Shown piece by piece: positions 1 through 64,000 of a stretch of 64,000 bases of DNA; the first letter of the stretch is position 1, and each line of letters starts with the position of its first letter. Source of the DNA: a virus (Duplodnaviria; Caudoviricetes); the IMG/VR virus record IMGVR_UViG_3300031994_000013, positions 103,251-167,250 of that record; one strand, given 5' to 3'. Both the position numbers and the translations under genes were made by a program. The notes beneath the pieces were generated by a model, which worked only from the letters and a program-made list of their open reading frames with translations, made no database searches and had not been told where the DNA came from.

Positions 1-366
1 TTAAGTTTGAAGCAAATGGAAGGCTCGCAACTTTTTATTATAGTAAAATTTATTAAAGAGAAGTATCAATTAAACGAAAGTCAAGTTTTTATGACTGATG
101 TAAAAAGAGTCGTGCGCGAAACTGTACTTGATTATTTGATAAGTTGCGACTATATTGAAAATGAGGTACGCCGTCTATTTGACGCGCAGAACTATATTGC
201 TGGTCTTGATAATTCCAACCTTTCTATACTTTGTAGATTCTTAGTGAATATACGGGTAAGAGATAAGGATGGCAACTATATAAATGACTTTGATGAAGAA
301 ATAGTAAAGAAATTTGAAGAGCGTAAATTTCATTTTAAAATTCCATTTCTTAAGAGGTAATAAGAT

Positions 367-585
367 ATGAACCGTACTGAATTAATTAATACCCTGGCTC
401 GGCGCGATAACATTACATTTGAAGAAGCATATCAAAGTGTAATGGAGTGCGCCGACATCATTAATGCTATATTGGAAGATAGCGATAATATACCCCCTTA
501 TCAACTTTATGAACTTGCTGTTGAAATTCTTGCTGATGAATTAGGATTAGAACCTGATTATCTAGATGCAGTATTAGATTTATGA
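367..585 (+). CDS. hypothetical phage protein
   Basis: 72 aa ORF, RBS-like GAGG upstream, coupled to next ORF. Confidence 0.6.
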   Translation: MNRTELINTLARRDNITFEEAYQSVMECADIINAILEDSDNIPPYQLYELAVEILADELGLEPDYLDAVLDL

Positions 586-824
586 CACATATTACATACT
601 ATATTGTAGATGCTTACAACAAGTATGAACGCAATAATAATGTAGTATATCGCTTTGAATATAATAGGCGTGAATGGTGTATAAGAAAAGTTGATAGCTT
701 TGAATGGGGTAAGCCACAATTTGATGAATTGCCGCTTGACAGTGAGTTTATAGAGTATAAGATTTATGACAATTTGGATGATGCAATTAAATATTGTAGA
801 AGTTTGAAAGGAGTAATTATATGA
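582..824 (+). CDS. hypothetical phage protein
   Basis: 80 aa ORF overlapping both neighbours by 4 nt. Confidence 0.6.
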   Translation: MTHITYYIVDAYNKYERNNNVVYRFEYNRREWCIRKVDSFEWGKPQFDELPLDSEFIEYKIYDNLDDAIKYCRSLKGVII

Positions 825-1363
825 GTAAAGTTCTTGTAGTTGTAGATGTACAAAATGATTTTATTACTGGTGCTCTAGCTAATCCTGCGGCAGAAAAAGC
901 GTTGCCGCAAGTAAAGAAGTTAGTGGAACAGGCGCGAGCCAATCAAGATGAAATTATTTTTACTATGGATACGCACGAAAAAAATTATTTAGAAACGCAC
1001 GAAGGCAAACTACTACCTATCCCTCATTGTATTAGTGGTAGTTGGGGTTGGAAGCTTGCAGATGGTTTGCGACGCAAGGATCTTATTTCTGATAAGGAGC
1101 GTGTAATTTTGAAGTGGCAATTTGGCGCAGAACCTGGAGACTTTTTTGCAAGAATTGATAGAGATGTAGAACAAATTGATATTTGTGGCTTTGTTTCCTC
1201 TATTTGCGTAGTTTCTAACGCTCTAATTTTGCGCGCACTTTATCCTGAAGCAGACATTGCCTTCCATGCCTACGCTTCCGCGGGACTAACCCCTGAAGAC
1301 CACGAAGCAGCTTGTAAAGTAATGGAATGCTGTCAGATTAAGGTTATCAGAGAAGCCGAATAA
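821..1363 (+). CDS. pncA: nicotinamidase (isochorismatase family)
   Basis: VVVDVQNDF, DTH, PHC, CGFVSSICV motifs. Confidence 0.9.
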   Translation: MSKVLVVVDVQNDFITGALANPAAEKALPQVKKLVEQARANQDEIIFTMDTHEKNYLETHEGKLLPIPHCISGSWGWKLADGLRRKDLISDKERVILKWQFGAEPGDFFARIDRDVEQIDICGFVSSICVVSNALILRALYPEADIAFHAYASAGLTPEDHEAACKVMECCQIKVIREAE

Positions 1364-1364
1364 T

Positions 1365-1393
1365 TTGACTTTTTTCTGAAATTATAGTATAAT
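1365..1393 (+). promoter_or_regulatory. sigma-A-type promoter
   Basis: TTGACT-17 nt-TATAAT upstream of pncB. Confidence 0.8.
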
Positions 1394-1421
1394 TTATATA
1401 TAAAAGAAAGGAAGTAAAATT

Positions 1422-2621
1422 ATGAAATACCAGAGAATCGTGCGAGGACTTACAGATACCGACCTATATAAGTTCAATATGCTACAGGTTATTTTTAATC
1501 GCCATACCGACCTCACGGGTGTTTATGAGTTTGTATGCCGCAATAAGGGTGTGAAATTCACTGACGCAATGGTGGATGAAATCGAGCAACAGGTCAATGC
1601 GCTGTGTAACCTGCGCTTTACTGACACAGAAATTGACTACCTACGCACAATTCGCTTTCTGAAGCCTGGCTTTGTTGAGTTCCTGCGTTTCTGGTATCCG
1701 CGCCGCGAGTATGTAGAAATTAGCCGAGATGCAGATTGCGGCTTGAAGATTGAGGTGCGCGGGCCCCTCTTCGCGGCGATGATGTTTGAAATTTACTTGC
1801 TTGAAATCGTTAGTGAAGTTTATTACCGTGAAACCTATGATTGGGAAAAGTTAAGTGCTGACTTTATGGCGCTAACTGATGAAAAGGTACAAAAGTTCCA
1901 GAATGGCATTTATACTTTTAAGTTTGCCGATTTTGGTTGCCGCCGCAGATTCTCTTATGACCTTGAAGAATACGCAGTTAATGAATATGCTAAATGCGGA
2001 GCACTAATTGGTACTTCCAATGTAATGCTCGCAATGAATTATAATTTGAAACCAATCGGCACAATGGCACACGAGATGTTCCAGATGTATCAAGGCATTC
2101 CCTCCATTCCCCTTGCTTATACCACTAAAGCTTGCCTTGATGAATGGTATGATGTGTATCAGGGTGATAACGGCGTGGCACTAACCGACACACTTACCAC
2201 AGACCTCTTCCTTCTTGATTTTGACCGTAAGATGGCGGCAACCTTTACTGGTGTAAGAAATGATAGCGGCGACCCCTACGAATGGGGCGAGCGCATGATT
2301 AAGCACTGGAAGACCCTAAATATTGACCCCAAGACAAAGACGCTATTGTTTTCTAACTCCCTTACTCTTGATGAAGCACAGGCTCTATATGAATATTTTA
2401 AAGATAAGGCAATGGTAGGCTTTGGTATTGGCGGTCACATCTGCACTGAGGCACCCGGCGTAACGCCGCTAAATATTGTTATCAAACTTCAGTATGTTGA
2501 TAATCAGCCTGTTGCGAAGATTTCGGACGATGAAGGCAAAACGCTTTGTCAGGATAAGGAATATATTGAATACTTGAAGAACGCAATTAACTTTAGATTG
2601 AATAGAGAAAGGAAACGGTAA
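1422..2621 (+). CDS. pncB: nicotinate phosphoribosyltransferase
   Basis: DTDLYKFNM, DFGCRRRFS, GTSNV, GTMAHE, DSGDP, KISDDEGK motifs. Confidence 0.95.
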   Translation: MKYQRIVRGLTDTDLYKFNMLQVIFNRHTDLTGVYEFVCRNKGVKFTDAMVDEIEQQVNALCNLRFTDTEIDYLRTIRFLKPGFVEFLRFWYPRREYVEISRDADCGLKIEVRGPLFAAMMFEIYLLEIVSEVYYRETYDWEKLSADFMALTDEKVQKFQNGIYTFKFADFGCRRRFSYDLEEYAVNEYAKCGALIGTSNVMLAMNYNLKPIGTMAHEMFQMYQGIPSIPLAYTTKACLDEWYDVYQGDNGVALTDTLTTDLFLLDFDRKMAATFTGVRNDSGDPYEWGERMIKHWKTLNIDPKTKTLLFSNSLTLDEAQALYEYFKDKAMVGFGIGGHICTEAPGVTPLNIVIKLQYVDNQPVAKISDDEGKTLCQDKEYIEYLKNAINFRLNRERKR

Positions 2622-2626
2622 TAGGT

Positions 2627-3982
2627 ATGAAAAGGATTGGCTATTTTGGTGGCACATTCGACCCCATTCATAACGGGCATTTGAAACTTGCTAAAACTGT
2701 TATGGATAAGATGTTTCTTGATGCTGTAGTATTCATTCCTTCCGGCGAATCGTATCAAAAAACTAATGTTACTCCTGCGATATATCGCGTTGAAATGGTA
2801 CAGAAAGCTATTGCTCCCTATTATGATTTTATCTGTGATACTATGGATGTTAATCGTGATGGTCCAACTTACACAGTTGATACAGTAAAGTATATCATGT
2901 ATAACTATATCCGTGATGATGAGATTACTCCATATTGGATTATGGGCGCAGACGCATTCTTAAATATTAAAACTTATAAAAATTATGAAAAGATTCTTAG
3001 TATGATTAATATTATTATCGTAGATCGCGGCGATAGATGGGAAGAGATTAAGAAACTTACAGACGAGTTACGCAGTGAGCGGTATTGCGAAGGATTTGAT
3101 TATGTGACCTTTAATGATAATACTTCTTCCACTGAAGTTCGAGAGCTAATTAATCAGGGCAGGATTGCGGAAGCCAACATTCCCACAAGCGTATATGACT
3201 ACATTCTTACTAACGGGCTATATAAATCTTTCAATGGCTGTGTCGCCGCCCAGTATGTTGTTAATTGGATTCGCAATAAAATGAATGGGTTTAACGAAAA
3301 TAGTAAGGCTGTTATTGGAATTAGTGGCGGCAAAGACAGCACGGTTATAGCAGCACTGTGTGTAAGGGCATTAGGTAAAGATAGAGTAATTGGTGTGCGA
3401 CTTCCTAATGGCATTCAGTCTGACCTTGCTGATGCCCATCGAGTATGCGATCTATTAGGTATTAGAAGTTTTGAGATGAATATCGAAAAAACTTATTATC
3501 ATACCATTTATGATATAGAAAGATATGTACCAGTTGATACAACAGAAGCCTGTAGAATTAATATCGCTCCTCGCCTTCGTATGACTTATCTCTATGCAGT
3601 TGCACAAACCATTGGTAATGCTTTTGTAATCAATACTTGTAATCTAAGTGAAGATTGGGTTGGTTATAGCACATGGCACGGTGACAGCGCAGGTGATTTC
3701 AGTCCTCTTGCTAAATATACTAGTGAAGAAGTAGTAGCTATTGGTGATGCTCTTGGGCTGCCTTACGACCTTACACATAAAACGCCTGCAGACGGTCTGT
3801 GCGGAAAAACAGATGAAGATAATCTTGGTTTTACCTATCACGAACTAAACGAATATATTCGCGGCCGTGAAGAACCCGCGCCCGAAATTAAGGCATTGAT
3901 TGACAAGAAGCATAAGGCGAATCTCTTTAAGCTTCAGCCGCTAGATACCTGCCCTTACTATAAAGGAGAAGAAAACCAATGA
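2627..3982 (+). CDS. nadD/nadE: NadD-NadE fusion (nicotinate-nucleotide adenylyltransferase + NH3-dependent NAD synthetase)
   Basis: N-term GGTFDPIHNGH, MGAD, SSTEVR; C-term GISGGKDS, NIAPRLRM, GYSTWHGD, DEDNLGFTY. Confidence 0.93.
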   Translation: MKRIGYFGGTFDPIHNGHLKLAKTVMDKMFLDAVVFIPSGESYQKTNVTPAIYRVEMVQKAIAPYYDFICDTMDVNRDGPTYTVDTVKYIMYNYIRDDEITPYWIMGADAFLNIKTYKNYEKILSMINIIIVDRGDRWEEIKKLTDELRSERYCEGFDYVTFNDNTSSTEVRELINQGRIAEANIPTSVYDYILTNGLYKSFNGCVAAQYVVNWIRNKMNGFNENSKAVIGISGGKDSTVIAALCVRALGKDRVIGVRLPNGIQSDLADAHRVCDLLGIRSFEMNIEKTYYHTIYDIERYVPVDTTEACRINIAPRLRMTYLYAVAQTIGNAFVINTCNLSEDWVGYSTWHGDSAGDFSPLAKYTSEEVVAIGDALGLPYDLTHKTPADGLCGKTDEDNLGFTYHELNEYIRGREEPAPEIKALIDKKHKANLFKLQPLDTCPYYKGEENQ

Positions 3983-4506
3983 AAATGAAAGATGTAAGGC
4001 CATATAGCGTATGGACTTATCCATACTCGCGCCGCTACTACTGGCGGCATCCTTGGGTCTTATTGAAAGATTTTTGGTGGAATCTTAAAGCAGCTTATTG
4101 GAGAAGCAAGTATGGTTTTGCACCACGAGATGTTTGGGAGCTTGGTTATACCTTTCTAGAGGTCATGCCACAGATGTTAAAATATTTGGCAGAAAATGGT
4201 AGCGGCTATCCCGGTGATGATGAATTTCCAACTCCTGAAAGTTGGTATAATCATCTAATGTCAATTGCTAATCTACTTGAAAATGCGCGTGATGCAGTTA
4301 GAGATGAGAAAAATGAATACTATCCCGCGTATAGAGATAAAATCAATGGCAACTGGCGTCCAGATAATGCAAAGACTTTTACTCCTGACGATATTGTAAA
4401 GCGCTATATCAATCGTGATAATGAACTTGCGCGCGAACAAGATATTATGATTGAGGAAGCATTAGAGCTTCTTAAAAAGACACAACTTAAAGCACTTTGG
4501 GATTAG
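3979..4506 (+). CDS. hypothetical Trp-rich phage protein
   Basis: 175 aa ORF coupled to nadD/E. Confidence 0.65.
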   Translation: MKMKDVRPYSVWTYPYSRRYYWRHPWVLLKDFWWNLKAAYWRSKYGFAPRDVWELGYTFLEVMPQMLKYLAENGSGYPGDDEFPTPESWYNHLMSIANLLENARDAVRDEKNEYYPAYRDKINGNWRPDNAKTFTPDDIVKRYINRDNELAREQDIMIEEALELLKKTQLKALWD

Positions 4507-4521
4507 AAATGGATAAATAAA

Positions 4522-4815
4522 ATGAGTTGGATTTATGAAAATATCGAATTTATTGCTGGCTTGCTAATTGGTCTTTGTACTACTATCCTTATTTGTTTGG
4601 GTGCTTCTCTATATATGTGGAAGCACGACCATACGGATATGTGCTTGGTAGAAGAAGTAGAAGAAAATAAGAATGTATATGAGTGTAAGTGTTGTGGCGC
4701 CAAGACTCTTCATGATGAAACCATTGCCTTCCCACGTTATTGTGCTGGTTGCGGCCGCGAGGTAGAATATATTTACAATAAAGACGAAGGAAAGCAGGTA
4801 ACATGGAACTCATAA
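4522..4815 (+). CDS. membrane-anchored Zn-ribbon protein
   Basis: N-term hydrophobic helix, CKCC...CAGC. Confidence 0.55.
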   Translation: MSWIYENIEFIAGLLIGLCTTILICLGASLYMWKHDHTDMCLVEEVEENKNVYECKCCGAKTLHDETIAFPRYCAGCGREVEYIYNKDEGKQVTWNS

Positions 4816-5097
4816 TTTATTGCTGTGTTATAAGTATAATAAAAGTTGGCGTTATTATTTGGTATCTAAAACAGCATAATGCACTTTAAGGAGAAAAAAT
4901 GGTTATTTATTCTGCTACCTACCCCGGCTGTATTAAAATTTGTGAAAATTGCGGCTGTCTTTTTGGTTTTAATCCTTCACAAGATATATATGAAGGAAAT
5001 GTAGTATATTGTCCGTTGTGCCACTACAAAATGAATAGCGGTATATATAATGCAGAATGGCGTTATGCAATCGAACACCGCGAGGAGGCACAACCAA

Positions 5098-5799
5098 ATG
5101 TTGAAGAAAACTCTAATAGTAATGGCGGTGCTGATTCTTCTTCTACTACTAGCCAGCAAGACGGGAGCAACGGAGCAGGAAATATATAGCTTCGGTAATT
5201 ACTGGCAGACTTATGAATTAGATGGCGAGAAATCGCCGCTTGAATGGCTCATTTTAGACGAAACAGATGATGCTTATCTTTTAATAACTAAATATAGCAT
5301 AGATGCTAATATTTTTAATCATAATAACGCATACACTACTTGGAGCAATAGTGCTATGCGTAAATTTTTGAATTCTTATTTCTATAATGAATGTTTTACA
5401 GAAGAAGAAAAAGAACGCATACTTTTAACAACTGTTGAACCCGATGTTAATGATGAATATAAAAAGGTGCAGCAGGGACCGACTACTAAGGATTATGTTT
5501 TTCTACTTAGTGCGCGCGAAGCAATACAATATTTTGCTACCAACGACAGTCGTGTAGCATATGCTACATCCTTCGCTACTATAGGTCATGCTCGTATTAT
5601 AGGTAATAAATGGGCGGGTGTATATACCAGCTTTGCTACTGGCGCGACCTGTTGGCGCTTGAGAACTATGGGTATGGATAATTATCATGCCTGCGCCGTG
5701 CATGAAAACGGCACAATTTCTATGGGCGGCGATATTCTTTTTGCGCCACATTATGCAGTGCGTCCATGCATTTGGATAAGAAAAGGTGAATTGCAATGA
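5098..5799 (+). CDS. secreted DUF6273-like protein
   Basis: signal peptide, FGNYWQ..PLEWLIL, DYVFLLSAREA, WRLRT, VRPCIWI. Confidence 0.7.
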   Translation: MLKKTLIVMAVLILLLLLASKTGATEQEIYSFGNYWQTYELDGEKSPLEWLILDETDDAYLLITKYSIDANIFNHNNAYTTWSNSAMRKFLNSYFYNECFTEEEKERILLTTVEPDVNDEYKKVQQGPTTKDYVFLLSAREAIQYFATNDSRVAYATSFATIGHARIIGNKWAGVYTSFATGATCWRLRTMGMDNYHACAVHENGTISMGGDILFAPHYAVRPCIWIRKGELQ

Positions 5800-6149
5800 T
5801 TGCCTTTATTTTCTTATTATGTGCTTGGTTTGGTATAGGCGCAATATACAATGTATATAAATTTTGTATCAAAGAGCATCAGGGATTCAGAGGATTATTA
5901 GACTGGTTTAAGGAGTCTTGGAAATAATGATTACATATATTGTAAGAAAGAATAATGAAATGCTATGCGGCAATTGCCGACTGCGGCTGCCACGCCTTTC
6001 GTCTATCTGTCCCTTTTGTGGCGGAATTTTTTCAAATTTTCAAATTATTTTAAGAGAACTTTTTCATGATTATGAAGTCGGACATTTGACTTACGATGAA
6101 ATTTGTGATATAATTTTATTAGAAGAAAGAGAGAGCGAGGAAATTTTAG

Positions 6150-6698
6150 ATGCTTCAGATAAGAAAGAATGTTTTTGAAACCAATTCATCTTCCTCCCAT
6201 TCACTTTGTGTTTTAAAGGAAAATAAGCCGCTTGGAGAAGTTGATTCAAATTGGCGTGTAGATGGCTATGGAATTTTACGCTTTTACAGTGAAGATAACC
6301 TCCAATTTGGTAGATGGCCTTTTTGTATTCTAGATAATTGGTATGACCGTCTATGTTACGCGCTTGCCAGCTATGCGGATGATAATCAAAAAAGAAAAGA
6401 AATTACTGAAATTTGTCGTAAGCATATTGAATTTTTCGTAGATTTTGAGTTCCCGAAAAATCCTTGGTGGAATGAAGATAAAGACCCAGCAGAAGAGAAA
6501 TATTTTTATGGCTGTATAGACCATCAATCTATGAGTTTATTGTCTAGTTTTCTTCAAACTCATAATATTTCTCTTGAAGATTTTATCTTCAATGATAGAT
6601 ATTTAGTTATTATTGATGGCGATGAGTATCATTACTTTGATAGATTACAAGCATTGCCCGTTTGGAACGCAAAAGCAGTGGAGGAAATTTATGATTAA
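6150..6698 (+). CDS. ETNSSS-motif phage protein 1
   Basis: QIRKNVFETNSSSSHS, IDHQS. Confidence 0.75.
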   Translation: MLQIRKNVFETNSSSSHSLCVLKENKPLGEVDSNWRVDGYGILRFYSEDNLQFGRWPFCILDNWYDRLCYALASYADDNQKRKEITEICRKHIEFFVDFEFPKNPWWNEDKDPAEEKYFYGCIDHQSMSLLSSFLQTHNISLEDFIFNDRYLVIIDGDEYHYFDRLQALPVWNAKAVEEIYD

Positions 6699-7083
6699 CA
6701 TTAGAACAGGTGTATGGGAAACTAATTCGTCAAGCGTTCATTCTCTTATTATGACAGATGAAGATACATATAAGAAGTTGGGGCGCGGCGACCTGCTAAT
6801 TGGTGGCTATAATACCGACTTTGAGGACGAATTTATTACTTACGAACAAGCATATCAGGCTTTAAAAGAGTTGTTTGAAAAGTATCCCGACTTTTATGCA
6901 AGGTATGATATTACAAATTTGGACGACTGTGATCGTGATTACATAGAAACAATCATGGGACAAGAAGATATTGCCTATACTCTAGAGACTTATGGCGGAA
7001 CCTATTATGAGAAGTTTGAAGATTTTTATACTACTCCAAAGGGCGAAAAGATAGTTGCATTCGGATATTACGGGCATGACTAA
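6691..7083 (+). CDS. ETNSSS-motif phage protein 2
   Basis: IRTGVWETNSSSVHS, ends AFGYYGHD; GGAGG RBS before 6691. Confidence 0.75.
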   Translation: MINIRTGVWETNSSSVHSLIMTDEDTYKKLGRGDLLIGGYNTDFEDEFITYEQAYQALKELFEKYPDFYARYDITNLDDCDRDYIETIMGQEDIAYTLETYGGTYYEKFEDFYTTPKGEKIVAFGYYGHD

Positions 7084-7238
7084 AATGGACTGTTGTGATA
7101 ACTGTAAATACTACGATTGGTATTATGATTGGTGCGATAAGTGGAAATGTAAAGTAGATACTAGAAAAATTCATAACTGCTTTGAAAAATACGATACTCC
7201 AATTTATGACATGATGGTTGGAGTAGAAAGGAAAGACA

Positions 7239-8132
7239 ATGATTGGAAGCAAGATAATTGGGAAATATAGGAACGGAAATTATAATTGCATTATTTGTGA
7301 TGATGGAACAAAAATTAGATACAATGATGCTGAATACTTCGCGCCTGAATTTCCCGAATCTATGGATGTGAAAATTTCTAATAAATGCGATATGGGTTGT
7401 CCTATGTGTCACGAGCGTTCTACGCCCGATGGTGATTTAGCTAATCTAAATCATCCTATTTTTGATTCATTGCCAAAATTTACCGAGCTCGCGCTCGGCG
7501 GCGGCAATGTACTAGAGCATCCAGACCTCGTACCATTCCTTGAGCGTATGCGCGAGCGCCATGTCATTTGTAATATGACGCTTCATCTCTCTCATTTCGA
7601 GCAGGCGGCCGCGAAAGTTAAGTTATGGCATGATAATGGTTTAGTTCATGGCGTAGGTATTTCCGTAAATACCGTTCCCACCGACTATCAGCTTACGCTT
7701 CTTCGTTCTAACTCTGACTTCGTAGTTCATGTAATTGCTGGTGTCGTGCCCGTTGAAGCTATGATGAAAATGTATGATTGCGGCCTTAAACTGCTTATTC
7801 TTGGCTATAAAAATTATGGTCGTGGTGAGCATTATCTTGAACTTCATCCTGAAACAATGGCTAGGATAGCACAATTTGAAGCGCTTATTCCTGAATTTAA
7901 AGAGCATTTTAAACTTCTTAGCTTTGATAATCTCGCTCTTTCTCAACTTCATATAAAGAAGTATGTATCCGAGGAAGAATGGAATACTTCCTATATGGGC
8001 GATGACGGTCAATTTACTATGTATCTTGATATGGTAAAGGAAGAATATGCCAAGTCCTCTATTTCAGACAGAAAGCCTATTTTTTCCAACGATATCCGTG
8101 ATTTGTTTTCTAAAGTAAGGAAAGAAATATGA
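7239..8132 (+). CDS. radical SAM protein
   Basis: CDMGCPMC (CxxxCxxC), ALGGG. Confidence 0.9.
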   Translation: MIGSKIIGKYRNGNYNCIICDDGTKIRYNDAEYFAPEFPESMDVKISNKCDMGCPMCHERSTPDGDLANLNHPIFDSLPKFTELALGGGNVLEHPDLVPFLERMRERHVICNMTLHLSHFEQAAAKVKLWHDNGLVHGVGISVNTVPTDYQLTLLRSNSDFVVHVIAGVVPVEAMMKMYDCGLKLLILGYKNYGRGEHYLELHPETMARIAQFEALIPEFKEHFKLLSFDNLALSQLHIKKYVSEEEWNTSYMGDDGQFTMYLDMVKEEYAKSSISDRKPIFSNDIRDLFSKVRKEI

Positions 8133-8375
8133 GTGTAATTAGTGATGTAAGTATTTTAGCCGCGGGATTAGAATACGACCATAAGAATGGTTGTCTTGCT
8201 AAATGTCATGAATGTCCTTATGGAATCGCGGCTAAAGTTGAAGTAGAAAATTTTGACGATTGTCCTATATGCAATGATATAATTGAAGCATTAAGAAATG
8301 CAGAAAACAACGATAATGGTAATAAGAAATTTTTTTCCGGTTATAGACTGGGAGCGTCATTAAAAAATTATTAAA

Positions 8376-8816
8376 TTGAAAGGATTGAAAGAAATGAGAA
8401 TTAATGTTAAGCCCGAAGATTGTAAGTTTGTTATTAATCCAGAGAAACGAAAGGTAGTTTGTATATACGAAGGAACGGCTTATGACGCTCTAGATTATAT
8501 TGCAGAGCATATTGATAATATCGTAATGCTTACTCCAAAAACGCAACATTTGCAGATGCCTGGTCGTTTTGTAGGAATTGCTACATGTTCGGAAGAAGAT
8601 ACTTGGAATGAAGAGTTCGGCCGCAAGGTTGCATTTACGAAGATGCGAAAGAAGTATTATACTAGCTTCTTTAAGAAATTAAACTCTTTTATTGATTATG
8701 TAGATAAGCGTATTGCAACTTTTGTAGAAGATACAAATAAGTTTGGTGATAAGGTAGGCTACAATATCGCTAATGAAACAGAATATATTGAAAATTATCT
8801 AAAGGAGCACAATTAA
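8376..8816 (+). CDS. hypothetical phage protein
   Basis: GIATCSEEDTWNEEFGRKVA motif typical of small phage proteins. Confidence 0.6.
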   Translation: MKGLKEMRINVKPEDCKFVINPEKRKVVCIYEGTAYDALDYIAEHIDNIVMLTPKTQHLQMPGRFVGIATCSEEDTWNEEFGRKVAFTKMRKKYYTSFFKKLNSFIDYVDKRIATFVEDTNKFGDKVGYNIANETEYIENYLKEHN

Positions 8817-8945
8817 GTGCTCTTTTTTTATTTGGAGGAATAAAAATGCTGTTTAAGGAAAAGCAAGAAATTGAGTTAGAAGCGCTCGTCCCTTCAATTG
8901 AAGAAACTTATATGCTTATAAATGGCGAATTAAAGATACAGGAGG

Positions 8946-9914
8946 TTGAAAACAATGACAGAAATATTGATAAAGGGAATGACAAATAAAGAAGTTGCCA
9001 TACTAAAATATCTAATTGGTTTCTCTGAAATAAAACAGGCTACTGAAATTTTCGATGACGATTTTGACGCAGCCGTAAGGAAATTTCAAAGTGAGAATAA
9101 TTTGGCCGTAGATGGAAAGATTGGTAAACAAACAAAGAAGGCTATTGCATTAAAGGCGCCAACAACCTCTATATTAAGAAATAGAAAAAGCCGTGAAGCT
9201 TGTGCTTTACAGCTTTTTTTTAATTTAACCGTAGATGGTATTTATGGTTCTAAAACAAAGGCCGCGGTAAAAGCTTATCAAGCAGAGAAGGGTCTAAAAG
9301 CAGATGGCGTCTGCGGCCCCAAGACTTGGTTAATGATTCTTACAAACGAACAAGAAGCCTCTATCCCAAGCGGTGATTTAAATCCTGGAGCAATTAAACC
9401 AGTTGATTATAAGCAAGGGGATAAGCGTTGGGGTAAAAAGATGTATAGTAACCATGGTGATAAAAGTCAGACAATGGCGAGTTCTGCTTGCGGCCCTACC
9501 TCGATGGCAGATATTGTTGCTACTTGGTGGGATGAAAAGGTTACTCCTTACGATTTAGCATTAAAGTCTATGAGTTGGGGCACCCGTACTTATAACAGCG
9601 GCACATCAGCTACTTTTTTCCGCAGATGTGCTGAATTGTATAAAGCATCTAAATATAGCACTACTGCTAATATCGACAATGCAATTAAGTGTCTAAATGA
9701 AGGCGGATATGTTATTGTGTGCTTTGGCGTTGGCACAAAAGGTAAGAGTTCTTATAAAAAATGGACCGCAGGCGGGCACTATTGCTGTATATGGAAGTGG
9801 GATGGTAAATATTTTTATATTAATGACCCCGCTAGTAGCAAAGCCGCCCGCGCGAAGGGCACCTATGATGAAGTAAAAGATGCTCGTAAGGGCTTCTATT
9901 GCTTCTGGAAATAA
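8946..9914 (+). CDS. cell-wall hydrolase: peptidoglycan-binding repeats + C39-like Cys peptidase
   Basis: three DGxxG PG-binding repeats; YKQGD..W, ACGPTSMA, GGHY, INDP. Confidence 0.85.
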   Translation: MKTMTEILIKGMTNKEVAILKYLIGFSEIKQATEIFDDDFDAAVRKFQSENNLAVDGKIGKQTKKAIALKAPTTSILRNRKSREACALQLFFNLTVDGIYGSKTKAAVKAYQAEKGLKADGVCGPKTWLMILTNEQEASIPSGDLNPGAIKPVDYKQGDKRWGKKMYSNHGDKSQTMASSACGPTSMADIVATWWDEKVTPYDLALKSMSWGTRTYNSGTSATFFRRCAELYKASKYSTTANIDNAIKCLNEGGYVIVCFGVGTKGKSSYKKWTAGGHYCCIWKWDGKYFYINDPASSKAARAKGTYDEVKDARKGFYCFWK

Positions 9915-9920
9915 AAATAA

Positions 9921-9943
9921 GCCGATAGCCATAGGCTATCGGC
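9921..9943. terminator. hairpin between convergent genes
   Basis: GCCGATAGCC-ATA-GGCTATCGGC perfect 10-bp stem. Confidence 0.7.
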
Positions 9944-9944
9944 G

Positions 9945-10358
9945 CTATTTAAAACGCTCTTCAACATAACTGTCGTTACCAGTATAGCAAACAACTTTTA
10001 CTCCTAAATCACGCAACAATTTTTCACAACCTTCACAAGGTTTAGAAATCGCGCGCGTTCCATCTTTTAGCTCTCGATAAATATAAACAACTACATCTTT
10101 AAAGTCTATATCTAAATATCGAATTTTGCGAAACAATTGAGTTTCTGCATGACTGCGAGGCGGCTTAAGCATAATATCACTCTTGCCTTTTATTCTATAA
10201 CGATTATAAAAATACTGTGTAGGATTAGTTTTATCTGTATTATGCGCGCGGGCTAGTATAAATTTATTCTTATAAACTGCTACTGCACCCAGGTGCGCGC
10301 CATCGTAATCAGACAAATAACTTTCTTTTTTGGCTTCTTCAAAAAATCTATCTTTCAT
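9945..10358 (-). CDS. cytidine/dCMP deaminase-like Zn protein
   Basis: HAE ... SKPCEGC. Confidence 0.8.
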   Translation of the reverse strand: MKDRFFEEAKKESYLSDYDGAHLGAVAVYKNKFILARAHNTDKTNPTQYFYNRYRIKGKSDIMLKPPRSHAETQLFRKIRYLDIDFKDVVVYIYRELKDGTRAISKPCEGCEKLLRDLGVKVVCYTGNDSYVEERFK

Positions 10359-10450
10359 TATATTACCTCACTTTATAAATATATTATAACATAAATTTTA
10401 GAAAAAGTCAAAAAAAATAGAGGACACTGTAAAGTGTCCTCTTTATTTTT

Positions 10451-10861
10451 TTATTCTTGAACAAGACGCCATCCCGCGGGATAGGCTTCTGGCGACCAAA
10501 TATTATTAGCAATTGTGCTTTCATAAATTTGACCGTTATATCTAACTTTGTCACCGATTTGATATGCATTAGTTGAATCGGGTTGTTTCCATTCAGGAAT
10601 AACCGTTGGGTCTGGTATCAAAACTTTAGCAAATAAACTGGGTGCATCTTTTGGCGTCCAATTAGGTTGTGAGGTATGGTCTTGTAATACTCTATATAGC
10701 GTATTATCATATTTAACTCTATAATCTTTTTGATAAGCAATTCCATTACCATCCCAAGTAGGATAAAGGGTGATAGCTTCTAACGCATCCTTATCGTCTA
10801 AAAATTCTACGCTTTTTTCAATTAAAGGGCGTAATTTGTTAGCCAATTCAATTAATGTCAT
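10451..10861 (-). CDS. tandem CBM5/12-like (chitin-binding-type) protein, copy 1
   Basis: YRVLQDHTSQPNWTP, WKQP...AYQIGDKVRYNG. Confidence 0.75.
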   Translation of the reverse strand: MTLIELANKLRPLIEKSVEFLDDKDALEAITLYPTWDGNGIAYQKDYRVKYDNTLYRVLQDHTSQPNWTPKDAPSLFAKVLIPDPTVIPEWKQPDSTNAYQIGDKVRYNGQIYESTIANNIWSPEAYPAGWRLVQE

Positions 10862-10862
10862 G

Positions 10863-11108
10863 TTAATCTACCCCCAAGATAATTTTGGTGGCGGCAAGCT
10901 CTTCTTCTAATTCTTTACTACGCTGCGCTAAAAGCAATATATATTCATCTTTGCTATAACTTTTATAATTATATTTAAATCCAGTTATTTCTTTTCCTTC
11001 ATACTGCTGTGTGAAAGGTTGAATTTCATCAGCAACAAAAACCATACTGTCGGTCATTTGAATCGTGGGAGGTACAACCTTCCCATAAATAACTCCGTAA
11101 TTAGTCAT
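10863..11108 (-). CDS. small fibre-associated protein
   Basis: ends KIILGVD, precedes CBM gene like other cassettes. Confidence 0.55.
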   Translation of the reverse strand: MTNYGVIYGKVVPPTIQMTDSMVFVADEIQPFTQQYEGKEITGFKYNYKSYSKDEYILLLAQRSKELEEELAATKIILGVD

Positions 11109-11112
11109 TGTG

Positions 11113-13002
11113 TTATTCCCCCATAATATTTTCCCAAGATTGGATATTAGAACGATAAGTGCTATTTACAGTAGGAATATACATTAAGCGTGCAGATAAA
11201 GAACGATAAGTTTGTGTTATTGGTTGGTCAAAGCCATAATAAAACATTCCATTGTTTTGTTCATAATACCACAAGCCGCCAGCAATTGCTAGATTGGTGC
11301 CATTAAGTCTAGCGGTAGTCCATAAGTTATCACCAACGGGCACAGCACTATTCGCGCCGGTGCATTGTATTGGGATATAAACCCAATCAAATTCCTCCGT
11401 GCCTTTGCCAAAAGCAGAAATCCAATCAGAAGTAGAGGGGACAGGGAAACCTATGGCCTTATAATTGTTTGCGTCGATTGTAGCACTATAATTGAAACTA
11501 GTGCAAATATATGGAACGCCGCCATTATACTCACCATTACCTACGACATCTACGCCGCCTATCATACGCCAGATATTGCCCCAAGGATTTTCTACTCCAC
11601 GGTAAGAAATTGCTCTTTTCCCTTCTTCGCTATAAGAAGTTCCATTATTAATTGTGCTATTTGCAGCGCCTGTAATATTGCCAAGACTTGCAGTAGAACC
11701 AGTGATAGAAGCACAGTTTTCGCCATTACGATTAGGAATTGTGCTAATACCTTCTTCCAATGCGGCTTGTCCATTGAGCATGCCATACTCAACTAATTGT
11801 AACATTTGCATTGCACTTTCATAAGCCAAGTTAGTAATATGCCAATCGGCGCCACGATTCTGTGCGATTTGTTCAGCATCAAAGACTGTAAAGTTTTTAC
11901 CTGCACCACTGACTGGTTTAACATTAGCAATAGAAGATAATTTAGAACTATTAACAGCAAAAGTCTCATCATTTTCTAAATAACTATTGCCAACCTGCGC
12001 GCTGCCTTCATAAGCAGAAATTAAAACATAATCTAGCTCGGTGCCATCGGGGCGCTTAAATAAGGGGTGAAGTTTAAAGCCAGGGGTGGCGGTATAAGAT
12101 AATAAAAGTGTTTCTTTATTTATTATGTTGTCAGTTACATCATTAAAACTTCTTAAGTAATAAAATTTAGGTTGATAGACCATAACTTGGCCATTGCTGC
12201 CATCATCTTTATAATTATTGTCTCCATACCAAGCAACGATTTGACCGCTGTCATTAACATTACACCTGCGGCGGCCGCCATACATTTTATATTCATCAAA
12301 GTCAGTGCCCTGACTTTTATTTTTAGCATCTTGCACTCGTATAAAAGTCCTATTGGGGTAATCAATTTCCAAGCCTACTACATCCTGTAAATGATAATCA
12401 CCGCTTTTAATAAGTGCAGACACGATATCTTCTTCCTTAACAGACCCATTGGTAACATAACCATCATTTCCAACTACTACAATTTGTCCAGCATATTGTG
12501 TGCCAATATAACTAGCACTTTCGCCGCTAGTTTCCTCTTTAATTTCATCAATTTGAGATTGTAAATCTCCTATTGTGTCCGTAAAAGATTGTTCGATTGT
12601 ATTAAAGTTATCAGTAATAGCTTTTTGTGTCATACTGCCATCTTCAGCATTACCAATGTCTTTATAATATTTAGTAATATTAGCAATCTCACTAATGCTA
12701 TTATCAGGATAAGTGGTCTTAAGCGAAATGGTTGAACTATCATTACCCGTATCTACAACTTTATCAATCGTTAGCTTTTTTATTTCTGTGTCGGCGGTCG
12801 CAGTTATATCATTTAAAGCGGCAGTAACATTATTAAGTGCGGCGATTGAATTTTGATTATTGGTATTGGTTTGTTCTGTAATAGTTTCAATGTTCTCGGC
12901 CGCGGTAGTAGCAATTTGGGTGGCTTCTTGTGCCTGTGCTACATATGCCGCCAACTGTTGTGGAGTCAATGATTTTGCTAATATAATATCAATTATATCC
13001 AT
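11113..13002 (-). CDS. putative tail fibre/virion protein
   Basis: GQVMVYQPKFYY, HPLF, YRGVENPWGNIW motifs seen in phage fibre-like proteins. Confidence 0.65.
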   Translation of the reverse strand: MDIIDIILAKSLTPQQLAAYVAQAQEATQIATTAAENIETITEQTNTNNQNSIAALNNVTAALNDITATADTEIKKLTIDKVVDTGNDSSTISLKTTYPDNSISEIANITKYYKDIGNAEDGSMTQKAITDNFNTIEQSFTDTIGDLQSQIDEIKEETSGESASYIGTQYAGQIVVVGNDGYVTNGSVKEEDIVSALIKSGDYHLQDVVGLEIDYPNRTFIRVQDAKNKSQGTDFDEYKMYGGRRRCNVNDSGQIVAWYGDNNYKDDGSNGQVMVYQPKFYYLRSFNDVTDNIINKETLLLSYTATPGFKLHPLFKRPDGTELDYVLISAYEGSAQVGNSYLENDETFAVNSSKLSSIANVKPVSGAGKNFTVFDAEQIAQNRGADWHITNLAYESAMQMLQLVEYGMLNGQAALEEGISTIPNRNGENCASITGSTASLGNITGAANSTINNGTSYSEEGKRAISYRGVENPWGNIWRMIGGVDVVGNGEYNGGVPYICTSFNYSATIDANNYKAIGFPVPSTSDWISAFGKGTEEFDWVYIPIQCTGANSAVPVGDNLWTTARLNGTNLAIAGGLWYYEQNNGMFYYGFDQPITQTYRSLSARLMYIPTVNSTYRSNIQSWENIMGE

Positions 13003-13004
13003 TA

Positions 13005-13421
13005 TTATACCTCCATATTCCAGCCATATACATCTGGTGCCCAGATATTGTTATCCATATTACTTACATATATATGTCCTTCTTTATCTGGATAATACAC
13101 TTTATCACCAGTTTGGTATGCGTCATGTGCTCCTGCGGGCTGTTTCCATACTGGAATTACACCAGGTAATGCGACTTCTGTATATAGAGATGTCGCTATA
13201 TCGGGCGTCCAATCTGCCTGAGAAGCATGAGATTGTATAACTTTATATAGTTTATTTAAATAACTAATGCGTTCTCCCGCCTCATATTCCTTACGCGGTT
13301 TCCACACAGGAAATAATTCAATGCCACTTAAGGCTTGTTCGTCTGATAGGGCGGCCGCAGCTTCTTCAATAAGCGCTCGCAGCTGTCTTGCTTTAGCTAA
13401 ATTAATCATTATTCTCACCAC
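13005..13421 (-). CDS. tandem CBM5/12-like protein, copy 2
   Basis: paralogue of 10451-10861. Confidence 0.75.
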   Translation of the reverse strand: MVRIMINLAKARQLRALIEEAAAALSDEQALSGIELFPVWKPRKEYEAGERISYLNKLYKVIQSHASQADWTPDIATSLYTEVALPGVIPVWKQPAGAHDAYQTGDKVYYPDKEGHIYVSNMDNNIWAPDVYGWNMEV

Positions 13422-13635
13422 CTAAAAGTATGGTTAAGATTTCTTCTGCTGTATGATTTTCTTCAGGAATGGGCTCTCCTTCGATATATGTTCTACCAGA
13501 ATTTATTGGGTCATATGCTTCAATATAGTTTTGCCTATCTCTAGTAACATAATATCCAGCATCAGAAAAAGTGTGTGTAAATTCACGCCCATTAATTGTT
13601 ACATTTTCAACTTGTATCATTTTTTTATCCTCCAT
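13402..13635 (-). CDS. small fibre-associated protein
   Basis: paralogue of 19372-19635 (IQxEN..ING...SDAG..EAYDP..SGR). Confidence 0.65.
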   Translation of the reverse strand: MEDKKMIQVENVTINGREFTHTFSDAGYYVTRDRQNYIEAYDPINSGRTYIEGEPIPEENHTAEEILTILLGGENND

Positions 13636-15253
13636 ATTCTACCATTTTATCAGCATAAAGCGTCCAGTTTGTTGCGTTTTGATAAGCATTTAGTATGGAG
13701 TGGTCTGAACTATAAGGAACATAAATAATAAAATCATTTAAATATTCTGTTCTAAAAGAGTTAGCTTGTGCGGTTGGAGGTTGAGAACTTTCACAGACAA
13801 AAGCAGCAATACAATGGTCGCTAGAGAAACTAGGAAGTGATGTAGTAGTAGAATTAAAAATGAATTTATCAAGTTGTAACAGAGAAAAAGTTCCAATGCC
13901 CGCATTCGTCAAATCGCAATAAAAATCTTTATTCCAAGTATATGATTTAAATGAAGATAAGAAATTACCTGCTATAGTAGTAACACTACTTGGTATAACA
14001 ATTATCTCAAAAATTCCGGCAGTTGTAAAAGCATTTACTCCTAAAGTAGTGCATCTATCTGGTATTAAACAGTGCGTAAGATTGCGGCAACCGTTAAATG
14101 TATTTTGTTCTATGGAGGTTAAATCCTGCGGCAACACTATATATAAAGCATCTCTACAATAATAAAAAGAATTTCTTGGTATGCTCGTTATCGTTTTAGG
14201 TAAAACTACACATTTTAAGCTATGGCAATATGCAAAGTATTCTATTGAAGAGTTATTACCAGACTCAAAACTGACAGTAGTTGGTAATGAGATTTGTTGT
14301 AAATCTGGAAATTTATAAAAAACTTTACCATATAATTTTGTAAAATTACCAATATTAACACGCCTTATTAACTCTTTTTCAGTTATACTTTCGTAACCAA
14401 TATAAATAACTGTATTATTAACAGAAAGTATTTTAACCGTATATTCCCCTGCGGCCGCATAAGTATGCGTATATGTATTAGAAATATTTACTGCACTACT
14501 TGTGCCTGTTTCTGTTGTGGAATCGCCCCAATCAATAGAAATAGAGCCTTGGAACCATAGTTTTAAGGTTAAATTAGTGTTTGGCTGTTCCGTCACAACA
14601 AGAAGTTCTGTTGCTCCTGAACTTGTAGTATAGCTTTGCCCAATGTCTAGATGTTCGTACTTCTGCACGTAGGCTTTTGCTCTATCTAAATCCCAGTTCC
14701 ATCCTTGTGCGATTAAGTTAGAGTGAGTTGGATTGGCGGGCATAGCATTTAAAGCTAAAAATTCATCCTTATCATAACTATATACTACAGTGCCATCATA
14801 ATCTATAAAATTAACTTGTTTAGTATCAGATACAGTTATAGGAACAGTTACATCATTCTGATACCAGCCGCCGCTTACGGTGACGGTCTGCCCATTACTA
14901 TTAATATCTGATGCACTTCTTTGAGGAATTGCTCCTGTAATTGGTAATCCTTGAGAATTATGTGCGGTATATCCCTCAATCATATGTAAAGCATCGATTG
15001 TATCTTGTGATAAATCTATATCAATTGAGCCGCCACCAGACCCGGCAGTCAATAAAATCCATTCATGATTTGAATTTGCCATATATACTTCAAGGCCGCC
15101 GCTTTCACCTACTAAAACAATTGCGGTTGAGCCTAAAGTTGATTGGTCGTAAGGAATACTTGCTAAATCTGCGGTGGAGTCACATATATGCTCGTAAGTA
15201 ATAACATTATCTTGTTGCCCTTGTTTAGTCATTATATGAGCCATTTTTTTCAC
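13625..15253 (-). CDS. PKD-like + BspA-type leucine-rich repeat protein
   Basis: IDWGD/HTYAAAGEY; LPKTITSI..F repeats. Confidence 0.8.
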   Translation of the reverse strand: MKKMAHIMTKQGQQDNVITYEHICDSTADLASIPYDQSTLGSTAIVLVGESGGLEVYMANSNHEWILLTAGSGGGSIDIDLSQDTIDALHMIEGYTAHNSQGLPITGAIPQRSASDINSNGQTVTVSGGWYQNDVTVPITVSDTKQVNFIDYDGTVVYSYDKDEFLALNAMPANPTHSNLIAQGWNWDLDRAKAYVQKYEHLDIGQSYTTSSGATELLVVTEQPNTNLTLKLWFQGSISIDWGDSTTETGTSSAVNISNTYTHTYAAAGEYTVKILSVNNTVIYIGYESITEKELIRRVNIGNFTKLYGKVFYKFPDLQQISLPTTVSFESGNNSSIEYFAYCHSLKCVVLPKTITSIPRNSFYYCRDALYIVLPQDLTSIEQNTFNGCRNLTHCLIPDRCTTLGVNAFTTAGIFEIIVIPSSVTTIAGNFLSSFKSYTWNKDFYCDLTNAGIGTFSLLQLDKFIFNSTTTSLPSFSSDHCIAAFVCESSQPPTAQANSFRTEYLNDFIIYVPYSSDHSILNAYQNATNWTLYADKMVEYGG

Positions 15254-15390
15254 CTCTTATGATTTATTATTTCAAAATACGGAAAAAAGGGGTGAAGCCA
15301 TTATGATGACTTCACCCCTAACGGACAGAAGTTTCTGACATATCATATTTCAATACCATGTCATCCTTTCAGTCAATATCTTCCGCAGTA

Positions 15391-15783
15391 TTAAGGGTTT
15401 GTATCTTCAATAAGTAAGCTACGAATTGGAAGATATACATCGGAAAAATAATAGAGAATTCCTGTTTCTCGGTCAAGATATAAATAATCTTCTTGGCCGT
15501 TCTCTGGAAAAGTAGCAATAGTGCCGACGATTATTTCCTTTTCATTTGAGTCATTGCTAAATTTCTTTAAGAAATTTTCTTCCGTCCCCGAAAAACCATT
15601 TTGTAACGCTATTTCATATAGTTGATGTGATAAAATAGATAATGTAACATTTTCCCAAGGATAAACTGCTGGTAGCGCGGCACCTCCGCTATAAGGATGC
15701 GGCGGCATAATAGAAAAATCATAGCCTAAAAGCCTATCTCTAGTGCGCCATCTCTCTTTATTCCAATTTGGAATTAAGCTCAT
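15391..15783 (-). CDS. hypothetical virion-associated protein
   Basis: YEIALQNGFSGTEENFL motif of phage fibre linkers. Confidence 0.55.
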   Translation of the reverse strand: MSLIPNWNKERWRTRDRLLGYDFSIMPPHPYSGGAALPAVYPWENVTLSILSHQLYEIALQNGFSGTEENFLKKFSNDSNEKEIIVGTIATFPENGQEDYLYLDRETGILYYFSDVYLPIRSLLIEDTNP

Positions 15784-15784
15784 T

Positions 15785-16195
15785 TTATCCCTCCTTTAGA
15801 ACCCAGAGATTACTTGTTCCAGGAGCCCATACATTATTATCAATAGTGCTTTCCCAAACTTGCCCGTTATAGCGGACTAGGTCGCCAGTATTATACGCGT
15901 CTTGCGCGCCGGTAGGCTGCCGCCACTCGGGAATCTCGCCGGGCTTAGCAATTTCAGTGAATAGCGCGGGCACCTTATCTGGTTCCCAGCCTTCTTGACT
16001 TATATGTGCTTGGACTACACGATATAGTTTATTTAAATAGCGTAGCCGTTGGCCGACTTCATACGCTTTATTTGGACTCCATTTTTCAAATAGGGCAACT
16101 ACGGCAGTTGCATCTTCATCTGCTATGTTATTTAAACTATCGTTGATTTCTTTAAGCCTTGCATCTAATGCTATACGCAATTCTTCTTTCGTCAT
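15785..16195 (-). CDS. tandem CBM5/12-like protein, copy 3
   Basis: paralogue; WRQPTGAQDAY. Confidence 0.75.
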   Translation of the reverse strand: MTKEELRIALDARLKEINDSLNNIADEDATAVVALFEKWSPNKAYEVGQRLRYLNKLYRVVQAHISQEGWEPDKVPALFTEIAKPGEIPEWRQPTGAQDAYNTGDLVRYNGQVWESTIDNNVWAPGTSNLWVLKEG

Positions 16196-16668
16196 ATACT
16201 CACCCCAAGTTCAGTAAGAGCAGCTTCATAATCCGCGGCCGTAGCTTCTTCAGAAATTGGTAAATCTTGTGCTTCACCATTGGTTAGAGCAATTCCGCTA
16301 TAAAAGCTTTCAAAAACATCCTTTGATAGGCTATATTTGCCGCGGTCGGGATTACAGATTACTACCTTGTCATCCTCATCTATTCCACAAAAAACACAGA
16401 AGTGTTCCCATTTCCACCAAATAATTGCTGGTCTATCTTGCTTATATAGGCTGTCCGCGGTTTCTTTGTAAGCGCGCATATCTAAGCCATATTTTCTTCC
16501 TACTGTAAGTATATCTTTTGCAGAGCAGCCAATTAAACGGGTGTTACATTCTTCTATTAGAGTTTGTAAATCTGCTTCTATGTTATAAAAATCGCACAAC
16601 ATTTTAAGGCAGGTCGCGCCGCAATCTGTCGGCTTAACAGAAGTAATTGGAGTTATATTATATACCAT
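16192..16668 (-). CDS. stand-alone C39 cysteine peptidase
   Basis: DCGATCLKM, HFCV, ICNPDRG. Confidence 0.85.
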   Translation of the reverse strand: MVYNITPITSVKPTDCGATCLKMLCDFYNIEADLQTLIEECNTRLIGCSAKDILTVGRKYGLDMRAYKETADSLYKQDRPAIIWWKWEHFCVFCGIDEDDKVVICNPDRGKYSLSKDVFESFYSGIALTNGEAQDLPISEEATAADYEAALTELGVSI

Positions 16669-16837
16669 AATTATCCTCCTTAACGCAATGGGTCACTAGG
16701 CGTATCTGCTATGTCAAAGGTAAAACGCTTGCCAGATGCCAACATAGAACCTTCTTTATCCAGATTAAGTAGTGATTCATTTGCTAATTCTTTTTCTTTT
16801 TGAATCATAATTTGTGACATTACCATCAAGTCTCTTT

Positions 16838-17245
16838 TTAATTCCATCCCGCTATTACGCCTCCTGCATCATCAATTTGGACAATTTTGTCGGCTGTATA
16901 TAATCCCATTGTTTCCATTAGTTCTTCTAATGTCATTTGCTCGGATGATTTATCAGAAATATGGAATTCATCTTCAATGGTGTATTCATCAATTTGTTTA
17001 AGAGTGGTGAATAAATTTTGAGTTTGTGGATTATAATCGGGAAATTTTTCTTTAATTTCTTTAGCATCGTATTTAATATGTTTTGTCCATCCTAAGCGAT
17101 GGGCTTCTTCTGGGTTTTCGTCAAAATATAATTTAAGACCCATTATAATTTTACCAGTAATTTTACCGTCAAAATCATGCGCGGGAAGATACTTGATTTT
17201 CCCGTTTTCATCTAATTTTTCATAATCCCATCTCATAATTAACAT
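16838..17245 (-). CDS. hypothetical protein
   Basis: 135 aa ORF with AAGGAG RBS. Confidence 0.6.
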   Translation of the reverse strand: MLIMRWDYEKLDENGKIKYLPAHDFDGKITGKIIMGLKLYFDENPEEAHRLGWTKHIKYDAKEIKEKFPDYNPQTQNLFTTLKQIDEYTIEDEFHISDKSSEQMTLEELMETMGLYTADKIVQIDDAGGVIAGWN

Positions 17246-17253
17246 CTCCTTCG

Positions 17254-18336
17254 TCAGGCAGGAATAGTGCTATGAGTGTTAAGGAAACGCCATAGTTTTA
17301 CGCCATCTATATTATTATAGTGTAAATCAATTGTATTAAAGCCCGCGGTTTCAGCTTGTGTATGTTCTGTTGCCACTTTGACTCCCGCGGGTGGTGTTAA
17401 AGTCATACTATACGCGCCCGCATGTCTAAACCTCATTTCAAACCAGCAGCCATGTGTTTCATCTTCAATTTCGGGAAGAATGAATTCCATCGGGCAATCT
17501 ATAATGGTATCTAGTTTATAAGTTACATTTCTGGCCGCTCCTTGGATTATAATTTTAGAATGGTTATAATAGGTGTTTTCGGGGATTGCTTCGCCCACTG
17601 TTACTTCCGCTAGATTGTAACTGCCGTCAGATAGAGTATAGTAATTTTTATTGGCGGCAAAAGTAGTATCAGAAGTTAATGCATATTCCCAAGTAACGAA
17701 CTCATCCAGGTCATAAACATAGAAAGTAGTTCTATAGTCTAAATTGCGTATTGCCAAATCAGTTGCTTTAAATACAAATGATTCTGTTACTTGTGAATTC
17801 CATTTAATTGTAACAACTCGTGATGTCGCCGCGACATCAAATTGAATTGCCAAATCAACATAGGTATCTCCAATATGAGCGATATAATTTGCTCCAGTTA
17901 CTTGCGTTTCGGCGGAGACTCCATATAAATTTTCAATGCGTGCAAAAGCATACCAGCCAGTTTCTGTAATTCCATAATTGGAATATTTATTTATATTATC
18001 TACATATTCTGGAATACCAACAATTTCAATAATATTGCCTTGTGCGAAAGCGGTATTATCTAAAGAAGAAACCGTAGAAACATGGTTATTAGAGCTCCCA
18101 CTGCCGCTATCGCTATTGCCGGCGCCGGAGAGCAATAGCCATTGTTTTAAGCTATTGGCCATATATACTTCTAGGCTACCGCTTGCCCCGTACAGCACAG
18201 TGCAAACAGAGCCAAGTGTTATATATTTTGGGTCAATCGCTCTCATATCTGCAATGGTATCACAAACATGTTCGTATGCTACTATATTATCATGGCTACC
18301 TTTTTTTGTCATTATTGTTGCCATATAGAATTTCAC
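17254..18336 (-). CDS. putative virion/fibre protein
   Basis: N-terminus paralogous to 13625-15253. Confidence 0.65.
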   Translation of the reverse strand: MKFYMATIMTKKGSHDNIVAYEHVCDTIADMRAIDPKYITLGSVCTVLYGASGSLEVYMANSLKQWLLLSGAGNSDSGSGSSNNHVSTVSSLDNTAFAQGNIIEIVGIPEYVDNINKYSNYGITETGWYAFARIENLYGVSAETQVTGANYIAHIGDTYVDLAIQFDVAATSRVVTIKWNSQVTESFVFKATDLAIRNLDYRTTFYVYDLDEFVTWEYALTSDTTFAANKNYYTLSDGSYNLAEVTVGEAIPENTYYNHSKIIIQGAARNVTYKLDTIIDCPMEFILPEIEDETHGCWFEMRFRHAGAYSMTLTPPAGVKVATEHTQAETAGFNTIDLHYNNIDGVKLWRFLNTHSTIPA

Positions 18337-18375
18337 CTCATTAAAGGAGGGCTTAAAAAGCCCTCCTTATATTAT

Positions 18376-18642
18376 TTATGCCTGCTCTTCAGGCTCATCT
18401 GGCTCGGTAGGTGCAATTGCGTGTTTATAGCATTGATTCATAATTGCACGGCCATCAGCAGTCAGCAAGGTTGCTGCATGAGATTGAAGTTCAGATACGG
18501 CTGCGGCGGCAAGAACTTCGTGATATTTAGATTCAGCCTTTAGACGAGCTTTAGCCGCATCTTCGTCATAAGCAAAATGAACGATATGGCCGTATTCGCC
18601 GTTTGCATATTGTTGGATTTCGATAATGTAATATTGGTTCAT
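18376..18642 (-). CDS. small fibre-associated protein
   Basis: related to 24024-24398; acidic Pro/Glu tail. Confidence 0.6.
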   Translation of the reverse strand: MNQYYIIEIQQYANGEYGHIVHFAYDEDAAKARLKAESKYHEVLAAAAVSELQSHAATLLTADGRAIMNQCYKHAIAPTEPDEPEEQA

Positions 18643-18964
18643 AATGAGTTCCTCCTTTTAATGTTTCCAGTAAGCAATTTTAGTATTATCTCCACCGTTA
18701 TTACTTATTGGACTAACAGACATTACTATATTTCCATCAGTAGTTTCTTTGTATATCATCAATAAATCTCCTTATCTGTTTCTAACATCTTGAAAAACTG
18801 CCGGGTGGTTTGCACAGTATTGTCATACTGTATTTGCATGAACTGTTCGACATTTATTATTTCAAGATTTTGGGTTTTTCCCCAGATTCTTTCGACTATT
18901 TCGTCACTTTTTCGATCTTAGGTGTTATGTCGAGGAATGCGCAAAATTTGCGTCCAGTTATTAT

Positions 18965-19375
18965 TCATTCTATTTCCCATCCATATACTCCCGGTTGCCA
19001 TACATTGTTATCTACCGTACTGCGATAAATCGGATCAGTTATTGTCGGAAAATGTACCTTGTCGCCTGTCATGTAAGCATCCTGCGCGCCTGTTGGCTGT
19101 TTCCAGACCGGGATTTCACCCGGTTTTGCGATTTCGGTAAACAGTGCAGGCGTGTTGGCGGGTCTCCAGTTTGACTGGCTGTGATGAGACTGCACAACTC
19201 GGTAGAGCCTGTCGCCGTTCTTGAGCCGCTGTCCTGCCGTGTAGTCGCGGTCGGGTTGCCATTGCTCAAAGAGCACGGTCACATCTACGGCAGTTTCGTC
19301 CGTGAGCTTTGCCAAAGCGTTTCTACGCTCGGAAATCCATGCTTCCACGGCGCGTTTGAGCTGTTCCTTAGTCAT
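18965..19375 (-). CDS. tandem CBM5/12-like protein, copy 4
   Basis: paralogue; PALFTEIAKPGEIP shared with copy 3. Confidence 0.75.
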   Translation of the reverse strand: MTKEQLKRAVEAWISERRNALAKLTDETAVDVTVLFEQWQPDRDYTAGQRLKNGDRLYRVVQSHHSQSNWRPANTPALFTEIAKPGEIPVWKQPTGAQDAYMTGDKVHFPTITDPIYRSTVDNNVWQPGVYGWEIE

Positions 19376-19635
19376 ACGCTCACCCCCAATTCGGAAAGCG
19401 CGGCAGCGTAGTCTTCGGGGGTCGCTTCATCCGATGGCGATATAGGAATGCTGCTTTCTTCATACACCCGCCCGCTGTCTGCGGGGTCAATCGCTTCATC
19501 GTACATGATGCCGTCACGAATGATCTTCATGCCTGCGTTGCTATAGGTGCGCGTATAGGTATTGCCGTTTATCTCAATGTTTTCTGTTTGTATCATGGCT
19601 CCGCCTCCTGTATCATGCTTGACAGCGCCGACCAA
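19372..19635 (-). CDS. small fibre-associated protein
   Basis: paralogue of 13402-13635; true start probably MIQTEN. Confidence 0.6.
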   Translation of the reverse strand: MVGAVKHDTGGGAMIQTENIEINGNTYTRTYSNAGMKIIRDGIMYDEAIDPADSGRVYEESSIPISPSDEATPEDYAAALSELGVSV

Positions 19636-20918
19636 TTTGTCGCCGTTTTATATGCATTCAGAATGCTGTGATCTGCTGAATACGGCACTTCAATTACTGC
19701 GCCGGATTTACCATTTCCAAATGCGTTTGAGTTATCCAGCGTTGGCGGGGTAGTTGGCAGCAGAACGAATTTCGGGCAACCGCGCATGAAATAGAATGCC
19801 TGTGCGCCGATATGCGTGACGGTTGCAGGTATCATCATTTCACTGAGCGCCCAGCAGGAATTAAATGCGCTTTGACCAATAGACGTAATACCGCTTGGGA
19901 TGACAACTTGCTGCAATATGTCGCATCCAAGACATGTAGCATTTGGTATGGCACTCATTTGCTCAGGCAGACAAATGCGTTTTATAAGTGTATTATTGTG
20001 CATAAAATTAGTCCCCGTTATGTCCGTGAGTGTTTCCGGAATGCAGATTGCTTTTCTTGGACTATTCATAAAATTATTAATACTTATGTTTGTTATTCCA
20101 TATGGCAATATCGCAGCACTAAGGTTTAATGAGTTCGCCAAACCAGTATTGATGTTTGTCAAACCTCGCGGGAAGGTAATTTCTTGAAGCGCACGTCCAA
20201 CGCTAAATGTAGGGCCAATGTTTGTTTCTATATTTTTTCCGTAATTGACAGCAGTAATCTTGTTAGCCCACATATAATTAGTGTTGCCAGCACCCCAAAT
20301 TGCATAATTTCCACTATTGCCAAACGAAAATGTGCAGTCGTCATCTGGCATAAGCGATATGACATAATTGCCCTTTACAGCATAAATATGTTCAAGATAT
20401 TTGACGCCAGTTCCTGCACTGCTGACGGTTTCTATTGTACTTCCATCGCCCCAACTTACTTTTACGCCATCTGCTTTGTCCTGCGTCCAGTAAATGCGCA
20501 TGGACAAATCGCCGTCCGTGAGAAAACTGACGGTTATGCGGGTTGCGCCATCATCTGTAATATATGTTTGTCCGATGTCCAGTATGCCATATTTTGTGAC
20601 ATACGCTTTTGCGCCTTGAAGCGTCCAGTTCCAGCCCTGAGAAATAAAGCCGTCATGAGTGGGATTTTCCGGCAGCTCGTCCAGCGTGAGAAATTCTGCT
20701 TTGCTGTAGCTGTAGACGATGGTTCCGTCCTTATCGTAGAAGTTCACATCATTGAACGGCGCGGGTTCTCTGCCTGTAGATATTGCCACAACTGCGTCCA
20801 CAAACCCCTGTGGAAAGCTCAACTCTGCGCTTGTGCCGCCCTTTGTGCGTATTGCGTTGGCAACACTGGTGAGGTCTGCGTCAAGCTGCGCGCTGTCAAC
20901 CAGTTTATCAACTGCCAT
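19593..20918 (-). CDS. BspA-type LRR protein
   Basis: IPSGITSIGQSAF repeats; VPYS.DHSILNAY shared with 13625-15253. Confidence 0.8.
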   Translation of the reverse strand: MAVDKLVDSAQLDADLTSVANAIRTKGGTSAELSFPQGFVDAVVAISTGREPAPFNDVNFYDKDGTIVYSYSKAEFLTLDELPENPTHDGFISQGWNWTLQGAKAYVTKYGILDIGQTYITDDGATRITVSFLTDGDLSMRIYWTQDKADGVKVSWGDGSTIETVSSAGTGVKYLEHIYAVKGNYVISLMPDDDCTFSFGNSGNYAIWGAGNTNYMWANKITAVNYGKNIETNIGPTFSVGRALQEITFPRGLTNINTGLANSLNLSAAILPYGITNISINNFMNSPRKAICIPETLTDITGTNFMHNNTLIKRICLPEQMSAIPNATCLGCDILQQVVIPSGITSIGQSAFNSCWALSEMMIPATVTHIGAQAFYFMRGCPKFVLLPTTPPTLDNSNAFGNGKSGAVIEVPYSADHSILNAYKTATNWSALSSMIQEAEP

Positions 20919-21784
20919 CAGTAGTTACCCCCTTGCCATGTACTGAGCGTCTGCGCCACCCACGCTGAGCCATTATAAACAAGGAATGCACCTGTCGCCG
21001 GGGAGGATGGAGCTGTTATCGCGCCAACTGATGCGGCGTTTGTAGGAACGGAGACATTTGCGACCCCATTCGTCACAACGCTTACTCCATTAACTTGTAC
21101 ATCATGCGGAAATCCCTCACTAACGCTCGTCTCAATCGCATTCGCCCCACTAATAGTCTCACCCTCATTCTGCAAAACAATAGCTTCATCCGCGGCAATT
21201 GCCGCAGTTGCCTTGTAGAGTTTGCCGTTGGCCGTAAATATGTCACCGACTGCGTAAGCCTTTGACGCGACAAGTGAGTTTTCCGCGGTCGCGATTAGGT
21301 CGGAAACACCAAGCATTTGTTGGATGGCGGATTTTTGTTCATCAGGATAAGTACCAACAGTTGTATTGGCAATATTTTTCATATCTGCACCAGCAACTTT
21401 AGCAAGGCCAAAGAATGTTGCCCTATCTACACACTCTGGCACAATAGGTCTATACAAATCTGTTCCAGCTTTAATTTGAAATTCATAAGCTCTGTTAATG
21501 TTAATATTGCCATTAGTTCCTATAATCAACCCGTCAGAACCGGATGCCGATGTTTTTACAAGCCCAAGACTATTTCCTGATGCAATCGGCACATTCGCCA
21601 CACCATCACTACTTACACTCGTCCCCGCCACTCTAACATCCGTAACCGGCTCCGCCTGCGGCGTAACGTAAATATCATTCTCATCGTATGTAACGGTGAC
21701 ACCATTAACGGTTATGGTGCCATTGACTATAAGTTCGGCGTATTGCGCCTGAGATAAGTAAACTATTTGCTTTGAATTAGGCAT
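20918..21784 (-). CDS. fibre-like protein
   Basis: DVQVNGVSV..GVANV repeats. Confidence 0.65.
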   Translation of the reverse strand: MPNSKQIVYLSQAQYAELIVNGTITVNGVTVTYDENDIYVTPQAEPVTDVRVAGTSVSSDGVANVPIASGNSLGLVKTSASGSDGLIIGTNGNININRAYEFQIKAGTDLYRPIVPECVDRATFFGLAKVAGADMKNIANTTVGTYPDEQKSAIQQMLGVSDLIATAENSLVASKAYAVGDIFTANGKLYKATAAIAADEAIVLQNEGETISGANAIETSVSEGFPHDVQVNGVSVVTNGVANVSVPTNAASVGAITAPSSPATGAFLVYNGSAWVAQTLSTWQGGNY

Positions 21785-21799
21785 TAGGTGTCACCTCCT

Positions 21800-22303
21800 T
21801 TAATCCCAAGCTATCCAATGATAGGGGATATTATATTTAAAATCATAGTCACCTTGCGAGGTGGTAAAATAACGTAATCTTAAAGTTTTAGTAGTTTCAT
21901 TAAAAAGATAAATTCCTCTACCAGAATCATTTAATCCAGTTCTTGCTTGGGGATAACCTGCACCAGTACCATTTCCCCAATTTATTACATAACAGTTTAC
22001 GCCAGATAAAATAGTCCATCCATTAGTTTGATTTAAATTTTCTGCGTCGGCCGGTCTTATATACATTGTAGCAAAAGCCCCAAGTAACGGTTTTTCACTT
22101 TTTGCATCAAGGCAGTTAAGTGAATGAGTAAAAACAATAATTCCTTGTGGTTTTGTTATTGTCGATAATTGTATATCATATTCCCCATTTGCAGTAATAT
22201 TATCTTTAGTGGCTATAAAGGAACCACTTTCTAAATTATTAAAAAAAGATGGTAAAGGCGTATTATTTACTAAACCAACCGCCTTATCTCCCAAATACAT
22301 CAT
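21800..22303 (-). CDS. hypothetical protein
   Basis: 167 aa ORF in fibre cluster. Confidence 0.55.
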   Translation of the reverse strand: MMYLGDKAVGLVNNTPLPSFFNNLESGSFIATKDNITANGEYDIQLSTITKPQGIIVFTHSLNCLDAKSEKPLLGAFATMYIRPADAENLNQTNGWTILSGVNCYVINWGNGTGAGYPQARTGLNDSGRGIYLFNETTKTLRLRYFTTSQGDYDFKYNIPYHWIAWD

Positions 22304-23976
22304 ATCAACCTCACCACCTTTAATCCATCTTGCACGCCAAGCATAGACTTGATGGCGGCCTTAGAAGTTTCTGGATATGTGCCAAGAGTTACTGTTTCAT
22401 TGGCAAGGTCTACGCCTGCGACTTTAGATAGGCCATAAAAGACTGAGGTATGCTGTACAGATGGTGTTATTGCTTTTGAAATAACTGTTCCACGCTTAAC
22501 ATCATTATTTGATATTAACGTAAGTGTCAATGCACCATTTGAAAGTATATCTATACCTAATGCGTTTATTATTTTAACAACGCCAAAATCAAATCCTCCA
22601 GCAACTGGAATATTTGCAACCCCATTCTCTACAATACTTACACTATTTACCTGCACATCATTCACCGGCACTTCAATCGCCGCGATATCGTCTACTGTGG
22701 CTACCTTTGTGCCGCCGCTACTGTCGGCGTTCGCGCCAACATATACATCACCCATGTAATGGCCGTTGCCATCCCAATCGAGGGCGTAGGCATTAGAGCG
22801 GGCAGCATCAGACGCACCATTACCAATAATCCGTGCGTAGTTTATATAATCATCAGCTGTCCATTTTGAAGCGGTAAAAGTTGTATCATTATTGGCAGTT
22901 TTACATATATATCCTTTGACAACAGTTTCATTATTTTCTACTGTTGTAACTTTTACTTTATCTCCTACCGTATAAGAAGTTTCCGATACCCATTCTGGCC
23001 AATTATCATAAGAATCTGCAATGTTATATTTGCCACCAGCATGAGAATCTTTAGCATTAGCTATTGTATTTAATCCTTCAGCGTGACTATGTACTCCATT
23101 AGCATTTGTCTTCCAGCCTTCGCTGTGAGATGACATTCCGTTTGCTTTTGTTGCACAGCCTTCAGCATGAGAACTCATACCCGAAGCAATTGTTTCAAAT
23201 CCAACTGCGTTTATTCCATTTTCTGCATGAGAACACAGACCTGAAGCAATGCTGCCAAAACCTTCGGCATGAGAAACAGGACCACTTGCTTTAGTGCCTT
23301 GCCCTTCTGCATGAGCACTAAAACCGTTTGCAAGAGTACTACTACCTTCAGCATGGGCGCAATCAGAGCTAGCTTCTACTTCATTACCAAAAGCAAAGCT
23401 TCTTTCACCGACTATGCTACCTTCTTTTCTTCCCCTACTCAAAGTAGTCTCAAGCACCGTATCCGCCTTCGTCGCATACCCGCTCAAATCAATAACCTGC
23501 GCGCCAAATCTCTCCCACGCACCATTTGCATAAAGCCACTCTGTATAAGCATTCGATGCGCCCGAATCTTCATTTGGCACCAAGTAAAAAGTGCGCGAAT
23601 CAGGGTTTTGAATTGTTGGCACGCGAGTTGTACTATCATATTCTCCTTGCGCGCAAATATGTAAATCAATTGAAGCACCATTTGTAACTTGGAAGGTGCT
23701 AATTGTATTATCGTCAAAAGTAATTGTATATGTATCTACTAAACCACTTGTGTTCGTCTTTTCTACAGACCGAATCCCAACGCCCTGCGCGCCGCGAATC
23801 GAATTGATTGTGGTAGAAGTTCCGTCTGTAAATGTTATGGTAAGGGTATAATCATTATTTAACTCTACCGATGATATACCCCTACCTGGATTGCCCGAAA
23901 TGCCGATAATATCAATGTAGTTACCGGTATTTGGGTCTTTATATTTCATCGGAGATGAATAGAGTTGAATTGACAT
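22300..23976 (-). CDS. fibre/adhesin with YadA-head-like repeats
   Basis: about 8 S/AHAEG 14-aa repeats. Confidence 0.75.
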   Translation of the reverse strand: MSIQLYSSPMKYKDPNTGNYIDIIGISGNPGRGISSVELNNDYTLTITFTDGTSTTINSIRGAQGVGIRSVEKTNTSGLVDTYTITFDDNTISTFQVTNGASIDLHICAQGEYDSTTRVPTIQNPDSRTFYLVPNEDSGASNAYTEWLYANGAWERFGAQVIDLSGYATKADTVLETTLSRGRKEGSIVGERSFAFGNEVEASSDCAHAEGSSTLANGFSAHAEGQGTKASGPVSHAEGFGSIASGLCSHAENGINAVGFETIASGMSSHAEGCATKANGMSSHSEGWKTNANGVHSHAEGLNTIANAKDSHAGGKYNIADSYDNWPEWVSETSYTVGDKVKVTTVENNETVVKGYICKTANNDTTFTASKWTADDYINYARIIGNGASDAARSNAYALDWDGNGHYMGDVYVGANADSSGGTKVATVDDIAAIEVPVNDVQVNSVSIVENGVANIPVAGGFDFGVVKIINALGIDILSNGALTLTLISNNDVKRGTVISKAITPSVQHTSVFYGLSKVAGVDLANETVTLGTYPETSKAAIKSMLGVQDGLKVVRLI

Positions 23977-24023
23977 GTGTATTCATCCTCCATTTTTGGT
24001 TTTAAATTAAGTAATGATGATTA

Positions 24024-24398
24024 TCATTTGTTCTCACCCTGTTCCTCGCTCGATTCTTCGGGTTCTTCAGGTTCAGGTTCAGGTTGCGGTGCGGGTGTCA
24101 TATCTGGGAACGCGCCGAAAGACTTGCGCTCCACCAGCACGCCGTCTGCGCGGGTCAGGGTAACAGCCCACATCACGCGGTTGTGCGCAAGGGAAATCTG
24201 CTTGACTACATCAGCAAAGTCTGCCTGCGCTACGATGAGCGCAATCTCGGCGTTGCCGTTGGGGTTCTCGGCAGTCGCTTCATAGTCGCGGCTGTCGAAG
24301 GTCTTGGGATAATTGGTGACGTTGCTGTAAACACCTTGAGGGTTGGATTCAGATGTTACCACCTGAGTTGCAGTTACGATGTAGAGTTGTCTGAGCAT
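24024..24398 (-). CDS. small fibre-associated protein
   Basis: 124 aa, PEPEPEE tail. Confidence 0.6.
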   Translation of the reverse strand: MLRQLYIVTATQVVTSESNPQGVYSNVTNYPKTFDSRDYEATAENPNGNAEIALIVAQADFADVVKQISLAHNRVMWAVTLTRADGVLVERKSFGAFPDMTPAPQPEPEPEEPEESSEEQGENK

Positions 24399-24779
24399 GG
24401 TAAACTCCTTTCTAACTGTTCATGTCAATCATAAGAATTACAGTGTCGGTCGGTGCAAGCTGTAAATCGTAAGTTACCGTCCAGTAACTCAAAGAAAAAG
24501 AATTATTGGTTTGAGCAGCTGTGCTGCTATTGGCCCTTGTCCATTGCGAATTATCAAATCCGTAGTACCAAACAGCGCTCAAAAACTGCCGTGCAACCGA
24601 TGGGTATCCGGCACTGAAGTCAGTGTCAAGAATGGCAAAGGCGCGTTTGTGCGTTCCAATATAAGGTTCAAAGAACGCTTTAACTTGACCCGCGTTTGTA
24701 CATTGTGACGCGGGATTTATCGTGAATTTTTTCCAGTTGTTACTTGCCATCTGTGCCATCAGCCCCCTTCTTAAATTCA

Positions 24780-27700
24780 TCAACTCCATGCTCCAGCCAC
24801 CCCCAAACATTTAGTCCCGACCATTTTGATGTTAAGTTCGTACAGCGTGTCGGCTTCCAGCGAAGTGCTGTCAAACCCATTCGCCCATTCCACGGTCATG
24901 CCTGTCGGCGGTGTGACGGTCAGCACGGCGGGCGTACTGCCGCTCGTAAACACCACGTCCACGATGCCGCTTTCTGGAAGCGTGATGTCCAGCGTGACGA
25001 CCTCGCCGCAAACATACTGGATGCCCGAAAGCGCGGTGATGGTCGGGGTCGTGCCGGAGACGGAGACGGGAGCGGAGAGCATTTCGGAGATTTTGGACTT
25101 GGCGGTTTCGGTGTAATTGCCGACCGCGTTGCTGCTTGCGGATTGCGTGGTGTCGCCTGCGGCTTTGGCCATGCCATAGAAGGCAGATGCGTGCTGTTTT
25201 GATGGGGTTATAGCTCTCGCACTCGCCGTACCGGTCTTTACCTCGCCATCAGTTGAAGCAGTAAGTTTAAGAACCCCGGTTGATGAAACGCTTATACCAA
25301 ACAGGCTTGATACCTTCACTACACCGAGACTTGATTCTCCGCCTATCGGCACATTCGCCACCCCATCTTGCAGCACGGAAACGCCGTTAACCTGCACATC
25401 CGTCACGCCGCCAGCCGTCGCATTATCAATATATGTCTTTGTATCAGCTATATATTCATCAATACTCACCGTACCTACATCAGAAGTAAATACATTCACG
25501 CCAGCCAAACTTGTAACATAATGCTTCTGTATTACATAAGTTTCTCTGTCTGCTTCCGCCAGTTCATATACTACAAGTGCGCCTGTAGTTGGGGTGGTTC
25601 CTGGCGCATATTCATCTCTATCACTTATCCATACGCCAGGTAATGTTTCACCATTATAAGACCTAATACACTTATGAGTTTTTGTAAGCGCTGTATTACC
25701 ATCTGTATCTATGGTAAAAATACCACCAAAGAAAGCCTTGTTTTCAACTGTTATAAGGTGGAGGTTTTCATCCATCGACATACTTTCGCCATATACATCT
25801 TTGGCTTCTTCTGGAATATTTAAATACTGACGGTCAGTTTCAATAAGCGATAGATTACTAATGGTAAATTGAACATTCTGCACATCATTTCTAAAGCTTA
25901 TTGGGCTAAATGAAAATACATTACCGCTATAAAGCTGTTGCGCATTTGTATTAAAATCAATAGTATAATGCCCGTTATTTTCATTAATTTTGGTAGCTAT
26001 ACTACTAGTTCCACTAGTAGGCATTGTATTTCCAATATATACGCGTGGTCGATTTGTTTCCGTAGTCCCGCTTATTTCAAGATCGAATTCAAGCCTATAA
26101 TGCTTATCTGCAACTAACTCGGCTCTTGAAATACGATATGCTTCAAGTGACTGGAAAGGAGAAAGAGCAACAAATTTTGCCGCGGTTGTACCAATACCAC
26201 CAGTAAAGGGGTCTGTGCTTAATGCGGTATGATTTTCGCCATTTCCACGCCAAAGATAAACCTCTTGATACCCTGTAATTGTGCGGATATTAGAGGCAGA
26301 TGGTGTTCCGCTACCTGCTTGTGTTGGTTTAAGTTCAATTGTACAAGCAACTGGGCGTCCCTCTACGCCATCAGTGAATGTATTGTTTGAAGTAGCTACA
26401 TGAATTGCTGGTGCATAGTCGATTGCCGCGAGTTCTTCTTTAGTTACAGAACCAAGCATATTGTTTATCGCGGTTTTAGCTTCATCCGTATAACTACCAA
26501 CAGAATTAGAACTTTGACTTTGTGTTGTGTCACCCGCGGCTTTAGCGAGGGCGTAGAAAGCAGATTCGTGTTGATTAAAAGGCACTATGGGAGTGAATTT
26601 TTCATTACCATCTTTTATATAGCCAGAAGATGCTTTGGCAATTCCGATTATGCCATTGCCATCAACCACAATACCATAACGAAAGTCGGGTTTTACAACA
26701 CCAGCTGTATCCTTGCTACCAATCGGCACATTTGCCACTCCATCATTAACAATAGATGTTCCATTTACTTGCACATCCTGTATCGGAACATCAATGGCCG
26801 CGATTGCTTCGTTCATTTCCTGTACCGTTGGCACTGCCTGTACTACGCCCTGATTCGTCGGTATCCATAATTTATTTGTATTCTGCGTTGGCTGGTTAGC
26901 TTGAACTAACACAGTATATTCATCACCATCTTCACCGTTAGTTACAGTAAAGGTAGTAGTAGTATCATTAGTATAGCTAATAGTATAGGTATCAACCAAA
27001 CCGCTTGTGCTGGTTTTTTGAATCCCCGCTATGCTAACTCCTTCAATACCACTCGCACCAGACATATCAACTACAAAAGTATAAGCTTCATTGCCCTTTA
27101 CATAAATTTTAGCATTATCTGGGTCTTCTACGGTAGAAGTAATCATAACAAAATCGCCAATTCTAATATTACTATTATTATAATCGGCGTTCATTTCAGC
27201 AATAGAAGCATAAGTCTTTACTATATGGAAAGAATCGCCTTGCGGTAAGCCTAAAGTCAAAACGCCAGTTTCAGCATCATAAGAAGCAGTTGCGCTCGCG
27301 CCCGCAGGCAAAGTCTGTGCTTCAGTAGTCAAACCAGTAAGTTGTCCCGCGTACTCTTGTGCCTGTGCGGCGCTAGCGGCCGCACTTGTCGCGGCAGCTT
27401 GTGCTTCATTTCTAGATGTATTCGCGGCCGCCTCGCTTTGTGCGGCGGCATTTTTACTAGCGGTGGCGGTCGCAGCACTTCGCTCTGCTGTTAGTGAATT
27501 CATATACGCTTCTCCAGCTTTTGAGCTTGCCGTATTCGCACTAATGCTTGCATTGTTCTCACTTGTTGCCGCGTTTGTTGCCGCAGTTTGTGCCTGCTCT
27601 TTGCTTATATTAGCTTCATTAGCAGATTGCGCGCTTGCTTCTGCCGATTGTCTCGCCGCAATCGCACTTTGTGAAGCATCATCTGCTGACATCTGCGCGC

Positions 27701-28496
27701 TATTCTTTGCAGTAGTCGCCTCAGTAGCACTTCCAGCCGCGTTTGTAGCACTGCTTCCTGCTGCATCTGCACTTCCCTCTGCCGCATTAGCCGCGTTTTC
27801 AGCCCTAATGGCACTTTGCTCTGCTTCCTGAGCCTTGTTGCCAGCAATTGTCGCACTTTGAGCAGCAGCATTAGCACTAGCAAGTGCATCATTTTTAGAA
27901 GCTGCCGCGCTATTCGCACTAGCCGCCGCATCGGTGGCCGATTGTGCCGCGTTTTCTGCCTGCTCTGCCGCACTTCTAGCACTAGCATCTGCTTCATCCG
28001 CACTTGTGGCGGCTTCAGCAGCCTTATTCTGTGCCTCTATTTTAGCATTAGAAGCTTCAGTAATTGCTGCTGTAATAATATCTAGTTGTTCTGGCGTAAG
28101 CTCTCCTTGTGCGGCGTCGGGTGAGATTAATAAATCGTCTCCCGTTTCTCGTATTTCGCATTCTGGTAAGCTATAGCCAGCATAATATGAATCTATTTCT
28201 TCCCCGTTAATAAGCTCTTCATCGGCATATACTGGGTTTTTATAAAATTTAATATCCCATACATAATGTCCAGGAACTAAATTAACGGTCTCATTATGAT
28301 TAAATTCAACCTTTAATTGCGCCCCATCAACCGCAATTCTTTTTTGAAATGCCTTAGTGCGAGTAAGTCTATCAAAAATAGTGAAAACGGCGACATCTGA
28401 AGCAGATGCCGCCGCGATTGCGGGAATAGTAAAAGAGCCAGTGTCTCCACGGGGAATGATTAGTTTCCGCTGTAATAATCTAATCATTCTTTTCAC
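24780..28496 (-). CDS. long tail-fibre-like protein
   Basis: N-term RGDTG baseplate-like domain, Ala/Ser-rich coiled coil, DVQVNG repeats. Confidence 0.75.
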   Translation of the reverse strand: MKRMIRLLQRKLIIPRGDTGSFTIPAIAAASASDVAVFTIFDRLTRTKAFQKRIAVDGAQLKVEFNHNETVNLVPGHYVWDIKFYKNPVYADEELINGEEIDSYYAGYSLPECEIRETGDDLLISPDAAQGELTPEQLDIITAAITEASNAKIEAQNKAAEAATSADEADASARSAAEQAENAAQSATDAAASANSAAASKNDALASANAAAQSATIAGNKAQEAEQSAIRAENAANAAEGSADAAGSSATNAAGSATEATTAKNSAQMSADDASQSAIAARQSAEASAQSANEANISKEQAQTAATNAATSENNASISANTASSKAGEAYMNSLTAERSAATATASKNAAAQSEAAANTSRNEAQAAATSAAASAAQAQEYAGQLTGLTTEAQTLPAGASATASYDAETGVLTLGLPQGDSFHIVKTYASIAEMNADYNNSNIRIGDFVMITSTVEDPDNAKIYVKGNEAYTFVVDMSGASGIEGVSIAGIQKTSTSGLVDTYTISYTNDTTTTFTVTNGEDGDEYTVLVQANQPTQNTNKLWIPTNQGVVQAVPTVQEMNEAIAAIDVPIQDVQVNGTSIVNDGVANVPIGSKDTAGVVKPDFRYGIVVDGNGIIGIAKASSGYIKDGNEKFTPIVPFNQHESAFYALAKAAGDTTQSQSSNSVGSYTDEAKTAINNMLGSVTKEELAAIDYAPAIHVATSNNTFTDGVEGRPVACTIELKPTQAGSGTPSASNIRTITGYQEVYLWRGNGENHTALSTDPFTGGIGTTAAKFVALSPFQSLEAYRISRAELVADKHYRLEFDLEISGTTETNRPRVYIGNTMPTSGTSSIATKINENNGHYTIDFNTNAQQLYSGNVFSFSPISFRNDVQNVQFTISNLSLIETDRQYLNIPEEAKDVYGESMSMDENLHLITVENKAFFGGIFTIDTDGNTALTKTHKCIRSYNGETLPGVWISDRDEYAPGTTPTTGALVVYELAEADRETYVIQKHYVTSLAGVNVFTSDVGTVSIDEYIADTKTYIDNATAGGVTDVQVNGVSVLQDGVANVPIGGESSLGVVKVSSLFGISVSSTGVLKLTASTDGEVKTGTASARAITPSKQHASAFYGMAKAAGDTTQSASSNAVGNYTETAKSKISEMLSAPVSVSGTTPTITALSGIQYVCGEVVTLDITLPESGIVDVVFTSGSTPAVLTVTPPTGMTVEWANGFDSTSLEADTLYELNIKMVGTKCLGVAGAWS

Positions 28497-28501
28497 CTAC
28501 T

Positions 28502-29272
28502 TTAATAATTGTTTCGGCGGTAATACCTTTTATATGTATAATCCTCTTCATCGTCATCTTCATCATCAATCAAATTATAATTTGAATAATTGCCTTCTCC
28601 GCGACGACGGAATTGAGAATCTTTTTCGTTTAATTCACGAATTTTCTTTGCATATTTTTTCTTTAGTGGTTCTTGCTGCTGCAATACATAATTCATATCA
28701 TACCCAGTACTTTCAAGATTCATCATCTTATCTTCAGCTTCACTAATTTCTTTTTCGACATGCTCTATAAGATAATCGAGTTTTTTAGCAGCTTCTCTCT
28801 CATTCATTTGTTCTAATTTTTGTGCCATCTGGGATAGATATTTTTTTGTATCTTGTTCGTAATCTAGCCATTTTTTAAAGCCATCTTTAATAGACTGCCT
28901 TTTAGTGCTTGCATCTACATCATAGCGAGTATGCGTATACCAACCAGTAGGAATAACATTATTGGCATAATTTTTCATTCCATTATTATTATTCATCATA
29001 GAATTATTGCCATTATTATTCCCCATATTGGTAAGGCCGCCATTATTCATATAAGCCGGCTGTACTAGTTGGTTATACTCTTTCATATACATATCTTTTG
29101 CTTTGCGATAAGTAAGTAATTCACAAAGCATCTGATATTCATGACACTTTTGATAGCCAGGTAGATTTAAAAAAGCGTAGTAGTCTGCAAGCTGTTCGTG
29201 CATATCTACGCCTTGCTTCATTCTATTTATTAACTCAGAATAGAGGCTTTGTAATTCTTGATTATTTGCCAT
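28502..29272 (-). CDS. ferritin-like helical protein
   Basis: MHEQLADYY..LPGYQKCHEYQ, WLDYEQDT; Asn-rich insert. Confidence 0.6.
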   Translation of the reverse strand: MANNQELQSLYSELINRMKQGVDMHEQLADYYAFLNLPGYQKCHEYQMLCELLTYRKAKDMYMKEYNQLVQPAYMNNGGLTNMGNNNGNNSMMNNNNGMKNYANNVIPTGWYTHTRYDVDASTKRQSIKDGFKKWLDYEQDTKKYLSQMAQKLEQMNEREAAKKLDYLIEHVEKEISEAEDKMMNLESTGYDMNYVLQQQEPLKKKYAKKIRELNEKDSQFRRRGEGNYSNYNLIDDEDDDEEDYTYKRYYRRNNY

Positions 29273-29287
29273 TACATATTTCCTCCA

Positions 29288-29701
29288 TTAAACTAATTTT
29301 GTAACAATTACATTAATATGTGCGTCAGTCACTTCTTCCGTGCTCGCATTAATGACGCCAATTGTTACAGCAGAAGAAGTCCAATTGCAGGGGCAATCGC
29401 TTTCTTCTACAATCACTAAAGCCTTAAAAGAACCGGTAGATTCACCAGCCGCAGCAACAGCAGAGGTGCTAATTGCTTGAGGGAGCGGAACGCCATTACG
29501 GGTTAATTGAATAGAATAATCACCCGCGGCCGCAAGTGTTCCAAAACCATCTACTTCAACAGAATAAATGCCCCTTTTAGTTAAGGCGACGCCGCCAGCT
29601 CCAGCGGGGATAGCAGTATTACCTTTAAGAAATACTACATTGTTTAAGGGATATGTGCCACCAGCGGCTACAGTCAATCCATCACTATATACTTGAATCA
29701 T
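29288..29701 (-). CDS. beta-sandwich (BclA C-terminal-like) protein
   Basis: GIYSVEV..., ends INVIVTKLV; start after GGAGG RBS (MIQVYS). Confidence 0.55.
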   Translation of the reverse strand: MIQVYSDGLTVAAGGTYPLNNVVFLKGNTAIPAGAGGVALTKRGIYSVEVDGFGTLAAAGDYSIQLTRNGVPLPQAISTSAVAAAGESTGSFKALVIVEESDCPCNWTSSAVTIGVINASTEEVTDAHINVIVTKLV

Positions 29702-29789
29702 TTCTTTTCCTCCATAAAAAAGAAAGGTGGCACACGATAAGTGTGCCACCTATATTAAACTAGACACACTAAATGTGTTCGGTGTTTAA

Positions 29790-30497
29790 TTACATCCCCA
29801 TGCCGCAGCCACAGCCACAGCCACCATTATTGCAAAAAGGATTGTTGCCTGCGTTATAAGTCCAGCCATTTGGATAGCGTACTACGCCAGCAAGCTGACT
29901 TTGAAGTTGTAGTGCCTGTACCTGGTCACGAAGGTCCTGAATGGTGTTGCCAGTCATCATGTCGATAATACGCTGGGTTTGTGCAGTTGTATTAGCATTG
30001 ATAGCAGCGGTATTCATAGCATTGTCATAGCGAGCCTGCGCGATTGCAGCATTTACGCTATTGAAACCGTCACATAGGGCCTGTTTGGTGGAACAACAGC
30101 AGTCATTCTGATTAGCTAGTAATTGCATTTGATTGGCTTTTACATCACCAATCTGAGAAATAATAGTGCTTTGAATATCTTTTGCAACCGCGACACTCTC
30201 ATATTCGGCTTCTTTCGCAGCAGAAACCGCAGAAGCAGTGCCATTAGTAATTGCTGTTAAGATATCTCTGTTCTGATTTTGTAAATCAGAGAAGTTCATA
30301 CCGGCTTGCACAAAATCTTGTGTTGCATACTGAGGACGATAGCCACCGTTGCCAAATCCACCGTTGAAGCCGCCGCCCATAAGTGCAAGGATAGCAAATA
30401 GCCAAATCATGCCGCCCCAGCCGCCACCGAGATTACCATTGTTGTTGCCTGTTAGGAGAGCAACATCAGAAGCAGTTAGTCCATTACTTTCATTCAT
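29790..30497 (-). CDS. Gly-rich membrane-anchored coiled-coil protein with Cys clusters
   Basis: GGGWGGMIWLFAIL, DCCC, CGCGC tail. Confidence 0.7.
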   Translation of the reverse strand: MNESNGLTASDVALLTGNNNGNLGGGWGGMIWLFAILALMGGGFNGGFGNGGYRPQYATQDFVQAGMNFSDLQNQNRDILTAITNGTASAVSAAKEAEYESVAVAKDIQSTIISQIGDVKANQMQLLANQNDCCCSTKQALCDGFNSVNAAIAQARYDNAMNTAAINANTTAQTQRIIDMMTGNTIQDLRDQVQALQLQSQLAGVVRYPNGWTYNAGNNPFCNNGGCGCGCGMGM

Positions 30498-30543
30498 AAG
30501 TAATTACCTCGCCTATTTATATATTTATAAAATGAAGTTACCT

Positions 30544-30822
30544 TCATTTTAATGCGTTAAGAACTGTTTCCGGATTTACATTCATTTGCTTTGCTAAATT
30601 ATAAAAAGCGGTTTGAGGATTCCCGCCATTTTGCTGAATAAAACTCATAGCATTTGCTAATTGTGGATTAGACATCATAAATTGATTTAAAGCCAACTGT
30701 GGATTCGTGGCATATTGCATTTGTTGCATAACGCCTTTAATTTGCTGTATCCACGCTGGGTTCATTATTGGACTGCTGTTGTTGTTTCTTAGATTGTCTA
30801 TTATTGGATTGCTGTTTGCCAT
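30544..30822 (-). CDS. Asn/Gln/Met-rich small protein
   Basis: NPQ repeats; AFYNLAKQ. Confidence 0.6.
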   Translation of the reverse strand: MANSNPIIDNLRNNNSSPIMNPAWIQQIKGVMQQMQYATNPQLALNQFMMSNPQLANAMSFIQQNGGNPQTAFYNLAKQMNVNPETVLNALK

Positions 30823-31147
30823 TACTCAATAATTCCTCCAAATGTTTAACTCGTTGTTCAAGACTATTTACATCTATCTGAGGAGCATTTTTGTGCGGTG
30901 TAACATCATATGGGATTTTAACACTTTTATATCCCGCGCCATCAGTTCGGACCAACCAGATAATGGGTGCGGTTTGGTCAGCTAGTAGAATACTACTATT
31001 TGGCCCCATTGGAAAGGCATCAACCCCATTTTCTCCGCTAACCTGAATAATTTCATATTGAGGATATAAATTCATTCTCATATTGGGGTTCCAATTATTA
31101 GAATTCATATGATTTACAGAAAGATTATCGTTCCATAAATTATTCAT
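30737..31147 (-). CDS. hypothetical protein, first gene of conserved module
   Basis: VSGENG..PNSSILL..PIIWLVRTDGAG. Confidence 0.65.
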   Translation of the reverse strand: MNNLWNDNLSVNHMNSNNWNPNMRMNLYPQYEIIQVSGENGVDAFPMGPNSSILLADQTAPIIWLVRTDGAGYKSVKIPYDVTPHKNAPQIDVNSLEQRVKHLEELLSNGKQQSNNRQSKKQQQQSNNEPSVDTAN

Positions 31148-31312
31148 TTTATCCTTTTTCCTCCCTATTTTTTATGTAAAAACACCAGCTATATTTACTA
31201 GTATTTTGAAAATATTATTTAGCTGATATAAACCATTTTGTATTACGAGATTTTACAATTACGACAGAATAATGCTGACCTGTTCGTATATCAATAACAT
31301 CATATAAAGTTA

Positions 31313-33319
31313 TCATGATTGAGCCTCCCAACTATATGTAGGCGTACCATTTGATACAATGCATTTAAGGATATAGGTGCCATTTTGACTAGGCGCGGCG
31401 GGTAGAGGACTTGATGTGAGCGTCATCTGACCGTTAGCCTGTTTGACCATGTATAAGCCATCTGAATCAGCAAGGTCAGGCAGATGTTGAAGCTTGTCAC
31501 GAAGGTTAGACATATACTTCGTGCTATGACCGACCGGAATTGCGACCGCGCGCGTATCCACGAATCGCTCGGTTCCGAAATCATCGACGATTTGCACTTC
31601 TGGATAGGATGCGGCCTGCTCGGTTGTTGGAGTAGCAAGTTCATAGACCAGCATCACACCGGACATGGCAGTTTTGAAGGCGGCGGCAGTAGTATAAGTG
31701 GTATCCATAACTCTTAAAATCGGATCTGACTTAGAGTTTGTAACTGATATATATCCATTCGGCAAGGTTGAATATTCATATGCACCACTTTGATACTTAG
31801 TGCATAATAGATTGCCATGATACAGCATCTCATATACAGTCGGACAGCTAAACTGATTTGCTGTAGTTGTTTCTATCCAATCCAATGTTCCCAAATCTAC
31901 CACACCGTATCGTCTTGTTACCGTTCCATCGGCTTCATATGTATCACCGTCATAGTAAATATGATTGTTCGCATCTAGCTTCGGGACGCCACGAAGGGTA
32001 AGATTTTCTTGTAACGCATAAGTATGTTTGGAATATGGCTCATACTCTCCGTTGCGATAGCCAGTCCAGGAGAGGTTAAGGCAAATATCATTCTTATATG
32101 TATTGCCATATGATTGAGTCATATAGAAACGAATGTAATGGGCGTTCAGCGGCATCGTAAATGTGCGTGTGCTTATACCAACGCAATGCCCAGATGACAG
32201 CCAGCTTGCTGCGCCATCTAGTTCCGGTGGATCAACAATATTTCTATTTTCGTCCAAAAACATCGTCCATGCAACCCCAATTGGCATACTAAACCAATAC
32301 TTTGCGCCCGGAATAACAGGAATCAGGTTCTTAGAACGAATTTGGTCGGTCCTTGAAATGTTCGCGCCAGTCGATGTGCTAAATGTGCCTTGCTCCCACT
32401 CTTCATCCCACTGGTTGAATCCAACAGTCTCATGCTGGGTGGTTTGGACACTCATCAACTCGCCGGGATTGTAGGCATAGTGGGTCAATGGAAACAGACT
32501 TTTAAATAATTCAGCCCCGGCATTAGATAATGCTCCCTGCATAGAGTAAATGTAGTCAGCCACAGTATTTCCAAACATCATTGTTAAATCACAGTATTGC
32601 GGCCAGAAAGTAATCGGCTCATTGATTATGGTGCCAGATGCGATAGAAAGAGTGAAGCCAGAATATCCAAGATAATCAGGAGCAACATCAATTCGTTTAT
32701 AAACGCCATAATTTTTATTGTTTAGATGCCAGCCGCTCCAGTTATCCATAATGCAAATACCTTTTTCAATTTGCGCGCCACCGCGAAAATATACATGATT
32801 ACCAATACGGAATAAATTCGCGCGAAGCGACAGCGTAAAATCAGCGCTCGCGCCCTCAGATGTCGTTGAAACAGTATAGCTTCCATCACGATGATCCACA
32901 ACAGTAACATTATCTCTTGTTGTAGAAGCATCGGTATCTCCCTGTTTATACAACTGATTCCACACAATCGTTCCGCCAACAATTTTTTCAAGCTTACGAT
33001 TGCCGACATCAAGTGAGCCACCAGTTTTACGATAAACATAAGGCACACTATCCTCTGTGAATTTAGAGGAAAGCAATTGTTCGGTACTACCAGAAGTAAG
33101 CTCTTCGTAATAGCCATCAACATTGGCTTTTATATTTAATTGTTCTCCAACTGCCTTTGCTTCCGCAGCATCGCCTTCTTGCGTTAAGGTTGTATCTAAA
33201 GAAACTAAATTATTATCAATCAGTTCTATTCCTTCTTCTATATGATTCATTAAAGCAGCAGTAATCGTATCACCGCTTTCCCAGGTATTTTTTACATATG
33301 TTGCCATAAATACCTCCAT
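31313..33319 (-). CDS. putative tail fibre/minor structural protein
   Basis: YVKNTWESGDTITAALMNHIEEGI; VYELATPT. Confidence 0.7.
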   Translation of the reverse strand: MEVFMATYVKNTWESGDTITAALMNHIEEGIELIDNNLVSLDTTLTQEGDAAEAKAVGEQLNIKANVDGYYEELTSGSTEQLLSSKFTEDSVPYVYRKTGGSLDVGNRKLEKIVGGTIVWNQLYKQGDTDASTTRDNVTVVDHRDGSYTVSTTSEGASADFTLSLRANLFRIGNHVYFRGGAQIEKGICIMDNWSGWHLNNKNYGVYKRIDVAPDYLGYSGFTLSIASGTIINEPITFWPQYCDLTMMFGNTVADYIYSMQGALSNAGAELFKSLFPLTHYAYNPGELMSVQTTQHETVGFNQWDEEWEQGTFSTSTGANISRTDQIRSKNLIPVIPGAKYWFSMPIGVAWTMFLDENRNIVDPPELDGAASWLSSGHCVGISTRTFTMPLNAHYIRFYMTQSYGNTYKNDICLNLSWTGYRNGEYEPYSKHTYALQENLTLRGVPKLDANNHIYYDGDTYEADGTVTRRYGVVDLGTLDWIETTTANQFSCPTVYEMLYHGNLLCTKYQSGAYEYSTLPNGYISVTNSKSDPILRVMDTTYTTAAAFKTAMSGVMLVYELATPTTEQAASYPEVQIVDDFGTERFVDTRAVAIPVGHSTKYMSNLRDKLQHLPDLADSDGLYMVKQANGQMTLTSSPLPAAPSQNGTYILKCIVSNGTPTYSWEAQS

Positions 33320-33405
33320 AGTTTTGACCTTTTTTTCATTTTAATAGTATGATTATTATCTATTTTTAACTTCTTTTTATTTTATTTTTTTTATTACATA
33401 AATAC

Positions 33406-33434
33406 TTGACTTTTTTCAAATTTTATGATATAAT
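33406..33434 (+). promoter_or_regulatory. sigma-A-type promoter, extended -10
   Basis: TTGACT-17-TATAAT with TG. Confidence 0.8.
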
Positions 33435-33510
33435 TATTATGTTGAAAGGGGAAAGGAACCCAATCAACGAAATATAAATTGCGGGTAGGGAACCGCAAGG
33501 AGACTATATT

Positions 33511-33846
33511 ATGGCTATTAAAATTTATTCAGACAAAACTAATAAGTATTATGATACCGTTCAGGCGGCAGAAGATGCGGAATTTAAGCTAAAGGAGCAA
33601 GAAAACCGCGATAAGATTCTCGCTGAGCGTAAAGCGGCTGAACTAAAGGAAAAGAAGGAGCAGGAAGCTGCCGAGCGTAAGGCTGCGGCCGACAAAGTTG
33701 AAAGCGCGCGTAAGGCGATGGTTGAAGCTCAGAGGAAGTATCGTGAGGAACTTGAGGCTTTTATTAAACAATATAAGACCTATCACTATTCTTCTAATAA
33801 GGTTGAAGACATTCCTATTCTCTTTGATTTATTTGATTGGCTATAA
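33511..33846 (+). CDS. charged coiled-coil protein
   Basis: strong RBS, biased codons. Confidence 0.7.
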   Translation: MAIKIYSDKTNKYYDTVQAAEDAEFKLKEQENRDKILAERKAAELKEKKEQEAAERKAAADKVESARKAMVEAQRKYREELEAFIKQYKTYHYSSNKVEDIPILFDLFDWL

Positions 33847-33872
33847 TAATTAGGCGGCATAACCGCCTATAT

Positions 33873-33943
33873 GCACCATTGATGTAGTGGTAACATTGCT
33901 GCCCTCCAAGCAGCCTTCGCCCGTTCAAATCGGGTATGGTGCT
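33873..33943 (+). tRNA. tRNA-Gly(TCC), C33 variant
   Basis: acceptor GCACCAT/ATGGTGC, U73, loop CCTCCAA. Confidence 0.85.
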
Positions 33944-33944
33944 C

Positions 33945-34290
33945 GCGCCATTTCTTCAAATCTGTATGGTGCAAAAACAGATTTGACGTTGGGGCTATGG
34001 AGCAAAACGCTAGAAGAAATTGCTACCGTGGTTTGCGATAATAACCGCCAAGAGCTTATCTTGCCTTGTAGGTCATTTCCGGAGTGACATAAGATTCTTC
34101 TCTATCTACTATGCCGATAGCATGAAGGTATAGGCGTGTATCACAGCGCGAAATGAATCGTGGAGAATACGGCATTGATAATCCGCTCGGCTTGCCTTCG
34201 AGATAGGCAACGCGTACTTGACCCGCGAATCAAGAACGCAGCCGTTTATAATTTGAGTAGAACTGACAATCCTATAAAAATTATAAACGG
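33945..34290 (+). ncRNA. putative structured ncRNA
   Basis: several nested stems, no credible ORF. Confidence 0.5.
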
Positions 34291-34395
34291 TTTTTATTTG
34301 ACTTTTGATAGAAATTATAATATAATATTATTTAGAAAATGACAAAAGATTATGTAGAGATAATACACAATTAGTAAGGTTGCTTGTAAAAATAT

Positions 34396-34424
34396 TTGAC
34401 TTTTAATAAAAATTATGTTATAAT
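34396..34424 (+). promoter_or_regulatory. sigma-A promoter, duplicated at 34583-34611
   Basis: identical ATTTGACTTTTAATAAAAATTATGTTATAATAAATAT twice. Confidence 0.85.
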
Positions 34425-34625
34425 AAATATACAAAAGAAAGGAATGGAAAATATGCTAATTGAACAAGATAATGAAAAAGAAAATCTTTATAAAATTATT
34501 GATTTTCTAATGGAAGAAATCAAAAATTTACGAAGGGAAAATGCTCGATTAGTAGAACTTCTTGAAAAGAAAGAATAACCATTTGACTTTTAATAAAAAT
34601 TATGTTATAATAAATATGTTGTTAA

Positions 34626-34696
34626 GGGGATTTAGTTTAACGGTAAAATAGATGCTTTGCAAGCATTTGTCATCAGTTCGATTCTGATAGTCTCCA
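34626..34696 (+). tRNA. tRNA-Ala(TGC)
   Basis: cloverleaf, G3:U70. Confidence 0.9.
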
Positions 34697-34697
34697 T

Positions 34698-34770
34698 TGC
34701 GGGATGGCCAAGTGGTTAAGGCAATTGGCTCATAACCAATAGACCGTGGGTTCAAATCCCACTCCCGCTA
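34698..34770 (+). tRNA. tRNA-Met(CAT), initiator-like
   Basis: loop CTCATAA; 1:72 mismatch; lacks the three G-C anticodon-stem pairs. Confidence 0.85.
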
Positions 34771-34775
34771 TTTAG

Positions 34776-35396
34776 TTGTCGGTATTCTTCTGTAAAAACC
34801 GTCACTGCTGGTCAGTTCTACGATGCAGAAAGCAGTATAAACACGGGGCTGTAGAAAAGATAAAGCGAAAAGGTAGAGGCACTGCCTGGGTTCGAGTCCC
34901 AGCGGGTGGCGTGGAGCGTAGAGCCAAAACCCTGATGCACTTAGAGTCTAGCTTCGCTTGAGGGCGGCCACCCAAGAGCGCATACTGAGCCCATAGAGAG
35001 TGGGCGGTGGGGCACGCCACCTTAAACTTAAAGGTGCATCCGCATATCGTTTGCGGTATATAACCATTCTTTGAAATGGTAATCTAGAGGCTATGGTAAG
35101 AGGACCAGATAAGTAGTTGATAGTGAAACAATAACCTTGGCTGAAAAAGAGGATGGAAGGAAAAGGCCCGATTCCTTACCAAATAGCGCTAAAAATTGGT
35201 AAAGCGATGCGGTTCAATCGCACCTCTCACACAGTGTAGGCCACATTGCCTTTGGTGGGTTTGTATTTGGGTAAGACACCTGAATATTGGCAAAGGCGCA
35301 AATGCGTCGGAAAGCCCAATTTCCCAACATACTTTCATGCGTGGGTGGAATAACAAGAGAAAGCGCAGCTTTCGGTCTGTGGTTAATAAAACCGAA
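34776..35396 (+). ncRNA. putative large ornate ncRNA
   Basis: about 620 nt, GC-richer than flanks, many hairpins, embedded T-arm. Confidence 0.6.
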
Positions 35397-35456
35397 TAGG
35401 CGGTAGCAGCAATACTTATAGAAAATTTTGGGAATTAAAATTTTTTATGCCGCCTA
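35397..35456 (+). ncRNA. CAGCAA/Y-like RNA 1
   Basis: TAGGCGGTA/TGCCGCCTA stem + CAGCAA. Confidence 0.65.
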
Positions 35457-35463
35457 GTTATGT

Positions 35464-35535
35464 GGCGTGTTAGTCAAGTGGTAAAGATAACTGGTTTTCA
35501 CCCAGTTGGCTGGAGTTCGACTCTCCAACACGCTA
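35464..35535 (+). tRNA. tRNA-Glu(TTC)
   Basis: cloverleaf, loop TTTTCAC. Confidence 0.9.
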
Positions 35536-35854
35536 TATTGGCAACGTCCGTTACAATTGCTAGCGCGAGCGAGTATGAAAAGACTACGCTTGGGGCGACC
35601 TCTGAGCTAATCCGGAAAGGAAAGCGTGCGGCGGCTAGGCGTCGTAGAAAGTCCAAACTTTCTATGGTAAGGAAAAACTTATTTAATATTGCCACCCAAT
35701 GGGAGCCTCTAAATAAGTCAAGAGTAGAAAAACCCTAGTATTTTTATTGGAATAGAGGGTAATCTTTTGCGGAGATTACGGAAAATGAAAACCGCTCCCG
35801 CCGAACTGCCGGTAGTAGCAAACACCTATTCGTAGGTAAAGGCAGCAGTTTTAA

Positions 35855-35927
35855 CAAGGTGTATCGTAGTAGCTAACGGGCGTCACTTGGGATGACGAAA
35901 TCGGGAGTGCAAATCTCTCCACCTTGA
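35855..35927 (+). tRNA. tRNA-Pro(TGG)
   Basis: cloverleaf, loop CTTGGGA. Confidence 0.88.
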
Positions 35928-36210
35928 TTTCTGCTTGTGTTTAATGAGCACGAGCCTTGTAAAAGAAAATATAGTTCAGCGGGATACTGGCTTATACTAG
36001 TTGACATTTTCTTTAATACAATCTCCAGCGTGAGTAAAAACCGCCTTGGACTGGGTGAGATGCCTATCGTTGCGGCCGCCAACGAAGTAACGTAAACAGT
36101 TATGAGCGGTTATAATTACCTTGCTATCAGGTCTTAATTTAGGATAGCTACTTATAGGTAAGACTATACGGGTGCGGCGTTCGTCAGCTCAGAGATAGCA
36201 TGCCGAATTT

Positions 36211-36351
36211 GCCCGGTTAGCTCAGTCGGTAGAGCATGCGGCTGTGACAGAGAGATGATTTGGTAATCATGTGAGGGACGCCCACGTTGCGAGTTCAATT
36301 CTCGCCTCTGTATTAACCGCAGTGTCGGGGGTTCGAGCCCCTCACCGGGCG
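36211..36351 (+). tRNA. tRNA-Asn(GTT) interrupted by tRNA-like insert 36246-36313
   Basis: TGCGG CTGT|TAA CCGCA after removal. Confidence 0.9.
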
Positions 36352-36450
36352 GTCAAGTTGGAGGATAGAACAGGCAGCTATCGCCCATTGTTAGGAGATG
36401 CGGGAGTGTCGCCCCGCCCAGCATTAATTTTATAAGAATGAGGTAAATTT

Positions 36451-36999
36451 ATGGCTCTAAAAATTCTCAGCCCATGGCAGGTTTGGTATGCTGATGTAAA
36501 GGCAATGTTTCAGGAAGATAATGAAATTGGTGTAATATTTGATAATGATACATTAGAGCTTACTGTGTATGTAGAGAATGCAGATAAGGCTGATGCCCTA
36601 GGACAGCTTCTACCTACTGAAAAGCATTTTGGTAATCAGGTTGTAAAGGTTAGCGTCATTCCCGCGAATGTACCTAAGACCGCATTAAAGCTAAATCGTG
36701 CGAATCTTTATGAAAGGGCATTTGCTGATAATCCTGCACTAGAAAAGGTAGTGACAATTGAAGGCGTTATGTCTAATACACTAACTTATGTTGTCTTTAA
36801 GAAACAAGTAGTACAGTATTATATTGATGACCTTGGCGATATCTATGGTAATAGAACTACTTTGTATCAAGAGATTGCAAAGAATATATTTGAAGCAGCG
36901 GAAGGCGTGTTTTTCTGTACGGCAAATGAAACAGAATTTAAGTTAAATATGACTAATCATGGTTGGATTACAACTACTTGTTGTAGTTCAAGTAATTGA
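36451..36999 (+). CDS. hypothetical phage protein
   Basis: 182 aa, VFKKQVVQYY.DDLGD. Confidence 0.7.
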   Translation: MALKILSPWQVWYADVKAMFQEDNEIGVIFDNDTLELTVYVENADKADALGQLLPTEKHFGNQVVKVSVIPANVPKTALKLNRANLYERAFADNPALEKVVTIEGVMSNTLTYVVFKKQVVQYYIDDLGDIYGNRTTLYQEIAKNIFEAAEGVFFCTANETEFKLNMTNHGWITTTCCSSSN

Positions 37000-37058
37000 C
37001 TTTTTTCTAAATTTATGCTATAATAAATATATCAAAAGGGAACGAAAGTTCCCAATAT

Positions 37059-37130
37059 GGCCCTATGGTCTAATGGCTATGATACGTGACTGTCTATCAC
37101 GAGGTTGCAGTTCAATTCTGCGTAGGGTCG
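37059..37130 (+). tRNA. tRNA-Asp(GTC)
   Basis: cloverleaf, G73. Confidence 0.9.
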
Positions 37131-37138
37131 TTGCCTTA

Positions 37139-37258
37139 AAGACGGTTCAGCAATTATTTTGAAAATTTATGCAGTATAATAAAGGGGCGGGTTCGAATCC
37201 CGCAGCATAAGGTGGGCACTTATGTTTGGTGTAGCGGTAGCATTCATTTCGCCGTCTT
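37139..37258 (+). ncRNA. CAGCAA/Y-like RNA 2 with permuted tRNA domain
   Basis: AAGACGG/CCGTCTT; T-arm, closed acceptor, D-arm order. Confidence 0.8.
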
Positions 37259-37264
37259 GATTTT

Positions 37265-37352
37265 CCTACTCAAGCATAATTGGTACATGCCACGGCCTTA
37301 TAAGCCGGAGACCCTCACAAGGTTAGTCCACGTTCAAGTCGTGGGAGTAGGA
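37265..37352 (+). tRNA. tRNA-Ile(TAT) with long variable region
   Basis: CCTACTC/GAGTAGG, loop CTTATAA, A73. Confidence 0.8.
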
Positions 37353-37355
37353 TTT

Positions 37356-37472
37356 TAGACCTGTCAGCAATTATTTCTTTTGCATGTGGAGCACGTATGT
37401 GATGGTTCGAATCCATCTTTGGGCCGATGCGCCCAAATAGCTCAATGGTAGAGCGCGTAATAAGTGGGTCTA
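37356..37472 (+). ncRNA. CAGCAA/Y-like RNA 3 with permuted tRNA domain
   Basis: TAGACC/GGTCTA; GATGGTTCGAATCCATC, TTTGGGC/GCCCAAA, TAGCTCAATGGTAGAGC. Confidence 0.8.
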
Positions 37473-37551
37473 GTTTTTATATGGAACTAATCTATCCTGA
37501 GTTCCTGCGGTTCAAGGATAGGGCGGTGGCTGCCCAAAGTCGCAATTATAT

Positions 37552-37669
37552 GGCCCCTTAGCCCAATTGGCAGAGGCAATAGACCATCAATAGCCAGAGC
37601 GAAATGAGGTCATCACTCATATTGATGTTCAAAATCTATCAAGTATCAGTTCGAATCTGATAGGGGCTA
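37552..37669 (+). tRNA. tRNA-Leu(CAA) interrupted by mini-tRNA insert 37585-37628
   Basis: ATAGA C|TCAAAA TCTAT after removal. Confidence 0.85.
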
Positions 37670-37748
37670 TTAAAAAAATCGCGGGACGCGAAGAAAAAAG
37701 AGTAATGCGTCTGCTTATATAATACTATTTATGTAGGAGGCGATAATT

Positions 37749-38354
37749 ATGAAAAAATGGGAAAAATTCTCTGAAAAAGAGTTGCTTGAGATTATTCAAA
37801 ATAGTCGAAGTTATAGAGAAGTCGCTCAAAAATTAGGTTATAATCCTGATAGTGGTAGTGGTATGAAAGCTATTAAGGATATGATAGAGACGAAACAATT
37901 TGATATATCGCATTTTTTAGGGCAGGGTTGGAATAAAAATAATTTTGATTATTCGCGTTTCCAGTATGGGAAAAATATTAAAGCCGTATTAATGTTAGAT
38001 GCTTTAATTAATTTACGCGGCAGAAAATGTGAAAAATGCGGTTTAACAAAATGGGAAAATTTTCCTATTCCACTAGAAGTACATCATATTGATGGAGACC
38101 ATTTGAATAATACATTAGATAATTTACAAATTCTTTGCTGCAATTGTCATGCTTTAACAGCGAATTTTAAAGGACGAAATCAGCTTAGCGTAGAACGACA
38201 AAATGAAAAAGTATCTGAAGAACAATTAGTAGAAGCATTAAAGACAACTTCTAATGTTCGTCAAGCTCTTTTAAAAGTTGGCTTGACTAGTCGTGGGCAC
38301 AATTATGATAGAGCATATGATTTGATATATAAATATCAAATAAAACAACAATAA
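37749..38354 (+). CDS. HNH homing endonuclease
   Basis: CEKC, LEVHHIDGDHLNN..NLQILCCNCH. Confidence 0.9.
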   Translation: MKKWEKFSEKELLEIIQNSRSYREVAQKLGYNPDSGSGMKAIKDMIETKQFDISHFLGQGWNKNNFDYSRFQYGKNIKAVLMLDALINLRGRKCEKCGLTKWENFPIPLEVHHIDGDHLNNTLDNLQILCCNCHALTANFKGRNQLSVERQNEKVSEEQLVEALKTTSNVRQALLKVGLTSRGHNYDRAYDLIYKYQIKQQ

Positions 38355-38359
38355 TATTA

Positions 38360-38462
38360 TAGGCGTTTTCAGCAATTACCTTTATAGGTTATGGGTTCGA
38401 GTCCCATTTTGCAATCCTTTTTGCGAATCGTCCAATAGGTAGGACAATAAATAAGACGCCTA
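38360..38462 (+). ncRNA. CAGCAA/Y-like RNA 4 with permuted tRNA domain
   Basis: TAGGCGTTT/AGACGCCTA; ATGGGTTCGAGTCCCAT, TTTGCAA/TTGCGAA, GTCCAATAGGTAGGAC. Confidence 0.8.
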
Positions 38463-38791
38463 GTATTTTAAAGATGGATTTTTTCCATCTTATTTTTATA
38501 ATTGACTTTTCTCTAAAATTATGATATAATTTTTTTAGAAAAAAGGAAATGAGGAAATAATATGGATAAGGAAACTCTAAGTAGCACTGCGACAAAAAGT
38601 CAATTTATTGATTCTATTTATAATTGGTTAATGCGCACGCTCGATGAGAAGGGCAACGGACAATATAAGGAATGTTTTCAAAAAGAGGGCTCAAGTATAA
38701 TTTGTTCTCTTCCAGATAATTATTTTAATAGTTATACTATTCCTCATGGCACTAAAATTGAAATGAAATTTATTAGTAAAAAGGGATAATA

Positions 38792-39226
38792 ATGAAAATT
38801 TATACTTCTTATTTCGCGCAAATGCGTAATTTTCCTAAAAATCTTGTTTCGCTTTCAACCGCAGTTTGGAATCCTAAATGGTTGCCGCTTGGGCGCGATA
38901 AGCAAGGTCATATTTGGCTAGATATTCCGCCGCTAAAGCCAGGATATAATTGTAATGGCTTATGTAATGGAAAATGTAATCCAAAGCATCCACAGGATTG
39001 TGCTTTTCTTCAAGAATATCGCAAACAGTTGAACGGTATAGATATTCATAATATTCTAAATGAATTACAAGTTTTAAAAAATGATATTGAAGTTGCGGAG
39101 AGCCTAGAGAATGTAGAGTTTGTGCTATTATTTTTTGAGACTCCGGATAATCCTTGTAGTGAGCGGCAAGTCGTTATTGAATGGCTTAAAGAAAATAATA
39201 TCGAAACTGAGGAATGGAGAAAATGA
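38792..39226 (+). CDS. DUF488-like protein
   Basis: MKIYTSYF, LLFFETP..CSER..W. Confidence 0.6.
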   Translation: MKIYTSYFAQMRNFPKNLVSLSTAVWNPKWLPLGRDKQGHIWLDIPPLKPGYNCNGLCNGKCNPKHPQDCAFLQEYRKQLNGIDIHNILNELQVLKNDIEVAESLENVEFVLLFFETPDNPCSERQVVIEWLKENNIETEEWRK

Positions 39227-39719
39227 TAAAAATTATTAAGCATGGGCACGCGCAATATCATATGACATGTAAATTTTGTGATTGTTTATTCTCTTTTGAA
39301 GACAGTGATATAAAATTTTCTGGTAATCAGCGAGATTGGATAGAATATATCGAATGCCCAGAATGCGGGCATGAGATTGATATTGTTAATCGTGCGTTCT
39401 ATAAGTTTAAGGAGAGTAAAGACTAATATAATGAAAGATAGGAAAATTTTTTTTATAGCAGTGTTAATTGCTATATTACTTTTTATAGGCGTAGTATTTT
39501 TACAAGAATCGTCCTGTAACATAGTATATAATAATGGCATTTGTACAAGATGCGGAGGACACTATATTTTTCAGCAGGCGGTAGGACATCGATATAATAT
39601 TCGATATATTTACCAATGTGATAAATGTGGCAAGTTAATTGAAATTAATTCTATTCGTTAATTATTTGACTTCTTTCTAAATTTATGCTATAATTATTAT
39701 AGAAAGTGAGGGAAAGAAA

Positions 39720-40067
39720 ATGAAGGAATACAGTATGAAATCTCATAATCGCCGCGCTCATCAGCGTTGGCTTAATAAGTTTTGCCGCGATGTTAATAAA
39801 TCTATTTATGATGATAATCTGTGGCGCGGGCGCTTTGTTGTAGAACAGGTTTCTACTCAGATGGATTGGTTTGAGGATAAAAGCGGTGGTATCCTTCGTT
39901 GTGTTCTTCGCTTTCGTGATAAGAAAACTGGCTGTACTAAGCTTTGTTATACCGATTGTCTTGAAGTTGCTTGGAATATGTTTTTTCAGATGAATGACTT
40001 TATTGTAAAAGATTGTGCTGTTTGGGATAAGGAAGACCCTTATAAGGAGATTGAATCATGGAGATAA
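39720..40067 (+). CDS. hypothetical phage protein
   Basis: promoter and RBS upstream; DNLWRGRF. Confidence 0.65.
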   Translation: MKEYSMKSHNRRAHQRWLNKFCRDVNKSIYDDNLWRGRFVVEQVSTQMDWFEDKSGGILRCVLRFRDKKTGCTKLCYTDCLEVAWNMFFQMNDFIVKDCAVWDKEDPYKEIESWR

Positions 40068-40265
40068 AGAGACCCGTTACTGTAGAGTTTAATTATTATA
40101 ATGATAATAACGAATTTGATGACGATGTTAATTTAACTTTTAGAACTACGCCAGATATGACTATTGGGCAATTACACGCTTTTTGTAAGCGTTTTGCTAT
40201 TGCACTTAGTTTTTCACCAAAGCAGGTTGAAGAAGCTTTTGGTGAAGATATAGAAGATAGAATTT

Positions 40266-40350
40266 AGAAGGGTGCCTGAGTGGTCAATAGGAGCGGTTTG
40301 CTAAATCGTCGTAGGGTAACCTACCGCAAGTTCGAATCTTGTCCCTTCTG
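40266..40350 (+). tRNA. tRNA-Ser(GCT)
   Basis: class II cloverleaf, G73. Confidence 0.9.
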
Positions 40351-40431
40351 TTCGCCAATTTAACTGGTTGGCGCGCCAGCTATGGATTAAATAGCGACCC
40401 AGCTCGCGGGCATTCTAAATAGCGAGCACGT

Positions 40432-40503
40432 ACCCTTCTAGGCTAACGGAAAGACCATACGGCTACGAACCGTAAAATGAAAGTTCGATTCTTTCGGAGG
40501 GTG
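40432..40503 (+). tRNA. tRNA-Arg(ACG)
   Basis: TACGG CTACGAA CCGTA; imperfect D stem. Confidence 0.8.
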
Positions 40504-40511
40504 TCAATTAT

Positions 40512-40621
40512 GCGGTGGTATCCAAGCAGACAAAGGGGCCAACCGGTAAGTTTGGTGCCTACGCCGGTATGCTAGCTAGAACCGTGGGCTTCGCAGGTGC
40601 AAATCCTGACCCGCCGCACCA
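40512..40621 (+). tRNA. aberrant Tyr-like tRNA with enlarged variable arm
   Basis: GCGGTGG/CCGCCGC-ACCA; loop CGGTAAG. Confidence 0.5.
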
Positions 40622-40629
40622 TTTATTAT

Positions 40630-40713
40630 GCGTCAGTGTGACTAGTAGCGAGGTCAGGTGACTGTAAATCACCCACATTAGAAACATCGGTGGTGCAATT
40701 CCATCCTGGCGCA
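40630..40713 (+). tRNA. tRNA-Tyr(GTA)
   Basis: GGTGA CTGTAAA TCACC. Confidence 0.85.
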
Positions 40714-40720
40714 TTAGCCG

Positions 40721-40792
40721 AGACCAGTCAGCAATAATTGTATTTTTTGCTAGAAATGCAGCGGGTCGGCTCCGCCTAAGATGAACTGGTCT
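40721..40792 (+). ncRNA. CAGCAA/Y-like RNA 5
   Basis: AGACCAGT/ACTGGTCT + CAGCAA. Confidence 0.7.
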
Positions 40793-40798
40793 AGTTTT

Positions 40799-40946
40799 GT
40801 GCCCGTAGCTCAGTTGGTAGAGCACTTGACTTTGGGGTAGTAATGTAAAGAGCATACTATTAGAGACGTCTAATAGAGGACAAGGTGCAATACCTTGATA
40901 CTCCACCATAATCAAGGGGTCGCGAGTTCGAGCCTCGCCGGGCACA
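40799..40946 (+). tRNA. tRNA-Lys(TTT) interrupted by tRNA-like insert 40834-40908
   Basis: CTTGA CTTT|TAA TCAAG after removal. Confidence 0.9.
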
Positions 40947-40950
40947 TTAT

Positions 40951-41022
40951 AGGAGCTTAGGACAATGGCTAGTCTTTCTGTCTCCAAAACAGACGATGGG
41001 CGTTCAAATCGCTCAGCTCCTG
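40951..41022 (+). tRNA. tRNA-Trp(CCA)
   Basis: cloverleaf, loop CTCCAAA. Confidence 0.9.
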
Positions 41023-41038
41023 TCACTTATGAAAAAAT

Positions 41039-41114
41039 GCGTCTGAACCCTGACGGTCGGGGGAGGGCCTGCAAAACCCTTTTTTATTAGTTGGTTCAAC
41101 TCCAACCAGGCGCT
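41039..41114 (+). tRNA. tRNA-Cys(GCA)
   Basis: loop CTGCAAA, U73. Confidence 0.85.
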
Positions 41115-41842
41115 TAAAGGAGAGATAATATTATGAATGAACTTAAAAGATTAGTTAACCAAAAGACTGACCGCCCCGTAACACCTACGACTACAACAAC
41201 CGTGCCAGTCTCACAGTCTGTAACAGCCACTTCCCTTCAATATGGTTGGATTTGTCCTAAATGTGGCTCTGTGATGGCACCAAATCAAACAAGTTGTATT
41301 TTCTGCATTCCAACTTTTAATGTTACGACTGCGACGCCAAATATGTCACCTGTAGTAATTTGTACTAGTAAAGGTTATAGTCGGGACTGAAATATTTGAC
41401 TTTTATTCAAATTTGTGCTATAATATATACATAAAGAATGAAAGAAAGGATTGATAACAGTATGCGTAAGTTGGTTTTTTCTTCTTCTTGGAGTAGGGTT
41501 AAGCAAGCGAAGATGCTAGATGACCCTCAGTAACTGGCGCTTTATCATCAGTAGGTGATACGAAATTACGGTAAGTCGTTATACGGCGCCACCGTTTTTT
41601 TAAAAAAAGAAAGGTAGAATAAGTTATGTTTAGTTATGTAGTTACTTTTTTCGACAATGAAATTAGAGCAACCACGACCGAAAAGGGCATTGTGGCGGCG
41701 GAAACCTATGGCAAAGCCGCGGATAGGCTTGTGAGCTTTTATGGAAAATCTTTTCTAATGACTATGGCTCTTACTGAACTTAATGACATTCTAACCGAAG
41801 AAGAAATTACAGAAGAGTTTGAAACTCAGGGAGAAGATTAAA

Positions 41843-42088
41843 ATGTATCATCGTACTCATATTCGTTTAATTACACAAACCGATGCAGCAAATTTCGTAG
41901 CGAGTCTTAATCGTGATGGCACGACTGACCACTATGTGCTTGAAACAGTAGATGGTAAGGTCCGTGTTAGTGCCCGTTCATTACTTGGCGTGCTTTATTT
42001 TGTTTCAGAGCATAATAAGGAAACTTATTTAGTTAATGAAACTAATGATGGAGTGATTCCAAGCGGTATCGACCAGTATCGTATTTAA
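41843..42088 (+). CDS. HPr-like protein
   Basis: AANFV...VSARSLLGVL (Ser46-like motif). Confidence 0.6.
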   Translation: MYHRTHIRLITQTDAANFVASLNRDGTTDHYVLETVDGKVRVSARSLLGVLYFVSEHNKETYLVNETNDGVIPSGIDQYRI

Positions 42089-42101
42089 TGCGATACTTTG
42101 A

Positions 42102-42232
42102 TGGCGTGTAGCCAAGTGGTTAAGGCACAGGACTTTCAGGCAATAGCATAAGTAATGCCATAGAATAATAGTTCAAATCTATTTTGCCTGTGACTCCTGT
42201 ATTCGTAGGTTCGACCCCTACCACGCCAGCCA
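42102..42232 (+). tRNA. tRNA-Gln(TTG) interrupted by tRNA-like insert 42137-42191
   Basis: CAGGA CTTT|GAC TCCTG after removal; encoded CCA. Confidence 0.92.
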
Positions 42233-42237
42233 TTTAT

Positions 42238-42299
42238 TAGGCTTTGTCAGCAACTATTACAAAAATTTGACTTGAAATCAAAGGAACAAAGAAAGCCTA
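42238..42299 (+). ncRNA. CAGCAA/Y-like RNA 6
   Basis: TAGGCTTT/AAAGCCTA; internal TTTGA CTTGAAA TCAAA. Confidence 0.75.
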
Positions 42300-42309
42300 G
42301 AAATTTTTA

Positions 42310-42409
42310 TAGACCAGCACAGCCATTTATTTTAACAATGGATAAATTATTTTTTTCTCAATAAAAAAAATATAGAAGGTTCAAATCCTTCAAAATTAAA
42401 ACTGGTCTA
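42310..42409 (+). ncRNA. CAGCCA/Y-like RNA 7
   Basis: TAGACCAG/CTGGTCTA; CTCAATA loop + T-arm GAAGGTTCAAATCCTTC. Confidence 0.7.
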
Positions 42410-42764
42410 GTTTTTATTACAAGAAAGGACGCAAAATAATGGAAGTAATGTATCATCGTAAGAACGGTAAGCGCTATGAAGTTTATGATTATATAACAGA
42501 TAAGCATACCATTGCTATTTGTTACGATACGGCACAGGCGGGGCAGTGCGGCCAGGGTTGGTGTAGAATTCCTTTGAAAGAATTGGTTCCAGAATGTCAT
42601 GCAAATAAGACTACAGGGCAATTTGAGTCTAACACTATTAAAAATGCCATTAAACGAAATTTACAACCAGTAGCTTGGCGTTGTACTGATGGTACAGTAT
42701 TTGACCATTCTAAGATTGATGAAGCAATTGAATATCAAAGAACACTTATGACGACGGAGCAAGA

Positions 42765-43205
42765 ATGAGACAGTTAATAATCGCGCGAAAAGATTTACAG
42801 ATGAGCCCTGGTAAATTGGCGGCACAAGTAGCACATGCAAGTTGGGCATTTTTATCGCAGCAAATTCGCAGCTGTACTATTAACGAACAAGATACTCAAA
42901 ATACGTGGATTAAATTATGTATTAATACTGATACGTATAATGAATGGTTTTGTGGTATCTTTACAAAAACTGTTTGCGAAGCTAAAAATTATAATCAACT
43001 GATGAAAGCAGTTGACTATGCACGCGAATTGGGGTTAGAAGAGGGAGTAGATTTTTTCCTCATTAAAGATGCTTGTCTCACGGAGCTTACTCCCGAAGAA
43101 ACTGATGAAAATGGTGTTGGACGCACATTAACTTGTATTGGTTTTCGTCCATTACCTGACGAAATCGCCCATGCGATTTCAAAGCATTATCAACTTTATA
43201 AGTAA
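42765..43205 (+). CDS. pth2: peptidyl-tRNA hydrolase Pth2 family
   Basis: RKDLQMSPGKLAAQVAHA, IKDACLTE, TCIGFRP. Confidence 0.9.
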   Translation: MRQLIIARKDLQMSPGKLAAQVAHASWAFLSQQIRSCTINEQDTQNTWIKLCINTDTYNEWFCGIFTKTVCEAKNYNQLMKAVDYARELGLEEGVDFFLIKDACLTELTPEETDENGVGRTLTCIGFRPLPDEIAHAISKHYQLYK

Positions 43206-43208
43206 ATA

Positions 43209-43338
43209 ATTGTGGTGGCGGAATAGGTAGACGCTAGACGGTTTGAACCCGTGCATCAAGGAAGACTTGGCTTGGCTATGAGGTCATAGATTTTACTCAG
43301 AAGGAAATCATGTAAGGTGCAAATCCTTACCCACAATT
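43209..43338 (+). ncRNA. tRNA-like RNA (Leu-type D/T arms, no normal anticodon arm)
   Basis: ATTGTGG/CCACAAT, GGCGGAATAGGTAGACGC, GTAAGGTGCAAATCCTTAC. Confidence 0.7.
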
Positions 43339-43427
43339 TAGAATGTAACGGCTGATTACATATACATTTTCGCAATCTATATAGATACAATCAAGTTACC
43401 CCATGCGATGCAAGGTAACATCAGCCA

Positions 43428-43513
43428 TCGGCCTACACAGCAATTAATTTCAAGAAAATTCTATCTGTTGAAGAAAGCATATTCTAGCGGGTTGAAAACC
43501 CGTAATAGGCCGA
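43428..43513 (+). ncRNA. CAGCAA/Y-like RNA 8
   Basis: TCGGCCTA/TAGGCCGA; GCGGG TTGAAAA CCCGT. Confidence 0.75.
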
Positions 43514-43518
43514 GTTAT

Positions 43519-43708
43519 GCTCTTGTAGCTCAATGGTAGAGCAGCGCACTTGTCGAGTTAGTTTAAAGTAAAACACCCGAATCACAGGGAAAAGACCGTA
43601 TGATAAACTAATTGATTGACGAATCAATTAGGCGAAGATATGTGAGTTCGTAACTCACACTCGGCTCCAGTAATGCGCAGGTTGTAGGTTCAAGTCCTAT
43701 CGGGAGCT
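43519..43708 (+). tRNA. tRNA-Thr(TGT) interrupted by tRNA-like insert 43552-43669
   Basis: GCGCA CTT|GTAA TGCGC after removal. Confidence 0.9.
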
Positions 43709-44526
43709 TTTAACTGTCATCTTAGGAAGTGTTATTTATGAGGACGACGGCAGAAAAACGACATAATGATTATACGAAAGCAATCCGTAAGCGTAGGATT
43801 GACCGCGAGACACAGCCCAGTGGATATGACTGGTACAATAATCTTCATCAATATAGTAAAAATAAGATTCATTGTTCTTGTCCAATGTGTTCTGTGAAAA
43901 CTAATAATCGCGGCAATAATGGTTGGAAACCCAATACCTTATGGCGTATCACCGATCAAAAGAAGTTGGATGCTTTACAATATAACGAGGAAGATGAATA
44001 ATCTTCCTCGTTTTTTATTTGACTATTTCTTAAAATTATGATATAATTTATATACAATATTGGATAGGCGAAATATTAATCAAGAAAAGAGGGAGCCATA
44101 ATGGAAAAGAAAGAATTAGTTGCAGGTAAGCGCTATCAATGGCCAGATGTAACTCCTGGCGGCCGCATGATTAATGGTCTTTTTACTGGAAAATACGAAA
44201 AGAACGGTAACGCTTTATTACAGTGTCGTAATGGCGACATCTGGTCTGTTTCACCACAAAATTGTGAGCCAATGCCAAGAAAGGAAAAATGATATGAAGA
44301 ATTTTATTAAATTAACTAATACTGATGGGACTGCACTTTATATTAATTATAAAATTATTGAAAGTTTATCTCAACATAAAGATAAAGATTATACTTATAC
44401 TATCCTAGCCACAATTGGGTCAGAAGATGGTTTTTATAGAGTAAAAGAATCACCAGAAGCAATTCTAGCATTAATTGATGTTTTGACAAATTAAAAAAAA
44501 TATAGTATAATGAAAGGAATGATAGT

Positions 44527-45012
44527 ATGCGAAAGCCTATTCTTTATATACTCTGCGGTTGTCCAGGATGCGGAAAAACATATTGGGCAAATAAATTTAT
44601 GTATAATCTTATTAATACAAAGTATGTTTCGCGCGATGAAATTCGCCTTTCTTTACTTAATAATGATGAAGAATATTTTTCACACGAAGAAGAAGTGTTT
44701 ACTAAATTTGTAGCTATGATAAGAGCTAATTTAGTGGATGGATATGATTGTATTGCAGACGCCACTCATTTAAATGTAAAATCTCGCAAAAAGCTTATCC
44801 ATGCTCTTGATTTTTATGGTAAATTAGATTGTCAAATTATTTTTGTATATTTCAACGCTCCTTTGGAAGTATGTCTTGGCCGCAACGAACAGCGTGAAGG
44901 TCGTGCTCGTGTTCCTGTAAATGTAATTCAATCTATGCGAGAACGCTTTCAAAAGCCAGCTATGACAGAGGATGAAAGATGTATTGGACTTATGCTAATG
45001 AAAGGATATTAA
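44527..45012 (+). CDS. polynucleotide kinase-like P-loop protein (AAA_33)
   Basis: GCPGCGKT, SRDEIR, DATH, RNEQR. Confidence 0.85.
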   Translation: MRKPILYILCGCPGCGKTYWANKFMYNLINTKYVSRDEIRLSLLNNDEEYFSHEEEVFTKFVAMIRANLVDGYDCIADATHLNVKSRKKLIHALDFYGKLDCQIIFVYFNAPLEVCLGRNEQREGRARVPVNVIQSMRERFQKPAMTEDERCIGLMLMKGY

Positions 45013-45080
45013 ATCTAAAATTTTGGAATAAATTGCCATAATTTTTGGATAATATAAATACATATAATATGGTGAGATAA

Positions 45081-45281
45081 ATGACTATAAAAGAAAAACT
45101 TCAATTTTTTGCTAATAATGGTATGTCTGTTAGTTATATTGCAAAACGAATGGGCGTAAATGTATCTACATTAACAAAGTGGCTTAATGGGCAAAAAGGT
45201 ATTACGCACAAAAATGAAGAAAAACTTATATGTATTTTACAAGAAATTATTCAAGAAATGAAAACCGTTTTAGACGGATAG
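45081..45281 (+). CDS. XRE-like HTH protein
   Basis: IAKRMGVNVSTLTKWLNG. Confidence 0.75.
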   Translation: MTIKEKLQFFANNGMSVSYIAKRMGVNVSTLTKWLNGQKGITHKNEEKLICILQEIIQEMKTVLDG

Positions 45282-45290
45282 GAGGCAATT

Positions 45291-45956
45291 ATGGGAAAGA
45301 TTTATAAAGTTACAAATAAAATTAATGGTAATATTTATATTGGCCAAACACGACAACCAATTAATACTCGTTGGTTAAAGCACTGTTATTCAGCAGAAAC
45401 CTCTAATGATAAAGATTATTTTTGTCCTCTACATAATGCTATTCGTAAATATGGACGAGATAGTTTTCTAATAGAAGAAATTGAAGACTGTGATAATGAT
45501 TTATTAAATGAACGTGAACGTTATTGGATTCAATTTTATGATAGTTATAATAATGGTTATAATGCCGCTTTGGGTGGAGAAGGGCATACTAAATATGACT
45601 ATGATAAAATTATAGATTATTTTTTAAAACATGGCAATAATCTTTTAGCTACTTGTCAAGAATTTAATATTTATGACCAAGTGGTGTATACAGCTTTACA
45701 ATCTAAAAATATTGATTATAAAGCATTAAAAAATATAAATCCAAAATGTAAATATGATAAATGGATTCTATTAGTAGAACACAATCTTATTTTCAAACAC
45801 ATAACGGACATTGACCTTTATTTACATAAAAATAATGCACATGGAAATATACGACGATGCCTAAATGGAATTACAGAAAAAGCTTATGGCTATCATTGGA
45901 AGGAGATAGAAAAAGATGGAAATCTTTTTAACCTCGGATACTCATTTTTCACATAA
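45291..45956 (+). CDS. GIY-YIG homing endonuclease
   Basis: KIYKVTN..YIGQT, RW..H, E..WI, GYN; NUMOD1-like AYGYHW tail. Confidence 0.9.
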   Translation: MGKIYKVTNKINGNIYIGQTRQPINTRWLKHCYSAETSNDKDYFCPLHNAIRKYGRDSFLIEEIEDCDNDLLNERERYWIQFYDSYNNGYNAALGGEGHTKYDYDKIIDYFLKHGNNLLATCQEFNIYDQVVYTALQSKNIDYKALKNINPKCKYDKWILLVEHNLIFKHITDIDLYLHKNNAHGNIRRCLNGITEKAYGYHWKEIEKDGNLFNLGYSFFT

Positions 45957-46509
45957 TCAACAATTTATATATGAGTCCCGTGGTTTTACAAATGTTCAAG
46001 ACATGAATGAGACAATAATGGAAAATTGGAATAAAATTGTACCATATGACGCACTTATTTATCATCTTGGAGATATGGCATTAAATAATTTAGATGATGC
46101 AATTAAATATATTAAAAATTTAAATGGTAAAATTATTTGGCTTCGGGGTAATCATTGTACTGATAATAAAATTACTAAAATTCTTGAAAACTGTCCAAAT
46201 GTAACAATGCCAAATGAAATGTATGCCACTGTACTGAAATATAGGAAACTAACTTGTTATCTTTCACACTATCCTACCTTGACAGCCAATTACGATGATA
46301 AACATTTCAGCCAGCATGTAGTGAATTTTCACGGTCATACTCATCAGCAAACTAACTGGCTTAATCCAACGAATCCATTTATGTATCACGTGGGAATGGA
46401 TTCTCATAATTGCACACCAATCCATATTGAAGAGGCAATAAGTGACATTCGCAACAGATGGAATGAAATCGGTCAGCTTCCAGTTTCTATGCAGCCAGAA
46501 GATATATGA
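45916..46509 (+). CDS. calcineurin-like metallophosphoesterase
   Basis: SDTH, HLGD, GNH, SHYP, HGHTH. Confidence 0.9.
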   Translation: MEIFLTSDTHFSHNQQFIYESRGFTNVQDMNETIMENWNKIVPYDALIYHLGDMALNNLDDAIKYIKNLNGKIIWLRGNHCTDNKITKILENCPNVTMPNEMYATVLKYRKLTCYLSHYPTLTANYDDKHFSQHVVNFHGHTHQQTNWLNPTNPFMYHVGMDSHNCTPIHIEEAISDIRNRWNEIGQLPVSMQPEDI

Positions 46510-46521
46510 GGTAAAATTAAA

Positions 46522-48228
46522 ATGAAATATGCATGTTATGCAGGTACGCGTAACATATATCAAGATATGTTGCCTTCTGCAAAATCTCTTTTAATACATT
46601 CGGATGTAGATAAAATATATTTTTTAATCGAGGATGATGAATTTCCTTATGATTTGCCGCCCGAAATTGAATGTATAAATGTAAGTAATCAAGAATGGTT
46701 TGATAAAGATGGACCAAATTACAATAATTCATGGTCTTATATGATATTGTTAAAGGCCGCATTAACAAAAATTTTCCCGCAACTTGATAAAATTTTAATG
46801 CTTGATGTAGATACTATAGTAAATGAAAATATATCAAATTTATGGGATTTAGACTTAACTAATTATTATTTCGCGGCAACTCGTGAATCACATAAATCTA
46901 CTAAAAAATTCTTATATACAAATATAGGCATAGCATTATTTAATTTAAAAAAATTGCGTGAGGATTGTAAGGATGATGAATTAATTCATTCGCTCAATAT
47001 GTATCATTACGCTTTTCCAGAACAAGATTGCTTTAACAATTTATGTCAAGGTTATATCTATCAGCTCCCTTCAGATTATAATATTAGTAATTATAGCCTT
47101 GATGCAAAGCATCGCAAAATTATACATTATGCAGCACTTAAAAATTGGCAGCATGAGCCATTAGTTGAAAAGTATAAAGATATAAAAATTAAACGTAATA
47201 TACCTGATAAATATGGATTAGATATTATTATTCCTACATATAAAAATATAAAAGATTTAGAAGTAACAATTAAATCTGTATATGATGAAGAAATTTTTGC
47301 ATTAGGAAAAATGTATAATTTTCCCGTTACTATTACTGTAGTCGATGATTGTTCTGATATTGACTATTCAGAAATTAATACAAAATATCCAAAAGTTAAT
47401 TTCATTATGAAATCACGTAATGAAGGGCCGGGAATGGCACGCCAAGATGGTATAAATGCTACAAATGGTTCTCATATTTTATTTATAGATACTGGAGATT
47501 ATATTTTATCTAAATATGCTATATTGCAAGTAATACTTACTATTCTTTCAGATACTACGCCTTATCTATATTTATGGCGTTGGTTGAATGCGGAATGGAA
47601 TAGCTATTCTGGTAATACATTACATTGTTTGCATGGAGCAGTTTATGAAAGAGAATTTCTGGAATTATATAATATTCATTTTTGCCCTGAATCTTCTTAT
47701 GCTAACGAAGATGTCGGATTTAATCGTGCATGTATGCTTGTAATTAAACAATTAAATTTATATGATAATACAATTAAATTACATTTTTATGGTACGCCTA
47801 TATATATGTATACATATGATAAAAATTCTATTACTCATATTAATAATAAGGAATATATGTATACAAAACAATTAAAAGGATTATTGTTAAATGAGCGGCA
47901 TGTAATTAAAATTGCCAAGAAAAATAAAATTAATTCTTTCTTTATATGGGAGGATATTAGTTTTGTAATGGTACGCTTGTGGTATGATTTTTGGTATCTT
48001 ATGAAATATGCGCCAGAAACAGGACAAGAGCATTGGAATCTTTTACGCGAATTTTATCGTGATTTATATAAAGTATATCAGCATAATGATACTACAACGC
48101 AGCAACATGCTATTGGAATTTATACAAAACAATTGCAAAAAATTGGCGTAGCTCATATAAATTTTTCACGCTTTCTAACCGATCTTGAAAATGCAGAATA
48201 TATACCAGCTTTATACTTTGACTTTTAA
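46522..48228 (+). CDS. GT8 + GT2 glycosyltransferase fusion
   Basis: LDVD, PEQD, IIHYA then IIIPTY, VVDDCS, GPGMARQ, FIDTGD, NED. Confidence 0.85.
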   Translation: MKYACYAGTRNIYQDMLPSAKSLLIHSDVDKIYFLIEDDEFPYDLPPEIECINVSNQEWFDKDGPNYNNSWSYMILLKAALTKIFPQLDKILMLDVDTIVNENISNLWDLDLTNYYFAATRESHKSTKKFLYTNIGIALFNLKKLREDCKDDELIHSLNMYHYAFPEQDCFNNLCQGYIYQLPSDYNISNYSLDAKHRKIIHYAALKNWQHEPLVEKYKDIKIKRNIPDKYGLDIIIPTYKNIKDLEVTIKSVYDEEIFALGKMYNFPVTITVVDDCSDIDYSEINTKYPKVNFIMKSRNEGPGMARQDGINATNGSHILFIDTGDYILSKYAILQVILTILSDTTPYLYLWRWLNAEWNSYSGNTLHCLHGAVYEREFLELYNIHFCPESSYANEDVGFNRACMLVIKQLNLYDNTIKLHFYGTPIYMYTYDKNSITHINNKEYMYTKQLKGLLLNERHVIKIAKKNKINSFFIWEDISFVMVRLWYDFWYLMKYAPETGQEHWNLLREFYRDLYKVYQHNDTTTQQHAIGIYTKQLQKIGVAHINFSRFLTDLENAEYIPALYFDF

Positions 48229-48307
48229 TCAAAATTATGTTATAATAAATACATAAAGAAAAAACCTGCGGTCTTGACAAAAGACTAAGATGAAAAGGAG
48301 AAAAAAT

Positions 48308-49834
48308 ATGGCTAATACTTTTATGAACGCGATGAAGTCCCAGAATAATTTTAAGCTTACAGAGAATCAAGCAGTAGCTAAGAAGTCAACCATGTCTAAG
48401 CTTTATGACCTATTTGCTCTTGGCGGAGCTTACCGTACCCGTAGTGAGAGTGATTGTGTGCTTCTCTTTAAGGAAGCCTATATGGAGAGCCCTCGATATG
48501 CGATGAAGTGCCTGACGTACCTCAGAGATATTTTGGAGGGTCAAGGCGAGCGTCGTTTCTTCCGTGTATGCCTGCATTGGCTTGGTAATAACTATCCTGA
48601 AGCCGCCCGCCAGAATCTGCGTGAGTGGGTAGATGGTAACTTTATCCGTTGGGACGACCTGTTTGTACTCTTCGATACTCCTGTTGAGCGTGAAGTAATG
48701 GCACTCATTCGTCATCAGCTAACCCGCGATATGGCTATTTATAATGATGATCCTCGGGCATCGGTATCTCTTTGCGCGAAGTGGATGCCTTCCGAGAATA
48801 CATCTAGTGCTACTACTCGTCATAACGCTCGCCGCGTTATGGCTGCTCTTGAGCTTACTCCTCGTGAGTATCGTAAGATGCTCTCTATGCTGCGTGAGCG
48901 TATTAAGGTAGTAGAGCGTCTTATGTCTCAGAACCGTTGGGAAGAAATTGACTTCTCTAAGCTTCCTTCTCGCGCTGGTCTTATCTATCGTAATGTGTTT
49001 AAAAGTAAGGGCCTGATTGCCGAAAAGTACAAGGCTTTTGCACAGGATAAGACTACTAAGGTCAATGCTGGTACTCTATATCCTTATGATGTAGTGGCGG
49101 CCGCCCTTAAGTGTATGGGTAATGGTTACGGTGAGCCTGCCCTGAACGATACCGAGCGCCTTATGGTAAACAAGTATTGGGACAACCTTACTGATTACTT
49201 TAAGGGCGCAACTCTCAACGCTATGGTAGTTTGCGATACCTCTGGGTCGATGACTTGGAGCGGCAATGGCACCGTAAAGCCTATTGACGTTGCTGTATCT
49301 CTTGCACTCTATACCGCAGAGCGTGCTAAGGGGCCTTTTGCAAATCACTATATCTCCTTCAGCCATACTGCTCGTCTAGTTGAGACTAAGGGTGTGGATT
49401 TTTGCGATAAGGTAGCACGCATCGTAAGTACCAATCTTTGTGAGAATACTAATCTACAAAGCGTATTTGACCTAGTGCTAAATACTGCGATGCAGAATAA
49501 TGTTGATCCAGAAGATATGCCTAAGACTCTTATCGTCGTAAGTGATATGGAAGTTGATTCAGCAACTGGGCACTATGGTTATCAAAAGACGGACTTTATG
49601 TCTTCTATTCGTCAGAAGTGGGAAGCTAGGTGCGGCGGCTGGTATGATTTTCCCAACCTTGTGTATTGGGATGTCAATGCTCGCAATAACACCTTCCTTG
49701 AGGATTCTAAGACTGGCGTAACCTTCGTAAGCGGTTGTTCTCCTGTACTATACGAGCAAATTATGTCTGGTAAGACGTCTATAGATCTAATGCTTGAAAA
49801 ACTAAATAGTGAGAGATATAACGCTATTCACTAA
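48308..49834 (+). CDS. DUF2828 / TROVE(Ro60)-like protein with vWA domain
   Basis: RDI..GQGERR, RWDDL, AKWMPSE, LYPYD, VCDTSGSM, SDME, SGCSP. Confidence 0.85.
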   Translation: MANTFMNAMKSQNNFKLTENQAVAKKSTMSKLYDLFALGGAYRTRSESDCVLLFKEAYMESPRYAMKCLTYLRDILEGQGERRFFRVCLHWLGNNYPEAARQNLREWVDGNFIRWDDLFVLFDTPVEREVMALIRHQLTRDMAIYNDDPRASVSLCAKWMPSENTSSATTRHNARRVMAALELTPREYRKMLSMLRERIKVVERLMSQNRWEEIDFSKLPSRAGLIYRNVFKSKGLIAEKYKAFAQDKTTKVNAGTLYPYDVVAAALKCMGNGYGEPALNDTERLMVNKYWDNLTDYFKGATLNAMVVCDTSGSMTWSGNGTVKPIDVAVSLALYTAERAKGPFANHYISFSHTARLVETKGVDFCDKVARIVSTNLCENTNLQSVFDLVLNTAMQNNVDPEDMPKTLIVVSDMEVDSATGHYGYQKTDFMSSIRQKWEARCGGWYDFPNLVYWDVNARNNTFLEDSKTGVTFVSGCSPVLYEQIMSGKTSIDLMLEKLNSERYNAIH

Positions 49835-49904
49835 ACTTTTCTATCATTATGGAAGAAAATATAAATAAATATCGTTATAATTACCACTTATCTAATGGAG
49901 GTGA

Positions 49905-50825
49905 GTGGTAATTATGGTTACTCTTATAGATTTAACAGGAAAGAAAATAGATAAATTATTAGTATTAGAAAAAGCTTTGCCGCATAATAATCACGTTTGG
50001 TGGAAATGTCAATGTGATTGTGGAAATATATGTGAAAAAAGTAGCGAATATTTACGTTCTAGCACTCGACCGCGGGATTGTGGATGCTCTAAATTGAAAA
50101 ATATTAAAAAGAAAAAAGCAGAAGAACGTTATAATAAACTAGTGGGACAACGATTTGGAAGATTATTAGTAGTTTCTCGTACAGAAAGAACTGCGGGAGA
50201 AAAGAAAATTCCAATTTGGCTTTGTAAATGTGATTGTGGTAACTATAAAGAAGTTCCAAGTTATAGCCTTTTAAAAGGTCATACTCAATCTTGTGGCTGT
50301 CTTATTATAGATAATAAATGGGTTGATATTACAGGGCAAACTTTTGGAAGATGGACTGTTCTTAAACGAGATCCTAATAATCATAAAAAATGGATTTGTA
50401 AATGCGAATGTGGAACTGAAAAATCGGTGGATGGATATAACTTAAGAATTGGTCAAACACAATCTTGTGGTTGTATTAATTACTCTATCGGAGAATATAA
50501 TATAACCCAATTATTAAAGACTAATAATATAAAATTTATTAAAGAATATACTAATTCAGAATTACAGTTAAAACGTTTCGATTTTGCTATTTTGAACGAA
50601 CAAGAACAAATTGTTCGTTTAATTGAATTTGATGGTGAACAGCATTATACAGAACGTAATCGTTGGAATAATAGTGATTCTTTAAAAACGATTCAACAGC
50701 GCGACAAAGAAAAAAATCAATATGCACTTTCTCATAATATTCCGCTAGTCCGTATTCCCTATTGGGAACGAGACAAGATTACTTTAGAAATGATTATGGG
50801 AGATCAATATTTAGTCAAAGAATAA
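49905..50825 (+). CDS. putative homing endonuclease (Cys-repeat DNA-binding units + PD-(D/E)xK-like domain)
   Basis: 3x GQ.FG..W.CxCxCG..SCGC; RFDF..IEFDGEQHY..RD..K. Confidence 0.8.
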   Translation: MVIMVTLIDLTGKKIDKLLVLEKALPHNNHVWWKCQCDCGNICEKSSEYLRSSTRPRDCGCSKLKNIKKKKAEERYNKLVGQRFGRLLVVSRTERTAGEKKIPIWLCKCDCGNYKEVPSYSLLKGHTQSCGCLIIDNKWVDITGQTFGRWTVLKRDPNNHKKWICKCECGTEKSVDGYNLRIGQTQSCGCINYSIGEYNITQLLKTNNIKFIKEYTNSELQLKRFDFAILNEQEQIVRLIEFDGEQHYTERNRWNNSDSLKTIQQRDKEKNQYALSHNIPLVRIPYWERDKITLEMIMGDQYLVKE

Positions 50826-51112
50826 ATGGCGCGAAAGCGCCCTTCTTTTTTTTTGACTTTTTTTCAAATTTATGGTATAATATATTTACTAAAGGGAAAG
50901 GAAAAAAAGTAATGATTACCCCTTATATAAGTTTGATACTTTATTTATTTATGGGCTTATTGATAATAATCGCTTGTCATAAAGATATTAAAAATAAAGA
51001 AACATCCAAAACCTTTGATTCAATTCTTGATGGCTTACAATTCGCTACTATGTTTAGCTTATTTGGCATATTAATTGAACTTTTTATAAGATATAGATAA
51101 AGGAGAATAAAA

Positions 51113-51907
51113 ATGAACGACTGGATGAAAGCCGTTGAATACCATCACTCGTATGTAAAGGCGATGGCAGACGAACACAATGATTATCAGGTAATTTGGA
51201 CTTCTTTAATCGGGAGTCAAAATTATAACTTAGAAAATGAAAATAGTGACTGCGATACGTTTTCTATCGTTCTCCCGAATTATTTTGATTTCATCTCTAA
51301 TACTAATCTTATTAGTTTTGAAACCGAAATTGGCGATGGCAAATGCGTGGTTAAGGATTTTCGTCTTATGATGAATTTGCTTCGTAAAACTTCTCCTAAC
51401 AGTATCGAAGTATTTTCCTCAAAATATAAAGTTTTTGAGCCCGAGTATAAGGAAATTGAAAAGCAATTTTTCTCTGATTCAGAAACTATGTTTTATCTTA
51501 TTCACGCCAACTATAAGAATATGCTTAACGCAATCGCCGGTATGTGTTATCAGCTTCACGGTCGCAACATGTCAGATGGTAAGCGTTATTCACACGCCCT
51601 GCATCTCGATGATATGCGCCAGCTTTTTACTAAAACTCGTGAAGGTGATATTCTTTCTTTTCGGCATAAAGCAATTAACGAACTCGCACTTATTGCAAAA
51701 TTTCAACCTGCAACAGAACAAGAAAATATTTTTTATCGTGAAGAAACTATGAAAATTGCTGATGTTTTAAAAGCTTATAGCAATAAGTTTGAATACACTG
51801 ATGCTGAAAAAAGAGTAGAATATTTAGCTAATAATTTAATTAATCGACTTCAGTTTGAAGTTACCAAAATTTATCTAGAACAAAATAATTTTAGTTATAA
51901 GGAGTAA
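51113..51907 (+). CDS. putative nucleotidyltransferase
   Basis: GSQNYNL..ENSDCD (GS-x-DxD), PNSIE. Confidence 0.7.
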   Translation: MNDWMKAVEYHHSYVKAMADEHNDYQVIWTSLIGSQNYNLENENSDCDTFSIVLPNYFDFISNTNLISFETEIGDGKCVVKDFRLMMNLLRKTSPNSIEVFSSKYKVFEPEYKEIEKQFFSDSETMFYLIHANYKNMLNAIAGMCYQLHGRNMSDGKRYSHALHLDDMRQLFTKTREGDILSFRHKAINELALIAKFQPATEQENIFYREETMKIADVLKAYSNKFEYTDAEKRVEYLANNLINRLQFEVTKIYLEQNNFSYKE

Positions 51908-54900
51908 AATGGAAAATCTTAATATGTATGGCGGTCAGCACGTTCTTTGTAAAGAAAATGGAAAGTGGGTTGCTGGCAACCTAAAGCTTGATGGCGCGCA
52001 CCTTACGGAAAAGGGACTATTTTTTGATGTAGAGACTTCTATAGGCACAACTGTTACGGTGGGATTTGAAGATTTATTTCTTCATGCTCGCAAACTGGAA
52101 GATTGGGAATTAGACCCAGAATATGGCACATTAGTAAGTAAGGCAGATTTTATCGAAGACATCAAAGAAGAGCGTGTTATCGCAGCCGAAGGTACTGCCT
52201 ATATGTCTGACGGTGAATATCAATATTATAGTGTTCCGCGGTTAAATGAGAATTGGCTTAATAAGCAACCTTTTGACTATATTGTGTGGATTAGTTAAAA
52301 TGAATAAGGACTCTGGTTTTAGTCTCGATTTTGATATAAGTCAAGTGCCAGAAGATATAAAAGAAAAGATACGCACGAATATTGATAAATGGAAGCAAGC
52401 GTATGAAAAGTTATACCAGGCACGCATTCAGGAACTACAAGAACGGATTGGCCAATTAGAACTTGAATTACGGCATAACCAAAATTGGGAAAATTATAGA
52501 AACGGATTGTATAATTTTCAGACATATTATACAAATTATCTCTCAGAAATACGTCAAATATCACAATATAAGGATGAAATTTATGAAATTAAATGAACCA
52601 CAAAGTTGTGGAGAATGCTTTTTTAAAAATGAAGAATTTGGCTCACCTTTTTGCGCGTATCAATTGCAAACAACGCAATCAGAAATAAGTGCCTACCTTA
52701 ATGTTACTATTGATTTAACTTCTGTCCCCGATTGGTGCCCAATTAGAAAAACTAATAGAATGATTGAAGAGCTTCCAGTTGAAAAGCAAAGAGCCCTTGA
52801 TAGCATAGGTAATGGATTACAAATACTATTTGGATTAGAAAGAACAAATAAGTGAATTGGGTAAAACTAAAATGATGAAAATTTATTGTGATCGTTGTGG
52901 TATAGAAATTCTAAAAGAGTATGGTTGGCTAACTAGTGCAAAAATCTATACCAAAGAAGAAAAATATCCACCATCAAAATACAACGACTCTTGGAAAAGT
53001 AATAATTATCTTTGTCCAAGTTGCACAAAATCCTATATTCATTGGCTTTCAAACTCAAAGCAAAAGAAAAAGTTAGCGCATAATTTAGGAATTACACGTT
53101 GTAGTAATTGTAATCATGAAATTGACAAATATGAAGATATAAAATATTGCTCATGGTGCGGAAAGGAGGTAAAGTGGAATGACTGATTCAGAAATCATGG
53201 CCCAGGTATTCGCCGCGCAAACACGCGCATTATTATATAATTTACAGCCTGATGTAATTGCAGATAGAAAAGCAAGAGAACAGAAGATTGAAAATTGCCA
53301 ATATGTAGAATGGGAGCAAGATATGGGGCGAAAAATTCCTTTTTGCAAAATAACGGGTGAATATTGCAGTGGTCAATGCAAATAAAAGGAGGTAAAGTGA
53401 AAATGGGTTTGACCGAAAGACATTGGTTTGAAGATGAAGAGCCAGAATTAACTGAGAATCAGCTGGAGGACATACTTTGGGAAAATAAAAAGATATTTGA
53501 AAGAGGATATCAAAAAGGATTTTCTGATGGACAATCAGTTCTGTTCCAGGGGCAAGAACCCGTTGAGCCGAAAGAACTCAAAACGTATCTGCGTGGAATC
53601 TACATTTGCGGCTTTTGCGGGCACGCCGCTGTTGGGTCGAATGACTATCGCGCAAACTTCTGTCCGCAATGTGGGAAGGCGGTAAAATGGGATGGCTGAC
53701 ATGGAGAGGGTTGTCAAAGGACTTGAGTATTGTATTGGCTGTCATCCGTGTCCTAACTGTGTATATTACGATCCAGACGATTTGCGGTGTCAAAAACATT
53801 TGATGCGTGATGCGCTGGAAGTACTAAAAGAACAACCCACCACTAATACTGCGCATGGGCGGTGGGTGAAGATGACAGGAATGATGCCTCCTGAATATCA
53901 TGGACATTATGAATGCTCTAAATGTCAGTGGCATATGAAAGGACTCAGGAACAGTTGGACGAGAGAAGAAGAACTATCATATTGTCCCAACTGCGGTGCG
54001 AAAATGGATTTGGAGAATAAAAACAATGTGGGAAGATAAGTTTCAAGTTTATGAACGCCACGGTGACGGTGCATTTGATTTATTGGCAAGCGATATGCGT
54101 ATCGATGATGCGATACTGTTTATAAAAGCTCTATTTCAAGAAGCCTATACAGAAACAAGATTGAGGATTGAGATACGCCGTCAGCCAAAGGAGGATAAGG
54201 TGTGAACTGGTTAAAAGTGATTATTTCAATCGCGGCGATAGGCATTATTGAAAGCATAGCACCAAAGGAATATCGCGGTCCTACTATAGTTTCAGAATTA
54301 TCTGAAATTGCATTGTGTATTTTATTTGGTGCTTGGATTATTAGTAATGGGTGGTAAATAAATGACTAAAATAAAAAAGATACTACTTGCTTCAATATTA
54401 ATACTAATTCTTGTTATTACATTAACAGGCTGCGGGATGAAAGAAGAAAGTCCTAGTACAGGTTATGATACAGGTTTTCGTGTAATTGAAAAATTTGATA
54501 GTGGCTCCTTAATTTGGATAATTTATGATAAAACTACTGGTGTGATGTATATTATGAATTATCATGGTAGCGTCACGCCAATAATTAATGCAGATGGAAC
54601 ACCTAGAATATGGAGCGGTCAGCGATGAAAAAGACGACAGCACAAAAACATAAGCGCGCAAGATTAGAAATGCGCGAAAAAATTAAAGAATCGCTTGATG
54701 CTTGGAATAAACGATTATCTACACAAAAAATAGAATTTACGCGAGTTGAAAGACCAATTAGTAGATATACAGTAGAGTATGTTGCTAATGCGCGCATGTT
54801 GCCTAATATTTCATATATACAAGATTATATGGTTAATGAACTGGCTCATAGACTTATTAAAGATAAAATTATTCCCATTTCATACCATCAAGATATGTAT

Positions 54901-55616
54901 AATCCCAATGAAATTAGATATAGAGCTACTATAGAAATAGTAGTACCTAAGACGGAGTAAAAAAATGACTAAAACATTTTGCGATAGATGTGGTAAAGAA
55001 ATCAATGACTCAGAAGGTCTTTATGCTTGGATAACTCATACCTGCTATTATGCAAAGTTGCGTATGATAGGTAGTAGTTCTAAAACAAGTTGGAAATCAG
55101 ATGATAAATATATTTGTCCCGAGTGCGAGGAATCATATATTCATTGGTTTATGAATCCAGACAAAACTTGACTTTCTTTTAAAATTATGATATAATATTT
55201 ATATCAAATGAAAGGAACTAAATTATGAAACTGTATTTTGAAAATTCTTATGGCGAGCGGCGACTTATCGCTCAGCCGCGGGAACAGACCGAAGTCGGTC
55301 TGGAAATACGCCGATTTATTGATGAGTGTAATGAGGGTAAGCCGGAAGATAAGAAATTTCATAGTTATTATACACGCATTTGGAAAAATGAAGAGGGTCT
55401 TATTGTATACGACGTAGGCAGCCACGTAGAACTATTTCTTTTGGAGGATTAAAATGGTAGTAAAAGATGATGCCGCTATTGATAACGAGACTCTAAAATA
55501 TTATTATGATAAAGGATATGCTGAGGGCTATGGTGCCGCCCGCACGGAGGGTGAGCGCACTATTAACTGGTGGCGTGATATAGTTGAACAGCTTCGTTCT
55601 GATAATGACGAATTGC

Positions 55617-56270
55617 GCACAGAACTTCAGCAGGCTAGGCGTGGCGTTTATGGATATGAGTAAATTTTTTAATCATTGGAAAACCGTGCGCACCCATCGT
55701 AAATGGGTACGTCACTATTGCTTTCTTGCTGGTATTCCGTGGCGTGGGCTAACACACGATTTGAGTAAATACTCGCCTACTGAATTTTTGGAGTCCGCGC
55801 GCTATTGGACCGGAACGAGCTCTCCTATTAATGAGGCAAAGAAGGACATCGGAATGTCAAAGGCTTGGCTCCATCACCGTGGGCGCAATCGTCATCATTG
55901 GGCTTACTGGACTGATAATTATAGTGAAGGCTTTACAGCATATCTAATGCCTCCTATTGATTTTGTAGAAATGGTATGTGATTTTCTCGGCGCTGGACGA
56001 GCTTATAATGGCGAACATTTTTTTACTTATTCTGGTGAGTATAAATGGTGGCTTACGGAAAGAGATAAAAGTTGTAAGGCAATGAATCCATTGAATAAAG
56101 AAATGCTTGATGAAATTTTTAAGCGTTTAAAAATTGCTGAAAATCCACTTATCATACATGCGAAGCGTTGTGAAGTCCCCACTCCAGAAGTAATGATAAA
56201 AAATGGATTAATTTTAGAAATGTATTATATGGTTTTAGCTAAACACGAGGGAATAAAAGAAGATGAGTAA
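55617..56270 (+). CDS. DUF5662-like HD-related protein
   Basis: HDLSKYSPTEF, AWLHH..RNRHH, EMVCD; start uncertain. Confidence 0.7.
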   Translation, partial: AQNFSRLGVAFMDMSKFFNHWKTVRTHRKWVRHYCFLAGIPWRGLTHDLSKYSPTEFLESARYWTGTSSPINEAKKDIGMSKAWLHHRGRNRHHWAYWTDNYSEGFTAYLMPPIDFVEMVCDFLGAGRAYNGEHFFTYSGEYKWWLTERDKSCKAMNPLNKEMLDEIFKRLKIAENPLIIHAKRCEVPTPEVMIKNGLILEMYYMVLAKHEGIKEDE

Positions 56271-57021
56271 TTACCAATTAAATAACAAGCAAATAGAATT
56301 AATGAATTCTTGGCTTGATGAAGCTTATAGACAAGGATATGTAGCGGGTCAAAAAGCCTCAGAAAATGAAGAGGAATTTTATTATCCAATTCATAATTGT
56401 ATCCCTGACCTTTCTGTTTATCAAAAGAATCCTGACTTTGATAAGATTTGCAATGAATGCGATTTTGTCATTTTGCGTGCGCGCGTATGCAATAAAAATG
56501 ATACCGTATTTGAGGAACGCGCGAAAGAACTTGTTAAGCGCAATATGCCTTTCGCAGTTTATGATTATGTTACTCTTATGAGTAATGCTAATGCTATCGC
56601 ACAGGCAGAAGCATTTTATAAAATTGCTTCTCCCTATAATCCACGTATTTGGTATATTGATACAGAACAGCTTGGTACAGGTGTATCTTATGGCGCAGAA
56701 AGAGAGTATATTAAGACTTATGTTGCTCGCTTGCGCGAACTCGGCGCTAAAGTAGTTGGACAATATACTGGCGACTGGAAGTATTCTACTTATTACTGGC
56801 AGATACAGGATTTATTTGATACTTTATGGATTGCTAGTTATGGTAAGAATACTGGCACTTATGATGGGGTTACATTGAAATCTGCGGCAAAAACTAATAA
56901 AATTGATTTACATCAATTTACTGATAAGGGTGTAATTCCCGGTGTTGCTACTAAAGGCGATTTAAGTCGTCTGACTGGTAGCAAGCCGTTAGAGTTTTTT
57001 ACGGGAAGGAAATATCTATAA
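56263..57021 (+). CDS. GH25 lysozyme/endolysin
   Basis: DLSVYQ, FVILRA, IDTE, LWIASY, HQFT. Confidence 0.85.
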   Translation: MSNYQLNNKQIELMNSWLDEAYRQGYVAGQKASENEEEFYYPIHNCIPDLSVYQKNPDFDKICNECDFVILRARVCNKNDTVFEERAKELVKRNMPFAVYDYVTLMSNANAIAQAEAFYKIASPYNPRIWYIDTEQLGTGVSYGAEREYIKTYVARLRELGAKVVGQYTGDWKYSTYYWQIQDLFDTLWIASYGKNTGTYDGVTLKSAAKTNKIDLHQFTDKGVIPGVATKGDLSRLTGSKPLEFFTGRKYL

Positions 57022-57432
57022 AATGGAATGGATCTTTTATATATTACTCGTCGTAAATGTTGCTGTAACCATAAATCAAATTATAGATATTTTTGATAGT
57101 TTATATTTGGAAGATTATTTTATTTGGAAATCTATACCTATATATGTATTAAATGTTTGGGAAGATATGGAAGATAACTATAATCTTGCTGGTCGTATTA
57201 TAGTGGCCGTACTACTTTCTATCATTACACTACCAGCGATGATAGTAACATCCGTATTTACATTTATTATTCTTATTATTGTAGTTCTACCAGTGACAAT
57301 ATTTAATCTTTTGTTTAAGAAAAAATAATTTATATCCCTCAGTTCTCACGAACCGAGGGTCTTTTTTATTTGACTTATTTCTAAATTTATGTTATAATTT
57401 TTATGTAAGAAAAGGAAAGGAAGATTGAAAAA

Positions 57433-58761
57433 ATGTCTTATTATGGTTATGTAGTAAAGGTGGAGCATCTGCGCCCGCACTCTAATGCTGATAGGCTTCA
57501 GGTGGCTACTTTCTTCGGAAACGATACTATCGTTAGCCTTGATACTCAGCTTGGCGAGATGGGTATTTACTTTCCTGTAGACGGTCAGCTTTCTGAGCGT
57601 TATTGCGCAGTAAATGATCTGGTGCGCCGTAAGGATGAGAACGGTAACTACTGCGGTGGTTATCTTGACCCTGACAAGCGCAACATCAAGGCTATCAAGC
57701 TTCGTGGCGAGAAGTCTGATGGTTTGTTTATGCCTATCACTTCACTGGCCGATTTCTGCACTATCTCCGATCTTAAGGTGGGTGACCGCATTGATGTTCT
57801 GAATGGTGAGGAAATTTGCCACAAGTATATTCCTCATAGCAATGCATCCGTGCAATATCATGGCGCGAAGGCACCTCGCAAGGCAAAGGCTAACATTGCT
57901 CCTACCTTCTACGAGCACGTAGATACCGAGCAGCTTGCTTATAACCTCGATAAGTTTAAGGTCGGCGATACTGTACAATTGACCCTGAAGATGCACGGCA
58001 CTTCTGGCCGTACTGGCTATCTGCCTCTACTTCAGAAGCGTTCTATCTGGGATAAGATTTTCCATCCTCACAAGGAGATTTATGAGTATGGTTATATAAC
58101 CGGAACTCGTCGTGTAGTTCTTGCGGGCGACCGCAAGGGCGGTTACTACGAGTCTGATGACTTCCGTCGCGCGATGGCGGCTAAGTTTGAGGGCAAGCTT
58201 CGTAAGGGCGAGGTAGTGTATTACGAAATCGTGGGCTTCCAGGGCTACGAGGGCGCACCTATCATGTCTGAGGTTCAGAACTCTAAGGTGAAGGACCCTG
58301 AGTTCTCTAAGCAGTATGGTAAGACCACCATATTCTCTTATGGTTGCGCGGTTGAAGGTGGATATACTGACGACCAGCCTTGCTGCGAAGTATATGTCTA
58401 TCGTATGACTATGGTAAACGCCGATGGTGATGTGGTAGAGTATTCTCCCGCACAAATTAAGGAGCGCTGCGAGCAGATGGGCGTTCATACTGTAATGAAG
58501 TTCGAGACCTTCGTAATTCCTGAGAATATAAATCCCGGCGAGTATGTTCTCCGTAAGGTAGAACAGTACTTTGATGGTCCTGACCCTATCGGTAAGACCC
58601 ATGTGCGCGAAGGTGTAGTGGCGCGTATCCTTAACCGTCCTAACTTCGCAGTTTATAAGCATAAGAATTTTAGTTTCAAGGTTCTTGAAGGCATCGCTAA
58701 GGATGAGGCCGTTGCGCCGGATATTGAGGAGGCTCAGGAACTAATTGAAGAAGGAGAATAA
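57433..58761 (+). CDS. ATP-dependent RNA ligase (Rnl2/DRB0094-like) with N-terminal OB-like domain
   Basis: HSNADRL, KLRGEKSDG; motif I KMHGTS, YEIVG, REGVV, KHKN..F. Confidence 0.88.
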   Translation: MSYYGYVVKVEHLRPHSNADRLQVATFFGNDTIVSLDTQLGEMGIYFPVDGQLSERYCAVNDLVRRKDENGNYCGGYLDPDKRNIKAIKLRGEKSDGLFMPITSLADFCTISDLKVGDRIDVLNGEEICHKYIPHSNASVQYHGAKAPRKAKANIAPTFYEHVDTEQLAYNLDKFKVGDTVQLTLKMHGTSGRTGYLPLLQKRSIWDKIFHPHKEIYEYGYITGTRRVVLAGDRKGGYYESDDFRRAMAAKFEGKLRKGEVVYYEIVGFQGYEGAPIMSEVQNSKVKDPEFSKQYGKTTIFSYGCAVEGGYTDDQPCCEVYVYRMTMVNADGDVVEYSPAQIKERCEQMGVHTVMKFETFVIPENINPGEYVLRKVEQYFDGPDPIGKTHVREGVVARILNRPNFAVYKHKNFSFKVLEGIAKDEAVAPDIEEAQELIEEGE

Positions 58762-59232
58762 AAATGACTAGGGAAATTCGTATTCTGCAACTAAAGGCTC
58801 GGCGCGCAGTCCTACTCTCACGCGACCGTGAAAATCGTAATATTGTAAAGAAAATTGAACGTGAAATTAAAGCCCTTGAAGCCGCTTAATGCGGCTTTTT
58901 TATTTGACTATTCTTAAAATTTATGATATAATACTTATAGAAAGTGAGGGAAAAGAATGATTACTAAAGCCGCAGTTAAAATTTTTGATATTAGGCAAAA
59001 TAAGGAAGTTATTCTGCCTGTCCATCACCACGCAGATGCCTTCGAGATTCTATATAATCTTGGCTATAAAAGGAATATTGATTATATCGAAATCGCTCAA
59101 GGCTTTTTAGATGAAGATGGCGTGTTTCTTAATAGGCATCTGGCTTGGCTAGATGCGATTTATAGCAAACAAATTCCCGCAGACTGTGATTATATGATAA
59201 AGGAACTTTATAGTGAAGATATTTATTGAGGA

Positions 59233-60132
59233 GTGGTAATAATGCGAGATATATATGTCATGGCAGATTTGCATGGATGCTATGAACTTTATAGCGCTAT
59301 GATAGATTGGTGTTTCGCACAAGATAACGAATGTACTGTTGTGTTTTTAGGCGATGCATGTGATAGAGGCCCATATGGTTACAAAATTATGCGCGAACTA
59401 CTTGATAATCCACAAGTTATCTATCTAAAAGGCAATCATGAGGATATGTTTGTCCAAGCCGCGCATGAAATTATAGGTTTTTGTGCTCAATCTGATGAAT
59501 TGTATAATCAACTTAAATCTAAAAATAGGCAATTTGCTCAAGAATTTTGTCGTAATAGCACAAATATTACTATGCCAGCTCTTTCTCTTTGCTTATATAA
59601 TGGCGGCGCTGAAACTATACAAGATTGGATTGCAGATGGCTCAGATGAAAATTTCGTAGATGCCATTGAGAACCTTCCGCTCACTTTCTCTTATGAAAAT
59701 TTCGACTTTTGCCACGCTGGTTCAACTTATGAATATTTTAAGCGGGCATCTGATGCGGAATACAATAAAACCACAGTAGATGGTAATGTGAAGCAACAAA
59801 TGCTTTGGGATAGAAAGTTGTTGGCACTTGGTTGGGAAACTGGACGCATTGGCGTCTTCGGGCATACCCCCACAGTATCACTCCCCAAGGGAATCTATGG
59901 GAACGATCAAAGCCTTAAAAATGCACATCCGTGTGTATGGCATGATAAAATGGGTGAGTGGTCAAAGAGTGATAAGCGCCAAGGCTTAAAAATTGATATG
60001 GATACCGGCGCTGTGTGGTCGTATCGCGCGTATGTTCTTAACTGTTTAACTGGTAAAATATTTGGATTCTATGAAGAAACCCATGAAGATGGTTCCATTA
60101 TAAAAATTATAGATGAACAAAAAGTTGTATAA
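59233..60132 (+). CDS. Ser/Thr phosphatase-like metallophosphoesterase
   Basis: DLHG, GDACDRG, GNHE, HAG, GHTP, DTG. Confidence 0.9.
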   Translation: MVIMRDIYVMADLHGCYELYSAMIDWCFAQDNECTVVFLGDACDRGPYGYKIMRELLDNPQVIYLKGNHEDMFVQAAHEIIGFCAQSDELYNQLKSKNRQFAQEFCRNSTNITMPALSLCLYNGGAETIQDWIADGSDENFVDAIENLPLTFSYENFDFCHAGSTYEYFKRASDAEYNKTTVDGNVKQQMLWDRKLLALGWETGRIGVFGHTPTVSLPKGIYGNDQSLKNAHPCVWHDKMGEWSKSDKRQGLKIDMDTGAVWSYRAYVLNCLTGKIFGFYEETHEDGSIIKIIDEQKVV

Positions 60133-60606
60133 TAAAAGCACTTAATTAAAGTTATCGAGAAATAAATAAAATATTATAAAAAAAAGTTTAATAAACAACT
60201 TATTTATAGGGAAAGAAAAAATTTATACGGTTATATAATAATAAATTATTTTATTTTTTAATAATACAGGTAATCATATGCAAGATGAAGTATTAAATTT
60301 TATTCGTCGTCGCTTTATTCAAGACGACCTATGGTTAAATGGTAATTGTTATTACTTTGCAATTATTTTACATGAACGTTTCCCAACCAGTACAATTTGG
60401 TATGATTGTGTTGTTGGACATTTTGTAATTTTTTATCACGGCAATTTCTATGATTGGCATGGTATTTATAAGCCAGAAAAAATAGAATATATGATGCAAT
60501 GGGACAGTATAAAAGAAACCGACCCCTCGTATTATAAAAAAATAGTACGAGATGTAATTTATTAATCCGCACTTGCGGATTTTTTATTTTAAAGATGGAG
60601 GAATAA

Positions 60607-62643
60607 ATGAAAGAAAATAGATTAACAGCAGTCACTGATTTTATTCCAGATTTCGATTTAGCAAATCGTTTTTGTTATTTTTTAGATTTAAACAACACAG
60701 CAAATAATCATGGCAGTCTTGCCAGACAAAAAACAAAAGTTTTCTCTAATGCCATAAATAATTTAATGATTCCTTTCAAAAATGCTACTCAAATTAAAAA
60801 AGGACAAACTTCCGAAGATATTGAAAATGCAATTAAATTTTTAAGAAGCGTCGCGCAAAGTGAACGTATAAAAGAAATGAAAACTTTATATCAATATAAA
60901 GCAAATTTTAAAAATAGTCCATTGCTCCAGAACAAAGACGTGGATGAAATTTTTCAAGATATGGAGCAATATTTAACTAACCCAGGCGAAAAAAATCCTA
61001 AAACTTTTTACATTCAACTTACCACATTGTTAAATGCCGCAAGGCAGGCAGCTGAAAGCTATCGTATGCGCTTAGCTCAACTAACTGATAAAAACCGTAA
61101 AACTACACAACAAATACGCGCGGACTTTACGCCAGCTAGGATGACATCAGATTTAGATACATTACTTAAAACTGCTATGGGTACAGTTAGGCGAAAAGAT
61201 GAAGAAAGTATGTCTTCCAAAGTTGTCGACCGAGTTATTGATTTTGCTACCACAGAATTACGAGATAATCCTGCCTTCTTAGAGCATCCATATGAAGTTT
61301 TAGCTGGACTTTTAATGGACTTTGAGGTATTTTTACAAGAAGTATATAATAAAGAAAATAATCGGAATAAAAATATTGAAGATTTAGATATCAATGCGAT
61401 TTTCAATGAATATAAAATAACAATAACTTATTTTAGACAATTATTACAAAATAATAACGCGGAATTAAACGATCTATTAGCAGATATTAAAAGCACCTTA
61501 GGAATTAAACGTCTTACAGTAAGAGATAATCAATATAGCGATTATCAAGAACGATTAGAGAAAAATTATGCATCTAAAAGCGGAGAAAAACGCCTTCGAG
61601 GAATGAAAAAAATAAAAGATATTTTTGAGCAAATGGACAGAAAGGCTCCAAAAATACGCTGGGAATTATCCGCAAAAAGTAACAAACATGGCACTATAGC
61701 AGAAGTTTTACAATCAATTCTTTATCGTGAAGCTCGACATATAGGTCAACATAGTACCGCAGCGGACGTTATCTTAGTAAAATTATATCAATTAAAAATG
61801 AACTTTCCTGAAGATAAACGCTGGCTTGATGAAAAAGAAAGAGAACTTTTGCGACTAATTAAAAGCATAGGAACTACAGAACGGCAAGATGCTTTACACG
61901 ACCTCGCAGAAAATCAAAAAACAATAAATGATGATATAAAAAAAATAGATAAAGAATTAGAAGCTTTTTTAAACAACCACCAAATTCCAGAAGATATATT
62001 TATTTATCATGAATCATTAAAATTTTATTTACAGGCCGAGCAGGGTATAAAAAAAGATTTTCATGGTAGAGAATTAAAAATAATGAATTTATTAGATACT
62101 TTATATTCCGCCAATAATGTTAGTGACTTACAATTAATTGAACCAAATATTATGTATGGTATTGTTACCAATCTTGCCGAAGGAGCTATTGGTAACTCTG
62201 TTGAAGGAAATGTAGAAAAATATTTATCAATTTTTGCAGGTCTTTTGATGTTCGACGATGTAAAAAACATTGCAGAGGATGTTACTAAAAAAGCCATTCT
62301 TCAAACCAATAGTAACGGTGGCGATGTTTATCATATCCATCTATATTTAATAAATCAAATCTATATTCCTGGTTCAATTCTTTTATCAAATTTAGCATTT
62401 GCTTTGAATAAAGGCTATGAACAAATGAGTTTTGATGATGCTAGAATTGAAATTACTACTGGCTCGATGGCAAAAGATATACAATATTATGTAGATAATA
62501 GAACTGATAAGAATGGAAATACTATTAGTAAAACCATGTGGGGGGATTATCGAGAAAAAGCAGCTAATCAAACTACTGCACGTATCTACTTTTTAAAGTC
62601 TTTTTTAGACTTTATTAGTGATTTACAAAAATATATAAATTAA
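60607..62643 (+). CDS. large hypothetical helical protein
   Basis: 678 aa ORF with GGAGG RBS; no motif recognised. Confidence 0.7.
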   Translation: MKENRLTAVTDFIPDFDLANRFCYFLDLNNTANNHGSLARQKTKVFSNAINNLMIPFKNATQIKKGQTSEDIENAIKFLRSVAQSERIKEMKTLYQYKANFKNSPLLQNKDVDEIFQDMEQYLTNPGEKNPKTFYIQLTTLLNAARQAAESYRMRLAQLTDKNRKTTQQIRADFTPARMTSDLDTLLKTAMGTVRRKDEESMSSKVVDRVIDFATTELRDNPAFLEHPYEVLAGLLMDFEVFLQEVYNKENNRNKNIEDLDINAIFNEYKITITYFRQLLQNNNAELNDLLADIKSTLGIKRLTVRDNQYSDYQERLEKNYASKSGEKRLRGMKKIKDIFEQMDRKAPKIRWELSAKSNKHGTIAEVLQSILYREARHIGQHSTAADVILVKLYQLKMNFPEDKRWLDEKERELLRLIKSIGTTERQDALHDLAENQKTINDDIKKIDKELEAFLNNHQIPEDIFIYHESLKFYLQAEQGIKKDFHGRELKIMNLLDTLYSANNVSDLQLIEPNIMYGIVTNLAEGAIGNSVEGNVEKYLSIFAGLLMFDDVKNIAEDVTKKAILQTNSNGGDVYHIHLYLINQIYIPGSILLSNLAFALNKGYEQMSFDDARIEITTGSMAKDIQYYVDNRTDKNGNTISKTMWGDYREKAANQTTARIYFLKSFLDFISDLQKYIN

Positions 62644-62658
62644 TGGAGGAATAAAAAT

Positions 62659-63054
62659 ATGGGAAAAATAGTTGCTTGGATTACAAAAATTGTAAATCAA
62701 GCTATGAAATCTATTACAATAGACATTAAACAAGAACTTATGGAATTAAAACTTGCTATTAAAGAGCAAGATAAAAAAATTGACCAAAATGAAAAAGATA
62801 GAATTCGATATGAAATTCTAGATTTTGCTAATTCATGTCATAATGGTCGCAATCATACAAGGGATGAATTTGAACATATTATCGCGCTCAATGATAAATA
62901 TAAAATTTTATTAGAACGAACTCATGATGAAAATGGAGTTTTCAATATAGAATATAAATATATTGATAAACTCTATAGTGAAAAAAAAGAAAATAAAACT
63001 TTTTTAGCAGAAGAGCTTCAATACCAACAGGAGGGAAATACAAAAGATGAGTAA
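62659..63054 (+). CDS. lysis-region protein
   Basis: RIRYEILDFA..H..DEF..Y..NG; directly upstream of holin. Confidence 0.6.
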   Translation: MGKIVAWITKIVNQAMKSITIDIKQELMELKLAIKEQDKKIDQNEKDRIRYEILDFANSCHNGRNHTRDEFEHIIALNDKYKILLERTHDENGVFNIEYKYIDKLYSEKKENKTFLAEELQYQQEGNTKDE

Positions 63055-63256
63055 TTTTAAAAATTGGATTAAAGCCGCGGGTATCCGCGCAATTAAAACT
63101 GTCGCTCAGACAGCTGTAGCTACCATTGGAACTTCTATAGTTTTTTCTGAAGTTAATTGGGTAGCAGTAGTATCCGCATCTTTATTAGCCGGAATTCTAA
63201 GTCTCTTAACCAGTGTTGCTGGCTTGCCAGAGTTAAAAGAAGAGCAACAGCAGTAA
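63047..63256 (+). CDS. holin (r1t-like)
   Basis: WIKAAGIRAIKTVAQTA..SLLTSVAGLPE. Confidence 0.9.
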   Translation: MSNFKNWIKAAGIRAIKTVAQTAVATIGTSIVFSEVNWVAVVSASLLAGILSLLTSVAGLPELKEEQQQ

Positions 63257-63312
63257 TTTGACTTTTTTCTTATTTTATGCTATAATTAAAAAAAAGAAAA
63301 GGGAGAAGTATA

Positions 63313-63834
63313 ATGAATAATACTGAACGCCGAAGTAAAGAAAAAATTATAAATATAGAAATTTATACTGACGGGTCATGTAAAAAGGTTGGAAAAGAAA
63401 TGACTTTCGGTGGTTGGGGCTATTTAGTTATACTTGATGGAAAAGAAATTTATGAGGCGTCTGGTGGTGAATATAAAACTACAAACCAGCGTATGGAACT
63501 TACTGCGGTTTCGGAGGCTTTAAAATATATTCAAACTATTAGACGCCCCAGCGAAAAAGTTATTATTTATAGCGATTCTGCTTATGTTATAAATTGTTAT
63601 ACGCAAAATTGGTACATAAATTGGATGCATAACGGCTGGGTAAATACAAAACAAGAACCAGTCGCTAATCAAGATTTATGGTGGAATATTATACCATTTT
63701 TTGACAATTTTTGGTATACCTTTAGAAAAGTAAAAGGGCATGCTGACAATTTTTGGAACAATAAGTGTGATGAATTAGTCCAAAAAGAAGCAGAAAATTT
63801 AAAGCGCAATTGGCGTGGAGAGCAAAAAATATGA
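63313..63834 (+). CDS. rnhA: ribonuclease HI
   Basis: YTDGS, TNQRMEL, SDSAY, NQDLW, KVKGH, N.CD. Confidence 0.93.
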   Translation: MNNTERRSKEKIINIEIYTDGSCKKVGKEMTFGGWGYLVILDGKEIYEASGGEYKTTNQRMELTAVSEALKYIQTIRRPSEKVIIYSDSAYVINCYTQNWYINWMHNGWVNTKQEPVANQDLWWNIIPFFDNFWYTFRKVKGHADNFWNNKCDELVQKEAENLKRNWRGEQKI

Positions 63835-64000
63835 TTGAAAATGTTTATGAAGTAGAGCGTGAAGATTATAAAGGCTTTTTAGACCAGATTAATAAAAACG
63901 CTAAAATTATCAAAGAAGAACAAAACGAAGGAATAAAATGGACAAAAGTATATAGTAAAACTAATAATAAATTACTTTGTACGAAAGAAACTTTTTTTAC

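What the first reader, a model, noticed from the sequence alone, without database searches (positions are those of the whole stretch)
40834..40908. tRNA-Lys(UUU) insert ends in encoded CCA, so the 3' cut must follow CCA
Insert GGGGTAG...ATACTCC-A-CCA; the loop CTTTTAA is restored only if CCA is removed too. B. subtilis RNase Z is inhibited by CCA whereas T. maritima RNase Z cuts after CCA, so either the host enzyme is of the latter type or another nuclease acts. tRNA-Lys(UUU) is the target of PrrC and PARIS; a precursor without an intact anticodon loop could serve as a protected reserve (inference).
Basis: partly seen in the sequence, partly recalled or inferred. Interest (0 to 1): 0.8.

Follow-up and report, generated by a model that had tools for sequence, protein, structure and literature searches.

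The report
tRNA-shaped insert splitting phage tRNA-Lys
A phage lysine-tRNA gene is split in its anticodon loop by a small tRNA-shaped RNA that ends in CCA, one of five such split tRNA genes in this genome, which suggests that ordinary tRNA-trimming enzymes plus an RNA ligase could act together as a splicing machine.

Summary
Window 40799-40946 is a tRNA-Lys(UUU) gene (Rfam 57 bits) interrupted at 40834-40908 by 75 nt ending A-CCA. Removing exactly these 75 nt gives the anticodon arm found in an uninterrupted relative.

The insert is one of five in this 167-kb sheep-gut phage (Asn, CAA, Lys, Gln, Thr). All five, plus four relatives' inserts (seven families), fit one fixed register: a 7-bp acceptor helix, a T stem (5 bp; 4 in one family) with 7-nt loop, one discriminator, and CCA in two families. 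At most 38 of 200,000 shuffles per insert tested match this.

The Lys insert is 75/75 identical in another phage whose neighbouring genes are 78-90% identical. The Thr insert shows compensatory changes.

Best reading (confidence about 0.5): host RNase P cuts the 5' side, an RNase Z-type enzyme cuts after N73 or after the encoded CCA, and a phage ATP-dependent RNA ligase seals the 3'-OH/5'-P nick.

No spliced RNA was seen. The 3' nuclease, the host species and the ligation step are inferred. Lak-megaphage work (2019) had noted "enigmatic" tRNA-like phage introns. The fixed rule, the Ala-type acceptor end and the overlap with the three PARIS AriB targets were not found in print.

The parts
40799..40833 (+). 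tRNA-Lys(UUU) exon 1 (G1 to U35)
   Evidence: Rfam tRNA 57 bits over 40799-40946; matches L003 uninterrupted tRNA-Lys anticodon arm
40834..40908 (+). 75-nt tRNA-shaped insert. Acceptor 5' strand 40834-40840; D-like arm 40843-40855; 8-bp stem 40857-40876 capped by GACG (40865-40868) in place of an anticodon arm; T arm 40881-40897 (loop TGCAATA); acceptor 3' strand 40898-40904; A73 at 40905; CCA at 40906-40908
   Evidence: Sequence, fold, fixed-register test 6/7 + 5/5 pairs with 16 of 200,000 shuffles; 75/75 identical in L126 and L127
40909..40946 (+). tRNA-Lys(UUU) exon 2 (U36 to A73); begins UAAUCA; no CCA encoded after A73
36246..36313 (+). 68-nt tRNA-shaped insert in tRNA-Asn(GUU) (gene 36210-36352), site CTGT|TAA, ends with T73, no CCA, GACG-capped stem
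   Evidence: exons identical to L011 uninterrupted Asn anticodon arm
37585..37628 (+). 44-nt minihelix-type insert in a class-I tRNA with anticodon CAA (gene 37552-37669), site C32|U33, ends with T73
   Evidence: loop CTCAAAA confirmed by uninterrupted L011 and L126 genes
42137..42191 (+). 55-nt insert lacking an anticodon-arm analogue, in tRNA-Gln(UUG) (gene 42102-42232), site CTTT|GAC, ends with T73
   Evidence: four relatives have GGACTTTGACTCC; other DNA contigs run on from 42136 as uninterrupted Gln
43552..43669 (+). 118-nt tRNA-shaped insert in tRNA-Thr(UGU) (gene 43519-43708), site CTT|GTAA, ends T73-CCA, long GACG-capped stem
   Evidence: Rfam tRNA 29.8 bits on the insert alone; homologue with compensatory changes in L013 and L014
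57433..58761 (+). ATP-dependent RNA ligase candidate (442 aa; lysine in LKMHGTSG)
   Evidence: PHROG 968 'RNA ligase' E 3.7e-69; Pfam PHA02142 OB domain and RNA_ligase, both below cut-off; translation
44527..45012 (+). polynucleotide-kinase-like P-loop protein
   Evidence: Pfam AAA_33 E 1.6e-20; PHROG 505 'polynucleotide kinase'
45916..46509 (+). metallophosphoesterase (possible RNA end-healing phosphatase)
   Evidence: Pfam Metallophos_2; PHROG 547 E 2.9e-39

Best explanation
The 75 nt are an intron-like tRNA mimic. Its own shape, not that of the host tRNA, sets both cut sites.

Proposed pathway. The precursor folds as a tRNA-Lys body with a second, small tRNA-shaped domain growing out of its anticodon loop. 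Host RNase P cuts 5' of G40834 as it would at position +1 of any tRNA, leaving 3'-OH on U35 of exon 1. A 3' tRNA endonuclease of the RNase Z type (or RNase E) cuts after A40908, leaving 5'-phosphate on U36 of exon 2. The two exons stay held together by the Lys acceptor and anticodon stems. The nick, which already has ligatable 3'-OH/5'-P ends, is sealed by the phage ATP-dependent RNA ligase (57433-58761).

The by-product is a free 75-nt tRNA mimic with a mature CCA end and an alanine-type acceptor helix (G3.U70, A73).

Shown: the anatomy, the fixed register, the conservation, and the presence of a ligase gene. Inferred: every enzymatic step and the existence of the spliced tRNA.
For: (1) Junctions fixed independently from uninterrupted relatives coincide with tRNA ends in all 5 of 5 window inserts and in 4 further inserts from other contigs. 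Each has 6-7 of 7 acceptor pairs, a T stem directly 5' of the acceptor 3' strand with a 7-nt loop, and then exactly one nucleotide, or one nucleotide plus CCA. The T stem has 5 of 5 pairs in eight sequences and 4 of 5 in the L129-131 family. For the seven sequences tested, shuffles reaching the observed values were 16, 0, 38, 0, 0, 0 and 3 of 200,000.
(2) The site in the host loop varies (32/33, 34/35, 35/36), so the insert sets the cuts, not the host tRNA.
(3) Two inserts taken alone pass Rfam's tRNA gathering score: L126 Thr 47.6 bits and window Thr 29.8 bits.
(4) Selection is evident. The Lys insert is 75/75 identical in L126 and L127, where neighbouring genes are 78-90% identical and the neighbours differ. 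The Lys exons differ at 3 sites, including a compensatory acceptor pair. The Thr insert in L013 and L014 has compensatory changes in the acceptor stem and the long stem.
(5) ARAGORN finds no second gene for Lys, Thr, Asn or Gln in the 167-kb genome.
(6) 16 of 17 phage tRNA genes lack CCA, and the phage has no RNase Z-type, CCA-adding, RtcB or EndA gene. It therefore relies on host tRNA end-processing.
(7) An RNA-ligase match is present in 5 of 5 insert-bearing virus records searched.
(8) Enzymes that cut after N73 or after an encoded CCA are in print (PMC7479834).
(9) From established enzymology (recalled, not tested here): RNase P and RNase Z leave 3'-OH and 5'-P ends, which an ATP-dependent ligase joins without end healing.
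Against: No RNA evidence was obtained. Contigs of two metatranscriptome runs gave no exon-exon joint for this gene.

The Lys insert alone gets no Rfam tRNA hit, and neither does the Asn insert. Its T loop (TGCAATA) and a D loop without GG are atypical, and pair 7-66 is a G.A mismatch.

The host is a bacterium (GH25 muramidase, PG-binding domain), and the best-studied bacterial RNase Z is strongly inhibited by CCA with Mg2+.

The ligase is not specific to insert carriers: 3 of 3 insert-free relatives have it too. In four of the five carriers the Pfam match is below cut-off, and three of those records are only about 50% complete.

No solved-structure relative was found by sequence, so the ligase's substrate preference is unknown.
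Confidence: 0.5

Rival explanations
1. CCA as a brake. In the two CCA-bearing inserts (Lys, Thr) the encoded CCA blocks the host RNase Z, so only RNase P cuts. The gene then yields a 5' half plus an insert-exon 2 chimera, or it is spliced slowly or only under certain conditions. This would give a latent tRNA pool or decoy that anticodon-arm nucleases such as PARIS AriB cannot use.
For: Only 1 of 17 ordinary phage tRNA genes encodes CCA, yet 2 of 5 window inserts do. B. subtilis RNase Z is slowed 1520-fold by CCA with Mg2+. AriB's three targets, Lys(UUU), Thr(UGU) and Asn(GUU), are all interrupted here: 3 of the 5 interrupted genes among 17, hypergeometric 0.015, computed after the fact. Lys exon 2 begins exactly at U36 and reads UAAUCA, the published AriB site.
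Against: Asn, also an AriB target, carries a CCA-less insert. Gln, which AriB did not cleave in vitro, is interrupted too. The relatives keep the same isoacceptors uninterrupted. Whether this phage's host has PARIS was not examined.
Confidence: 0.2
2. The insert is the product. The tRNA gene serves mainly as a carrier that delivers a processed tRNA mimic. In the Lys case this mimic could be chargeable with alanine, and it might act as a decoy, sponge or cofactor. Rejoining of the exons would be secondary or absent.
For: The insert is more conserved than its exons (0 of 75 against 3 of 73 differences). A GACG tetraloop is shared by 4 of 7 insert families. The Lys insert has G1-C72, G2-C71, G3.U70, G4-C69 and A73, the same letters as the phage's own tRNA-Ala at 34626-34696. 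That these form the AlaRS identity set is recalled knowledge. The same array holds Y-RNA-like genes and a Ro-like protein.
Against: The Lys exons keep a compensatory acceptor pair, so the outer tRNA is under selection as well. The other six families show no conserved identity set, and six of seven have U73. No free-standing copy of the insert was found in the window.
Confidence: 0.15
3. Selfish insertion or pseudogene. A mobile tRNA-like element landed in tRNA genes and inactivated them, and nothing is spliced.
For: The relatives lack the inserts. Homing-type HNH and GIY-YIG genes lie in the array. The insert is identical in a divergent phage, which could mean recent spread.
Against: Exact restoration of a 7-nt loop in 5 of 5 window genes. 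Exon conservation with covariation. Five sole-copy isoacceptors would all be lost. Compensatory changes inside the Thr insert show selection on its structure.
Confidence: 0.1
4. A known splicing route: a self-splicing group I intron, or an archaeal-type bulge-helix-bulge intron cut by a splicing endonuclease.
For: The anticodon loop is the usual home of both kinds.
Against: The insert is 75 nt, and no group I match appears in Rfam scans of the region or of the insert. The two cut sites face each other at the foot of one helix with a 1-nt or 4-nt 3' overhang, not in two 3-nt bulges 4 bp apart. The site is 35/36, not 37/38. There is no EndA or RtcB in the phage, and the host is bacterial.
Confidence: 0.05

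Closest known systems
'Enigmatic' tRNA introns of Lak megaphages (Devoto et al., bioRxiv 10.1101/356790; Nat Microbiol 2019, PMC6784885)
   Same: Phage tRNA genes interrupted in the anticodon region. [quoted passage not shown] Introns were identical across samples (passages read). Here too Thr(UGU) is interrupted, and the Lys insert is identical across contigs.
   Different: That work gave no mechanism and no structural rule, and its list (Phe, Gly, Thr, Tyr) has no Lys. This phage is 167 kb, not a megaphage. The CCA/N73 register, the GACG loop and the Ala-type acceptor end are not in the passages I read.
tRNA-like processing signals cut by RNase P and RNase Z (mascRNA from MALAT1, plant mitochondrial t-elements, mitochondrial tRNA punctuation); recalled
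   Same: A tRNA-shaped element inside a longer transcript directs cuts at its own 5' and 3' ends.
   Different: In those cases the flanks are not rejoined. Here the flanks are the two halves of another tRNA and would need ligation.
Phage T4 tRNA-Lys repair (PrrC cut, Pnkp healing, Rnl1 sealing); recalled
   Same: A phage RNA ligase sealing a break in the anticodon loop of tRNA-Lys(UUU). Kinase, phosphoesterase and ligase genes are present here.
   Different: In T4 the break is damage made by a host nuclease and has cyclic-phosphate/5'-OH ends. Here the break would be programmed and already 3'-OH/5'-P. The ligase here is not the Rnl1 family (no PF09511 match, but that search's controls also found nothing).
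Archaeal and eukaryal protein-spliced tRNA introns (bulge-helix-bulge, EndA, RtcB or Trl1)
   Same: Short, protein-processed introns in the anticodon loop.
   Different: No BHB geometry, no EndA or RtcB, a variable non-37/38 site, and a bacterial host.
Group I introns in bacterial and plastid tRNA anticodon loops
   Same: A bacterial-world tRNA gene interrupted in the anticodon loop.
   Different: Those are self-splicing ribozymes of about 200 nt or more. This insert is 75 nt with a tRNA fold and no Rfam intron match.
tmRNA tRNA-like domain and alanine minihelices; recalled
   Same: An acceptor/T-arm mimic without an anticodon, carrying G3.U70, A73 and CCA.
   Different: No mRNA-like part. The only Rfam trace is a 6.5-bit match (E 8.5) to permuted tmRNA, which is not significant.

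Membership tests
Phage tRNA-like introns (Lak megaphage type) | Insert in the anticodon loop of a phage tRNA gene whose removal restores a normal loop | tested here: met
Phage tRNA-like introns (Lak megaphage type) | The insert itself is predicted as a tRNA | tested here: inconclusive
   Lys insert: no Rfam tRNA hit, but 6/7 + 5/5 pairs in the tRNA register. Thr inserts: 29.8 and 47.6 bits.
Phage tRNA-like introns (Lak megaphage type) | Sequence homology to the Lak introns | not testable with these tools
   Lak intron sequences are in a closed supplement. A blastn search of the Thr gene against the phage collection matched exons only.
RNase P / RNase Z substrates (tRNA-like processing signal) | 12-bp coaxial acceptor plus T stem, 7-nt T loop, and a single-stranded N73 with or without CCA at the 3' boundary | tested here: met
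   All nine insert sequences fit the register. Eight have 5/5 T-stem pairs and the L129-131 family has 4/5.
RNase P / RNase Z substrates (tRNA-like processing signal) | Actual cleavage at 40833/40834 and 40908/40909 | not testable with these tools
   Only assembled contigs of RNA runs were available, and they gave no ends or joints for this gene.
tRNA (Rfam RF00005), for the insert alone | Score at or above the 29-bit gathering threshold | tested here: not met
   No hit at E up to 10 for 40834-40908
Archaeal-type BHB intron | Two 3-nt bulges 4 bp apart carrying the cut sites | tested here: not met
   Folds and register: the cuts lie at the foot of one helix with a 4-nt 3' overhang.
Archaeal-type BHB intron | Splicing endonuclease EndA and RtcB available | tested here: not met
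   None in the phage. EndA matched only the 4 archaeal genomes among the 14 controls. The host is bacterial by its lysin, but the host genome was not found.
Group I intron | Rfam Intron_gpI match or ribozyme-size core | tested here: not met
   the insert is 75 nt
Alanine-accepting minihelix | G3.U70 with A73, G1-C72 and G2-C71 | tested here: met
   Letters. That these define AlaRS identity is recalled knowledge. Charging was not testable.
ATP-dependent RNA ligase (protein 57433-58761) | Family profile match and a motif I lysine | tested here: met
   PHROG 968 E 3.7e-69. Pfam RNA_ligase 22.3 bits is below the 27-bit cut-off. K in LKMHGTSG. No PDB relative by sequence.

The most novel reading that the evidence does not exclude
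A third kind of protein-dependent tRNA splicing, in a bacterial virus. The introns are miniature tRNAs, so the universal tRNA end-makers (RNase P at the 5' side; an RNase Z-type cut after N73 or after an encoded CCA at the 3' side) excise them. This leaves a 3'-OH/5'-P nick that a phage ATP-dependent RNA ligase seals without end healing. Each splicing event also releases a CCA-ended tRNA mimic. The Lys mimic carries the alanine identity set. The system preferentially sits in the isoacceptors that PARIS AriB attacks (Lys UUU, Thr UGU, Asn GUU), so it could serve as a counter-defence.
Probability: 0.35. Interest if true: 0.9.

Novelty: new variant of a known kind. Interest (0 to 1): 0.78.

Why it matters
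Bacteria and their viruses are thought to splice tRNAs only through self-splicing group I introns. If tRNA-shaped introns are removed by RNase P and an RNase Z-type enzyme and the exons are joined by an RNA ligase, that would be a new splicing pathway built wholly from housekeeping tRNA enzymes.

It would explain the 'enigmatic' introns reported in megaphages. It would give phage RNA ligases a routine job beside damage repair.

It also makes a concrete question testable: can bacterial 3' tRNA processing cut precisely after an encoded CCA inside a transcript? The overlap with the three known PARIS targets offers a testable link to anti-phage defence.

Practically, standard tRNA finders miss or misname these genes. 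Here 5 of 17 were missed by the default ARAGORN run, and with introns allowed ARAGORN named Lys as Gln and Gln as Glu.

Tried and rejected
RNA evidence. One search for sequencing runs found 24 runs from sheep, goat and other gut samples, 2 of them RNA. I laid 4 of them (X3 and X5 RNA; X4 and X7 DNA) on 36000-44000. All are assembled contigs. No contig joins 40833 to 40909 for this gene. The joints at 40824/40917 carry other anticodon arms and also occur in DNA runs, so they are other organisms' tRNAs. Loose ends at 40833 (X3) and 42136 (X4, X7) run on as uninterrupted Lys and Gln genes with different T arms. This supports the junction places only. Neither absence of the spliced form nor transcription can be concluded.

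Homologue hunts for the Lys insert. Two viral-contig patterns were tried. The first gave 0 stretches. The second gave 111 stretches. In the loci I checked (L015-L094) there were 72 matches, and all 72 lay in coding-like sequence, 0 in tRNA genes. The remaining stretches were not inspected one by one. ARAGORN over all 127 loci then held found no further Lys insert apart from L126 and L127. The metagenome scan gave L126 and L127. blastn of 40200-41200 against the phage collection found no match. The Thr gene matched exons only. A Thr pattern with a 59-89-nt gap gave 0 stretches. Of 5 Asn pattern hits, 2 (L128, L132) are simply adjacent tRNAs and were dropped.

ARAGORN with introns over all 127 loci listed 23 rows. 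Several are merged neighbouring tRNAs; I inspected L071 and L100 and found this. Others I judged so from their coordinates. The 49-nt insert in L003 Tyr does not fit the tRNA register and was left out of the family.

Host. Two genome-contig scans, with the GH25 lysin and with NAPRTase, found no relative. The host species, and so its RNase Z type, stays unknown.

Candidate phage nuclease for the 3' cut. Ten small ORFs in the tRNA array gave no informative PHROG match, and four of the five array ORFs scanned with Pfam gave none.

Ligase. phmmer against PDB sequences found nothing. The T4 Rnl1 family search found nothing, but its controls found nothing either, so it says little. I did not fold the ligase.

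Literature. Searches found only the Lak megaphage paper for phage tRNA introns. I found none proposing RNase P/Z excision, within the held library. Supplements were closed.

Full report
WHAT IS THERE. The window is the last 64 kb of a 167,250-bp virus record with direct terminal repeats. Runs that hold it come from sheep and goat gut samples. Positions 33.8-43.8 kb form a plus-strand array of tRNA and other small-RNA genes.

At 40799-40946, Rfam's tRNA model scores 57 bits, with a 78-nt gap in the anticodon loop. Read directly, exon 1 ends CTTGACTTT at 40833. Then come 75 nt, beginning GGGGTAG and ending ATACTCC-A-CCA (40834-40908). Exon 2 starts TAATCAAG at 40909.

ARAGORN with introns shifts the insert by one base and names the gene Gln(UUG). 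The gene body has A73. Its joined anticodon arm equals that of the uninterrupted tRNA-Lys(UUU) of relative L003. So Lys(UUU) is the right reading, with loss of exactly 40834-40908, CCA included.

ANATOMY OF THE INSERT. The insert has these parts:
- a 7-position acceptor helix (G1-C72, G2-C71, G3.U70, G4-C69, U5-A68, A6-U67, and a G7.A66 mismatch)
- U8-A9
- a 4-bp D-like arm
- an 8-bp stem capped by GACG where an anticodon arm would be
- a 5-bp T stem with the 7-nt loop TGCAATA
- A73 and CCA

The 148-nt precursor is predicted to hold the outer tRNA and the inner cloverleaf at once (z -3.51, 0 of 200 shuffles as good). Taken alone, the Lys insert is too diverged for Rfam's tRNA model (no hit at E up to 10).

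IT IS ONE OF A FAMILY WITH A FIXED RULE. ARAGORN with introns finds five interrupted genes in the genome: Asn(GUU), a class-I tRNA with anticodon CAA, Lys, Gln and Thr(UGU). ARAGORN misnames the Gln gene as Glu.

I set each junction from uninterrupted genes in related contigs, not from the insert's own structure:
- Asn and Thr arms from L011 and L005
- Gln loop CTTTGAC, found in 4 of 4 relatives
- loop CTCAAAA from L011 and L126

With junctions set this way, all 5 of 5 inserts obey one register. Seven nucleotides at the 5' end pair (6-7 of 7) with seven near the 3' end. A 5/5-bp stem with a 7-nt loop lies directly 5' of that strand. Then comes exactly one nucleotide (Asn, CAA, Gln) or one nucleotide plus CCA (Lys, Thr).

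The same holds for the Thr insert of L013/L014, a different 67-nt Thr insert in L126, and a 65-nt Asn insert in L129-L131. The last has 6/7 and 4/5 pairs.

Out of 200,000 shuffles each, 16, 0, 38, 0, 0, 0 and 3 reach the observed pairing in that fixed register.

Across the seven families, counted from the letters:
- N73 is U in six and A in one (Lys)
- CCA is encoded in two
- the base before the 5' cut is U in six
- a GACG tetraloop caps the central stem in four

The place in the host loop varies (32/33, 34/35, 35/36). Two inserts alone pass Rfam's tRNA threshold (47.6 and 29.8 bits). The Lys and Asn inserts do not.

CONSERVATION. A metagenome scan found two contigs (L126, L127) with the same interrupted tRNA-Lys. 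The insert is 75/75 identical. The exons differ at three sites, two of which form a compensatory acceptor pair. The neighbouring genes are only 78-90% identical by blastn, and the neighbouring tRNAs differ.

The Thr insert of L013/L014 differs from the window's by compensatory changes in the acceptor helix and in the long GACG-capped stem. A DNA contig of an independent study covers 40796-41335 without a 75-nt skip.

By contrast, four PTH2-linked relatives with large tRNA arrays keep their Thr and Gln genes, and Lys and Asn where present, uninterrupted. A whole-record Rfam scan of five relatives shows one long tRNA match, the L014 Thr gene.

WHAT THE PHAGE BRINGS AND LACKS. It encodes the following:
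- an RNA ligase (PHROG 968, E 3.7e-69; lysine in LKMHGTSG)
- a polynucleotide-kinase-like protein and phosphoesterases
- PTH2
- a DUF2828/DUF7788 protein that PHROGs names an RNA-binding protein

It has no match to RtcB, Lactamase_B_2 (the RNase Z fold), the CCA-adding family or EndA.

Sixteen of its 17 tRNA genes lack an encoded CCA. The host must therefore supply RNase P, a 3' endonuclease and CCA addition. The lysin is a GH25 muramidase and another protein has PG-binding domains, so the host is a bacterium. Its species was not found.

MECHANISM. The cuts needed to restore each loop fall where RNase P would cut (5' of position 1) and where a 3' tRNA endonuclease would cut (after N73, or after CCA).

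By established enzymology (recalled), those cuts leave 3'-OH on exon 1 and 5'-P on exon 2. That is a nick an ATP-dependent ligase can seal directly, while the outer acceptor and anticodon stems hold the halves together.

For Lys and Thr the 3' cut must follow A76 of the insert, and exonucleolytic trimming cannot do that without destroying exon 2. Published enzymes do what is needed. T. maritima RNase Z and two methanomicrobial RNase Z enzymes cut after N73 in CCA-less precursors and after CCA in CCA-containing ones. B. subtilis RNase Z is slowed 1520-fold by CCA with Mg2+ but only 5.8-fold with Co2+. RNase E can generate CCA ends (PMC7479834, abstract and introduction). Which of these acts here is open.

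A ligase match occurs in 5 of 5 insert-bearing virus records searched. Only one is above the Pfam cut-off, and three of the records are about half complete. It also occurs in 3 of 3 insert-free relatives. Its presence is therefore permissive, not diagnostic.

TWO UNEXPECTED POINTS. First, the Lys insert's acceptor end (positions 1-4, 69-73 and the G3.U70 wobble) has the same letters as the phage's own tRNA-Ala at 34626-34696. From memory, these are the alanine identity elements, and AlaRS charges minihelices that carry them. The excised RNA might therefore be alanylated. I noticed this after the fact, and only one of the seven families shows it.

Second, PARIS AriB cleaves tRNA-Lys(UUU) and Thr(UGU) as prime targets and Asn(GUU) as a secondary one. 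Its site is U36AAUC|A41, and it leaves 3'-OH/5'-P ends (PMC12409363, abstract and sections 22 and 24). All three isoacceptors are interrupted here: 3 of the 5 interrupted genes among 17, hypergeometric 0.015, computed after the fact. Lys exon 2 starts exactly at U36 and reads UAAUCA. Gln, which AriB did not cut in vitro, is interrupted too.

PRIOR ART. Devoto et al. (bioRxiv 10.1101/356790, passages read; published as PMC6784885, seen only in a listing) reported 'enigmatic' introns in Lak megaphage tRNAs. [quoted passage not shown] They gave no mechanism. My other searches found no paper proposing RNase P/Z excision or the register described here. Supplements, including their intron table, were closed.

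RNA DATA. Contigs of two metatranscriptome runs cover the array but show no exon-exon joint for this gene. Contigs cannot show ends or rare forms. Splicing is therefore not shown.

VERDICT. The insert is a conserved tRNA mimic, one of a family. The inference that the 3' cut must follow CCA is sound if the tRNA is made at all.

The best-supported mechanism is excision by host tRNA end-processing enzymes plus ligation (confidence about 0.5). The rivals are: CCA as a deliberate brake or latent pool (0.2), the insert as the real product (0.15), a selfish insertion (0.1), and known intron types (0.05).

Relative to print, this is a new variant of a kind noted once and left unexplained. If the mechanism holds, it is a new class of intron.

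Noticed in passing
window 37355-37477, 40719-40798, 42238-42414 (possibly also 37138-37260 and 38360-38465): Repeated Y-RNA-like units in the tRNA array. They share the ends GTCAGCAAYWATT (3 exact matches plus 1 near match; 0 of 100 shuffles reach 4) and GGTCTAGTTTT (3 exact). Rfam gives sub-threshold YrlA matches at 37393-37461 and 38360-38465. One unit ends at 40798, directly against G1 of tRNA-Lys. A DUF2828/DUF7788 'RNA-binding' protein lies at 48290-49834. Its likeness to Ro60 is recalled, not tested.
   Followed up: partly
window 40865-40868, plus the central stems of the inserts at 36246-36313 and 43552-43669; L126: A GACG tetraloop caps the stem that replaces the anticodon arm in 4 of 7 insert families, on stems of unrelated sequence. 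I know of no reader for it.
   Followed up: partly
window 43210-43337: A 128-nt tRNA-like gene with a Leu-type D arm and the T arm TAAGG-TGCAAAT-CCTTA. Neither ARAGORN nor Rfam calls it. Many contigs of other organisms match its two ends but differ in the middle. It may be a sixth unusual or interrupted tRNA.
   Followed up: no
window 37552-37669; L011 9684-9759; L126 (reverse strand) 4077-4152: A class-I (short variable arm) tRNA with anticodon CAA, conserved in relatives. Bacterial Leu tRNAs are normally class II, so its amino-acid identity is unclear.
   Followed up: partly
window 35932-36076, 36354-36425, 33439-33497: Rfam matches to cow-rumen-3 (66 bits, below its threshold), skipping-rope RNA (51 bits, above its threshold) and cow-rumen-4 (41.8 bits, below its threshold) inside the tRNA array.
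   Followed up: no
window 42765-43205: An archaeal/eukaryal-type peptidyl-tRNA hydrolase (PTH2, E 2.4e-20) sits inside the tRNA array. It is conserved at 51-68% identity in ten related viral contigs.
   Followed up: partly
window 1422-3982: NAD salvage genes: a NAPRTase, and a fused cytidylyltransferase-like/NAD synthase protein. They could serve NAD replenishment during infection.
   Followed up: no
window 37749-38354, 45291-45956, 49905-50825: HNH and GIY-YIG homing-type endonuclease genes in and beside the tRNA array. The first lies about 80 bp downstream of the interrupted CAA tRNA.
   Followed up: no
L003, L004, L005, L011 (tRNA arrays); L014 4342-4729 and 7250-7660: Relatives carry tRNAs with anticodon CTA (amber suppressor type), which hints at TAG recoding in that clade. 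L014 has Leu genes with predicted 295-nt and 325-nt introns, possibly group I.
   Followed up: no
window 41038-41114: An odd tRNA with a GCA anticodon loop. It is matched only by Rfam's tRNA-Sec model at 33 bits (below threshold), and ARAGORN misses it.
   Followed up: no

Follow-up and report, generated by a model that had tools for sequence, protein, structure and literature searches.

Small structured RNAs between the tRNA genes of a gut phage display parts of tRNA, including anticodon-type hairpins that may be decoys

A stretch of 64,000 nt (hereafter, the window) was analyzed from a complete gut phage of 167 kb, the tRNA cluster of which contains eight copies of a small RNA that we refer to as the frame, three of which bear the hairpins described below. 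A frame consists of a helix of 7-10 bp pairing both ends, followed by CAGCAA and then by a variable cargo, and at least 18 phage records of IMG/VR contain members of this family. We tentatively propose that the frames are a phage RNA family residing between tRNA genes, the anticodon-hairpin members of which may engage host anticodon-arm nucleases of defence. The frames apparently represent a sizeable, undescribed class of structured RNAs; no published description of the family was found, and it could already figure among the 10,006 candidate viral RNAs of PMC10690425.

Results

Frame RNAs and Their Surroundings

The features of the window are listed in Table 1. A tRNA gene lies at most 7 nt away from six of the eight frames, with copy 6 beginning 4 nt 3' of the tRNA gene ending at 42233 and copy 8 stopping 5 nt 5' of the tRNA gene at 43519. 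Throughout the genome, a closing helix (7 bp or more, formed within 125 nt) accompanied 7 of the 9 plus-strand CAGCAA sites in the cluster versus 3 of the 124 sites elsewhere (Fisher p = 3e-8), and because closing helices are concentrated at the CAGCAA sites of the cluster, the frames are real elements and not products of chance. Neither ARAGORN nor Infernal (tRNA, RF00005) made a call overlapping 42237-42409 or 43428-43513; copies 6 and 7 are not tRNAs since the former has an anticodon-type arm only and the latter a T-arm without an adjoining acceptor stem. No Rfam family matched the frame family. Regarding expression, contigs from an RNA library matched 41555-43486 identically, matches that are blind to ends, strand, and level and may include DNA carry-over. 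Apparent joints in the contigs at 40824-40917 and 43234-43310 were discarded, as other letters stand between the two sides; they are attributable to tRNAs of other organisms that share D- and T-arms.

Table 1. Positions in the window of the frames, the hairpins they carry, and neighboring elements.
Feature	Start	End	Strand	Remarks
Frame copy 1	35397	35456	+	A/U stem, loop GGGAATT
Frame copy 2	37139	37258	+	T-arm, hairpin, D-arm-like
Frame copy 3	37355	37473	+	YrlA-like T-arm, hairpin, D-arm; YrlA 30.4 bits
Frame copy 4	38360	38462	+	YrlA-like; YrlA 36.1 bits (match 38360-38465)
Frame copy 5	40721	40792	+	Hairpin GCGGGTCGGCTCCGC; subtype conserved in 5 IMG/VR records
Promoter-like site TTGACT-17-TATAAT	41396	41424	+	11/12 matches, TG extension; heads the unit with copies 6-8
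Frame copy 6	42237	42300	+	Closing helix TTAGGCTTT/AAAGCCTAG; CAGCAA 42248-42253; lone anticodon-type hairpin
Anticodon-type stem-loop TTTGA-CTTGAAA-TCAAA	42266	42282	+	Triplet UGA; C32, U33, A37, A38; on copy 6
Frame copy 7	42310	42409	+	Closing helix TAGACCAG/CTGGTCTA; variant CAGCCA 42320-42325; A/U hairpin and T-arm
A/U hairpin T7-CTCAATA-A7	42350	42370	+	Triplet CAA; on copy 7
T-arm	42375	42391	+	On copy 7, 3' of the CTCAATA hairpin
Peptidyl-tRNA hydrolase PTH2	42765	43205	+	PF01981, 73.3 bits; between frames
Frame copy 8	43428	43513	+	Closing helix TCGGCCTA/TAGGCCGA; CAGCAA 43438-43443; terminal hairpin
Hairpin GCGGG-TTGAAAA-CCCGT	43487	43503	+	Triplet GAA; on copy 8; anticodon-arm or T-loop reading (without C56)
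Weak promoter-like site	43492	43521		9/12 matches; overlaps the copy 8 hairpin
Terminator-like hairpin	43984	44012	+	12 pairs, then a T run; closes the unit with copies 6-8
Polynucleotide-kinase-like P-loop kinase	44527	45012	+	AAA_33 74.3 bits; phrog_505 84.2 bits
Metallophosphoesterase	45916	46509	+	phrog_547, 135.6 bits
RNA ligase	57433	58761	+	phrog_968 234.6 bits; Pfam RNA_ligase 22.3 bits, under the cut-off of 27

Among the neighboring genes, that for PTH2 adjoins frames in 6 related loci and was not found in the stretches examined from the remaining frame-bearing records. Homologues of the kinase and the ligase were detected in 9 and only 5, respectively, of the 15 other frame-bearing records, and two complete frame-bearing genomes have neither. 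The phage possesses a large tRNA set, as judged from tRNA gene calls; RtcB and a CCA-adding enzyme were not found in it. The T4 Rnl1 family gave no match either in the phage or in any of the control genomes. No protein partner common to the frames was identified among the neighboring genes. A further open reading frame, orf90 (43729-44001), recurs in 6 loci (L010, L012, L103, L110, L116, and L117); it matched no Pfam or PHROG family, and its Atlas clusters are all annotated as "hypothetical protein".

Three Hairpins with Anticodon-Type Loops

A sequence-only reading of this region had described hairpins with the triplets UGA, CAA, and GAA in 7-nt loops as isolated anticodon stem-loops displayed on CAGCAA RNAs. 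All three hairpins are present in the sequence, each with a pyrimidine and U at loop positions 1 and 2 (32-33), as is the T-arm that was said to follow the CAA hairpin. Copies 6 and 8 indeed carry CAGCAA; copy 7 departs from this with its variant motif. The notion of isolated anticodon stem-loops on a common scaffold holds for the UGA and GAA hairpins, which are backed by relatives, and finds no support for the CAA hairpin: a 5-bp stem, a 7-nt loop, pyrimidine 32, U33, and purine 37 occur together in copies 6 and 8, whereas copy 7 has U37 and a stem of 7-9 bp. This stem consists of A-U pairs only and may form in two registers, the combination CU..UA occurs in just 1 of 245 real tRNAs, and neither of the two orthologues of copy 7 (L116:18722 and L117:7944) retains a CAA-type loop, whereas both retain the T-arm.

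The UGA loop of copy 6 is also present on a frame of another phage (L212:3549), and its stem is common to frames displaying UUU, GUU, UCU, and UAU. Thermodynamic support for this hairpin is weak; minimum-energy folding without constraints does not produce it, and shuffled sequences fold equally well in 34 of 200 cases.

The GAA loop of copy 8 is found again in L012:13617, a cloverleaf frame in which it occupies the place of the anticodon arm, and a comparison of the hairpin with 245 real tRNA anticodon arms gave the tRNA-Phe(GAA) of a related phage as the top match (14/17). The loop TTGAAAA is also compatible with the T-loop pattern U-U-N-R-A, the hairpin is identical to the T-arm of copy 2 at 13 of 17 positions, and the Rfam YrlA model places it at the T-arm in a weak partial match (15.3 bits, E = 8.5). 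Read as a T-arm (T54-Psi55-C56-R57-A58), it has U-U-G-A-A with C56 missing and the G-C closing pair present, and the frame offers no D-arm as its partner. The 15.3-bit match itself extends from copy 8 into the neighboring tRNA.

Considering these features, the hairpins of the window might be mere look-alikes, with copy 8 being a degenerate T-arm, copy 7 an A/T run, and TTGACT (copy 6) or TTGAAA (copy 8) a promoter -35 box, an explanation to which we assign very little probability. The promoters of the phage read TTGACT-17-TATAAT (9 sites), the copy 8 loop lies within a 9/12 promoter-like site in addition to fitting U-U-N-R-A, and the U37 of copy 7 and the lack of conservation of its loop in orthologues agree with this explanation; however, no site of the sigma-70 type (two hexamers with a 16-18-nt spacer) was reported at copy 6, sites with 9/12 matches are frequent by chance (56 found and 38 expected), and identical loops recur on the frames of other phages. 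The interpretation of copy 8 as a promoter (43492-43521) is not supported, its 9/12 matches being far below the phage's own 11/12 class.

Cargo of the Family in Other Phages

The cargo may be a whole cloverleaf, a YrlA-like elbow, or just a single element (T-arm or anticodon stem-loop), and frames also bear GGG-loop hairpins and unrelated hairpins; six frames lie within 2 kb in another phage. The cloverleaf-type frames combine an anticodon arm with an elbow and have no free acceptor end. A 15-mer scan of IMG/VR returned 90 stretches, in which 11 of the listed rows were true frames (9 distinct records) and the other rows were chance matches in coding DNA, while an 18-mer of the copy-5 subtype returned just 5 stretches with one new record. 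BLAST of 40000-44500 against 50,697 deposited phage records gave no match in either near or distant mode. When the YrlA-like subtype was searched for in genome contigs, no frame was present among the matches listed (at least 120), and those among them with a closing helix or T-loop resemble coding DNA of high-GC bacteria.

As described by Chen et al. (2014; PMC4201824), YrlA (RF02553) is, like the frames, a small RNA in which the two ends form a stem that leads into an internal loop and then a tRNA-copying module. Over its T-arm, hairpin, and D-arm, the YrlA model is matched by frames 2-4 and their relatives; this module is absent from copies 6 and 8, and copy 7 has the T-arm alone. The best score in the window was 36.1 bits and relatives reached 32-36 bits, below the gathering score (69 bits), and no match was obtained to the Ro60-binding stem of the model, the frames having CAGCAA instead. 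Many frames carry just an anticodon hairpin, which YrlA does not have. A search for TROVE/Ro60 (PF05731), the controls of which gave matches, was negative in the phage's own genome (0/1) and in the other frame-bearing phage records (0/15).

Anticodon-Loop Bias and a Constant Stem

The sequence-only reading also suggested examining homologues for an enrichment of YU-NNN-RA loops, the absence of which would refute it. In 58 frames, taken from 9 phage records, 68 hairpins combined a 5-bp stem with a 7-nt loop; 10 of these had a YU-NNN-RA loop, a number that none of 5000 interior shuffles reached (mean 0.50, maximum 5). Allowing for relatedness, the family amounts to approximately 6-7 independent groups. 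With background rates of 45/1687 (2.7%) and 35/1187 (2.9%), the excess was approximately 5- to 8-fold; real tRNAs of the frame-bearing loci fit the pattern in 189 of 245 cases. The bias at the level of the family exceeds chance.

At least 12 different triplets are displayed, with UUU and GUA being the commonest, and every displayed loop has A37 preceded by A36 or U36. The stems of the displayed hairpins are A/U-rich and weak, and that of the lone anticodon hairpins is often constant while the triplet changes: TTWGA/TCWAA occurs in 9 of 17 displayed hairpins, 8 of the 17 having come from a pattern that fixes GACT...AATC, with 6 different triplets, versus 1 of 286 real tRNA genes. The UUU frames L140:394 and L126:4928 were found without any loop requirement. 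In orthologues located syntenically beside tRNA-Trp, C32, U33, A37, and A38 are kept and the triplets are GUA, GUU, and UUU. Where stems differ, both sides change at 5 of 5 pairs, in stems that had been chosen for pairing.

These findings bear on an explanation by decay, according to which the frame is a leader-trailer helix for processing or stabilization and the lone hairpins are functionless remnants of tRNA genes. Some frames hold a full cloverleaf that is called as a tRNA by Infernal or ARAGORN (L011:2144-2215, 43.9 bits; Cys(gca) at 10687 of L020), the cargo passes in graded steps from the cloverleaf through elbows and single arms to unrelated hairpins, and the window phage displays a GAA hairpin but has no tRNA-Phe gene, all of which agrees with decay. 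However, independent remnants should differ in their stems, which is at odds with the shared TTWGA/TCWAA stem, positions 32, 33, 37, and 38 are held in orthologues while the triplet varies and the stems vary by compensating pairs, and the YU-NNN-RA excess over shuffles is large. We consider decay to be unlikely. The idea that the displayed triplets complement the tRNAs missing from the phage was discarded, as UUU, GUA, GAA, and GCA are each represented by a tRNA as well as by a hairpin in one genome (G002).

Discussion

The cleavage of tRNA is a common strategy of phage defence that is employed by PrrC, PARIS, retron/Septu effectors, and Cas13, and phages are known to respond by replacing the tRNAs or by repairing RNA. 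Against the anticodon nuclease PrrC, T4 employs the set of kinase, phosphoesterase, and RNA ligase. A putative decoy function of the lone anticodon hairpins is plausible because genes for all three kinds of enzyme (RNA kinase, phosphoesterase, and RNA ligase) are present here, and the context of healing-and-sealing genes and many tRNAs agrees with the suggestion of the sequence-only reading that the hairpins are decoys or sensors, be it for anticodon nucleases or for modification enzymes. The enzymes responsible for trimming the neighboring tRNAs (RNase P and 3' end enzymes) may excise the frames from the operon transcript, and the end-pairing helix may stabilize them; together with CAGCAA, this helix may be bound by a common partner, and the cargo would then present a tRNA part to the proteins recognizing that part. 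For frames with an anticodon hairpin, the likeliest targets are host anticodon-arm nucleases of phage defence, which the mimic would bind or occupy, thereby supplementing the phage's own tRNAs and RNA repair enzymes.

According to the respective reports, the PARIS effector AriB cleaves the anticodon arm of tRNA-Lys(UUU), Thr, and Asn, the authors raising the possibility that viral tRNAs may also be inhibitors (PMC12409363), and activated Cas13b cleaves isolated anticodon stem-loops (PMC13692257). On the other side, the at least 12 triplets shown exceed the known nuclease targets, any decoy would face competition from the abundant tRNA of the host, and the family is not anticodon-specific because its cargo also includes T-arms, elbows, hairpins with GGG loops, and unrelated hairpins. 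The weak A/U-rich stems and the lack of kinase or ligase homologues in part of the frame-bearing records likewise count against decoys.

Alternatively, the hairpins may be handles that bind or titrate anticodon-loop modification enzymes (of the MiaA, t6A, or TGT types) or aminoacyl-tRNA synthetases, which we regard as improbable. A37 preceded by A36 or U36 is a determinant of the i6A and t6A enzymes, in keeping with the A37 of every displayed loop, and TGT recognizes U33-G34-U35, which is present in the GUA and GUU loops. Anticodon mimics that bind synthetases have also been reported (PMC6542539 and PMC3384309). However, about 9 out of 10 real tRNAs in these phages also have A37, so its presence in the hairpins says little, and no synthetase or modification gene was found adjoining the frames. 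To our knowledge, SerRS and LeuRS recognize their tRNAs without reading the anticodon, and the UGA (Ser) and CAA (Leu) hairpins are therefore not synthetase handles.

Even less probable, in our opinion, is a contact between RNAs in which the Y-U-N-R U-turn loop serves as a fast-pairing antisense loop and the triplet pairs with a codon-like target, such as a T-box specifier or a complementary anticodon. The U-turn requires U33 and purine 37, both of which the loops have, and the variable part is the triplet; moreover, stem I of the T-box contacts the anticodon arm and elbow, which cloverleaf-type frames combine without a free acceptor end. The likeness, however, goes beyond YUNR in that it includes exactly 5 bp, A37-A38, and G30-A31/U39-C40 as in the tRNAs of these phages.

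Returning to decoys for anticodon-arm nucleases, RNA-based anti-CRISPRs are phage copies of CRISPR repeats that work as decoys. The frames, the decoy action of which is inferred, would share with them the principle of a phage RNA copying the RNA ligand of a defence protein, whereas the defence and the RNA differ. The thrS operator is an anticodon-arm mimic in an mRNA that binds an aminoacyl-tRNA synthetase. Mimics of this kind are leader elements regulating the very mRNA that encodes the synthetase, whereas the frames stand alone between tRNA genes and present panels of triplets, including those of Ser and Leu, which synthetases ignore. The mimic in the yeast HisRS mRNA (PMC6542539) resembles the frames in being an isolated anticodon-arm copy, and is reportedly read by a tRNA-reading protein.

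Similar to the frames, the T5 tRNAs that act against defence are encoded in phage tRNA clusters, namely, tRNA-Lys/Thr/Asn against PARIS AriB (PMC12409363 and PMC11464382) and tRNA-Tyr against PtuAB of retron Eco7 (PMC11555353), and the anticodons UUU, GUU, GUA, and CGU of this T5-type counter-defence are also prominent on the displayed hairpins. The T5 tRNAs are reportedly complete, decode, and replace the cut host tRNA, in contrast to lone-hairpin frames, which cannot be charged or decode.

A further-reaching version, which we consider rather doubtful, is a programmable anti-defence cassette with a constant frame, a constant stem, and an exchanged triplet, each phage carrying a panel of decoys (anticodon arms, elbows, and T-arms) adapted to the defence nucleases with which its hosts cut tRNA. 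If true, this cassette would be the RNA counterpart of anti-CRISPR decoy RNAs, directed at tRNA-targeting immunity. Stable phage RNAs showing only the tRNA part that a nuclease reads would, if this is their role, constitute a third answer to tRNA cleavage, next to replacement and repair; triplet specificity would then be readable from the sequence, such that a phage genome predicts the tRNAs attacked by its hosts, and the frames would be ready inhibitors or probes for anticodon nucleases.

In large tRNA clusters of phages, frames account for much of the space that seems "non-coding". The tRNA cluster of T4 gives rise to stable non-tRNA RNAs, species 1 and 2, which are processed with the tRNAs and have no known function, and the frames, likened to them by description, resemble them as small non-tRNA RNAs inside a phage tRNA cluster.

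Frames Between the tRNA Genes

The complete IMG/VR phage record (167,250 bp with terminal repeats, the window being its final 64 kb), which is present in sheep and goat gut metagenome runs, carries a tRNA cluster on the + strand at 33.9-43.7 kb of the window, with 10 plain tRNA genes identified by ARAGORN and five extra once inserts were permitted. Between these genes lie small RNA elements, referred to here as frames, each of which consists of an end-pairing helix, the motif CAGCAA and a variable cargo. A script search for CAGC[AC][AC] downstream of a strand that takes part in a helix of 7 bp or longer returned eight frames in the cluster, every one on the + strand. Under strict rules, helix-bearing sites made up 7 of 9 CAGCAA sites on the cluster + strand vs 3/124 in the remainder of the genome (Fisher p = 3e-8), and a tRNA gene is located within 7 nt of six of the eight frames. 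Copies 6-8 belong to one transcription unit, flanked by a consensus phage promoter and a terminator-like hairpin, which also holds three tRNA(-like) genes and small ORFs, including a PTH2 peptidyl-tRNA hydrolase. RNA-library contigs from a sheep-gut sample match 41555-43486 without difference and inform on neither ends nor strand.

Folding was better than that of shuffled sequences for five of the eight frames (0 to 3 of 200 shuffles equally good), and not for copies 2, 3 and 6 (15, 8 and 34 of 200 equal or exceed). The ends of the helix show partial conservation (W-A/C-G-R-C ... G-Y-C-U-W), and a G directly after the helix is followed by a U-rich run in 32/55 frames. An end-paired element without CAGCAA was also seen by eye at 43353-43427, between a tRNA-like gene and copy 8 (GGCTGAT ... 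ATCAGCC, inner hairpin GTTACC...GGTAAC).

Positions of frames, hairpins with 7-nt loops and selected genes in the window
Feature	Position	Strand	Basis or remark
Frame copy 1	35397-35456	+	helix/motif script
Frame copy 2	37139-37258	+	helix/motif script
Frame copy 3	37355-37473	+	helix/motif script
Frame copy 4	38360-38462	+	helix/motif script
Frame copy 5	40721-40792	+	helix/motif script
Frame copy 6	42237-42300	+	helix/motif script
Frame copy 7, variant CAGCCA	42310-42409	+	helix/motif script
Frame copy 8	43428-43513	+	helix/motif script
Hairpin of copy 6 (UGA)	42266-42282
Hairpin of copy 7 (CAA)	42350-42370
Hairpin of copy 8 (GAA)	43487-43503
Consensus phage promoter	41396-41424
Terminator-like hairpin	43984-44012
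HNH endonuclease gene	37749-38354		within tRNA cluster
Polynucleotide-kinase-like kinase	44527-45012
GIY-YIG homing endonuclease gene	45291-45956		between kinase and metallophosphoesterase genes
Metallophosphoesterase	45916-46509
RNA ligase	57433-58761		phrog_968, 234.6 bits; Pfam score under cut-off

Cargo Classes and Relation to Known RNAs

A PTH2 protein query led to 11 related IMG/VR loci and conserved-frame anchors to more, and the tRNA clusters of ten records were extended. With the identical script, frames were on the tRNA strand in every related cluster examined. After filtering (tRNA strand, cluster +/- 1.5 kb, at most 125 nt), 58 distinct frames from 9 records were retained; the motif is a variant in three of them, and a few are probably false. 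Across the frame family, the cargo is (a) a T-arm, hairpin and D-arm module like that of YrlA, (b) a complete cloverleaf inside a second closing helix, as at L011:2144-2215 (L-numbers denote loci of related phages), which Infernal called as a tRNA (43.9 bits), (c) a GGGUCGGCUCC hairpin that is conserved, (d) a single hairpin of 5-bp stem and 7-nt loop, (e) A/U stems with loops containing GGG, or (f) a T-arm alone (L140:3207). Class (e) recurs in copy 1 and at L212:1905, L128:10329, L133:1898, L010:1890 and L117:19850, with the loops GGGAATT, ATTGGGA, TTTGGGT, TTGGGGA, TTAGGGA and AGAGGGT; the GGG loop may mimic a D-loop or serve as a pairing loop for a CCA end.

The nearest described RNAs are the YrlA-type Y RNAs, the tRNA-like part of which (Rfam) is matched by copies 3 (30.4 bits) and 4 (36.1 bits), both under the gathering score of 69. 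The frames miss two defining features of that type, the Rfam score and the Ro60 partner. Ro60/TROVE and RtcB genes were absent from the genome of the window phage, and TROVE from 15/15 other frame-bearing records. Copies 6-8 gave no match at E up to 10, barring one chimeric 15.3-bit stretch. In the full-text literature searched, which leaves aside the supplements of the large viral RNA census PMC10690425, no account of phage anticodon hairpins carried on a scaffold turned up. We place the frame family among the tRNA-mimicking small RNAs, as a new form of these.

Anticodon-Type Loops on Frames

The three hairpins of copies 6-8 are exactly as the sequence-only reading had written them, and its view of them as displayed anticodon arms is supported for copies 6 and 8 and not for copy 7. 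The copy 6 hairpin is a good anticodon-arm copy that uses the common stem of the family, and its loop is shared with a frame in a second phage (L212); the stem is weak and missing from the unconstrained fold. In copy 8, 14/17 positions are the same as in a real tRNA-Phe arm of a relative, and the loop recurs where the cloverleaf frame L012:13617 has its anticodon arm; this loop is also compatible with a T-loop without C56 and overlaps a weak promoter-like site. Copy 7 was not counted, having U37, an all-A/U stem with two registers and orthologues (L116:18722, L117:7944) that keep the T-arm and not the loop. For the family overall, and for two of the three hairpins, the observation is firm.

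The enrichment of YU-NNN-RA loops across homologues, on which the reading of these hairpins as possible decoys had been made to depend, was borne out. When every possible 5-bp stem (no more than one G-U pair) with a 7-nt loop was counted inside the 58 frames, 10/68 hairpins fitted [CT]T-NNN-[AG]A, vs a background of approximately 3%: 45/1687 (2.7%) in the remaining phage genome, 35/1187 (2.9%) in tRNA-free loci of relatives and 2.9% in shuffled frame interiors. In 5000 shuffles, fitting loops had a mean of 0.50 and a maximum of 5, and 0/5000 reached 10. TTAGGGA and CTGATGA are doubtful among the ten, and the binomial p with eight is 4e-5 at a 3% rate; the frame sequences share ancestry and were therefore counted as approximately 6-7 independent groups. 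Among real tRNA genes from these loci, 189/245 fitted. The T-loop pattern matched 24/67 listed frame hairpins, 23 of these 24 being real T-arms.

A Shared Stem With a Changing Triplet

The within-group pattern is more informative than the hairpin count. Three syntenic orthologues adjoining tRNA-Trp share the helix AAGACCTGT and a hairpin stem, on which the loops are CU-GUA-AA, CU-GUU-AA and CU-UUU-AA. A pattern scan for CAGCAA ... GACT-NNN-AATC, which is biased by design, returned helix-closed frames in at least seven further records (G011-G017), with GGU, GUU, UCU, UUU, UAU, UGA, GAU and CGU among the matches listed. UUU loops also occur on frames outside the scan pattern (L140:394, L126:4928), among the scan loci and one locus reached via another anchor. 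The stem TTWGA/TCWAA is present in 9/17 displayed hairpins with 6 different triplets vs 1/286 real tRNA genes; 8 of these 17 hairpins were supplied by the biased scan, in whose pattern two of the five stem pairs are preset. In the 17-row alignment, the rows of which were selected for pairing, U33, A37 and A38 are invariant and both-side changes occur at all five stem pairs.

Possible Function of the Frames

The analysis shows how the frames are built, that they lie between tRNA genes within a single transcription unit, that they mimic anticodon arms, and that the triplet is exchanged on them as in a cassette. Beyond this, the frames would be released by RNase P and 3' trimming enzymes working on the flanking tRNAs and stabilized by the end helix, a common partner may bind the helix and CAGCAA, and the cargo would present a tRNA part to a protein. 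The phage encodes three RNA repair enzymes, a kinase, a metallophosphoesterase and an RNA ligase, the activities of T4 Pnkp/Rnl1 repair of PrrC-cut tRNA; among 15 other frame-bearing records, ligase homologues are present in 5/15 and kinase homologues in 9/15. The best candidate targets of the lone anticodon arms are host-defence nucleases that act on the anticodon arm, because these nucleases read this part of the tRNA, because the phage devotes genes to tRNAs and RNA repair, because some such nucleases are reported to cut isolated stem-loops (PMC13692257), and because UUU, GUA, GUU and CGU, which are reported among their known targets (PMC12409363, PMC11555353), are also displayed triplets. 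However, at least 12 triplets are displayed, cargo is not confined to anticodon arms and the hairpin stems are weak, all of which argue against nucleases as targets; the rival explanations are decayed tRNA genes, handles for modification enzymes or synthetases, U-turn pairing loops, and look-alikes.

Other Features of the tRNA Cluster

On the + strand at 33406-44047, the cluster is divided into short units by nine promoter-like sites of nearly identical sequence (TTGACT, 17 nt, TATAAT, most of them TG-extended). It also contains a skipping-rope RNA (36354-36425; 51 bits vs a gathering score of 36.7 in Rfam) and sub-threshold matches to cow-rumen-3 (35932-36076; 66.3 vs 86.7), a similar match to which is present at L118:9806-9936, and cow-rumen-4 (33439-33497; 41.8 vs 48.5). 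The long, ORF-less and comparatively G+C-rich stretches 33945-34260, 34772-35396 and 35537-35854 between tRNA genes gave no Rfam match (E up to 1) and may be additional large structured RNAs. A CUA-anticodon tRNA (ARAGORN label 'Pyl(cta)', amber-reading) is present in L010, L011, L012, L018, L020, L116, L118 and L133 and absent from the window phage; this tRNA of the relatives may be a sign that some of the phage group recode TAG.

The tRNA genes at 40799-40946, 42102-42233, 43519-43708, 37552-37669 and 36218-36305 have anticodon-loop inserts of 50-121 nt, which hold their own acceptor-like helix and T-arm (42137-42191 is a partial tRNA at 24.5 bits in Rfam). In the tRNA-Lys-like body at 40799-40946, the UUU triplet seems to be interrupted by the insert, and contigs of other organisms have ...GACTTT joined straight to TAATCAAGG. 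One possibility is that a tRNA-shaped insert of this kind is cut out by RNase P and RNase Z, and that the RNA ligase of the phage could then join the resulting 3'-OH and 5'-P ends. Similar 'enigmatic' tRNA introns, one possibly encoding a tRNA itself, are described for Lak megaphages (PMC6784885). The tRNA-like gene at 43209-43340, called a tRNA by no tool used, has approximately 73 nt separating the D-arm from the T-arm, with a 4-bp arm that bears the loop TTTGAAC (UGA) and then at least two extra hairpins, and many contigs of other organisms match it solely in the D- and T-arms (joints at 43234-43310).

Follow-up and report, generated by a model that had tools for sequence, protein, structure and literature searches.

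A phage tRNA-Thr gene interrupted in its anticodon by a tRNA-shaped insert: a putative intron and its possible removal by tRNA end-processing enzymes

How could a tRNA be made from a gene whose anticodon is interrupted by a piece of DNA that itself looks like a tRNA, and what would become of the interrupting RNA? The case studied here comes from a phage genome of 167,250 bp, an IMG/VR virus record with direct terminal repeats, of which we analysed bases 103251-167250; this stretch of 64,000 nt is called the window, and all positions below refer to it. The tRNA genes of the phage all lie in a single array on the + strand, at ~33.8-43.8 kb, and a fraction of 0.89-0.99 of the words sampled from positions 36000-43800 of this array was present in runs labelled as sheep gut metagenome. 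Many genes of HNH and GIY-YIG nucleases and of phosphoesterases lie in the array as well, together with non-decoding tRNA mimics in the form of YrlA-like RNAs. Its tRNA-Thr(UGU) gene, at 43519-43708, is interrupted in the anticodon by an insert of 118 nt (43552-43669). From the sequence of this insert, and of others in the phage and its relatives, we propose that it may be an intron that would be removed by RNase P and an RNase Z-like enzyme, the resulting nick being sealed by an RNA ligase. We put the probability of this reading at about 0.45 and weigh it below against its rivals.

The insert in the tRNA-Thr gene

The Rfam tRNA model scores 49.3 bits over 43519-43708, in an alignment that places 121 inserted nt in the anticodon loop, and ARAGORN, when introns are allowed, calls a tRNA-Thr(tgt) with a 118-nt intron. 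Removal of the insert restores the loop CTT/GTAA (here and below, a slash marks a junction), and the spliced tRNA-Thr product folds as a cloverleaf. The gene and its insert have the following parts.

43519-43551, + strand: 5' exon of tRNA-Thr(UGU), with the acceptor 5' strand, D arm, anticodon stem 5' strand and C32, U33 and U34
43552-43669, + strand: tRNA-shaped insert, putative intron, 118 nt (Rfam tRNA model on the insert alone, 29.8 bits; folding z = -4.28)
43552-43558, + strand: acceptor-like 5' strand of the insert, its +1 being the predicted RNase P site; 7/7 pairs with 43659-43665, one of them U.G
43561-43574, + strand: D-like arm of the insert, with a 4-bp stem and a 6-nt loop without the usual GG
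43575-43641, + strand: cargo block of ~60 nt in place of the anticodon and variable arms (MFE and centroid structures coincide)
43642-43658, + strand: T-arm of the insert, with a 5-bp stem and a 7-nt loop starting TTC, abutting the acceptor 3' strand
43659-43669, + strand: acceptor 3' strand of the insert (43659-43665), discriminator T (43666) and encoded CCA (43667-43669); predicted 3' cut after 43669
43670-43708, + strand: 3' exon of tRNA-Thr(UGU), beginning with G35, U36, A37 and A38, then the anticodon stem 3' strand and, in the remainder to 43708, the variable loop, T arm, acceptor 3' strand and discriminator

A preliminary description of this locus, made from the letters of the sequence, had seen in the insert an expanded tRNA-like element with acceptor, D-like and T-arm parts. 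Each of these parts was found in its place, and the insert alone matches the full Rfam tRNA model (29.8 bits for a gathering score of 29, E 6.9e-5), in an alignment where a 60-nt insertion substitutes for the anticodon arm. The extra hairpins that the description had placed where the anticodon and variable arms belong are also present, but they span ~60 nt rather than the ~70 nt first estimated. Between the terminal helix and the D-like arm lies a two-base 'TA' linker. The first element of the cargo block is a 3-bp hairpin (43576-43589). The second, at 43598-43641, is a long hairpin ending in a 10-bp distal stem with a GACG tetraloop (43618-43621) as its cap; in a variant that occurs alongside, 2 nt are missing at 43602, in an internal loop.

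This architecture is improbable by chance. The MFE of the insert is -33.6 kcal/mol (z = -4.28), with an equally good fold in 0 of 200 dinucleotide shuffles, and an acceptor helix with an abutting T-arm at the exact ends arose in 3 of 200,000 shuffles of the Thr insert. The insert nevertheless lacks the canonical features of a decoding tRNA that we looked for: it has no 5-bp/7-nt anticodon arm and no GG in the D-loop, and its T-loop carries T at the position of A58 of tRNAs, the T-arm adopting in the MFE form an alternative 7-bp stem with a 3-nt loop. ARAGORN makes no tRNA call on the Thr insert itself. Two C/D-box-like matches within the cargo (E 0.44 and 4.5) were treated as chance.

The sequence of this locus recurs in contigs of two kinds. 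Contig X1 of a DNA run, which is possibly the source sample, covers 43302-43692 with 0 differences, and a contig of RNA library X3 carries the same DNA over 43569-44015. Exact patterns derived from the Thr and Lys inserts had no match in IMG/VR or GTDB genomes, and blastn of 43100-43900 had none among GenBank phages, the phage's own or near-identical records being possibly excluded from both searches.

Shared edges and shifting presence of the inserts

The Thr gene is one of several; the preliminary description mentioned neither the companion inserts nor the edge rule and the phage ligase treated below. ARAGORN finds 15 tRNA genes in the phage, and Rfam at least 2 further tRNA matches (40630-40713 and 41038-41114). 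Five of the 15 have inserts, all of them tRNA-shaped and 44-118 nt long.

36210-36352, + strand: tRNA-Asn(GUU), insert 36246-36313 (68 nt, CCA-less)
37551-37670, + strand: type-I tRNA with anticodon CAA, of uncertain amino-acid identity, insert 37585-37628 (44 nt, CCA-less); Rfam 41 bits
40799-40946, + strand: tRNA-Lys(UUU), insert 40834-40908 (75 nt, CCA-ended); Rfam 57 bits
42102-42232, + strand: tRNA-Gln(UUG), insert 42137-42191 (55 nt, CCA-less)
43519-43708, + strand: tRNA-Thr(UGU), insert 43552-43669 (118 nt, CCA-ended)

Every insert of the window has a 7-bp terminal helix, with at most 1 mismatch, and a 5-bp/7-nt hairpin that abuts the 3' strand of this helix. In its default mode ARAGORN misses all five interrupted genes, and when introns are allowed it mislabels two of them, reading 40799-40946 as Gln and 42102-42232 as Glu. 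Cuts at the tRNA-like ends of the inserts give instead Lys(UUU) and Gln(UUG). The former fits the Rfam alignment and a comparison with bacterial tRNA-Lys, no uninterrupted Lys ortholog having been found; the latter fits the uninterrupted Gln(ttg) genes of relatives, both in alignment and in synteny. The interrupted genes include the phage's only Thr, Lys, Asn and Gln tRNA genes.

Do the edges of such inserts obey a common rule? We examined by script every ARAGORN intron call in 96 sequences (597 kb), in which 20 of the 119 tRNA calls had an intron. Eleven of these 20 calls, corresponding to 9 distinct inserts, were tRNA-shaped in the sense of having a 7-bp terminal helix and an abutting T-arm. 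We placed the 5' cut at the +1 of the insert and the 3' cut behind the CCA in the 5 inserts that carry one, or behind the discriminator in the 4 that do not. A 7-nt anticodon loop closed by 5 bp results in 9/9 distinct inserts, and ARAGORN then calls an intron-free tRNA. The window contributes 5 intron calls, all of which follow this rule. The remaining 9 of the 20 calls lie outside it: 5 belong to another class, a hairpin followed by an ACAGCAA motif (in the records G005 and G006), and 4 are short or doubtful. Depending on the insert, 3 to 44 of 200,000 shuffles complied with the inner part of the rule. Position -1 is U in 8/9 inserts, and U at this position is the preference of bacterial RNase P.

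The rule also predicts where the Thr gene would be cut. Its edges alone would permit cuts at 35/36 or 36/37 as well, because GT stands at both junctions, and the rule selects 43551/43552 and 43669/43670. We had considered a single fixed insertion site at 35/36 for all genes, which is contradicted by the tRNA with anticodon CAA (32/33) and by the inserts of G006 (34/35). As a search tool, the descriptor of the insert gives well over a hundred matches (uncounted) on the bare window and is useful only when an outer tRNA is required around it.

What stands between the constant ends is far more variable, as the preliminary description had anticipated in suggesting that the insert tolerates cargo. 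The Thr(UGU) gene of G006 carries at the same site a homologous CCA-ended insert of 71 nt, with the 'TA' linker and the 4-bp D-stem sequence of the window insert, and this homologue has a 13-nt arm where the window insert has its 60-nt hairpin block. Across the family, in inserts of 44-118 nt, the acceptor and T-arm are the only constant parts. A GACG tetraloop hairpin occupies the anticodon-arm position in 4/9 inserts (Thr, Lys and Asn in the window, and Thr in the relative L033); the 44-nt and 55-nt inserts have none. In the whole genome, 8 GACG-capped hairpins have a stem of at least 4 bp, and the only 2 with a stem longer than 5 bp are those of the Thr and Lys inserts. The inserts of the Lys genes of the window and G006 both have G1-C72, G2-C71, G3.U70, G4-C69, A73 and CCA, which correspond to the alanine identity set.

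The comparison of related phages, reached via homologues of a neighbouring 146-aa gene, shows that inserts come and go. In four of them (L004, L005, L006 and L012) the Thr(tgt) gene is uninterrupted and aligns to both exons of the window, as for a clean indel, and their Gln and Asn genes, where present, are likewise uninterrupted and align in the same way. L033 has at the corresponding place of its Thr(UGU) gene a different tRNA-shaped insert, 67 nt long and CCA-less, and G006 carries three tRNA-shaped inserts in all. The three Thr genes with three different inserts have kept CTT/GTAA and the anticodon stem, and their acceptor stems differ at 5 positions with pairing still 7/7. The Lys insert of L033 and L034 is identical to that of the window at 75/75 bases, in neighbouring DNA that is 79% identical, and the Lys exons show three base differences from the window, including a compensatory 2-71 change in L033. 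In run X24, an RNA library, the contig of one relative has the Lys insert yet joins across the Thr insert, and in a second contig the Thr insert is present, differing at 9 positions. These comparisons indicate that inserts were gained or lost independently, in tRNA genes that still look selected. At the DNA level, judging from the sequences, they behave as mobile elements coming and going at anticodon-loop sites, and the interrupted genes look alive: those for Thr, Lys, Asn and Gln are sole copies, the Thr genes have kept their loop halves, and Thr and Lys genes show compensatory changes in their stems.

A possible splicing pathway and its rivals

Since the edges of the inserts are the ends of a mature tRNA, the enzymes that make tRNA ends are implicated. 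RNase P cuts 5' of position +1, leaving a 3'-OH on the upstream fragment, and RNase Z cuts after the discriminator; a 3'-OH/5'-phosphate nick in paired tRNA halves is a type of substrate of ATP-dependent RNA ligases. In the pathway that we propose, the pre-tRNA would display the insert as a second tRNA-like domain. Host RNase P would cut 5' of the insert +1, between U34 and the insert, so that the 5' exon keeps a 3'-OH. An RNase Z-type endonuclease, or another tRNA 3'-end enzyme, would cut directly after the CCA of the insert, or after the discriminator in its CCA-less relatives, and this would give the 3' exon a 5'-phosphate. The exons, presumably held together by the outer acceptor and anticodon stems, could then be joined by an ATP-dependent 3'-OH/5'-phosphate RNA ligase, for which a 442-aa protein of the phage is the candidate; sealing of the anticodon-loop nick would produce a 72-nt tRNA-Thr. 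The RNA released, of 118 nt, would be a CCA-ended mini-tRNA with a 60-nt cargo domain.

Published work bears on the second cut in both directions. Some RNase Z enzymes are reported to cut at the discriminator, or after the CCA where it is encoded, and to accept substrates without D, T or anticodon arm if an acceptor stem is present (PMC7479834). RNase E is reported to cut immediately 3' of CCA in E. coli proline tRNAs (PMC5291269, PMC8860583). Against the pathway, the RNase Z of B. subtilis is reported to be inhibited 1520-fold by CCA in Mg2+, but it may not be the enzyme of the host. The first cut has difficulties of its own: the Thr insert may be a poor RNase P substrate, because of the T at position 58, the D-loop without GG and the 7-bp/3-nt T-arm of the MFE form, and only 3 nt of leader stand between the outer anticodon stem and the insert.

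Which enzymes of the phage could take part? We found no match in it to RtcB, to the PolyA_pol family of CCA-adding enzymes, to RNase Z-like Lactamase_B_2 proteins or to EndA (PF01974). The cutting enzymes would thus be those of the host, since the phage has no matching RNase Z-like or EndA family. A search of the phage for Rnl1 gave no match, the control of this search having matched in no genome. The candidate for the sealing step is encoded downstream of the array.

57433-58761, + strand: putative ATP-dependent RNA ligase, 442 aa, candidate sealing enzyme (phrog_968 'RNA ligase', E 3.7e-69)

A metallophosphoesterase gene follows this gene. The 442-aa protein has a predicted N-terminal OB domain and a predicted nucleotidyltransferase domain, the layout of a putative DraRnl/NgrRnl type, and a K-x-H-G-T motif I. 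It matches TIGR02306 (DraRnl type) with E 2.7e-15 and 56 bits, below the cut-off of 151, and scores 23.9 with PF21189 and 22.3 with PF09414, both below the cut-off of 27. A sequence search of the PDB gave no match, a profile search gave NgrRnl at a non-significant E of 0.44-0.54, and the structure model is unusable (pLDDT 48). The assignment as a putative ligase comes from PHROGs, with Pfam and NCBIfam scores below cut-offs. Also against it as the sealing enzyme, the preferred substrates of DraRnl/NgrRnl-type ligases are nicked duplexes; it is T4 Rnl1 that is known to close nicks in anticodon loops.

The distribution of this gene says little about which phages carry introns. With 8000 scored homologues it belongs to the core genes of the whole phage group, and it occurs in three relatives free of introns, at 75-79% identity. 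G006 is without the 442-aa type and has a different ligase, matching PF09414 with 65 bits; G005, which carries the other class of inserts, has an Rnl1-type ligase (143 bits). We therefore discarded the idea that the 442-aa ligase marks intron carriage, intron-free relatives having it and G006 using another family. A ligase for 3'-OH/5'-phosphate ends is nevertheless encoded in 2/2 viral records with tRNA-shaped inserts (G000 and G006), and also in G005, and the 442-aa ligase might at best be permissive for introns.

We also compared three metatranscriptome runs and one DNA run, all as contigs. Among the contigs of these runs there was no joint assignable to spliced RNA of this phage, and contigs do not show RNA ends. 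A joint from 43552 to 43670, which we considered as splicing, belongs to a 3.9-kb contig of a relative that is ~89% identical, and reflects the gene arrangement of this relative. Other organisms or relatives, with uninterrupted Lys and Gln tRNAs, account for the loose contig ends at 40833 and 42191. The RNA contigs of X3 and X5, from one sample, break off near 43486 and start again at 43569, which points neither way.

The insert might instead be removed by another route, through a dedicated phage nuclease that recognizes the tRNA shape or the GACG hairpin, or through some small RNA, as yet undescribed, that cleaves or splices itself. Edges at +1 and at the discriminator or CCA across 9 inserts require no extra factor. 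The GACG hairpin of 4/9 inserts hints at a recognition element that would be superfluous for RNase P and RNase Z, and an array rich in HNH and GIY-YIG nuclease genes and phosphoesterases, with exons that appear selected, also fits such a route; yet the hairpin is absent from the 44-nt and 55-nt members, and searches admitting E up to 1, or E up to 10 when the insert was the only query, gave no match to a ribozyme family. We consider this route unlikely. It is similarly unlikely, in our view, that no decoding tRNA is made and that the outer tRNA is a scaffold, whose product (the released CCA-ended mini-tRNA, the halves or the whole composite) might act as a decoy for tRNA-targeting host defences or as a regulator. 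Several traits of the inserts are in line with a product of this kind: the encoded CCA and conserved cargo hairpin, the 75/75 identity of the Lys insert when the neighbouring DNA is 79% identical, the alanine-type acceptor set on the Lys-gene inserts of the window and G006, and the presence of YrlA-like non-decoding tRNA mimics in the same array. A scaffold would have no need, however, of exact anticodon halves that sum to a 7-nt loop in 9/9 inserts, and the phage has no further gene for tRNA-Thr, -Lys, -Asn or -Gln besides the split ones, which its relatives keep whole.

The patchy presence and absence of inserts among close relatives, as for a mobile element, could also mean that selfish DNA elements derived from tRNAs, never excised, have killed the tRNA genes. 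This would need five dead genes, of 15 ARAGORN calls and at least 2 Rfam matches, without decay; the outer stems show compensatory changes instead, and all insertions lie within the anticodon loop with frame-exact edges. We find it quite improbable. Introns of a known type, whether self-splicing group I or archaeal/eukaryal with a bulge-helix-bulge, would be the most conventional answer, and group I introns do occupy anticodon loops of bacterial tRNAs. We give this answer hardly any credence, given that the Intron_gpI model, which rests on a conserved P3-P8 catalytic core, is matched neither at the gathering score nor at a limit of E 1, widened to E 10 for the insert on its own, and that the inserts, at 44-118 nt, are under the smallest known group I size; the smallest group I introns known to us have ~200 nt. 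As for the archaeal/eukaryal type, the phage has no EndA-family gene (PF01974), and we know of no bacteria with EndA; moreover, the junctions lie in an asymmetric internal loop of the precursor MFE structure, not in a bulge-helix-bulge, with its 4-bp helix between two 3-nt bulges, and the site is not 37/38.

If the proposed pathway by RNase P, an RNase Z-like enzyme and a ligase holds, it may be part of something broader: a third kind of tRNA splicing, in phages of gut bacteria, beside self-splicing and the archaeal/eukaryal endonuclease route. The RNase P and RNase Z of the cell would excise the intron because it is disguised as a tRNA, a 3'-OH/5'-phosphate ligase would rejoin the anticodon, and stable, chargeable mini-tRNAs would have a job of their own, for instance as decoys for tRNA-targeting defences; the preliminary description, too, had supposed that the excised RNA might have a function. 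The mini-tRNAs might be chargeable since the Lys-gene inserts carry a complete alanine-type acceptor, and their variable cargo arms, including the 60-nt block, would give them their own role. We regard this extension as speculative and doubtful.

Significance and comparison with known systems

Were the pathway confirmed, tRNA splicing catalysed by proteins would be on record for the first time in the bacterial world, with a machinery assembled from universal tRNA end-processing enzymes and a ligase, and the phage tRNA introns that were noted as 'enigmatic' in 2019 would be explained. Under the edge rule, junctions and end chemistry are predicted exactly. The pathway bears on the spread of these introns, as any cell could excise them and only ligase-bearing phages would tolerate them, and on the annotation of tRNA genes, as default finders miss or mislabel such genes. 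It also bears on tRNA conflicts between phages and hosts and on the design of RNAs released from tRNA scaffolds.

Several known systems resemble the proposed pathway in part. tRNA-like elements are excised by RNase P and RNase Z in the case of MALAT1 mascRNA, of plant mitochondrial t-elements and of mitochondrial tRNA punctuation. As in these systems, a tRNA-shaped module would here signal cuts at its own 5' end and at its discriminator or CCA end; there, however, the flanks are separate products that are never rejoined, whereas here they are two halves of a tRNA that would need ligation. In T4, Pnk and Rnl1 repair the host tRNA-Lys after its cleavage by PrrC, which leaves 2',3'-cyclic phosphate and 5'-OH ends that need healing first. 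The likeness is that a phage RNA ligase closes a break in an anticodon loop whose halves are still base-paired. The difference is that this would here be the routine maturation of phage tRNAs, with 3'-OH/5'-phosphate ends and a ligase of another family.

Group I introns (RF00028) share with our inserts the location, the anticodon loop of a bacterial-type tRNA, and a patchy, mobile distribution. Our inserts differ from them in having no group I core, in their length of 44-118 nt and in a tRNA-like architecture that is foreign to group I. The archaeal and eukaryal introns, processed by EndA/TSEN and RtcB or Trl1, resemble the proposed pathway in that proteins excise and then ligate, the body of the tRNA holding the exons. 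They are unlike it in that there is here no bulge-helix-bulge, EndA or RtcB, the site is not 37/38, and the predicted end chemistry is the opposite.

The closest precedent is in phages. It was the only report to emerge from a literature search that covered nested and tRNA-like introns of phages as well as phage splicing dependent on RNase P. Devoto et al. (2019) called the introns in the tRNAs of Lak megaphages enigmatic, gave no mechanism for them, and remarked that the intron of a tRNA-Thr(TGT) 'itself may encode a tRNA' and that introns of this kind do not differ from cohort to cohort (PMC6784885). Both cases have one intron that is identical across samples together with intron-free variants. 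No edge rule was proposed there, and the host was a Lak phage of 540 kb instead of one of ~167 kb. Compared by description, the phage studied here differs in its 60-nt cargo block, its encoded CCA and its five interrupted genes. What is new is a non-Lak phage with five such genes, one of which holds an expanded insert of 118 nt that has a compact homologue of 71 nt; an edge rule, followed by 9 inserts, with a 3' cut either at the discriminator or at the CCA; and the covariation of exons in genes that bear introns.

Structured RNAs and genes in and around the tRNA array

Besides the tRNA-shaped putative introns, the tRNA array and its surroundings encode several other predicted structured RNAs, and further genes:

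33439-33497, cow-rumen-4 RNA match, sub-threshold, within the tRNA array
35932-36076, cow-rumen-3 RNA match, sub-threshold, within the tRNA array
36354-36425, skipping-rope RNA, 51 bits (above cut-off), directly 3' of tRNA-Asn
37355-37475 and 38355-38470, two YrlA-like (Y RNA-like) RNAs, Rfam, sub-threshold (30-36 bits)
37749-38354, 45291-45956 and 49905-50825, free-standing HNH and GIY-YIG homing-endonuclease-like genes, within and adjoining the tRNA array
43209-43340, unusual tRNA-like gene of 130 nt; acceptor paired, D arm of the Leu/Tyr type, T-arm present
43428-43516, structured element directly 5' of tRNA-Thr, with a closing stem, a ACAGCAAT...CTGTT motif and a hairpin
48290-49834, ORF whose 514-aa product matches phrog_850 'RNA-binding protein' and DUF2828/DUF7788

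The element 5' of tRNA-Thr is 94.5% identical to its counterpart in the related phage sequence L033, against 79% for coding DNA close by, and an Rfam search at E up to 1 returned no matches to it. In the tRNA-like gene, about 45 surplus nt separate the anticodon arm from the T-arm, which may represent an insert within the variable region; this gene was called neither by ARAGORN nor by Rfam at E up to 1.

In each of the YrlA-like RNAs, a closing stem precedes the CAGCAAT motif and a tRNA-like module in permuted form, and the 514-aa phage protein is possibly their Ro-like partner. One of the homing-endonuclease-like genes begins 79 nt 3' of the interrupted CAA-anticodon tRNA; such genes might drive the spread of the tRNA-shaped inserts at the DNA level.

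Other unusual tRNAs in related phages and viral records

Two viral records with interrupted tRNA genes (G005 and G006) contain a second class of tRNA-shaped RNAs, interrupted or anticodon-less, and two related phage sequences (L005 and L012) carry a tRNA with a CTA anticodon:

L014 (G005) 12850-13430, - strand, second-class RNAs
L098 (G006) 8413-8664, - strand, second-class RNAs
L005 686-777, CTA-anticodon tRNA
L012 6974-7068, CTA-anticodon tRNA

In the second class, the acceptor, D arm and T arm are normal and enclose a block of 40-50 nt in which a hairpin precedes ACAGCAA(T/A). These RNAs fall outside the rule for tRNA-shaped introns, by which cuts at the first insert base and after the discriminator or CCA leave a 7-nt anticodon loop. 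The CTA anticodon would read the amber stop codon, and its presence in L005 and L012 therefore suggests that part of the phage group recodes a stop codon.

The acceptor of the Lys-gene insert

Two inserts start with GGGG and end with CTCC-A-CCA:

40834-40908, insert in the tRNA-Lys gene of the window, 75 nt
L098 2338-2403, - strand, insert in a tRNA gene of G006

For the Lys insert, Rfam gave a single hint: the permuted tmRNA acceptor end, matched at 6.5 bits. RNAs putatively excised from these inserts might be charged with alanine: both have an acceptor composed of G1-C72, G2-C71, G3.U70, G4-C69, A73 and CCA, the alanine identity set, on which tmRNA relies as well.
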